Part shown: one piece after another, positions 1 to 26,646 of the stretch
Position numbering within the stretch: the first letter of the stretch is position 1
Layout: each line of letters begins with the position of its first letter
Source of the DNA: an uncultured Pirellulales bacterium
GTDB taxonomy: Bacteria; Planctomycetota; Phycisphaerae; Sedimentisphaerales; Anaerobacaceae
Reading direction: 5' to 3'
DNA: 26,646 nucleotides
NCBI GenBank assembly: GCA_964384565.1
Contig: CAYLMG010000007.1
Span: forward strand, 1 to 26,646
Notes under the pieces: generated by a model
Told to the model about the DNA's origin: nothing
Databases searched by the model: none
Seen by the model: only the letters and a program-made list of their open reading frames with translations
Position numbers and translations under genes: made by a program

Positions 1-146
1 ATTTATTTAGGAGGATTAAAAGTAAAAAAACAAAAGTCACCTTATGATTGAGACGATAACGGCAGTTGTAAAAAAATCCTACGGGGAATAGTGGTTTAGA
101 AACGAAAGTAAGTTTTTTCATTATTTAATTGACGAGGGTAAGAAAG

Positions 147-554
147 ATGAAAGCAAAAAGTGGTTTTACGTTGGTAGAAATTCTGATTGTCGTGGTTATT
201 CTGGGAATTCTGGCAGCTATTGTTATTCCGCAGTTCAGTAATGCGAGCTCGGAAGCTAAGCTGGCGAGTTTAAAGAGCAATCTCCAGTCGATTCGTGCTC
301 AGATTCAGCTCTATAAAATCAAAAATGATGATAGTTCTCCGACAGTTGCCGCTTTCACCAGCCAAATGACTACAGATGCTAACAATGGACCGTTTCTTCA
401 GTCCATACCCACCAATCCCTACACAGGTACCAACAGCGTGGTTGCGTGGGGTACCGGAGGCGGAGCCTGGGAGCTTGACGAGGATGGGACGGCCAACCCC
501 TCCGGTGAAGGAGGTGCGTTTAGAGCAGGTGATGCAGCTCATCAGGCTCTGTAA
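147..554 (+). CDS. Major type IV pilin / GspG-like pseudopilin
   Basis: Class III signal MKAKSG|FTLVEILIVVVILGILAAIVIP with E5. GPFLQSIPTNPY resembles the GspG GPYL..P.DPW segment. ATG at 147 is preferred over the TTG at 129. Confidence 0.92.
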   Translation: MKAKSGFTLVEILIVVVILGILAAIVIPQFSNASSEAKLASLKSNLQSIRAQIQLYKIKNDDSSPTVAAFTSQMTTDANNGPFLQSIPTNPYTGTNSVVAWGTGGGAWELDEDGTANPSGEGGAFRAGDAAHQAL

Positions 555-605
555 GAGCTGAAATAAGCAGATTTTCAGTATCTGATAGTTGAAAGGTACC
601 CATAA

Positions 606-638
606 CAGGCCGGCTGTTAATAGCCGGCCTGCTTTTTT
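606..638 (+). terminator. Rho-independent terminator after the major pilin
   Basis: Perfect stem CAGGCCGGCT/AGCCGGCCTG followed by CTTTTTT. Confidence 0.88.
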
Positions 639-717
639 ACATAAACTCGAAAAGATAACTGCCCGATAAATCAAAAGCGGATAACGAATTATTCTTATTT
701 TTCGCTTTTTAAAACAG

Positions 718-1152
718 ATGAGAAAGAAGTTAAGCACAACAAAGGCTTTTACGCTTACCGAAGCGATGATGGCCGTTGTGATTTTGGCCATAGCTGCTGC
801 AGGTTTGCTTTTGCCTTTTACCAGCGGTGCTGCCATGCAGGCTGAGGGTTCGCGATTGACTCTGGCAGCAAAACTGGCATCGGATTTGATGGAACAGATT
901 ATAAATACACCTTTCGATGATATTGTGAGCAGCTTTAATGGTTACAGCGAATCTCAGGGCCAGGTAAAAGATGCCGGCGGTTCGGTATTTACCGGTTCAC
1001 TTTATTCGAATTTCAGCAGGAATTCGAGTTGTTCCTACGTTTATTTCCCAAATGAGGATATGCGTGCATCGCCAAAATTCGTTCTTGCCACAGTCAGAGT
1101 GTATTACAAATCAGATGAGATTGTGAAAATAAACCGACTTATTACCCGGTAG
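718..1152 (+). CDS. Minor (pseudo)pilin, PilV/GspI-like
   Basis: KA|FTLTEAMMAVVILAIAA prepilin motif with E5; first of three consecutive minor pilins. Confidence 0.82.
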   Translation: MRKKLSTTKAFTLTEAMMAVVILAIAAAGLLLPFTSGAAMQAEGSRLTLAAKLASDLMEQIINTPFDDIVSSFNGYSESQGQVKDAGGSVFTGSLYSNFSRNSSCSYVYFPNEDMRASPKFVLATVRVYYKSDEIVKINRLITR

Positions 1153-1191
1153 TATTATATGGTTTGATAGCTGTGCTCTAAGAGATATGCG

Positions 1192-1812
1192 ATGAGAAAA
1201 ACAAGATGTAATAATGGTTTTACACTTGCTGAACTGCTGGTTGCTTTAATGGTAACTTCTATTGTGCTCGCTGCCGTTGCTGCCCTTAGTTTTGCTATGA
1301 GTTCGGCAAATGATAGTACGGGTGATATTGCGGTTAAACAGGCGCAAATTCGCTTTGCTACAATTAAAATCAGAGACCTTATAACCAACTGTAGAATGAT
1401 ATGTCATCTCGAAGAGAATAATTTTGCTATCTGGAGAGCCGATGATAACGCTGATGGCTATATCAATCTTGATGAGCTGACATATCTCGGCAGTGATTAC
1501 GATAAAAGTTATGTTCGAACTTTAGAGTTTTATAACGACAGCCGTGTGTTGGATATCGCTGGTATATTGCCGCTTTCGTCAGGCTTAGGCGAATACGCAT
1601 GGTACCGTTCTCAGAAAATTATACCGGAATGTGAAAATGTCGAGCTTGCTGTCTACACCACACCGCCCTGGTCTGAATTTGCAAGAATCAGCTTTGATAT
1701 CGAAGAAAATGGTGTTATGCACCACTACGAGATAACAGCGGCGCTTCGAGCCTGGGCAGGTCATTTAATTAATGATTACGGGGATTTTATATTTGCAGAT
1801 GATGATGAATAA
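1192..1812 (+). CDS. Minor (pseudo)pilin, PilW/GspJ-like
   Basis: NG|FTLAELLVALMVTSIVLAAV prepilin motif, gene order and size. Confidence 0.82.
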   Translation: MRKTRCNNGFTLAELLVALMVTSIVLAAVAALSFAMSSANDSTGDIAVKQAQIRFATIKIRDLITNCRMICHLEENNFAIWRADDNADGYINLDELTYLGSDYDKSYVRTLEFYNDSRVLDIAGILPLSSGLGEYAWYRSQKIIPECENVELAVYTTPPWSEFARISFDIEENGVMHHYEITAALRAWAGHLINDYGDFIFADDDE

Positions 1813-2959
1813 AAAAGAAAATAGCAGAAGGGCAGCGGCATTGCTTGTGGTTCTCTTTATAGTTATGGCAATAACAATATTGTCGCTGGGCTTCCTTTCG
1901 AAAAACGACGTAGAGCTGGCCTGCGGTGAGAATATGAAAATCCGCACAGAAATGGACTATTTAGCCGAGTCGGGCCTGGAGCAGGCAAAAGGATTTATAT
2001 TAAATCCTCAGGATGTCTCTGGCGAGTACTGGACGGGTGCGAGTGCTCAGCAGATTGTTACGGGAAGTGATAACTATTACGATGTCTCTGTGTCTCAGAC
2101 CGGCTCTTGCAATTACAAAATAAACTGCACAGCTTATAGAGAAAAGGCAGGCGAGCAAATCGCTCGAGGCAAATTGGCCGCCCAGTTACGGCTGGACCCC
2201 TGCTTTGCATACTACCAGGTAAGTAAAAAGGATTTGTCAGGTGAAGTTACAATCAATGGGGATGCTTACTTTTGCGATGATGTATCAATCTACGGGAAAG
2301 TCTGGGGAGATGTTTACTCAAAAAAGACGATAACCACACTTGATGCCGGTTACATTCAGGGCCAGCAGTATCAAAATAATAGCACTTATGAAGCATATAC
2401 TCCCGAAATTTATATATGGCTATTTAGCATGTTTTATTATATAGGTTCTACGCTATATTCTGCAGAGTCCATTGTTCCAGGAACATATGAAAATCTGCAG
2501 TGCAGTGCCAGCGCATCCAACCCTGCAGGTGTTTTCTATTGTAATAGTAATCTCGAATTAAAAGGTGATTGCAGTATAAATGGGATGCTTTCAGTAGAAG
2601 ATGATTTGAGGTTGCGCGAAGGCTGCAATCTTACAATCACAGCAGTTAAAAATTTTCCTGCTCTTTTAGTTAACCATGATTTGTCTTTTGAAGATGATAA
2701 CTGTCAATTACAGATAACAGGTCTGGCGAAGATTGAACATCATATTGATTTGAAAAGTAAAAATGGAGGTGTATTTAACTTGACTGGAGCATTATATGTT
2801 CTTGGAGACGGCATAATAAATACTGGCGGCAGTTCCGTAACTATAACTGCCTCTCAGGAAAAAGGCTCCGTCCAGACCTGGCCTGCTTCCAATACGCCAA
2901 ATAGATACAGCCCGGCGGCGGATGCTTTTTTTAAAAGCATAGAAAGAAAACAGCCATAA
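1805..2959 (+). CDS. PilX/GspK-like minor pilin with a large C-terminal domain
   Basis: Basic leader then ALLVVLFIVMAITILSLGF with no E5, typical of PilX/GspK, followed by YLAESGLE. The start is one of the tandem ATGs at 1799/1802/1805, around the upstream stop (the track ORF starts at 1772). Confidence 0.78.
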   Translation: MNKKENSRRAAALLVVLFIVMAITILSLGFLSKNDVELACGENMKIRTEMDYLAESGLEQAKGFILNPQDVSGEYWTGASAQQIVTGSDNYYDVSVSQTGSCNYKINCTAYREKAGEQIARGKLAAQLRLDPCFAYYQVSKKDLSGEVTINGDAYFCDDVSIYGKVWGDVYSKKTITTLDAGYIQGQQYQNNSTYEAYTPEIYIWLFSMFYYIGSTLYSAESIVPGTYENLQCSASASNPAGVFYCNSNLELKGDCSINGMLSVEDDLRLREGCNLTITAVKNFPALLVNHDLSFEDDNCQLQITGLAKIEHHIDLKSKNGGVFNLTGALYVLGDGIINTGGSSVTITASQEKGSVQTWPASNTPNRYSPAADAFFKSIERKQP

Positions 2960-3416
2960 AAATCTATCATTTCAGGTTAAAAAATATATTTCAACTTATT
3001 GGACGACAAGAGGTTTTGGGCTATATTAAGCTTATCGGCCTCAAAAAATAAACTAAAAGAAAAATTCAAATCATTTCCTTTCCTTCCATTTATTTTGTAA
3101 AATATAATTAACAAAACAGTATCGTTATTTTTGCGCAATATCATTGTAACGGTTGTATGTGTTCTGCTGATGATGAGTGTGGAAAGTATCGGATTTGACA
3201 ATTATACAAGCTCGTAAGAGCTGTTAAATCATAGTACTTACGATAAAAACGGACGCTAATACAGCCTCTGCCAAATCAAAAGTGACAAAGAAGAAAATCG
3301 GCATGATGCCTTGAGCAAAGGACTGTTCAAGGCACCCCTCAAAGAAGACGAAAAAAGAATAAAGAAATAGGCAAAATATGCGCAATATTCCCCTCTTTGT
3401 TGAGGATTAAAGGGCG

Positions 3417-3905
3417 ATGGAAAATCAAAACTTAATTTTTAGGAATCGCGGTTTCACATTAATTGAGCTGATTGCTGTAATTGTGATAATTGCCATAGCG
3501 GCAATGCTTGCAATACCTATGTTCAGTTCGGCTGCAGGTATACAAATTCGTGCAGCAGCGGATATGATAGCAGCGGACCTCGAATATGCCAAGAGTATGG
3601 CAATCAGCAGGCAAAAAACATATACGGTGATTTTTGACGAATCTGCTGAAAGCTACAGAATCGAAGATGAGACCGGAATTATATCTCACCCTGTTACACA
3701 TAAAGATTATACGGTGAACTTCAAAACAGACGGCAGGGTCAACAAGGTGAATATTGTCGACGCTGATTTCGGCTCATCTGAGCAGGTATCCTTCACTTAT
3801 CTTGGAAGTCCTGATAATGGTGGAAGTGTCACTCTTTCTGCGGACACCAAAACTATGACGATTACAGTTGAGACGGTAACGGGTTATGTGTCAATTTCAC
3901 AGTGA
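3417..3905 (+). CDS. Minor pilin, GspH/FimT-like
   Basis: RG|FTLIELIAVIVIIAI motif followed by the FimT/GspH-like pattern AADLEYAKSMAISRQK..TVIF. Confidence 0.85.
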   Translation: MENQNLIFRNRGFTLIELIAVIVIIAIAAMLAIPMFSSAAGIQIRAAADMIAADLEYAKSMAISRQKTYTVIFDESAESYRIEDETGIISHPVTHKDYTVNFKTDGRVNKVNIVDADFGSSEQVSFTYLGSPDNGGSVTLSADTKTMTITVETVTGYVSISQ

Positions 3906-3975
3906 TGGATGTGTGCGAACGGTAAAGAAAATCGATATGTTAAATGTCAAATCCGCGAAGCGGTAGAAAAAGCAA

Positions 3976-5157
3976 ATGATAAGCTGGAAATTAAAAACTC
4001 ACAATTACGGACCAATTGGCTTGGACATAGGACATAACAATATCAAGATGATTCAGTTGGAAACAAACGGTCCGATGATAAGTGTGGTAGATGCGGCTAA
4101 GGCTATTGTTGGTGTAAATATAAGCTCAGACTTTAAGCAAAGAAAAGAGTATATTACTTCAGCGATAAAAACGATGCTGGCAAAAGGTAATTTTAAAGGC
4201 CGCGAGGTAGTCTCATCTATGCCGAATGACCAGATAAGAATGACAAGCATTAGACTGGGACGGACGGAAACAGAAAAAATCGAAGAGATTTTACGAAGAG
4301 AGGTTACAAATCGTTTCGCCTACCATCCTGATAAGGACTCGATTAACTATATGTTTGCAGGCAGTGTTCGGCATGGTGATGAGATAAAAAATGAGGTAAT
4401 ATTGTTTGCCACGAAGGATGAGACAGTAAGAAATCATATCGATATGCTTGAACAGGTAGAACTCAGACCCGTTGGTATAGACCCGGTTCCTTGTGCTTTA
4501 TACAGAAGCTTTAGACGTATGCTCAGAAGGCAGGAAGATAGAGAGAAAACCGATGTTTTTGTTGATATCGGAGGCTCGTCTACTACAGTGGTTTTTGGCC
4601 GGGACGAAGATATCAGTTTTGTTAAGAATATAATGATTGGTACAGAAAACATTAATCGTGAAATTGCACAGAGGTTGGATATCGAAGTCAGTGAAGCAGA
4701 AATGCTGAGAAACAGGCTCTGGGCAAGAACACGGATTTCAAACACTGCGGATTCGGATGAGGGACTATTAGATAAGGATAATGACCTGACGCATCAGGAG
4801 GACATCGACCCTTCAACTCGCCAGATAATGGTGGATGCAATAGGCTCGGTTGCTGAGGAACTGGCAAAAGAGATATCGCTGTGCTTTAGATATTACACTG
4901 TTACCTTCAGAGGCAAGCGCGTAGAACGGGCTACTTTCACCGGCGGCGGCGCATACGAAAATATTTTGCTTAATGTATTGAGACGGCAGATGGCACTTTC
5001 GGTCGAAGTAGCCGAGCCTTTTGATGGCATTGATATAACGAAAGTAAACTTTAATGGCGACAGGCGCGGATTGCTTTGTGAATGGGCTGTTGCCGTGGGA
5101 CTGGGCCTGAAAAACTGGGAACCCGGTGAAAGTATCAGGAAAAAGGTTGAAAAATAG
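3976..5157 (+). CDS. pilM: Pilus assembly protein PilM (actin-like fold)
   Basis: Actin/FtsA-like motifs IGLDIG, VDIGG and FTGGGA, a C-terminal AVAVGLGLK, and position before pilN/pilO-like genes. Confidence 0.88.
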   Translation: MISWKLKTHNYGPIGLDIGHNNIKMIQLETNGPMISVVDAAKAIVGVNISSDFKQRKEYITSAIKTMLAKGNFKGREVVSSMPNDQIRMTSIRLGRTETEKIEEILRREVTNRFAYHPDKDSINYMFAGSVRHGDEIKNEVILFATKDETVRNHIDMLEQVELRPVGIDPVPCALYRSFRRMLRRQEDREKTDVFVDIGGSSTTVVFGRDEDISFVKNIMIGTENINREIAQRLDIEVSEAEMLRNRLWARTRISNTADSDEGLLDKDNDLTHQEDIDPSTRQIMVDAIGSVAEELAKEISLCFRYYTVTFRGKRVERATFTGGGAYENILLNVLRRQMALSVEVAEPFDGIDITKVNFNGDRRGLLCEWAVAVGLGLKNWEPGESIRKKVEK

Positions 5158-5197
5158 ACGCTGTATATCAAGTTATATTTAGTTTTAGGTTTTGTTT

Positions 5198-5872
5198 ATG
5201 AACGATATCGATCTTCTTCCACAATGGTATAAGAAGAACCAACGAAGGCGGATGGGCTACCGAGCGGAATGTTTTGCTTTGGGCTGCATACTTATGGTTA
5301 TGCTCGTGTGGGGCTTCCATACAAAGTCCATAGTCTCGAAAGCCGAAGCCGGACTCAATAAACTGCGGAGTCGCCATAGGGAATTAAAAGATGATGTACG
5401 TTCATTTACCGAGATGAAAAAGACTGCGGCGCTGCTGAAGAAAAAGGTCGATATTCTTAAGGAAATAGATTCCCGAATAGATGTTCCAGGTGTGCTTGCA
5501 GAGTTAAGCTTTTTAATTGATAAAGATATTGTGCTTAAAAAGGTCAAATTTGATGCGGAACAATTTAAGAGCCGACCGACTGGAAAAACTGCATCAGCAG
5601 GATTAAGAACGGCTCGGACTAGGAGCGGCAGTAATGAAGTTATATTATTCGGTGATGTTAGATTCACTGTCTTGATAAGCGGTGTCGCCGCAGACGGAAG
5701 TGATGTCGCCGAGCTTATTTGCAAATTAGAGGATTCGCCATATTTTTGCCAGGTTATACCGTTCTTTTCGAGGAACAAAAAAGCTAAGGCAGGCGGTACT
5801 GTCGATGAAGAGAAATTAAAGTCTACTGAATTTGAACTTGGCTGTTATCTGGCAAATTATAAAGAAGAATAA
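5198..5872 (+). CDS. pilN: PilN-like alignment protein
   Basis: N-terminal MNDIDLLP (variant of the INLLP PilM-binding motif), one TM segment, coiled coil, and a C-terminal ISGVA..LEDSPYF. ATG at 5198 is preferred over the TTG at 5192. Confidence 0.82.
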   Translation: MNDIDLLPQWYKKNQRRRMGYRAECFALGCILMVMLVWGFHTKSIVSKAEAGLNKLRSRHRELKDDVRSFTEMKKTAALLKKKVDILKEIDSRIDVPGVLAELSFLIDKDIVLKKVKFDAEQFKSRPTGKTASAGLRTARTRSGSNEVILFGDVRFTVLISGVAADGSDVAELICKLEDSPYFCQVIPFFSRNKKAKAGGTVDEEKLKSTEFELGCYLANYKEE

Positions 5873-5884
5873 GGAAAACTTGAA

Positions 5885-6430
5885 ATGGTTTTCAGAACGA
5901 AACAGCAAATAATAATTTTCATTGCAGCCGGCGTGATGCTGATGGCTTTCGTGTTTTTTGTATATCTGCCTCTGGAGAAAAAAATGAAAGTTATTAAGTC
6001 TGAAACTGCTATGACAAGAGTTGTCATTGAAGAGGCAAACAGCCGGAAAAAGCAACTGCCTGTGCTCGAAAAACAGTTTCAACAAATGCAGAGTATAACA
6101 AAAGAATATGAGCTTAATATGCCGGAAAAAAGAGAGCTTGGTTCGTTTTTACATCAGATAGCTGATTTGATGAATGAGCATAACCTGAAAAATCAGTTTA
6201 TTGAACCAGGCAAAGAAGTAGAAACTGAAAAACTAAACTGTATACCTGTCAGCATAAAGTGCAAGGGTAAGCTGGCACAGATATTTGAATTTTATAAGTC
6301 CATACAGAATTTAAACAGGTTGATTCGGATTGAGCATGTAAGCCTGGAGAATAAGAGCAGTCCCGGCAGTGAGATCGATATGGAGACGAAGGCGGTTATT
6401 TATTACCGGCCGACAAAAGAAAAAGGTTAA
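5885..6430 (+). CDS. pilO: PilO/GspM-like alignment protein
   Basis: One N-terminal TM segment, coiled coil, LP...ELGSFLHQI, and IPVSIKCKG..QIFEFYKSIQNLNRLIRI. Confidence 0.85.
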   Translation: MVFRTKQQIIIFIAAGVMLMAFVFFVYLPLEKKMKVIKSETAMTRVVIEEANSRKKQLPVLEKQFQQMQSITKEYELNMPEKRELGSFLHQIADLMNEHNLKNQFIEPGKEVETEKLNCIPVSIKCKGKLAQIFEFYKSIQNLNRLIRIEHVSLENKSSPGSEIDMETKAVIYYRPTKEKG

Positions 6431-6438
6431 AGTTTGAT

Positions 6439-7059
6439 ATGAAAAGTAAGACACAAAAAAAACCAGGTACAGCTGTTGCGGCAGGCAGTGGTATTTTTGC
6501 TAAACTTAACGCGGAAAAGAAAAAAGCAATTACTGCGATGTGCCTGATTTTAGTGATGTCTATTATGTGGATTAAAGTCTTTGTCGGTAAATCCCCTCAG
6601 AGTGCCGAAGCAACTGACAACCTTGAAACATCCTCTTCTGAAGAGTTCTCTTCCGAGCAGGATGAACAAGGCATAGAGCCGGGAATATGTTATTTTGAAT
6701 TACCTAAAGTCGAAGGAAGAAATGATATTCTTACAAGAGACTTCTTTTCATCTGATAATAGGAACTTCTATCAAGGCTCCGGCAAAGAGATTAAACCTGT
6801 TTCTGAAAGTAACAACGACGAGGGGCTTATGCGAAGGATAAGTGCAAAACTGACTCTTGAGGCGATAGTTATGGGAGATAATTCTCAGGCTTTTATTAAT
6901 AATAAACTGTTTGGCGCTGGTGACAAATTGACCGTTGCCGAAGGTTCTGATGTGTATGAATGTGAAGTTGTAAAAATTGAAGAAACAGAAGTGACAATAA
7001 GATGCAGAGAAGGGACTATTACATTAAAGATTCTACAACCGTTGGAAGTGCTTAATTAA
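6439..7059 (+). CDS. PilP/GspC/MshK-like single-TM connector protein
   Basis: One TM segment, an acidic linker, and a C-terminal LEAIV....QAFINNKLFGAGD beta-domain. Located between pilO and the secretin. Confidence 0.6.
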   Translation: MKSKTQKKPGTAVAAGSGIFAKLNAEKKKAITAMCLILVMSIMWIKVFVGKSPQSAEATDNLETSSSEEFSSEQDEQGIEPGICYFELPKVEGRNDILTRDFFSSDNRNFYQGSGKEIKPVSESNNDEGLMRRISAKLTLEAIVMGDNSQAFINNKLFGAGDKLTVAEGSDVYECEVVKIEETEVTIRCREGTITLKILQPLEVLN

Positions 7060-7075
7060 AAAATTGACAGGCAGT

Positions 7076-7107
7076 TGCAAAGAACAGAAACCTGCTTCTG
7101 TTCTGCA
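7076..7107 (+). other. Intra-operon hairpin upstream of the secretin RBS
   Basis: Perfect 9-bp stem AGAACAGAA/TTCTGTTCT with no U-tract; an AGGAG SD follows. Confidence 0.5.
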
Positions 7108-7127
7108 GAAAGAAAAGGAGCATAATT

Positions 7128-8840
7128 ATGTATAAAGACAAATATTACAATGGCAAAATCAGAAAAGATATGTTTCTCTGGCTTATTGTAGTGGCGATGA
7201 TAGCTGCAATAGCTGTCGGTGGTGTTGATGAGGCTTCGTTGGAAAGAAGCGAGGAGACTTCGGTACCGAAGGCAAATGTGTCGAACAGCACAATAAGCAT
7301 TTCTGCTGATGGTACGATCCAGTCTATCAGCTTCAAGAAGGATGCCGAAATAAGGGATGTGCTTCGTTTCCTTGGAGCAAAGTATAATAAAAACATCGTT
7401 CCATCCCCTAAGGTTGAAGGCACAATCACAGTGACCAACCTTTATAACGTAACATTTGAGCAGACTATGGATGCTATTCTCGGGGACAATATCCAATGGG
7501 AACAAAGGGGTAATATCATTGAAGTTTACACCAAAGAAGACGTGAGCCGGATGAAATATACGGTCTTTGCGCTCGACTATATCACCGCTGATGAGGCGAA
7601 AAAGCTAATTGCGCCGGTTCTCAGCGACCAGGGTCAAATTGGGTCCACCACGGCAGCTGAGACTGGTGTCCCTACCGGTCAGTCTATCAGTTCAGGTACC
7701 GGCGGTGGGGACACTATGTCGCTGAAGGATACCATTGTGGTTTATGACTATGCTGAGAACATTAGAAGGGCTGAAGATGTGATAACTGCTATTGACGTCA
7801 GGCCAACACAGGTGCTTGTCGAGGCGAGTATCTTGAGCGCCAAACTAACCGAAAATATGCAATTCGGTATTGATTGGCAAACTCTCAAGGGTACCGCCGT
7901 GGCCAGCTTAACGAGTATCAGCTCCGGTGCTCCGGACTACTTTAAGAGTGCGGGTACTTCTCAGGTAGACAAGACAGGCGGCATGACAGTCGGCATTGCA
8001 TTTGGCGACGTAGGGGCATTTATTCGAGCGGTTGAAGAGGTTACCGATATAACCCTGTTGGCGAACCCGAAGATATTGACAGTCAATAAGCAGCTCGGTC
8101 AAGTCTATATCGGCGATAAATACGGCTACCGGGAGGGCGACACGTTTGATGCAGCAGGCAATCTGGTGGAGGGCCAAGTTAAGTTCCTCGATACAGGTAC
8201 TAAGCTTTCATTCAGGCCCTATATCGGCACCGAGGGCTATATCCGGGTGGATATTCATTCCAAAGACAGTTCCGGGTCAGTTCCGGCAAGTGGCATTCCT
8301 CAAGAGACGTCAGCGGAGCTGGTTTCTAACATAATGGTCAAAGACGGCCAGACTATTGTTATCGGCGGATTGTTCAGAGATAAAATTACAAACGCCAGAA
8401 CCCAGGTGCCGTTGCTTGGTGACATTCCGATTGTAGGAGCTGCATTTAGAGGTACGGCTGATAAGGTTGAGCGCCAAGAGATTATAGTTCTCCTTACACC
8501 TCATATTATAACGGAGCCAAGTCAAACTGAGGGAGAAGCAAGAGCGGATGATCTCCGTCGTAAAAGATTTGGAGCAAAGGAGGAATTGCAGTGGATAGGT
8601 AGAGCAAGATTGGCGGAAGACTGTTATGCAAAAGCTGCAAAATACTATCTTGAGGGTAATAATGAAGCTGCTATTGAACAGTTAGACGATGCACTTCGGC
8701 GATATCCGACATATTTGGAAGCATTAAGGCTGAAGGAAAGAATAATCAAGGAAACGAGTCCTGAAGACGCCAGGAGCATTGAGAGCATCATAATTGATAG
8801 CGTTGAGCGAAAAGATTCCCAGAGGTGGCTGAGAAGATAA
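7128..8840 (+). CDS. Secretin (GspD/PilQ family) with a C-terminal TPR-like extension
   Basis: N0/STN-like N-terminus, N3 domain, and the motifs QVLVEASI, LLANPKILTVN, VKDGQTIVIGGL, VPLLGDIPIVGAAF and IIVLLTPHII. Confidence 0.95.
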   Translation: MYKDKYYNGKIRKDMFLWLIVVAMIAAIAVGGVDEASLERSEETSVPKANVSNSTISISADGTIQSISFKKDAEIRDVLRFLGAKYNKNIVPSPKVEGTITVTNLYNVTFEQTMDAILGDNIQWEQRGNIIEVYTKEDVSRMKYTVFALDYITADEAKKLIAPVLSDQGQIGSTTAAETGVPTGQSISSGTGGGDTMSLKDTIVVYDYAENIRRAEDVITAIDVRPTQVLVEASILSAKLTENMQFGIDWQTLKGTAVASLTSISSGAPDYFKSAGTSQVDKTGGMTVGIAFGDVGAFIRAVEEVTDITLLANPKILTVNKQLGQVYIGDKYGYREGDTFDAAGNLVEGQVKFLDTGTKLSFRPYIGTEGYIRVDIHSKDSSGSVPASGIPQETSAELVSNIMVKDGQTIVIGGLFRDKITNARTQVPLLGDIPIVGAAFRGTADKVERQEIIVLLTPHIITEPSQTEGEARADDLRRKRFGAKEELQWIGRARLAEDCYAKAAKYYLEGNNEAAIEQLDDALRRYPTYLEALRLKERIIKETSPEDARSIESIIIDSVERKDSQRWLRR

Positions 8841-8865
8841 GATGTTGGCTTGCTGCTGAGTTTAA

Positions 8866-10413
8866 TTGAAAATACAGAATTTGATTTTTGGAGTGCTTGC
8901 TTTGATACCGGGGAGAAATTTTTATATCAAAGGCCGCTATTTTTCGAAGTTTTGTAGAATAGCGGTTATGGTCACAGCAATCGAGGTCTGTGTCCTTTTG
9001 GCTGTGTCCTTAGCCCTATGGAAGGATTCCAGCTTCGGAGGAGGCTGGCGTTTAGCTGTATTGGTTTGCAGCGTTACTGCAGCCGCTTGCGGAAGCTGGC
9101 TTGGGTGCGGATGGTATAAGCTCGTACGGGAAATCAAATCCATAGCCGGCAAGTTCGGAGATGAAAACATAGCTGTTTCTTATGTTAGCGAGCTGGAGGA
9201 GGGAAAGCAGACCGATAATGCAATAATGGTGAAATTGTATGAGGCAATTCGCAACCGTTTCAAAGGTAAAAATAGTTATATAGTTGACCTCGAGAATCAA
9301 ATAAAGGATTTGCAGCTTAACATTCGACTTTTGCAAAAGCAAAAGCTGAAAACAGAGTCCATTATCCACAGTGTCCGCGATGCTATTATTGTCATTGATG
9401 AGTATGATAAGTTGCTGATTGCAAATGAATCGGCTGGGAAACTATTCAACTTCGATTTTAAGAATTGCCAACAAAGGCCCATTACTGAATTAATTGATGA
9501 TAGCAAGAATAGCTTTGTGGAATTTCTACGCAGAAGCAGGAAAACCAGAGCACGACATACGAAATACGAACTTGAGATATTGAAAGGTGATGAATCGAAA
9601 ATATTCAGCTGCATAGCTTCCTGTATTCACGATGAAAAAAATAATATCTGCGGTGTTGTGGCTGTTCTCCACGATATCACGAAAGAAAAAGAAGTATCGC
9701 AGATGAAAAATGATTTTGTAAGCCATGTCTCTCACGAGCTAAAAACACCGCTTGCCTCTATCACTGCTTATTCGGAAATGTTACTGGAAGATGAAGCCGG
9801 CTCCGAAGAAATGCGCAAAGAATTCTGCACCGTTATTCAAAGTCAGGCACAGAGATTGAACCGGCTTATAGAGGACATTCTGAATGTTTCCCGCATAGAG
9901 TCGGGGCTGGTGAAAGTTGAGAAAAAACCGATAAGCCTCGCTGTGCTCATAAAAGAGCAAACGCGAATGCTTAAAAGCTATGCTGAAGAAAAAAACATCA
10001 CAATAGTAGAAAATGAGCTTATCGTTTACGACCAGGTTTATGCCGACAAAGATATGATTTCGCAGGTTATCGTAAATCTTCTGAGTAATGCAATCAAGTA
10101 TACACCTGCAGGTGGAACAGTAAAAATCGAAACCGAGGTGGACGAAATCTCGGGCCTGTCGCGGGTGAGCGTTACGGATACCGGTGTTGGAATTCCCCAA
10201 GATGATATCGACCACGTATTTGACAAGTTTTACAGGGTCGACGAGAACAAAAAGAAGGCAAAAGGAACCGGATTGGGACTCAACCTTGTCAAACAAATTA
10301 TTGAAAAAGTGCATAACGGACGAGTGTTTGTCAGAAGCAAAATGGGGATTGGAAGCACATTTGGTTTTGAATTGCCCTTGGCAAAAAAAGAAGTGGTTGG
10401 AGAGAAAATGTAG
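8866..10413 (+). CDS. Membrane histidine kinase (2 TM, coiled coil, PAS, HisKA, HATPase)
   Basis: H-box VSHELKTPL, N-box NLLSNAIKYT, G1 DTGVGI, F-box FDKFYRV, G2 GTGLGL, and a PAS-like region. The start codon is uncertain. Confidence 0.93.
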   Translation: MKIQNLIFGVLALIPGRNFYIKGRYFSKFCRIAVMVTAIEVCVLLAVSLALWKDSSFGGGWRLAVLVCSVTAAACGSWLGCGWYKLVREIKSIAGKFGDENIAVSYVSELEEGKQTDNAIMVKLYEAIRNRFKGKNSYIVDLENQIKDLQLNIRLLQKQKLKTESIIHSVRDAIIVIDEYDKLLIANESAGKLFNFDFKNCQQRPITELIDDSKNSFVEFLRRSRKTRARHTKYELEILKGDESKIFSCIASCIHDEKNNICGVVAVLHDITKEKEVSQMKNDFVSHVSHELKTPLASITAYSEMLLEDEAGSEEMRKEFCTVIQSQAQRLNRLIEDILNVSRIESGLVKVEKKPISLAVLIKEQTRMLKSYAEEKNITIVENELIVYDQVYADKDMISQVIVNLLSNAIKYTPAGGTVKIETEVDEISGLSRVSVTDTGVGIPQDDIDHVFDKFYRVDENKKKAKGTGLGLNLVKQIIEKVHNGRVFVRSKMGIGSTFGFELPLAKKEVVGEKM

Positions 10414-10460
10414 TTGCAGGAGGAGAAAAATTAAATTGCCTGAAACTATGAGGAGGCGGA

Positions 10461-10850
10461 ATGATGTCGGAAAGAAAGGTTTTAGTTGTAGATGATGAAA
10501 TTCACATTGTCCACGTTGTGGCGATAAAGCTTCGCAGCAATGGCTTCGAGGTCGTAGCAGCGTCGAATGGTGCCCAGGCATATGAGCTTGCCTGTTCAGA
10601 AAATCCTGATTTGATTGTTACAGACCTTCAAATGCCGGTTATGGATGGTTTTAGGCTTGTGGAAAAATTGAGGCAAAATGAGCAGACCAAAGAAATACCC
10701 GTGATTATGCTCACGGCAAGAAGTTTCAGCATAGAGCGGGAACAAAGGGAACAGCTAAATATATCGGACTGTCTCGGTAAACCATTCAGCCCTAAGGAGC
10801 TGTTAAAAAAAATCGAGGACATTCTATATCAAAAATCGGTAGCGGACTAA
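10461..10850 (+). CDS. Single-domain response regulator (receiver only)
   Basis: VLVVDD, LIVTDLQMP (phospho-Asp), IMLTA and KPF motifs; no output domain; GAGGAGG SD. Confidence 0.93.
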   Translation: MMSERKVLVVDDEIHIVHVVAIKLRSNGFEVVAASNGAQAYELACSENPDLIVTDLQMPVMDGFRLVEKLRQNEQTKEIPVIMLTARSFSIEREQREQLNISDCLGKPFSPKELLKKIEDILYQKSVAD

Positions 10851-10884
10851 CTATATCAGGCATTGCAAAAGGATTTGGGTTTCA

Positions 10885-12579
10885 GTGAAAATGTTGAAAA
10901 CAATCGAAAAAAACTTGGGCGAAATCCAAAAAGGTGAGCTTGAGACCTTTGGCCGGACAATAAATAAACTGGGGGCTGACTTTGCGGTATGTGATGCTGA
11001 CGGTCGGTTGCTCTTGACCTGCCAAGGTAATGTCTTTAAAACAGATTGGCAGACGATAGTAAATGATTGTTTAGCGAACTTCGATGCAGGTGGCCCGGAA
11101 GCAAACGAACGGGCTTTTCAAATTAATGATAGAATTGTGGCTGTATTTCTGAAGTTGAATTCCGATTCACCTGCTCATATTGCTTTGGTTGACATAGGTA
11201 AAGAGTTGCAACCGGCAAGAGAGCAAAAGCAAGAGGGCGATAAAGGGCATATTACAGGAAGAGAGGACAATCAATTATTATGTGAAATTTTTGGTGATAT
11301 GCTGACACTTCTGGCGAAAAGACTTCTCTCTGAGACAAAGTCCGAACAGCAAGCTGTGATGTTTAGCAACGAACTTTCGCAGGTCTATGAGGAACTGGCT
11401 CTTATTCATAAGTTGAGCACAAATATGAGAATCGGCAACTCGGATTCCAACTATCTGCAGATGGCCTGCGACTGCCTTAGAGAAATTGTCAACGTTGAGG
11501 GTATTGTGATTTTGCTTGACAAAAAGGCAGATGATGAAAAGCATTTGGTTCTTACTGCAGGAGCCGGCCTGATAGATATCGACAAGCCGATCAAGGAGAT
11601 GCTTTACGACAGGTTGGTGGCAGAGATAGAAATGGGAAATGAGGTTCTGCTCGACAGCGAAGTGGACAACCCATTCAAATATAATTGGCCTGATTACATA
11701 AAAAATATTATTGCAGTTCCTTTATATGGCAAAGACAGTCTTAGTACCGGTTTCTCTCAAACAGTTAGTAACAGCAACTGCATAATCGGCCTGATGGTCG
11801 CAATAAATAGAATTGATAAACCCGACTTTGACAGTGTCGATGTTAAGCTGTTTAATTCCGTGGCTAATGGTTGTGCAGTATTTGTTGAGAATGGCAGGCT
11901 CTTTGGCGATTTGAAAGAGTTGTTTATCGGGTCGTTAAAGGCACTTACCAGCAGCATTGATGCTAAGGACCAGTACACTCGAGGCCATTCAGAAAGGGTT
12001 GCTTTTGTATCACAATGGATTGCTGAGAGATACGCTGAGAATGAACACGTTGACGAATCGTTGATGTATAATATCTACCTCACAGGTCTGCTCCACGATA
12101 TAGGAAAAATTGGGATAAATGAAACCGTATTATGCAAAAAAGGAAAATTAACCACCGAAGAGCTTAACTGCATCAGGAGACATCCTTTAATCGGAGCAAA
12201 CATCTTGAGAGGTATAAAACAGATGCGTGATATTATACCGGGAGTATTATGCCACCACGAAAGAATGGATGGGGGAGGATATCCTAACGGATTAACCGCC
12301 GACAAAATTCCTTTATCAGGCAAAATAGTCGGGCTTGCCGATAGTTTTGATGCGATGACTTCGGCACGGGTTTATAGAAAAGCCTTAAGCTTAGAAGAGG
12401 CGATTGAGCAAATAAGAAAGGGAATGGGTACGCAGTTTGATGAAAAAGTGGCAACAATCTTTCTCAATAATGATATATATCATCTCTGGGATATTATTCA
12501 GGACGGCTTGGCTGACACCTTTTCCGAAAAAGAATTTTCATATTATGGCACTGAAGCAATAGGGACATTGGTCAAATGA
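10885..12579 (+). CDS. GAF + HD-GYP cyclic-dinucleotide phosphodiesterase
   Basis: TRGHSERV, LLHDIGK, HHERMDGGGYP, ADSFDAMT and R.YRKA are all present; GAF-like IIAVPL..AIN..F. The start may be the ATG at 10891. Confidence 0.93.
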   Translation: MKMLKTIEKNLGEIQKGELETFGRTINKLGADFAVCDADGRLLLTCQGNVFKTDWQTIVNDCLANFDAGGPEANERAFQINDRIVAVFLKLNSDSPAHIALVDIGKELQPAREQKQEGDKGHITGREDNQLLCEIFGDMLTLLAKRLLSETKSEQQAVMFSNELSQVYEELALIHKLSTNMRIGNSDSNYLQMACDCLREIVNVEGIVILLDKKADDEKHLVLTAGAGLIDIDKPIKEMLYDRLVAEIEMGNEVLLDSEVDNPFKYNWPDYIKNIIAVPLYGKDSLSTGFSQTVSNSNCIIGLMVAINRIDKPDFDSVDVKLFNSVANGCAVFVENGRLFGDLKELFIGSLKALTSSIDAKDQYTRGHSERVAFVSQWIAERYAENEHVDESLMYNIYLTGLLHDIGKIGINETVLCKKGKLTTEELNCIRRHPLIGANILRGIKQMRDIIPGVLCHHERMDGGGYPNGLTADKIPLSGKIVGLADSFDAMTSARVYRKALSLEEAIEQIRKGMGTQFDEKVATIFLNNDIYHLWDIIQDGLADTFSEKEFSYYGTEAIGTLVK

Positions 12580-12956
12580 GAATAAAAACACAGGATTATA
12601 ATGATGTTACGGTTGTCGAGCTTCAGGGTGAATTAGGCTCGGAGATTAACGAAACACTGAGAAAAACTATCAGCAACATTATCCAATCACCCTTTAGTGA
12701 GGATTTAAACCGGGAAGGATTAAGTGCTTCCATACCTAAAACCGGCATCGTACTTGATATGAGCAAGGTTGGATTTATTGATAGCGTTGGGCTGGAGTGT
12801 TTACTTTGGGTAAGAGACTATGGTGACGAAAACAATTGTCAGTTCAGGTTAGCCGGGCTTGATGAAAATTGCACCAAAATTCTTGAAATCACCAGACTTG
12901 AAAACGAATTCAGTTGTTATTCCGAGCTTTCTGAGGCCGTAAAAAGTTTGGCATAA
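12576..12956 (+). CDS. STAS-domain protein (anti-anti-sigma-like)
   Basis: VTVVELQGEL..IVLDMSKVGFIDSVGL..ILEITRL. ATGA overlap with the HD-GYP stop codon. Confidence 0.9.
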   Translation: MRIKTQDYNDVTVVELQGELGSEINETLRKTISNIIQSPFSEDLNREGLSASIPKTGIVLDMSKVGFIDSVGLECLLWVRDYGDENNCQFRLAGLDENCTKILEITRLENEFSCYSELSEAVKSLA

Positions 12957-12982
12957 GTAAAACACGAGAGAAATACAAAGAT

Positions 12983-14704
12983 ATGGGCGAGATATTTACT
13001 GAAAACAGAATGCAGCTTGGCGAGTTGCTTCTCAGCAACGGCATCGTTACAGCCGAGCAGATAGAAGATGTTCTTAGAGAGCAGAGCGGCAAAGGGCATA
13101 AAAAGCTTTTTGGTGAGCTTCTTGTAGAGAAAGGTTATTGTACGGATAACCAGATAGCTTCCGCTCTGGCTGAGGCCTATGGTGTGCCCTATGCTCAGGT
13201 CGGGCCGAAGTTATGTGATGCAAAAATTTTGGAAATCCTGCCGAGAGAGTTTCTTGAAAAACACCTCGTTCTGCCGTTGTTTAAGGTTTATGATTTACTG
13301 ACAGTTGCAGTAAGTGAGCCGACTAATGTCTTTTTAATTGATGAAATAGAACGTCTTAGCAGCTGCAAGGTACAGATAGTCTGTGCAACTGTCAAAGATA
13401 TTAAAAACACTATACAGACCTATTTGCCTGCGGCTAATGTTTTTGTTATCGATGATATCATCGATGAGGAAGGTCTGGAAGATTTTACCCTCATAGAAAA
13501 TATCACGGAAGATATAACTAATCTCGAGGAGATAGCCGGCCAGTCGCCTGTTGTGAAACTGGTAAATTATCTTCTCTATAACGCCGTTCAGGAAAATGCG
13601 AGCGATATTCACATCGAGCCCGACGAGAGAAAATTGCGGGTTAGATACAGGGTTGATGGTAATTTGTATGAAAAAATGTCCCCGCCTTATCAGATGCATT
13701 CAGCACTTGTTTCAAGAATAAAGATTATGGCTGAACTGGACATAGCACAGAGACGCTTACCACAGGATGGAGGAATCCACGTCCTGATAGAGGGTAAGGC
13801 TGTCGATCTTAGAGTGTCAATTATGCCGACTAATTTCGGGGAAAAGGTGGTTGTAAGAGTCATCAATCCTCAGAATATCATCTTTAATCTTGAGTCACTG
13901 GGTTTTGCCTATAAAAGTCTCGAGATATATCGAAAAATAATGCAGGCTCCAAATGGAATCATTTTAGTGACGGGTCCTACAGGCTCCGGAAAGAATACAA
14001 CTCTTTACGCCACCCTTTTGGAGTTAAACCGCGAAAATGTGAACATATGCACGGTCGAGGACCCTATCGAATGTAATGTCTCAGGCATCAATCAGTTTCA
14101 GGTCATTGACAGCATTGGTTTTAGCTTCTCAACAGCCCTGAGGAGTTTGTTGAGACAGGACCCGGACATAATAATGGTGGGTGAGATTCGGGATAAAGCT
14201 ACTGCGACTATTGCTATTCAGGCTGCGTTGACCGGCCATCTTGTTTTTTCGACTTTGCATACGAATGATGCGCCGGCAGCAGTAACACGTCTGATAGATT
14301 TGGATGTGCCTCCTTTTCTTGTAAGTGCTTCCCTGATAGCCGTGCTGGCACAGAGATTGGTACGAAAGGTATGTCCAAGTTGCAAGTCGGAATATGTACC
14401 CTCCGCGAGCATTAAAAATATAGTTGCAAAAATGGGTGGTGAAATAGAGAAGTATTATCGGGGTTTAGGCTGTAGGGAGTGCAGAAATACCGGTTGTTCC
14501 GGCCGTATAGCGGTTCATGAGTTATTTTTACCCGGCGAGAAAATTAACGAGATGATTAATCAGGGGGCAAGTCTGAAGAAGCTTAGACAGCAGGCTCTGA
14601 AAGATGGTATGGTTCCCCTTCAACTGGATGGAATCGAGAAAGTAAGAGCCGGCATTGTGCCTGTCGAGGAAGTATTAAGAGTAACTCAGCCGGAAGAAAA
14701 TTAA
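12983..14704 (+). CDS. GspE/PilB-family assembly ATPase with an N-terminal MshEN domain
   Basis: ASDIHIEP, RIKIMAELDIAQRRLPQDG, Walker A GPTGSGKNT, Asp box TVEDPIE, Walker B DPDIIMVGEIRD, His box TGHLVFSTLHTN, and a tetracysteine motif. Confidence 0.96.
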   Translation: MGEIFTENRMQLGELLLSNGIVTAEQIEDVLREQSGKGHKKLFGELLVEKGYCTDNQIASALAEAYGVPYAQVGPKLCDAKILEILPREFLEKHLVLPLFKVYDLLTVAVSEPTNVFLIDEIERLSSCKVQIVCATVKDIKNTIQTYLPAANVFVIDDIIDEEGLEDFTLIENITEDITNLEEIAGQSPVVKLVNYLLYNAVQENASDIHIEPDERKLRVRYRVDGNLYEKMSPPYQMHSALVSRIKIMAELDIAQRRLPQDGGIHVLIEGKAVDLRVSIMPTNFGEKVVVRVINPQNIIFNLESLGFAYKSLEIYRKIMQAPNGIILVTGPTGSGKNTTLYATLLELNRENVNICTVEDPIECNVSGINQFQVIDSIGFSFSTALRSLLRQDPDIIMVGEIRDKATATIAIQAALTGHLVFSTLHTNDAPAAVTRLIDLDVPPFLVSASLIAVLAQRLVRKVCPSCKSEYVPSASIKNIVAKMGGEIEKYYRGLGCRECRNTGCSGRIAVHELFLPGEKINEMINQGASLKKLRQQALKDGMVPLQLDGIEKVRAGIVPVEEVLRVTQPEEN

Positions 14705-14743
14705 ATCGATTGACGGATTTTAGTAATCGAAGAAGGCGGTTAA

Positions 14744-15922
14744 ATGCCTGTATTAGTACCAAAAAAAACCAAAAAGTCTGACGCTTCAAGGAGCCCAAGA
14801 CAGCGAAAAACATCTATTTATACGATGGTAACGAGCAGCCCTTCTATGGTAGAGCGCTCCTCGAAGTCTAAATTAAAGCGATTAGATCTGATAATGTTTA
14901 CAACTCAGTTATCGGTGATGCTTGACAGTGGAGTTATACTTAGCGATGCACTCGATGCCATTGACGGGCAAACTAATGAGGGCACGTTTAGGACAATAAT
15001 CAGAGGTGTTAACACATCTGTTAAAAACGGCGATAGCTTTTCAAATGCTTTGGCCGGGTATCCGAAGGTATTTAGTTCGATGTTTATTAGTATGGTCAGA
15101 GCCTCTGAAGCTTCGGGTAGAATGTCTGAAATGCTGCATGTGCTCGCAGGGTATCTTGAATTTGAATTCGATATCCGCAAACGCCTCAAAGGAGCGCTTG
15201 CGTATCCTCTTATGATGGCTCTGATTGCTGTGGTTGCAACTTGCTTGTTGTTTTTTTTCGTACTGCCGAGGTTTATGAAGATTTACGAATCCAGAGGAGC
15301 AGCTTTACCGAAGCTTACTCAGTTGTTGATAGATATTAGTAACCTGTTTCGAAATTTTCAGTTCCTCACTATTATGTTTACAGTTGTTGTTTTTGTCGCT
15401 GTGGCAGTTTATAAATGGTCTAAAACTATTAATGGCCGGCGCTTAATAGATTATGCAAAAATCCATATGCCAATCCTGGGCTCAATGTTTGTGGATATGA
15501 TTATAGCTCGAAGTATGAGAATTATAGCAACGATGATTTCTACCGGTGTTAGTCTTTTAGAGACGGTAGAAGTTGTACACGGTGCCACTAAAAATTATTA
15601 TTTCCAGCAGCTTTGGAGCTGGGTCGATGAAAAAATACGAAACGGCTATCAATTGACGGAAGCTATGCAGATTTATCCGCAGAGCGGCTTAATAGAACCG
15701 GCTATTTTGCAAATGCTCAAAGCCGGTGAAAAAAGCGGTAACATTGGAAAGGTAAGCAATAAAATTTCACTCTTTTACGAAAAGAAACTTGAAAGCTCAA
15801 TCGTCTCGGCCACAAGGATTTTAGAGCCGCTTTTGTTATTAATTATAGGAGGCATTATAGGAATTATAGTCATAGCTCTGTTGCTGCCGGTATTCAGAAT
15901 ATCTTCAATTATCGCCCATTAG
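14744..15922 (+). CDS. GspF/PilC-family inner-membrane platform protein
   Basis: FTTQLSVMLDSGV, ASEASG, ALAYP, AGEKSG and LEPLLL..IG....ALLLPVF. Confidence 0.95.
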   Translation: MPVLVPKKTKKSDASRSPRQRKTSIYTMVTSSPSMVERSSKSKLKRLDLIMFTTQLSVMLDSGVILSDALDAIDGQTNEGTFRTIIRGVNTSVKNGDSFSNALAGYPKVFSSMFISMVRASEASGRMSEMLHVLAGYLEFEFDIRKRLKGALAYPLMMALIAVVATCLLFFFVLPRFMKIYESRGAALPKLTQLLIDISNLFRNFQFLTIMFTVVVFVAVAVYKWSKTINGRRLIDYAKIHMPILGSMFVDMIIARSMRIIATMISTGVSLLETVEVVHGATKNYYFQQLWSWVDEKIRNGYQLTEAMQIYPQSGLIEPAILQMLKAGEKSGNIGKVSNKISLFYEKKLESSIVSATRILEPLLLLIIGGIIGIIVIALLLPVFRISSIIAH

Positions 15923-15941
15923 CTTACCTTTCATAAATAAC

Positions 15942-15967
15942 TCAGGCTCAAAAATCGAGCCTGATTA
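15942..15967 (+). terminator. Probable terminator or hairpin closing the filament operon
   Basis: Perfect 8-bp stem TCAGGCTC/GAGCCTGA 20 nt after the stop codon; weak U-tract. Confidence 0.55.
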
Positions 15968-16146
15968 ATCCTGCCTTGTTTGTAGCTTTATGCCTGCAAA
16001 TCGCTTTAGACCGGACATTTCACTTATTTTTTAGAGCCTTTAGCCTGAGTTCTTTAGAAGTAAGCTCTTATGGCAAAACTTCAATATAATCCTCTTTAAT
16101 ACCGCCGCAGTTTCGCCCTAAGCCGACATTAAAAATATTTAATTCA

Positions 16147-16174
16147 TTGACAAAAGTTCCCCCCAACGTATAAT
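16147..16174 (+). promoter_or_regulatory. Sigma70-type promoter
   Basis: Perfect hexamers: TTGACA-N16-TATAAT. Confidence 0.8.
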
Positions 16175-16316
16175 CATATTATCTTGAACATTTTTCCAGT
16201 GGCGGACGACGATGAAAATGCGGTTCTACTAACCCGATTCTGATAATCTTCTGAAAACATATTGGTGCACGAAGAGTGCGCCGTGAAAATAAAAACTTTT
16301 TTGAAAGGAGAGAAAG

Positions 16317-17699
16317 ATGAAAACTAAAAAAATGTTAACAATTTCTGTTTTGGCTCTGGGTCTGATTCTCTGTCACGCCTGTATATGCGAGGCAGAAGAA
16401 ATGGGTACTGCTTTTACCTACCAAGGCCGGCTGATGGACAAAAACAAGCCCGCAGATGGACCCTATAGCTTCCAGTTCAGACTCTATGACAGCAACGACC
16501 CCTGCACCGGCACTTTGTTAGAAAGTCCGATTGATATAAACGACCTTGATGTCATTGATGGGCACTTCGTGGTGGAACTGGATTTTGGCAGCGGAATCTT
16601 CGACGGCAATGCAGTCTGGCTCGAAACAAGGGTAGTTGAGAGTCCCATGGGCAGTGACCCTGCTACACTCAGCCCAATGCTGGAGCTGACACCAACACCC
16701 TATGCGCTTTATGCAAAGACCGCAGGGGGTGATGATGACTGGATGGTCTCCGGGAATGATATGTACTCAATTCCCTCCGGTAATGTCGGTATCGGGACGA
16801 CAGAGCCGCAGAAAAAGCTGGAAATAGCCAGCGATAGTTTTACAGACCTTGGAATCGGTTTAAGGATTAATACGCCGGGTGGAACGAGCTGGAGTATTAA
16901 TAATGATGTAGGGATTTTCAAGATAGATGAACACGCTTCCTGCGGCCCGGAGTTTGAAAACAACACAAGAATTGCAATAGTCGGCAATTGCATTGGCTCA
17001 CCATACGGCGGCAACGTCGGTATTGGAACGACGAGCCCTGAGACAAAGTTGCACGTATATGAATCATCATCAAGTGATGTTTATATGTCCGTGGAAGCAA
17101 GCAGTAGTGATGGTGAGGCAGGTGTACGACTAAAAAATCCAGCAGGTGGCTGGGATGTCTTTGCCAATGATGAGAATGGTGACTTTGGAATCGCTCATGC
17201 ATTAGCAGAGCGAGTTCTGACTATTAAAAATTCGACCGGCAATGTCGGCATAGGCACAGAGAGTCCGGACGAAAAATTACATATTTCCGGCAACGTCAAA
17301 ATCGTCGATGGGAACCAAGGGGCTAATAAAGTTTTGACATCAGATGCCAACGGCGTGGGAAGCTGGCAAGCACCTCCAGCTTCAGGTCTGCCTTCGGGAG
17401 TTATTGTGATGTGGTCGGGCAGTATAGCAGGTATTCCTACGGGCTGGGCGTTATGCGACGGAAATAATGGTACACCCGATTTAAGAGATAGATTTATTGT
17501 AGGTGCCGGTAACTCATATACAATAGGGGAACAAGGAGGTTCTACTTCTCATGCTCATACTGGTGCAACTAGTACGGGTATTTGGTTGTCTTCTGGATGT
17601 GGTCAAGGTTGTGAAAATGGCCACTATCACACTTTCACAACTGACACTAGTGAGCACAGACCGCCATATTACGCTCTGGCGTTAATTATGAAATTGTGA
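16317..17699 (+). CDS. Secreted tail-fibre-like repeat protein with a C-terminal tail-collar-like domain
   Basis: Sec-like signal peptide, TAFTYQGRL N-domain, three GNVGIGT..P..KL repeats, and C-terminal GVIVMWSG..IPTGWALCDG..GTPDLRDRFIVGAG. AAGGAGA SD. Confidence 0.8.
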   Translation: MKTKKMLTISVLALGLILCHACICEAEEMGTAFTYQGRLMDKNKPADGPYSFQFRLYDSNDPCTGTLLESPIDINDLDVIDGHFVVELDFGSGIFDGNAVWLETRVVESPMGSDPATLSPMLELTPTPYALYAKTAGGDDDWMVSGNDMYSIPSGNVGIGTTEPQKKLEIASDSFTDLGIGLRINTPGGTSWSINNDVGIFKIDEHASCGPEFENNTRIAIVGNCIGSPYGGNVGIGTTSPETKLHVYESSSSDVYMSVEASSSDGEAGVRLKNPAGGWDVFANDENGDFGIAHALAERVLTIKNSTGNVGIGTESPDEKLHISGNVKIVDGNQGANKVLTSDANGVGSWQAPPASGLPSGVIVMWSGSIAGIPTGWALCDGNNGTPDLRDRFIVGAGNSYTIGEQGGSTSHAHTGATSTGIWLSSGCGQGCENGHYHTFTTDTSEHRPPYYALALIMKL

Positions 17700-17745
17700 G
17701 TTTAAAGAGGGATGGAAAAAGCTATCGAATTAAAGGAAATCACAT

Positions 17746-18171
17746 ATGAAATCGATTAATACACAATTACTTATTGTGAAATGTGTTTGTGGAATACTGA
17801 TAATTTGCTTACTAATAAATGTCACTGTTTTGGGACAAAGTGGTGGTGATTACGTGATTAGCCGAAGCAGGGTTGCCAGCGGCGGTGGTATGAGCAGGGG
17901 CGGACAATTCGTATTGAGCGGCACAATCGGTCAGCCGGATGCAGGCTATCTCGGCGGTGGTAACTACGAGCTGCTTGGTGGTTTCTGGGTCGGCGGGCCT
18001 TTATGCATAATAGAGTTCGAGGACTTCGCAAGGTTTGCAATCTACTGGATGCAATCGGGCACCGACCTGCCGGCTGATTTATTTGAAGATGGCGTTATTG
18101 ACTATGACGACCTGCTGGAATTTGCTAATCTTTGGCTGTGCATCTGCCCATACGACTGGCCGCTAAAATAA
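17746..18171 (+). CDS. Small secreted Gly-rich protein with a dockerin/EF-hand-like C-terminus
   Basis: Signal peptide, GGGMSRGGQFVLSGTIGQPDAG..GGNYELLGGFW, then FEDFARFAIYW..ADLFEDGVIDYDDLLEFANLWL. Confidence 0.75.
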   Translation: MKSINTQLLIVKCVCGILIICLLINVTVLGQSGGDYVISRSRVASGGGMSRGGQFVLSGTIGQPDAGYLGGGNYELLGGFWVGGPLCIIEFEDFARFAIYWMQSGTDLPADLFEDGVIDYDDLLEFANLWLCICPYDWPLK

Positions 18172-18189
18172 GAGTAAATATTGGTTCGC

Positions 18190-18209
18190 TGGCATAAGCT
18201 GCCATTTTT
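18190..18209 (+). terminator. Weak intrinsic terminator
   Basis: TGGCA-taagc-TGCCA followed by TTTTT. Confidence 0.45.
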
Positions 18210-18221
18210 ATTAAAAAAGGC

Positions 18222-18250
18222 TTGCAAATATACTAATGGTCAGTTATAAT
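18222..18250 (+). promoter_or_regulatory. Sigma70-type promoter of rpsO-pnp
   Basis: TTGCAA-N17-TATAAT about 100 nt upstream of rpsO. Confidence 0.75.
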
Positions 18251-18351
18251 ATTATTTAATTAATATATAATGTTTTAACAGGCTTATGCCGATTTTTTAT
18301 GTAGTATGAAAGCAGCTATTGTAAAAGGCCTTGAAAGGATATAGTTGGAAG

Positions 18352-18618
18352 ATGCTAACGACGGAACAAAAGGGAAAAATAATCAAGGATTTTGAAATCC
18401 ACAAGGGCGACACGGGTTCGCCGTTCGTGCAGATAGCTCTCCTGACAGAAAGGATTAATGAGCTGACAGAGCACCTGAAGGTACATAAAAAAGACCATTC
18501 TTCTCGCCGCGGCCTGCTCAAAATGGTTGGAAACAGATCGGCACTGCTTAAATATGTCAATGAGAATGACCCACAGAAGTATCGTGAAATTATAAACCGG
18601 CTTGGTTTAAGAAAATAA
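18352..18618 (+). CDS. rpsO: 30S ribosomal protein S15
   Basis: [48 protein letters not shown] at 18352 follows an AAGGA SD. Confidence 0.98.
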
Positions 18619-18628
18619 GAAAGAGAAA

Positions 18629-18705
18629 GAGTTCGTAGTTTGTAGTTGAAAGCTCATAAGTTGCATGCGTTGTGTTGTGAACTCTCAACTACCAACTACG
18701 GGCTC
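18629..18705 (+). other. Long hairpin in the rpsO-pnp spacer (candidate RNase III substrate)
   Basis: 18629-18649 pairs with 18685-18705 (21 nt, two G-U pairs, one mismatch), with further inner pairing. Confidence 0.65.
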
Positions 18706-18725
18706 GAAGCTATTGAGGAAAATAT

Positions 18726-20867
18726 ATGTCGAATGTATGCAGAACTCAGCGTGAAATTGGGGGCGAAATCTTATCTATCGAAACGGGCAGGATTGCAAAA
18801 CAGGCTGACGGTGCTGTTATTGTCAGATATGGAGACACTATTGTTCTTGTCACTGCCGTAACAGCCCCACCTCGGTCGGAAGATATAGATTTTTTTCCGC
18901 TCAGTGTCGAATACCGTGAACAACACAGTGCCGCAGGTAAATTCCCCGGCGGTTTTATTAAACGAGAGGGCAGGCCCAGCACAAAAGAAATCCTGACCGC
19001 CAGAATGATAGACAGACCTATTCGCCCTTTGTTCCCTGAAGGTTATTGTCAGGAAGTGCAGATAATAGCAAATGTTTTAAGCTTTGACGGCGACAATAAT
19101 CCCGATATCCTTGCTATGATTGGTGCCAGTGCTGCTCTGACTATCAGCAGGATTCCATTTTTAGGACCTATCGGTTCCTGCAGATTAGGCAGAATAGATG
19201 GCCAATATGTTGTCAATCCCACACATAAACAGCTCGAACAAAGCGACTTGAATCTTCTCCTTGGCGGCCGAAAAGAAGCGATGAATATGATTGAGGTGGG
19301 AGCTAAGGAGGTATCAGAACAGGTAATTGCAGATGCTGTTGCACAGGCGCACAAGACCGTCGGCGAAATTTGCGACATGATAGAGGAGCTTCGCGGAAAA
19401 GTGGGCGTTGAAAAAGAGATTATCCTTTTGGAACAAAATGAAGAGCTTTATTCGAAGATTCGCTCACAGATAGCTGACAAGCTGCTTGAGCTAAAGCAGA
19501 TACATAAAAAGAAAGAGCGAAATAAAGCAGTAAACGAGTTGTTCGAACAGGTTACAAGCCAGTACTGTGAAGCCCAGGAACCTGACGCACAGTTGTATGA
19601 TACTGCTCTTGTTAAAAGGACTCTGGCGAGAATTGAGGGTGAGGTAGTCAAAGAAATGCTTCTTGAGGGCAAACGAATTGATGGCAGAGGTTTTGATGAT
19701 ATTCGTCCTGTAAGTTGTGAAGTAGGTATCTTTCCGAGAACTCACGGCTCAGCGGTTTTCTCGCGCGGCGAAACGCAGGCTCTGGTCAGTGTAACACTCG
19801 GAACCATCAGGGATGCTCAAATTATTGACGGCCTGCTGGAAGAATATTCTCAAAACTTTACGTTCCATTACAATTTCCCCCCGTATTCTGTAGGAGAGGT
19901 CAAGCCGGTTCGCGGTCCCGGAAGAAGAGAAATAGGACACGGCTCTCTTGCAGAACGGGCTCTTGAGGCTATGAGGACGTCGGACGAAGAATTTGCCTAT
20001 ACAGTAAGACTTGTTTCGGACATAACCGAATCGAATGGTTCAAGCTCCATGGCATCGGTTTGTGCCGGTTCTCTGGCTCTTATGGATGCCGGTGTGCCTA
20101 TAAAGAGGGCTGTTGCCGGTATTTCAATCGGAATGATAAGCGATGGTAAAGGCAAATATAATCTGCTGACAGATATTATGGGGGAAGAAGACCACTTTGG
20201 CGAGATGGATTTCAAAGTAGCAGGTACCAGAGACGGCATCACCGCTGTCCAGCTTGATATCAAGGCCGAAGGACTGGCGCACAAGGTTATGGTCGAGGCT
20301 CTCGAGCGTGCTAAAAAAGCCCGTCTGAAAATCTTGGATATTATGGAACAGACCATTAAAGAGCCGAGAGCCGAGTTAAGCAAATATGCGCCGAAACTTA
20401 TTAGTATTGAAATTGACCCCGAATTAATAGGAAAAGTAATCGGGCCGGGCGGCAAAACAATAAAGGCCCTTCAGGACCAGACCGGAACGAAAATTGAAAT
20501 CGAAGAAGATGGAACCATATATATAAGCTGCCTCGGCGGTGAAGGCCACCTCGAGGCAAAAGAAATCATCGACTCGATGACACAGCCGCCTGTTGTCGGT
20601 AAAATATACAAAAACTCAAAAGTCGTTTCTGTAAAAGACTTTGGAATATTTGTTGAAATCGCTCCCGGTGTCGAAGGACTCTGCCACATAAGCGAATTAG
20701 CCAACGAGTATGTCAAAAACATTGACCAGGTTTGCAAAGTTGGTGATGCTGTAGCTGTAAAACTAATGATGATTGATGAACAGGGCAGGCTGAAATTATC
20801 TCGCAAGGCTGCTCTTGCGGAGTTGAACAAACAAAAAGAGCCTGCCTTAAAACCAACCCGTAAGTAA
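18726..20867 (+). CDS. pnp: Polyribonucleotide nucleotidyltransferase (PNPase)
   Basis: DFFPLSVEYRE, RREIGHG, SNGSSSMAS and GEMDFKVAGT, plus KH and S1 domains; classic position after rpsO. Confidence 0.99.
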   Translation: MSNVCRTQREIGGEILSIETGRIAKQADGAVIVRYGDTIVLVTAVTAPPRSEDIDFFPLSVEYREQHSAAGKFPGGFIKREGRPSTKEILTARMIDRPIRPLFPEGYCQEVQIIANVLSFDGDNNPDILAMIGASAALTISRIPFLGPIGSCRLGRIDGQYVVNPTHKQLEQSDLNLLLGGRKEAMNMIEVGAKEVSEQVIADAVAQAHKTVGEICDMIEELRGKVGVEKEIILLEQNEELYSKIRSQIADKLLELKQIHKKKERNKAVNELFEQVTSQYCEAQEPDAQLYDTALVKRTLARIEGEVVKEMLLEGKRIDGRGFDDIRPVSCEVGIFPRTHGSAVFSRGETQALVSVTLGTIRDAQIIDGLLEEYSQNFTFHYNFPPYSVGEVKPVRGPGRREIGHGSLAERALEAMRTSDEEFAYTVRLVSDITESNGSSSMASVCAGSLALMDAGVPIKRAVAGISIGMISDGKGKYNLLTDIMGEEDHFGEMDFKVAGTRDGITAVQLDIKAEGLAHKVMVEALERAKKARLKILDIMEQTIKEPRAELSKYAPKLISIEIDPELIGKVIGPGGKTIKALQDQTGTKIEIEEDGTIYISCLGGEGHLEAKEIIDSMTQPPVVGKIYKNSKVVSVKDFGIFVEIAPGVEGLCHISELANEYVKNIDQVCKVGDAVAVKLMMIDEQGRLKLSRKAALAELNKQKEPALKPTRK

Positions 20868-21016
20868 AGTCCTCTTAAGACGCATCCTTTTTCTCTTGGT
20901 CGTTAGTATGAAATTAAGGGCCGGGATTAGTGCTTCGATTTATAAATGGTATTTTCACCTTTTTTGTGATAACATTTCTTATTCTATTTGTTTTGTAGAA
21001 GACGAAGGCCGAAAAA

Positions 21017-21772
21017 GTGGATAATAATCAGAACCAAAATACAAACCCGTTGCGACTACAGAAAGAGGACTTGATTGCACAGCTTGCGCACGAGATAAAG
21101 AATCCTCTTTCCACAATCAAGATTAACCTCAGGCTTATCGCCGAAGACCTCGAAAAACTTCAAAGTCCCGAGCAGGGCGGCTCCCGTACTTCGAATAAGC
21201 TTGATAACCAGTCCATAACGTCCGCCCTGAGAAAAATCTCTGTAATCAAGAAAGAAGCTGACCGTCTTGAGCAGATTCTTGACGGCTTCCTGCGCTATAC
21301 CGACAAAATCGAATTGCAGACAGCCGCTATCGATATCAATGAGCTAATCAGTGATTTAATAGATTTCTATACACCGCAGGCATACAGCCGTTCCATCGTT
21401 GTCAGGCAAACGCTGCATAACGAGCCGCTTTTGTGCAGGGTCGACTCGAATATGTTAAAGCAGGCGTTACTAAACCTTTTTATCAATGCCCAGCAGGCTA
21501 TGGACAGCGGCGGCGAGCTGCTCATAAGAACCCGAAAAGTGCCAAAATATGCTATAATACAGATAAACGATACGGGCACAGGTATTCAGCCGGACAAAAT
21601 CGCAAAGGTTTTCGATGGATTCTCAACCCGGCCGAACGGCAAGGGACTCGGCCTGCCGACGGCAAAAAAAATAATCGAGGCACATAACGGAACCATAACT
21701 GTTGAAAGCGAGCCGGGAAAAGGAACAATATTTACGATAAAATTGCCGCTGCAAAACCCTGCTGAAGGTTAA
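21017..21772 (+). CDS. Minimal cytoplasmic histidine kinase (HisKA + HATPase only)
   Basis: LAHEIKNPL, QALLNLFINA, DTGTGI and GLGL. An in-frame TAG at 20996 precludes a longer N-terminus. GTG start. Confidence 0.9.
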   Translation: MDNNQNQNTNPLRLQKEDLIAQLAHEIKNPLSTIKINLRLIAEDLEKLQSPEQGGSRTSNKLDNQSITSALRKISVIKKEADRLEQILDGFLRYTDKIELQTAAIDINELISDLIDFYTPQAYSRSIVVRQTLHNEPLLCRVDSNMLKQALLNLFINAQQAMDSGGELLIRTRKVPKYAIIQINDTGTGIQPDKIAKVFDGFSTRPNGKGLGLPTAKKIIEAHNGTITVESEPGKGTIFTIKLPLQNPAEG

Positions 21773-21784
21773 AGAGGCTTATAA

Positions 21785-23152
21785 ATGGCTGACGACAGCA
21801 TAATACTGGTCATAGATGACGAGCGTAACCACGCCGACGGAATCGTCGAGGCCCTTAAGAGTCTCGACGCAAAGGCTATAGCCGTTTATAACGACAAAGA
21901 TGCCCTCGAGCTTTTGCGGAGCGAAAAGGTCGACGTTGTTATTACCGACCTCAAGCTCGGCGGCGCTCTCGACGGCATCGGCATCCTCGAAGAGGTCAAA
22001 AAACAAAATCCCGATACCGAGGTAATCCTCGTTACCGCCTATGCGACTATCGATAACTGCAAAAAGGCCATCAAAATGGGTGCCTTCGATTATCTCGTCA
22101 AGCCTATCGATATCGACGAGCTTCGCACACTCACCCAGCAGGCCTGCCGAAAGGTTGAAGCCTCTGTAAGCCGAAAATTCCAAAGAGCAAAATCCGATAA
22201 ATGGGATTTCGTTTTCGACGGCGTCATAGGCGAGAGCAGGGCGATGCACGGCATCTTCGAGGTCCTCAAAAGAATCGCTTCATCGAACATCTCTGTCCTT
22301 ATCGAGGGCGAATCCGGTACCGGCAAAGAATTGCTCGCAAGGGCAATCCATAATAACTCACCGCGTGCGCACCAGCCTTTCAAACCGGTAAATTGTGCCG
22401 GCCTGACCGAGACACTGCTCGAAAGCGAGCTGTTCGGCCACGTCAAAGGCGCCTTCACAGGCGCTACCGGCGACCGCAAAGGCCTCTTTGAAATCGCCGA
22501 TAAGGGAACGCTGCTGCTCGACGAAATCGGCGATATGTCGCCTAACAGCCAGGCAAAGCTTTTAAGGGTCATCGAGGATGGCGTTATAATACCGGTCGGC
22601 TCGAATAAGTCAGCCGTCGTCGATGTAAGAGTTATCAGTGCGACGAACCAGGATTTAACCAGACTTATCGAGGAGAAAAAGTTCAGGCAGGATTTGTATT
22701 TCAGAATCAAGGGCGTAAGCATCCTCTTACCTGCCCTGCGTGACAGAAGCGAGGATATACCCGCCCTTGCCGATTTCTTCCTCGAAGAAGCAATCTCTGA
22801 GACCGGCTCTAAAGTTACCGGCATAACCGCTCCCGCGATTGATATTCTCAAATCGTACGATTGGCCGGGCAATATAAGACAGCTTAAAAACTGCATAAGG
22901 ACAATGGTAGTAATGGCCGAGTCCGATTCTCTCGACGTCTGCGACATCCCGCCCGATATCTCTCGCAGAAGACAGCTAAGTGCGGGCGTAAAGGCTGCTT
23001 CGGATTTATCCGGAATGTCGCTTAATGAAATTGAAAAGCAGGCGATTATAGATACCCTTAACCGGACGGGCAATAACCGCGAAAAGGCCGCAAAAATCCT
23101 CGGAATCGGTGAAAGAACACTATATAGAAAAATTAAAGAGTATAATCTTTAA
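21785..23152 (+). CDS. Sigma54-dependent response regulator (REC-AAA+-Fis HTH; NtrC/AtoC family)
   Basis: LVIDDE, VITDL, GESGTGKE, ESELFGHVKGAFTGA, LLDEIG, FRQDLYFR, WPGNIRQL and a C-terminal HTH. Confidence 0.97.
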   Translation: MADDSIILVIDDERNHADGIVEALKSLDAKAIAVYNDKDALELLRSEKVDVVITDLKLGGALDGIGILEEVKKQNPDTEVILVTAYATIDNCKKAIKMGAFDYLVKPIDIDELRTLTQQACRKVEASVSRKFQRAKSDKWDFVFDGVIGESRAMHGIFEVLKRIASSNISVLIEGESGTGKELLARAIHNNSPRAHQPFKPVNCAGLTETLLESELFGHVKGAFTGATGDRKGLFEIADKGTLLLDEIGDMSPNSQAKLLRVIEDGVIIPVGSNKSAVVDVRVISATNQDLTRLIEEKKFRQDLYFRIKGVSILLPALRDRSEDIPALADFFLEEAISETGSKVTGITAPAIDILKSYDWPGNIRQLKNCIRTMVVMAESDSLDVCDIPPDISRRRQLSAGVKAASDLSGMSLNEIEKQAIIDTLNRTGNNREKAAKILGIGERTLYRKIKEYNL

Positions 23153-23249
23153 TTTAGAAGGTCTCGCCACCATCGGCTTCGCCGATAGGCGAGTAGGCGG
23201 ACCTGTCTCGCCAAAGGCGGATCGAAAAATTAAGGAATATAATCTCTAA
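23126..23249 (+). repeat. Diverged 27-bp direct repeat of the regulator 3' end (23126-23152 and 23223-23249)
   Basis: AGAAAAATTAAAGAGTATAATCTTTAA vs CGAAAAATTAAGGAATATAATCTCTAA; both read RKIKEYNL*. Confidence 0.9.
23161..23222. repeat. REP-like GC-rich palindromic element
   Basis: Nested stems CTCGCC/GGCGAG and ATCGGC-ttc-GCCGAT; GTCTCGCC and AGGCGGA each occur twice. Confidence 0.6.
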
Positions 23250-23346
23250 ACGAGATACGAAACTGTTTGGCGTTTTATGCAGACGGTATAATTACAGTTG
23301 GGAATTTAAAGAGATGCTTTATATGACATAAGCAAGTGAGGAAGAT

Positions 23347-24435
23347 ATGTCCATACAAAGTCGAATGGAAGAGATTGTTGAAACCAACGTAAATTTTAAT
23401 ATGAGGGAGTTGGCGGATGCAGTGTGGCCGCTGATCGAAGCCCTACCGGATGTTTCTGAGGTAGTCCCGGTTTTACGTGATCTTTTGGGAACCAACTACC
23501 GTAAGTTGTCATATTGCATCCTGCGGAATGCTTTTCTCATTGAGTTGGTGAAAGTTCCTAAGATCGAAACCACTAAGTTCCGTGTACGTTGGTTTGATCA
23601 GCTTAATGGTGATCCGAGATATTGTTCTTTTGATGAATGTGTGAACATTGCCACAAACCTTCTGACAACCTTGCCTGCGTGGCTACAAACCTCAGTTCAT
23701 TTTGAATGTATGAAATTATCATTCTCCAGTGGCATGATTCCTTATGAAGCGCCTTTGGATTACTCACATCGTTTTACTGCACAAGGACGCTTGCATCAAC
23801 AAGGCAATTTGATTTGGTTTTATGATGAACTAATTTTACGAACTCTCAAACTTAGAAAATTCCTAACCGATAGCTCTACCAGTCCCGACCATAAGTTTTT
23901 TAAGAATGTGCTGTCTGACAAAATTAAAGTTAAAACATATCTCACCGATCGAGTTTTAACCGGCGACTATAAAACCAACCGGGAAAAAAGGTGGGAAACC
24001 CATCCTAATTCTGTTCATTTCGCTGAACGCCGAGTATGTATGGCAATCGAGTATGCCCTAGTAACACAGATTTGTGCGTTTGAGGGGTTTCCCCAATCTT
24101 CGCTTATCAAGTTACAACAAGCTAATGTTTTGCCTCAAAATCTTCCCACGGCTTTATGTCCCATTACGGGTGATGAGTTGTCGTATGAAGCCTTCCGGAG
24201 TGAACTGTTAAAACCAACTCATGGAAAGTCAGATTTTCAAGTAGGACACTTGAATCCATTAAAACTTAGTGTAGATGGTGAGGCTGCTGGTCATACGGCT
24301 AATAATATCAGTTGGATTTCTGCCGATGGCAACCGTATCCAAGGAAGTCTTAGCTTAAATGATGTCAGAAAACTAATTCAACGTATTTCACAAAACTATA
24401 ATCGTCATGGTTGGTGGCCACATCCATCCGACTGA
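23347..24435 (+). CDS. Putative restriction endonuclease, HNH/His-Me-finger-like C-terminus
   Basis: CPITG..FQVGHLNP..GH..NISWISADGNRIQG fits H-N-N spacing; adjacent to a DNA methyltransferase. Confidence 0.65.
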   Translation: MSIQSRMEEIVETNVNFNMRELADAVWPLIEALPDVSEVVPVLRDLLGTNYRKLSYCILRNAFLIELVKVPKIETTKFRVRWFDQLNGDPRYCSFDECVNIATNLLTTLPAWLQTSVHFECMKLSFSSGMIPYEAPLDYSHRFTAQGRLHQQGNLIWFYDELILRTLKLRKFLTDSSTSPDHKFFKNVLSDKIKVKTYLTDRVLTGDYKTNREKRWETHPNSVHFAERRVCMAIEYALVTQICAFEGFPQSSLIKLQQANVLPQNLPTALCPITGDELSYEAFRSELLKPTHGKSDFQVGHLNPLKLSVDGEAAGHTANNISWISADGNRIQGSLSLNDVRKLIQRISQNYNRHGWWPHPSD

Positions 24436-26411
24436 AGTGTTACACAGGCTCGTGCTTCTTTCGTCAATTCTCGTGCCTCAATTCGTTTAGTAACTGCCTG
24501 TCGAACCAATCTAGTGATGTGATTACGAGCCTTTTTTGACTTTGTTACTGGTAAAATCAATTCGTTAATGCGTTCCCCAAGGCTGTCAATAATATCTTGA
24601 GTGAACTGCTTGGAGCGTATTTGTTTTTGAACTGCCGTTGAACTTAAAATCGCTAGCAAGAGATATGGATTCATATCATAAGAGTTGGAATTTACCCTTA
24701 TTTTATATAGATGGCTTTGATAAAGAATTTCTCTATCGGTTTCACTGACGATGGCGCAAGTTCCGATAAGATATGTTCCATCCTTTACCATTAGAATATC
24801 GCCGGGTTTTACATCTTGCTTATCTTTAAGCCTTTGGTAAATCTCACGGGATACTCCATGTTTGGGATCCGCTTTCAGCTCCCAGTTAGTAATATCTGAT
24901 GTCCGGATAAATGGAATTGTCCCCGTTCCGTAGGCGAGTTTTCCAATTTCATCTCCTGTAGTTATACTTATAACTTTTTCTGCTATCAGTTGTGAAATTG
25001 GAAGAAGGGTATGAGTTTTATTCAATCCTTTCAGTTCTTGTTCTGCTTGTGGGTCGTAATAGCGTGGACACAACACCCCACTTAAGATTTTTTCTTTATC
25101 AATAGAGAAACCGAGATTAGACGGCTTGATTTTCTTGTTTTTTCTATACGCAACATAGTTATCAGCTATCTCAGGTAAATCATTATGCGGAATTACACGC
25201 GCTCTGGAGTCTTGTCCGCACCATTTTGCCTCAGCCATGAACACCGTTTCGGTCTTTCTATTTCTTTTAACACCGTTTTTAGTTGCTATCAATAAACAGG
25301 TCTTCGTGTGAGTTCCACCTTTGCCAGAGGTCTTAAACAATGCTTCTGGCATACCCATGACGGCATGAATATCGGCGTGCCGAAGTAAGTACTCGACGAC
25401 GTTACGGTATGATTTATTTGAAAGAATGCTTTCCGGTAAAACCATACCCAAACGACCACCAGGCTTAAGTAGGGATAAACAACGTTCCACAAATAGTACC
25501 TGTGGAGGTACGTTGCTTTGTATTTTGTCCGATGGACGCAATAACCCTGTCTTGGGATCTTTAGTCCACTTGTGGGCGAGATCAAAGGTCTCTAGCACTT
25601 CTGGAGAGGCCGCAACAATACGAACACCAAATGGAGGATTAGTTAGAATTACATCTACACCATCCTTAGGTAGATACTCGCGGATGCTTTTCTGTCCATT
25701 ATTTAAAGAAATGCTATCGCCGTTGATTACTGTGGGGTAGGCACCCGTAAGTAATGTAATATGGATTATAGCTAGTCTTGCCAGATAGGTATCTTTATCA
25801 ATACCATAAAGATGCTTGGAAACTCGGTTAGGCGCGAATCCTTGTTTTTCCAAGTGGGCACAGACGGAAGATAGAAATCCACCTGCTCCACATGCTGGGT
25901 CTAAGATCGTTTCATAAGGCTTTGGATCTAAAGCCTGAACTAGTAGATTGGTTACTGAACGAGGGGTGAAAAATTGACCCGCATTGCCTTTGGATTCGCT
26001 ACCAACGAATACCTCAAAGGCGTCGCCGATTGGATCGCTCTCGGCATCCATAATGGAAAAGTCTAATTCACCCATAACGTAGTGCAAAGTATTTGGATCC
26101 AATAGGATTTCAGTATCCTGCGCATAAATATCCGGAAAGCGGCCTCGAACGGTGGTGAATATTGCGCGTATCCGCTTGGCTAACTGTATGTGGTTGTCAG
26201 TGCGGTCCATTTTTTCTACTTCACCGCGTTCGATTACCAGCTTGCAGAAAAGGCACTTTAGCACTTCGTCTAGTAATGTATCATCACGAGTAGCACCGAC
26301 GAACTGACCTGCAAGGTAGTTTCGAACATTACGGAACGCTTCTTTTGTGGTTTTTTTTTCTTGGAAGAGTGATGTTTGACGGGCATCGGGGTGCTTCTTA
26401 GGCCTTGCCAT
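24405..26411 (-). CDS. N6-adenine DNA methyltransferase, HsdM-like, fused to an HsdS-like specificity domain
   Basis: GQFFTPR, ILDPACGAGGFL (motif I) and NPPFG (motif IV); C-terminal PFIRTSDI..KPGDILMVKDGT..G. ATG at 26411 follows a GGAGA SD. Confidence 0.9.
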   Translation of the reverse strand: MARPKKHPDARQTSLFQEKKTTKEAFRNVRNYLAGQFVGATRDDTLLDEVLKCLFCKLVIERGEVEKMDRTDNHIQLAKRIRAIFTTVRGRFPDIYAQDTEILLDPNTLHYVMGELDFSIMDAESDPIGDAFEVFVGSESKGNAGQFFTPRSVTNLLVQALDPKPYETILDPACGAGGFLSSVCAHLEKQGFAPNRVSKHLYGIDKDTYLARLAIIHITLLTGAYPTVINGDSISLNNGQKSIREYLPKDGVDVILTNPPFGVRIVAASPEVLETFDLAHKWTKDPKTGLLRPSDKIQSNVPPQVLFVERCLSLLKPGGRLGMVLPESILSNKSYRNVVEYLLRHADIHAVMGMPEALFKTSGKGGTHTKTCLLIATKNGVKRNRKTETVFMAEAKWCGQDSRARVIPHNDLPEIADNYVAYRKNKKIKPSNLGFSIDKEKILSGVLCPRYYDPQAEQELKGLNKTHTLLPISQLIAEKVISITTGDEIGKLAYGTGTIPFIRTSDITNWELKADPKHGVSREIYQRLKDKQDVKPGDILMVKDGTYLIGTCAIVSETDREILYQSHLYKIRVNSNSYDMNPYLLLAILSSTAVQKQIRSKQFTQDIIDSLGERINELILPVTKSKKARNHITRLVRQAVTKRIEARELTKEARACVTLQSDGCGHQP

Positions 26412-26447
26412 GATTTCTCCACACAATATGTTTTGCTATTTTTCTAA

Positions 26448-26476
26448 AACATATTCTGTTAGTATAGCTTTGTCAA
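26448..26476 (-). promoter_or_regulatory. Candidate methyltransferase promoter
   Basis: Minus strand TTGACA-N17-TATGTT, ending 37 nt before the ATG. Confidence 0.5.
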
Positions 26477-26525
26477 GCACCTATTGTGGAAATTATAGTT
26501 GAATTCTTTTTATTCGTTTTTTTTA

Positions 26526-26553
26526 TTGACAAATAGGCCAAATATGATATAAA
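26526..26553 (+). promoter_or_regulatory. Near-consensus sigma70-type promoter facing out of the window
   Basis: TTGACA-N16-TATAAA with an extended -10 (TGn) and a T-rich upstream tract. Confidence 0.72.
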
Positions 26554-26554
26554 A

Positions 26555-26646
26555 GAACCCGTGTGTTAGCAAGCACACGTAACGCGGAGCACCGCAAGCA
26601 TCGGCCAGCAGGCCAAGATAACTGGTGAGCGAAGTCGAACCAGTCA
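26555..26646 (+). ncRNA. Candidate structured RNA or leader with three AGCA-loop hairpins (may continue past the window edge)
   Basis: CGTGTGTT-AGCA-AGCACACG, GCGG-AGCA-CCGC and GGCC-AGCA-GGCC directly after the promoter. Confidence 0.5.
26621..26644. repeat. REP-like palindrome ACTGGT-GAGCGAAGTCGA-ACCAGT
   Basis: 6-bp stem around a GAGC..GTCGA core, which I recall from dispersed bacterial palindromic repeats. Copy number cannot be checked here. Confidence 0.5.

Follow-up and report, generated by a model that had tools for sequence, protein, structure and literature searches.

A cassette of four signaling genes lies between the secretin and the assembly ATPase of a type IV pilus-like machine in the window (the whole 26,646-nucleotide stretch of DNA analyzed here, from a member of the Phycisphaerae). 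Judged from its genes, this cassette most likely serves the pilus motor as a built-in, so far undescribed controller, a reading prompted by the position of the block within the operon and by the recurrence of its scaffold across the phylum with the enzyme swapped. Control of pilus ATPases by c-di-GMP is known, and the cassette is a new variant of it. In the fuller scheme, toward which we lean if only just, the machine carries a control module that acts through c-di-GMP: a membrane PAS kinase (HK) would sense a signal and phosphorylate a stand-alone receiver (REC); the phosphorylated receiver would, through direct contact, control the GAF-linked c-di-GMP enzyme of the neighboring gene; this HD-GYP phosphodiesterase (PDE) would lower c-di-GMP near the machine; the PilB-type ATPase would read the local pool through its MshEN domain; and a STAS protein, co-produced with the enzyme, would serve as a motor-bound switch or adaptor. 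Within this chain we infer the control of the enzyme by the receiver, the contact made by STAS and the direction in which piliation changes.

The genes all lie on the forward strand and begin, at the upstream boundary of the cassette, with a PilQ/GspD-like secretin (7128–8840; Pfam Secretin, E 2e-35). The kinase (8866–10413) has two N-terminal transmembrane helices, which would anchor it in the membrane, followed by PAS, HisKA and HATPase_c domains (from Pfam and the translation), and the receiver (10461–10850; Response_reg, E 6.7e-28) has no output domain. The predicted PDE (10885–12579; HD_5/HD-GYP, PF13487, E 1.6e-32) and the SpoIIAA/RsbV-like STAS protein (12576–12956; Pfam STAS, E 2.2e-13) precede the ATPase (12983–14704; T2SSE, E 2.5e-129; MshEN, E 1.1e-14), and a PilC/GspF platform protein (14744–15922; T2SSF, E 3.5e-50) is the final gene of the apparent operon. 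The sequence-only reading had placed HK, REC, GAF/HD-GYP and STAS genes between secretin and ATPase, and Pfam, together with fold comparison for the GAF domain, confirms this. Its description of tight packing, with gaps of at most 47 bp and one ATGA overlap, is also borne out at the junctions (secretin–HK 25 bp, HK–REC 47 bp, REC–PDE 34 bp, the PDE stop and STAS start sharing ATGA at 12576–12579, STAS–ATPase 26 bp, ATPase–PilC 39 bp), taking the TTG at 8866 as the HK start; the other candidate, an in-frame ATG at 8968, would stretch the secretin–HK gap to 127 bp. A good ribosome-binding site (GAGGAGG) lies upstream of REC. No intergenic terminator was found within the block; a hairpin (15942–15964) follows the PilC stop, and a perfect sigma-70-like promoter (16147–16174) lies beyond it. 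A search for sigma-54 promoters gave 11 matches against 13.5 expected, which amounts to nothing found, and the sequencing runs that carry the sequence are DNA only, from marine-sediment metagenomes, with no RNA runs among them.

Gene order was counted in 80 loci, one per species, with PDE identities of ~50–58%. PDE-STAS-ATPase occurs in 74 of them, 58 of which keep the PDE/STAS overlap; the secretin precedes HK in 56/80, and the full order secretin-HK-REC-PDE-STAS-ATPase-PilC is present in 52/80. Other families of the class show the cassette order too, at 38–40% PDE identity, as do the Tepidisphaerales. This conservation is far beyond chance, and since it is so strong the objection that the order is not conserved fails. 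It also bears on the suggestion that the signaling genes are mere passengers, held in place by history and devoted to cell-wide signaling unrelated to the filament. REC-PDE pairs do occur in five genomes without this machine, and may thus also have a global role, and genome G038 has HK-REC-PDE followed by CheX-REC-FapA in place of the motor. Against this, the cassette keeps its place between secretin and ATPase in different classes despite sequence divergence of at least 60%, the overlap and short gaps are conserved, and of the roughly eight PilB-like ATPases encoded in the genome (~2 Mb) only one carries the cassette, with no such signaling genes at the seven paralogous loci; we consider the passenger explanation very improbable. 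Planctomycetota carry many pilus-type systems.

Comparison beyond the class indicates which parts of the block are constant. Several classes of the phylum share the scaffold HK-REC-[slot]-STAS-PilB-PilC, on which ground we rejected the notion of a cassette specific to this class. The slot is occupied by GAF-HD-GYP in Phycisphaerae, in Gimesia by GAF-GGDEF whose GGEEF site is intact, by both HD-GYP and GGDEF in one family (f57) and by a gene with a GGDEF domain at two of the three f33 loci, and it is empty in two lineages (L113 and L127), where the order is HK-REC-STAS-ATPase and REC abuts STAS. Where an enzyme is present it always lies between REC and STAS, with REC directly before it. The PDE is therefore no fixed core; it fills an exchangeable slot that elsewhere holds a GGDEF enzyme, both enzymes, or nothing. 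That enzymes making and breaking one nucleotide can fill the same position points to c-di-GMP. The earlier nomination of the cassette as a new module stands in that it is real and without a described match, but it is phylum-wide and not special to this window; likewise, its not being a recognized module agrees with the literature on STAS, HD-GYP and c-di-GMP with pili, including planctomycete pili, where we found no description (many subscription papers lay outside the coverage).

The kinase and receiver have the residues expected of a two-component pair (H-box His and N/G boxes in the one; the DD…D…T…K set in the other). The H-box and ATP-binding boxes are kept in 52 HK sequences, whose nearest NCBIfam models (PnpS/PhoR/WalK-like) all score below cut-off, and a Pfam search of HK residues 1–170 gave no significant match. 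Residues D11, D12, D55, T85 and K107 of REC are invariant in 25 aligned orthologues, and the receiver set is conserved across 73 sequences; these intact residues fit the proposed pair, in which HK would pass its phosphoryl group to REC.

What the receiver acts upon is less straightforward. HK-REC and STAS-ATPase are constant across the phylum around a variable slot, and the empty slot of L113 and L127 suggests that REC may have another target. The core could then run from HK through REC to STAS/PilB, phosphorylated REC acting directly on STAS or the ATPase, as CheY-like proteins act on such motors, and the enzyme being a separate add-on under its own GAF and N-terminal sensor; the enzyme does have sensor-type domains of its own (Roadblock-like and GAF), and PilB-type motors are targets of stand-alone receivers such as PilG and PixE. 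This arrangement is possible, but we rate it as clearly less probable than control through the enzyme, given that REC always directly precedes the enzyme where one exists and, where the block breaks up, remains beside the PDE and apart from STAS/ATPase (six loci and G038, in which the REC ORF ends at the PDE start and the genes abut). Loss of STAS, ATPase, PilC and PilM likewise leaves the REC-PDE pair unbroken. The pairings first proposed fit the comparative data, with REC and PDE retained together and STAS tracking the ATPase; speaking against the scheme, L113 and L127 have REC and no enzyme, and one relative (L110) has PDE-STAS-ATPase and neither HK nor REC. Taken together, the exchange of slot enzymes, the joint loss of STAS and ATPase and the persistence of REC-PDE suggest c-di-GMP as the currency of the module and STAS as its motor-linked element.

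The PDE comprises a Roadblock/LC7-like domain (~residues 12–105), a long helix (125–181), a GAF domain (~182–340) and HD-GYP (~350–530) and, as the sequence-only reading had it, no REC domain of its own. Its HD-GYP domain is intact and the PDE apparently active: the full H…HD…H…HHExxDGxGYP…D set of metal and signature residues is present, with H368, H404-D405, H433, H457-H458-E459, D462, G463, G465-Y466-P467 and D486 invariant in 29 orthologues, and the fold matches 4mcw, 4r8z and 9rbz. The GAF domain is not significant by Pfam (E 0.05) and is confirmed at the level of the modeled fold, residues 182–340 matching many GAF structures at Z 13–15. The best structural match is PmGH of Persephonella marina (4mcw; Z 18.2 over residues 170–542), and the sequence alignment with the PmGH GAF runs from residue 297; PmGH shares the GAF-HD-GYP architecture but has neither the Roadblock-like domain nor the long coiled helix, and is not known to be tied to a pilus operon, a receiver or STAS. 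The N-terminal domain gave no significant Pfam match (no Robl_LC7) and is poorly conserved (mean column identity 32%); its fold model, a confident one (pLDDT 82, pTM 0.78), best matches Roadblock2, MglB and MP1-p14 at Z 10–11, with weak AFDB matches. RpfC/RpfG of Xanthomonas is likewise a two-component system with an HD-GYP phosphodiesterase output affecting pilus-dependent motility, but the RpfG receiver is fused to its HD-GYP domain, whereas here REC is separate, the HD-GYP domain is joined to Roadblock-like and GAF domains, and the genes lie inside the pilus operon.

The putative reader of the c-di-GMP pool, the ATPase, has Geobacter PilB and V. cholerae MshE as its best PDB matches and scores below both the PilB (TIGR02538; 591.3 bits, cut-off 675.65) and GspE (578, cut-off 630) models. 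Walker A and B, Asp and His boxes and the tetracysteine motif are all present, with an unusual Walker A (GSGKNT) that reads GKN and not GK[ST] in 65 of 67 orthologues; a tie between GKN and the cassette was rejected, as outgroup cassette carriers have GKS. At residues 11–64 lie two tandem 24-residue repeats (canonical form RLGxx(L/V/I)(L/V/I)xxG(L/V/I)(L/V/I)xxxxLxxxLxxQ, twice) with the Leu/Gly core conserved, as at the start of the known MshE/PilB/PilF MshEN (GSPII) receptors (PMC5013675, PMC12002112; PDB 5htl), whose c-di-GMP enzymes are encoded elsewhere and not, as here, in the cassette. The earlier view of this domain as c-di-GMP-binding gains from a score above the NCBIfam NF053729 cut-off (49.3 vs. 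38) and from the intact hydrophobic/Gly core, in which the guanine-contacting Gly backbone positions are invariant in both motifs. It loses from the replacement of both signature Arg residues (Gln in 64/67 in repeat 1, Leu in 67/67 in repeat 2, so that RLG becomes QLG and LLG/LFG) and of the second Gln, at the end of repeat 2, by Ala in 50/67. The core accounts for more than 10-fold of affinity and Arg9 and Gln32 for at most 5-fold (PMC5013675), and small deviations from the motif can abolish binding in the GSPII-A domain of PilF (PMC12002112); we infer that this Arg-poor domain may bind c-di-GMP.

The same substitutions could be read as a switch of the enzyme and the altered MshEN to another cyclic dinucleotide such as 3′3′-cGAMP, which MshEN binds weakly (PMC5013675), and the top PDB sequence match of the PDE is the cGAMP-specific V-cGAP3 (5z7c; E 3e-33), marginally better than PmGH (E 8e-33). 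We give this little credence, since sister lineages hold GGDEF with an intact GGEEF site in the same slot, the genome encodes GGDEF proteins (3–4 genes) and the guanine-contacting Gly positions do not vary.

STAS lies directly upstream of the ATPase in all loci that have it; no locus has STAS and no ATPase, and the two are lost jointly. Were STAS instead an ordinary anti-sigma-factor antagonist, an RsbW-type kinase from another locus would phosphorylate its Ser70, and STAS would control transcription, not the motor. The serine of its D-S-x-G-L-E motif is indeed kept in 68 of 74 sequences, the protein scores 51.8 bits against the "anti-sigma factor antagonist" model TIGR00377 (just below the cut-off of 53.45), and the genome encodes one RsbW-like kinase and two SpoIIE/PP2C phosphatases. 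Yet a partner switch takes STAS and serine together with a cognate RsbW/SpoIIAB kinase and a PP2C phosphatase, and no anti-sigma kinase, phosphatase or sigma factor was found in the cluster of any lineage examined; the sole RsbW-like gene adjoins its own, different STAS on another contig; and Gly replaces the serine in 6/74. With STAS also fixed before the ATPase and lost with it, we regard this role as improbable. STAS proteins can meet c-di-GMP enzymes, as in the HptB-HsbR-HsbA-HsbD pathway of Pseudomonas aeruginosa (PMC5085249), where STAS HsbA lies downstream of a phosphorelay and meets the diguanylate cyclase HsbD, with effects on motility and biofilm; HsbA works in a classical partner switch with the dedicated kinase/phosphatase HsbR and its target is not a pilus ATPase, whereas no such partner is encoded here. 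Complex prediction with STAS as the partner of PDE, ATPase residues 1–180 and REC scored 0.61; swapping out the PDE as a control gave 0.67, so the score is not specific and speaks neither for nor against binding. Mirror-tree partial correlations over 36 loci (STAS-PDE 0.45, STAS-ATPase 0.07, HK-ATPase 0.58) are not used as evidence, the method being weak and confounded by controlling on PilC.

A likeness for a motor-linked STAS is PilB-PilZ-FimX of Xanthomonas citri (PMC8389850; PDB 7lkm/7lko), in which a small adaptor joins the MshEN-like N-domain of PilB (which our ATPase matches in sequence; 7lko, E 6e-10) to a c-di-GMP-handling protein. There the adaptor has a PilZ fold and its partner is a degenerate GGDEF-EAL sensor, whereas here they would be STAS and an apparently active HD-GYP (or GGDEF) enzyme; and the X. 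citri genes do not share one operon with a kinase and receiver, as the genes here appear to. A bolder version of our scheme, which we hold only tentatively and think rather unlikely, makes STAS a new kind of PilB partner that docks on the Arg-poor MshEN and tethers the slot enzyme, creating a private, phosphorelay-gated c-di-GMP pool at the motor. If true, the module would be a counterpart of PilZ-FimX built on STAS, in which the enzyme swap would determine the sign of the response (hydrolase in Phycisphaerae, synthase in Gimesia).

That c-di-GMP controls pilus and secretion ATPases is known; it is still debated how a messenger spread through the whole cell can elicit a specific response at one place. 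The cassette brings to this a possible role for STAS at a pilus motor, for which we found no precedent in the literature, and, in the exchange of hydrolase and synthase within one slot, a natural experiment on local signaling and the sign of the response. Gimesia has cultured species, and its form of the module may make the system testable in culture.

The gene order claimed in the sequence-only reading proved to be conserved. A phosphodiesterase scan returned 541 related stretches. All genes of the window were mapped onto the best 80 of these, each a locus from a different species; within these best 80 of 541, phosphodiesterase, STAS and ATPase genes are consecutive in 74 loci (with the phosphodiesterase and STAS genes overlapping in 58 of the 74), the full run from secretin through histidine kinase (HK), receiver (REC), phosphodiesterase, STAS and ATPase to PilC is present in 52, and REC precedes the phosphodiesterase wherever the extent of the contig allows. 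Three other families of the class have the same order at 38–40% phosphodiesterase identity, with a GKS Walker A motif and, in two of the three, a retained arginine in MshEN repeat 1. The cassette is real and conserved. A sample of 401 genomes from across the phylum yielded the cassette-specific N-terminal half of the phosphodiesterase in 11 genomes, every one of them belonging to the same order or class. A TPR gene (PilF/PilW pilotin-like) separates secretin from kinase in about 17 of the 80 loci; it is absent from the window but also occurs in four out-group loci (L002:6794–8023, L107:9828–11111, L109:8151–9212, and L110:9828–11033).

The source MAG (1.96 Mb, 81% complete, with relatives in Phycisphaerae and Sedimentisphaerales) holds the cassette in one long plus-strand gene array on contig C7. 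By Pfam, this array comprises prepilin-type genes (129–554, 718–1152, 1192–1812, and 3417–3905), PilM (3976–5157), PilN (5192–5872), PilO (5885–6430), a gene with no Pfam assignment (6439–7059), the secretin (7128–8840), the four signaling genes, an MshEN-containing T2SSE ATPase (12983–14704), and PilC/T2SSF (14744–15922). Read directly, the junctions from secretin to PilC are, in order, 25, 47, and 34 bp, an ATGA overlap, 26 and 39 bp, the kinase start being ambiguous (TTG at 8866 or ATG at 8968). A strong intrinsic terminator (606–631, 11-bp stem, 8 GC) lies directly 3′ of the first pilin gene, and no further intergenic terminator-like site was found on the plus strand between it and a hairpin just 3′ of PilC (15942–15964); the next unit begins at a perfect 12/12 sigma-70-type promoter (16147–16174) upstream of the gene at 16317–17699. 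This layout would be compatible with a single transcript, short of proof. A search of sequencing runs located the window sequence in marine-sediment metagenomes and found no RNA run containing it. Further along (18331–23152), rpsO-pnp precedes a PilS/PilR-like pair: a short cytoplasmic HisKA kinase (21017–21772) and a sigma-54 activator (21785–23152) that combines REC and HTH_8 domains. This block remains beside the cassette at many loci, also where the motor has been lost, and a search for sigma-54 promoter motifs gave no excess over chance. The right end of the window, where GC skew changes, holds a large minus-strand N6-adenine DNA methylase (24405–26426) with Eco57I-like and specificity-like domains, of the fused restriction-modification type.

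The kinase has two N-terminal hydrophobic helices separated by a very short loop, then PAS, HisKA, and HATPase_c domains, with H-box and ATP-binding boxes conserved across 52 sequences. The receiver (10461–10850) comprises 129 residues with no output domain, and D11, D12, D55, T85, and K107 are invariant. In the phosphodiesterase (10885–12579), all HD-GYP signature residues are present and invariant in 29 orthologues, and matches in the PDB are V-cGAP3 and PmGH. The earlier assignment of a GAF domain to this protein was correct despite being missed by Pfam alone (E 0.05): a model of the whole protein (mean pLDDT 68.5) has PmGH as its top structural match (Z 18.2), and residues 182–340 match many GAF domains (Z 13–15). 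Residues 1–150, folded alone (pLDDT 82, pTM 0.78), match Roadblock/LC7, MglB, and MP1-p14 best (Z 10–11), which suggests with moderate confidence a Roadblock-like fold for this predicted domain; a search for sequence-family support found none. A conserved tail, YG.xA.G.L (about residues 553–564, 12540–12579), ends the protein right at the start of the STAS gene. In the STAS protein (12576–12956), S70, the serine typical of SpoIIAA, is retained by 68 of 74 sequences and replaced by glycine in the remaining six; the window copy carries a 15-residue insertion (residues 37–51, 12684–12728) not found in most orthologues.

The ways in which the block breaks up inform on its internal partnerships. 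Six loci run from REC and phosphodiesterase directly into rpsO-pnp, retaining a pilin-like gene, REC, and phosphodiesterase amid housekeeping genes. Five of these genomes were checked, and their best ATPase matches reach 39–44% identity (versus 68–79% for orthologues), their PilM matches 21–26%, and their STAS matches, which are partial, 28–41%; machine and STAS have therefore been lost together. A complete sister-family genome (L107) has pilins, secretin, TPR, HK, REC, and phosphodiesterase, then CheX, a second receiver, and FapA; here the CheX (a CheY-P phosphatase), receiver, and FapA-family genes (L107:14988–17554) stand in place of STAS-ATPase-PilC. A complete genome of another family (L110) has secretin, TPR, phosphodiesterase, STAS, ATPase, and PilC with neither kinase nor receiver. 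STAS lies directly upstream of the ATPase in every locus examined and was never seen without it. Because most carriers are MAGs, absences rest on incomplete genomes, while the deletions at locus level are seen directly. The pairings proposed from sequence agree with these loci, in that REC remains linked to the enzyme and STAS to the motor.

Beyond the class, the scaffold persists while the enzyme varies. In a phylum sample of 121 genomes (completeness at least 90%), eleven genomes besides that of the window have an ATPase homologue at E ≤ 1e-150; ten were examined, with STAS directly upstream of it in all ten and HK-REC before STAS in most. Two complete genomes of 7.2–7.4 Mb fill the slot between REC and STAS with a membrane-anchored GAF-GGDEF protein whose GGEEF site is intact, a form also present in nine loci (six labeled Gimesia). 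Family f57 has a GAF-HD-GYP gene there, with a GAF-GGDEF gene after it, and two of the three family f33 loci have a GGDEF-domain gene. The slot is empty in L113 and L127, their REC directly adjoining STAS. The constant parts are HK-REC and STAS-PilB-PilC, and the c-di-GMP enzyme between them is exchangeable and of either sign. This exchange makes c-di-GMP the likely currency of the cassette, with the MshEN-bearing ATPase as its probable, putative reader. The V-cGAP3 match would suit cGAMP as the nucleotide instead, a reading weakened by a slot that accepts c-di-GMP enzymes of either sign. In the enzyme-less lineages, REC might act directly on STAS or the ATPase, a route that the pairing of REC with enzyme and STAS with motor also permits.

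The putative reader is nearest to Geobacter PilB, Thermus PilF, and Vibrio MshE, scores slightly below the NCBIfam PilB and GspE equivalog cut-offs, and over residues 11–64 passes a curated MshE-related c-di-GMP motif model (49.3 bits, cut-off 38). The signature arginine of the MshEN repeats is Gln in repeat 1 (64 of 67 sequences) and Leu in repeat 2 (67 of 67), and the final Gln of repeat 2 is Ala in 50 of 67; the Leu/Gly core is conserved. The ATPase of the GGDEF lineage has a canonical repeat 1 (RLG...Q) and, as in the window, a degenerate repeat 2. MshEN mutants show losses of >10-fold at the hydrophobic core and ≤5-fold at Arg9 and Gln32 (PMC5013675), and small motif deviations can abolish binding in PilF GSPII-A (PMC12002112); the ATPase here is accordingly a putative c-di-GMP binder. 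In 65 of 67 orthologues from the order, Walker A (13973–13999) is GSGKNT, with Asn occupying the usual Mg-binding Ser/Thr position; outgroup cassette carriers have GKS. The genome encodes about eight full-length PilB/GspE-type ATPases (contigs C6, C9, C12 (two), C46, C50, C63, and the window) and several PilT-like ATPases, unusually many filament systems for roughly 2 Mb. Among the seven others, Walker A is GKT or GKS throughout and an RLG repeat occurs in three; none was found to have kinase, receiver, HD-GYP, or STAS neighbors.

The nearest described logic is that of Xanthomonas PilB-PilZ-FimX, whose small adaptor connects the PilB N-domain with a c-di-GMP protein (PMC8389850). Further related systems are RpfC/RpfG, the MshE/PilF receptors, and the STAS protein HsbA, which acts with the cyclase HsbD (PMC5085249); none of these joins the parts in the way seen here, and no published description of such a module was found in the literature searched. 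The cassette most likely represents a new form of pilus-motor control by c-di-GMP that includes a STAS component; the wiring of the whole cassette is inferred.

Follow-up and report, generated by a model that had tools for sequence, protein, structure and literature searches.

A promoter with three covarying hairpins at a contig end is probably the 5' leader module of a repeated cassette in an uncultured genus of Planctomycetota

The window, that is, the whole stretch of 26,646 nt analysed here, is the entire contig C7 of a MAG that comprises 235 contigs and is 81% complete, and its end falls inside a repeat. Downstream of a gene for a sigma-54 regulator, positions 23152-26426 form a variable island when compared with loci L083, L084 and L085: the genome itself carries a restriction-modification pair there, the same-genus genome G001 a TIR-like gene among others, and G003 a different methyltransferase. 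The methyltransferase gene that adjoins the promoter described below was not found in four same-genus genomes, in which the repeat alone matches. The contig end is made up of the following features:

26510 to 26525, + strand: T-rich, UP-element-like tract, read directly; a T-run is kept at the equivalent place in 52 copies.
26526 to 26531, + strand: -35 hexamer TTGACA, read directly; other copies have TTGATA or TTGAAC in the same register.
26545 to 26553, + strand: extended -10 TGATATAAA, read directly; the consensus of 52 copies is TGGTATAAT.
26560 to 26579, + strand: hairpin H1, 8 bp including one U-G pair, loop AGCA, taken from the fold; it begins 6 nt past the -10.
26584 to 26595, + strand: hairpin H2, GCGG-AGCA-CCGC, taken from direct reading, fold and copy alignment.
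26597 to 26600, + strand: AGCA in the linker, as part of a linker A[AC]GCATC that the alignment restricts to the subfamily with a GGCC stem.
26603 to 26614, + strand: hairpin H3, GGCC-AGCA-GGCC, taken from direct reading, fold and covariation.
26615 to 26617, + strand: AAG, the first half of AAGTCAAA, a motif that follows H3 in nearly all copies, other genera included.
26618 to 26643, + strand: inserted palindromic element, ATAA plus a hairpin with stem CTGGT/ACCAG and loop GAGCGAAGTCGA; the palindrome itself spans 26622-26643.
26644 to 26646, + strand: TCA, where AAGTCAAA resumes and the contig terminates.

Read directly, the -35 hexamer is separated by 16 nt from a TG-extended -10 (TG at 26545-46, TATAAA at 26548-53), and the two are predicted to form a near-consensus sigma-70 promoter upstream of H1. 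A consensus scan did not report it. The rule of that scan demands a T at position 6 of the -10, where an A is found here, and the promoter call therefore rests on the direct reading together with conservation among copies. The foot of H1 would lie at, or adjacent to, the 5' end of the transcript. The region 26558-26646 folds into exactly four hairpins in ViennaRNA, namely H1, H2, H3 and the palindrome, with an MFE of -30.9 kcal/mol and a z of -2.69, and this stability is matched by one of 200 shuffles. Four hairpins with an AGCA loop and a stem of at least 4 bp occur on the + strand of the window, three of which are H1-H3. Block shuffles yield a mean of 2.3 such hairpins per 26.6-kb window, and three within 60 nt in none of 300 cases; the cluster is real and not a product of chance. 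The only other AGCA-loop hairpin on this strand (1004-1029) has an 11-bp stem and is located between the open reading frames 270-836 (-) and 1192-1812 (+), where it may be a terminator or an operator. An earlier note on this DNA had described a near-consensus promoter, three subsequent hairpins that all display AGCA and a further unpaired AGCA in the linker, and the direct reading, the fold and the shuffles bear out this description. The search of Rfam that was proposed there returned no family: Rfam 15 gave nothing significant for the window end (E up to 10) or for three other copies (E up to 1).

The module is far from unique to this contig end. In the own assembly (G000), promoter and hairpins appear again on contigs C125 and C107, with a partial copy at the start of C194, and same-genus genomes yield 14-25 blastn matches each. 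A covariance model (R1), built from 17 copies with the three stems as its structure, matches 29, 35 and 28 times in the three better-assembled MAGs of the same genus (G001, G003 and G004, respectively), 11 times in a fragmented one (G002) and three times in the fragmented own MAG. Five sister genera of the same family contain 1-5 diverged copies each, and R1 has no match in seven other families of the order. The exact H1 pattern occurs at 42 loci among approximately 185,000 species genomes, all within four MAGs named "uncultured Pirellulales bacterium". In total, the module is kept in more than 100 copies, with covariation. Judged from this distribution, the cassette to which it belongs appears specific to one uncultured genus of Planctomycetota (NCBI label "Pirellulales"), with diverged relatives in the sister genera.

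The copies allow the stems and loops to be examined separately. In an alignment of 49 copies to R1, 98.8% of the cells pair in standard fashion, compared with 29-64% after the 3' partners have been shifted by 1-3 columns; as R1 itself guided the alignment and the copies are paralogues of one another, these figures lean towards structure and the counts are not independent. Changes on both sides are found in 11 of the 16 pairs, and the observed covariation score is reached by no shuffle. The stems of H1, H2 and H3 are thus all supported by covariation. In H1, seven of the eight pairs change on both sides, mostly between genera: the main subfamily has GTGTGTT/AACACAC, and the other genera have GTTTGCC/GGCAAAC, CGCC/GGCG or CCCGC/GCGGG. 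The H1 stem opens with a U-G pair in 27 copies, whose counterpart on the other strand, A-C, would be a mismatch; this speaks for a fold of the sense-strand RNA. H2 is built on GCGG/CCGC or GAGGA/TCCTC, with a C-G pair replaced by A-U in 11 copies, and contains the most conserved sequence of the module (GCGGAG or GGGAGGA, always with GGA). The stem variants of H3 are GAAC/GTTC, GGCC/GGCC, GACC/GGTC and GGGC/GCCC, and the subfamily with the GAAC stem has linkers other than A[AC]GCATC. A second H1 subfamily within the genus (L042, L130, L132 and L136; G001 and G003) has overlapping GGGG/CCCC/GGGG arms in place of the GTGTGTT hairpin, and these arms could form two alternative hairpins.

The loops follow a looser rule. 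Among the 49 copies, the H1 loop is AGCA in 19 (plus two with AGCAT), AGAA in 17 and AGTA in four; the H2 loop is AGGC in nine, AGAA in six, AGCA in two and one of many other AGNN sequences elsewhere; and the H3 loop is AGCA in 21, AGAA in five, AAGCC in five, AGCC in three, CGTC in three and others in the remainder. Put differently, around 42 of the 49 H1 loops conform to AGNA, and around 30 loops each of H2 and H3 conform to AGNN. The window copy alone has AGCA in all three loops. The loop feature common to the family is a bias towards AGNN tetraloops and not an AGCA motif. Genome-wide, AGCA is absent from the 25 commonest tetraloops on stems of at least 6 bp.

The window copy is assembled only to 26646, and the layout further downstream is read from the other copies. 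A complete cassette measures about 0.45-0.65 kb. The -35, a spacer of 16-17 nt and the TG-extended -10 are conserved across copies at a fixed register, and the distance between promoter and H1 is fixed in every copy. After H3, where the complete cassette has AAGUCAAA, the order in G001, G003 and G004 is likewise fixed: AAGTCAAA, an AU-rich spacer of about 30 nt, a Shine-Dalgarno sequence (AAGGA or similar), an ATG 5-10 nt further on, a hypervariable region of 7-8-nt quasi-repeats and small GC hairpins, and finally a constant domain of about 180 nt. This domain opens with TGCAAAAC(G/A)AA(C/G)CCAATTT, is rich in C/A direct repeats and contains two covarying hairpins and one decamer that is directly repeated two or three times. 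It ends in a complementary arm and a T run that resemble an intrinsic terminator, and it is closed by a perfect or near-perfect inverted repeat of 17-18 nt, which forms a long-range helix. The fold of a full-length copy has a z of -4.6. The constant domain is present, 174-477 nt past H1, in each of the 32 copies whose flank extends for 800 nt or more, and in 28 of these the terminator arm is found at a fixed offset. In G001, about 27 constant domains match the 5' modules one to one, apart from one solitary domain and one copy into which an IS1595-like gene has inserted. On this basis, the window feature is probably the promoter-proximal 5' leader module of a repeated promoter-leader-terminator cassette.

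Some observations concern the surroundings and integrity of individual copies. The DNA upstream of many promoters (e.g., L026:400-520, L028:400-500 and, on C125, L005 210-330) is likewise made of repeated modules, comprising the heptamer or octamer quasi-repeats TTCTGNA, GGATTTCG and ATACACTN and a conserved block that resembles GCTCATCGCGGCCTCCGGCA; the window copy is devoid of these upstream modules. The IS1595-like transposase gene encodes 295 amino acids (L136:374-1261 (+), in G001:C27), is accompanied by about 3 kb of cargo and sits just past AAGTCAAA, where it parts the 5' module from the leader ORF and the constant domain. This copy, whose 5' and 3' parts are 3.4 kb apart, had been a candidate for a master copy with its own transposase, and was rejected as an IS1595-like interruption and not an autonomous form.

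The palindrome at the very end of the contig is an insertion as well. It splits AAGTCAAA into AAG, insert and TCA, and the identical insertion point (AAG|TCAAA) is found in G001:C12, G003:C144 and G003:C173, the last of which has a second copy nested in the first. Related hairpins are present within the H3 loop (C194 and L043) and within the H2 loop (L033 and L073). As a family, these elements combine a conserved 12-nt loop, GAGCGNAGTCGA, with stems that vary in a compensating manner. About eight copies reside in the own assembly; sites include window 26618-26643 and G000 C194:21-44, C3, C39, C61 and C108, as well as L131 and L132, sometimes in nested form. The palindrome appears to be a small element in its own right, with a preference for hairpin loops and the AAGTCAAA motif, and not a part of the module. 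The earlier note was correct that a palindrome follows H3 (26622-26643); its description as REP-like gives way to that of a small hairpin element inserted in AAGTCAAA.

Constant-domain fragments are located 31-39 nt away from three further contig ends of the own assembly, and the assembler evidently breaks at the cassette repeat. As a genome has about 30 occurrences of the cassette, the contig breaks of this MAG are accounted for. The last 15-127 bases of C7 show no overlap with any other contig of the own assembly. C194 and C7 share 17 nt only and then diverge, and their adjacency is possible. C125:1-65 and C194:74-138 (G000) overlap by 55-65 nt within the cassette spacer, and C194 continues through the leader ORF into a gene for an ECF sigma factor; C125, C7 and C194 may represent alleles, or neighbours left unresolved in the assembly. 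The position at a contig end had also suggested the leader of an rRNA operon. This candidate was rejected, as copies within long contigs lead into a Shine-Dalgarno sequence, an ATG and protein genes; the own MAG contains no 16S rRNA gene.

The reading frame that starts at the conserved ATG is maintained to a striking degree. Its first stop comes after a median of 172 codons, against 12 and 5 codons in the two other frames; it is the longest frame in 34 of 34 copies, and the open frame after H3 exceeds 80 codons in complete copies. Between the ATG and the constant domain, 38 of 42 unique copies have a number of nucleotides divisible by three, across 28 distinct lengths between 84 and 283 nt, where about 14 of 42 would be expected by chance, and 37 of these 38 in-frame copies are also free of stops. 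No codon periodicity is seen in the constant domain (entropy of 0.69, 0.77 and 0.60 by codon position). Its common substitutions are coupled changes that preserve the complementarity of the direct and inverted repeats. A conserved stop is absent as well: the frame exits the cassette to the first stop in the flank, or enters the next gene or its shadow frame. The stop of the leader meets the next start in two of the co-oriented copies, once as an ATGA overlap and once 5 nt before the ATG of HisF. Searches of the leader ORFs against Pfam and NCBIfam returned no family or domain, and gene callers have annotated 38 of them as hypothetical proteins. We read this pattern as selection for translation through the element and not for a particular product.

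The genes downstream of the copies are unrelated to each other and include DNA polymerase I (PolI), GpsA, an FAD oxidoreductase, an ECF sigma factor, Lgt, HisF and others; in another case, a receiver protein is followed by GroES/GroEL. According to a rough open-frame heuristic, 16 of 31 copies are co-oriented with the next gene, eight are convergent and seven are ambiguous. One convergent case is confirmed by homology: in G001 and G004, the gene orthologous to the window's sigma-54 regulator has a copy pointing at its 3' end. At this locus, the cassette is present in G001 and G004 and absent in G003, with boundaries too mosaic for calling target-site duplications. Given that some copies are convergent with the next gene, a pure role as leader of that gene cannot fit all copies. 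In two genera, the same promoter-hairpin module is found ahead of a real gene of 187-202 amino acids, P0039 (L130:803-1363 (-) in G001:C12 and L054:1617-2222 (+) in G007), whose family consists of hypothetical proteins and is commonest in Planctomycetota. The 187-amino-acid protein has no Pfam or NCBIfam domain, and it was not found in the own assembly when used as the query.

These results change the picture that the earlier note had drawn. Its notion of a promoter-driven structured RNA gains from the fixed promoter register, the covarying stems and the sense-strand G-U pairs, and loses its stand-alone sponge part. The proposed CsrB/RsmZ-like sponge with AGCA as its motif is not supported: the feature is a multi-copy DNA repeat, AGCA is not conserved in the loops, and H3 is followed by a Shine-Dalgarno sequence, an ATG and an open frame instead of a terminator. 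A false lead to a new sponge RNA is thereby removed. The alternative offered in the same place, in which the RNA is the regulatory leader for a gene beyond the window, came closest. In complete copies the module reads as a 5' leader, with the reservation that some of them are convergent.

If the module indeed functions as a 5' leader, transcription would start a few bases from the foot of H1 and give an RNA with a base-paired 5' end, in which H1 would protect the transcript. In other bacteria, 5'-terminal stem-loops slow the decay that depends on the 5' end. The hairpins would act in cis on the translated leader RNA, with the GGA of H2 and that of the Shine-Dalgarno sequence (AAGGA) as candidate sites for CsrA or another regulator. 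A csrA gene is located at G000:C108:3429-3584 (-), with 86.5 bits against PF02599, and is also present in G001 and G004. With CsrA encoded and GGA in both H2 and the Shine-Dalgarno sequence, two-site CsrA control of leader translation is possible. Alternatively, a protein may read the AGNN loops, which are possible protein contacts. Further downstream, ribosomes on the stop-free leader would travel over the direct repeats, which are rich in C and poor in G, and over the terminator-like helix. A ribosome coupled to the polymerase would suppress termination and permit read-through to the next gene, and termination would follow when the two are uncoupled. Such translation-gated read-through would explain a conserved frame without a conserved peptide. 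We propose this specific mechanism, a ribosome-coupled control of read-through of the pyrBI type, tentatively and with about half the confidence that we place in the cassette reading. Convergent copies may have been recently transposed, or may serve as bidirectional insulators only.

In a more far-reaching version, a mobile cassette would have distributed an RNA regulon across the genome. Each of some 30 strong promoters would produce a transcript with three AGNN hairpins and an invariant GGA at its 5' end, to be read by a common RNA-binding protein (CsrA or a loop binder), translation of the leader would gate the built-in terminator, and many unrelated housekeeping genes would be tied to translational capacity. 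Taken in full, we consider this version an outside chance.

Other explanations for the same features have to be weighed against the cassette reading. H1-H3 could constitute an RNA that binds a protein in trans, either as a stand-alone sRNA or after cleavage from the leader in the AU-rich spacer, so that some 30 loci with three AGNN loops each titrate a dedicated RNA-binding protein. The shared AGNN/AGNA bias of loops on three non-homologous stems speaks for it, as do the recurrence of C-AGCA-G hairpins on unrelated stems in other genera, the number of copies and the strength of their promoters by sequence. Yet H3 is followed by a Shine-Dalgarno sequence and an ATG at a fixed distance and not by a terminator, each RNA offers 3-4 loops only, and AGCA itself is neither conserved nor among the 25 commonest tetraloops of the genome on stems of at least 6 bp. 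Moreover, the H2 and H3 loops tolerate palindromes, which argues against strict loop recognition there, and a role in trans is distinctly unlikely. The view that the cassette is simply a family of small-protein genes of about 110-200 amino acids, with a variable N-terminus, a constant C-terminus and hairpins that are just the 5' UTR, draws on the Shine-Dalgarno sequence and ATG with a long maintained frame, on the 38 matches called as hypothetical proteins across many MAGs, and on the real 187-amino-acid gene behind the same 5' module in two genera. However, variation at the third codon position is not in excess, the coupled changes fit RNA pairing and not codons, the frame crosses the terminator-like hairpin into the flank without a conserved stop, and Pfam and NCBIfam domains are missing from the leader ORFs. 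We rate this view as very unlikely. As for a mere chance cluster of three similar hairpins, 4-bp stems are short and AGCA is a common word, but none of the 300 shuffles and the more than 100 conserved, covarying copies leave it practically no room.

The hairpins could also matter at the DNA level, as marks recognised by the transposase of a MITE-like or single-strand-transposed element, or, in the case of H1 (TGTGT-N6-ACACA, centred near +10), as the operator of a dimeric repressor at about 30 promoters. The multiple copies beside unrelated genes in both orientations and the presence or absence of the cassette at an orthologous locus would be consistent with this, and so would the small palindromes in hairpin loops, which insert as hairpin-targeting elements would. 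The nearly invariant H1 sequence within the main subfamily of the genus would fit sequence-specific recognition of DNA, although the H1 stems of other genera have only 4 bp. Terminal inverted repeats that join the cassette ends are lacking, nevertheless, long inverted repeats being found only inside the constant domain, and no associated transposase was seen, as the one IS1595-like gene interrupts a copy. The G-U pairs of the sense strand correspond to A-C mismatches on the other strand, and the fixed promoter register, the Shine-Dalgarno/ATG and the maintained frame are properties of a transcript. A role at the DNA level seems unlikely to us.

For a bacterial repeat, it is unusual that one portable unit joins a strong promoter to a start codon and to a 5' UTR with covariation support. 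Equally unusual is a frame without conserved amino acids that nonetheless stays open through a hypervariable insert in 38 of 42 copies. If the proposed mechanism holds, expression would be controlled by the act of translation and not by the peptide, and this control would have been copied ahead of PolI, GroES/EL, HisF, Lgt, an ECF sigma factor and other genes of a phylum that has been little studied. In the genetics of Planctomycetota, the module could also be put to use as a ready expression part.

Several known systems resemble the cassette in part. With CsrB/RsmZ, it shares a short repeated motif in hairpin loops and a genome that encodes CsrA. It differs in its 3-4 loops, in AGNN instead of GGA, in the lack of a terminator after H3 and in the lack of an Rfam match; a sponge sRNA of the CsrB/RsmZ type was rejected on the grounds of no family match, no terminator of its own, few loops and an unconserved motif. 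In leader-peptide attenuators such as pyrBI and tnaC, a translating ribosome masks a terminator or a Rho site. Here, the likeness as read from sequence lies in a promoter, a short and putatively translated leader that spans a terminator-like hairpin and a stretch rich in C and poor in G, and a subsequent gene that would be regulated; the Shine-Dalgarno/ATG frame passes through the terminator-like helix and the U-tract in most copies. In contrast, pyrBI and tnaC are single-copy systems of one operon with conserved peptides or regulatory codons, whereas the cassette has about 30 copies with hypervariable peptides, some without a co-oriented gene.

BOX elements of Streptococcus pneumoniae and BIMEs of E. 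coli are modular intergenic repeats with constant ends and a variable number of internal units. The cassette resembles them in its modular build, its many hairpins, its tens to hundreds of intergenic copies and its nested small palindromes. To our knowledge, neither BOX nor BIME has a fixed promoter, a Shine-Dalgarno/ATG or a constraint on the reading frame. Putative mobile promoters were reportedly described by Matus-Garcia, Nijveen and van Passel in 2012. A commentary presents them as highly similar promoter regions upstream of unrelated genes, most of them without an Rfam family and with a mobilisation route that is not known (PMC3575422). The likeness consists of similar promoter-bearing copies beside non-homologous genes within one genome and of the missing Rfam match, and the Correia elements of Neisseria are promoter-bearing repeats of the same kind. 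Compared with both, the cassette is much longer and has a structured 5' UTR, a Shine-Dalgarno/ATG, a frame-maintained leader and a terminator-like end; it is without terminal inverted repeats, and about a quarter of its copies are convergent with the next gene. A classical MITE was considered as well and rejected, as no inverted repeat exists between the promoter end and the 3' end of the cassette. We know of no case among mobile promoters, Correia elements, BOX and BIME in which a translated leader with a maintained frame occurs together with a fixed promoter and a structured 5' UTR. By its build, the cassette appears to be a repeat of the mobile-promoter or mosaic-repeat kind, with the putative mobile promoter as its nearest concept.
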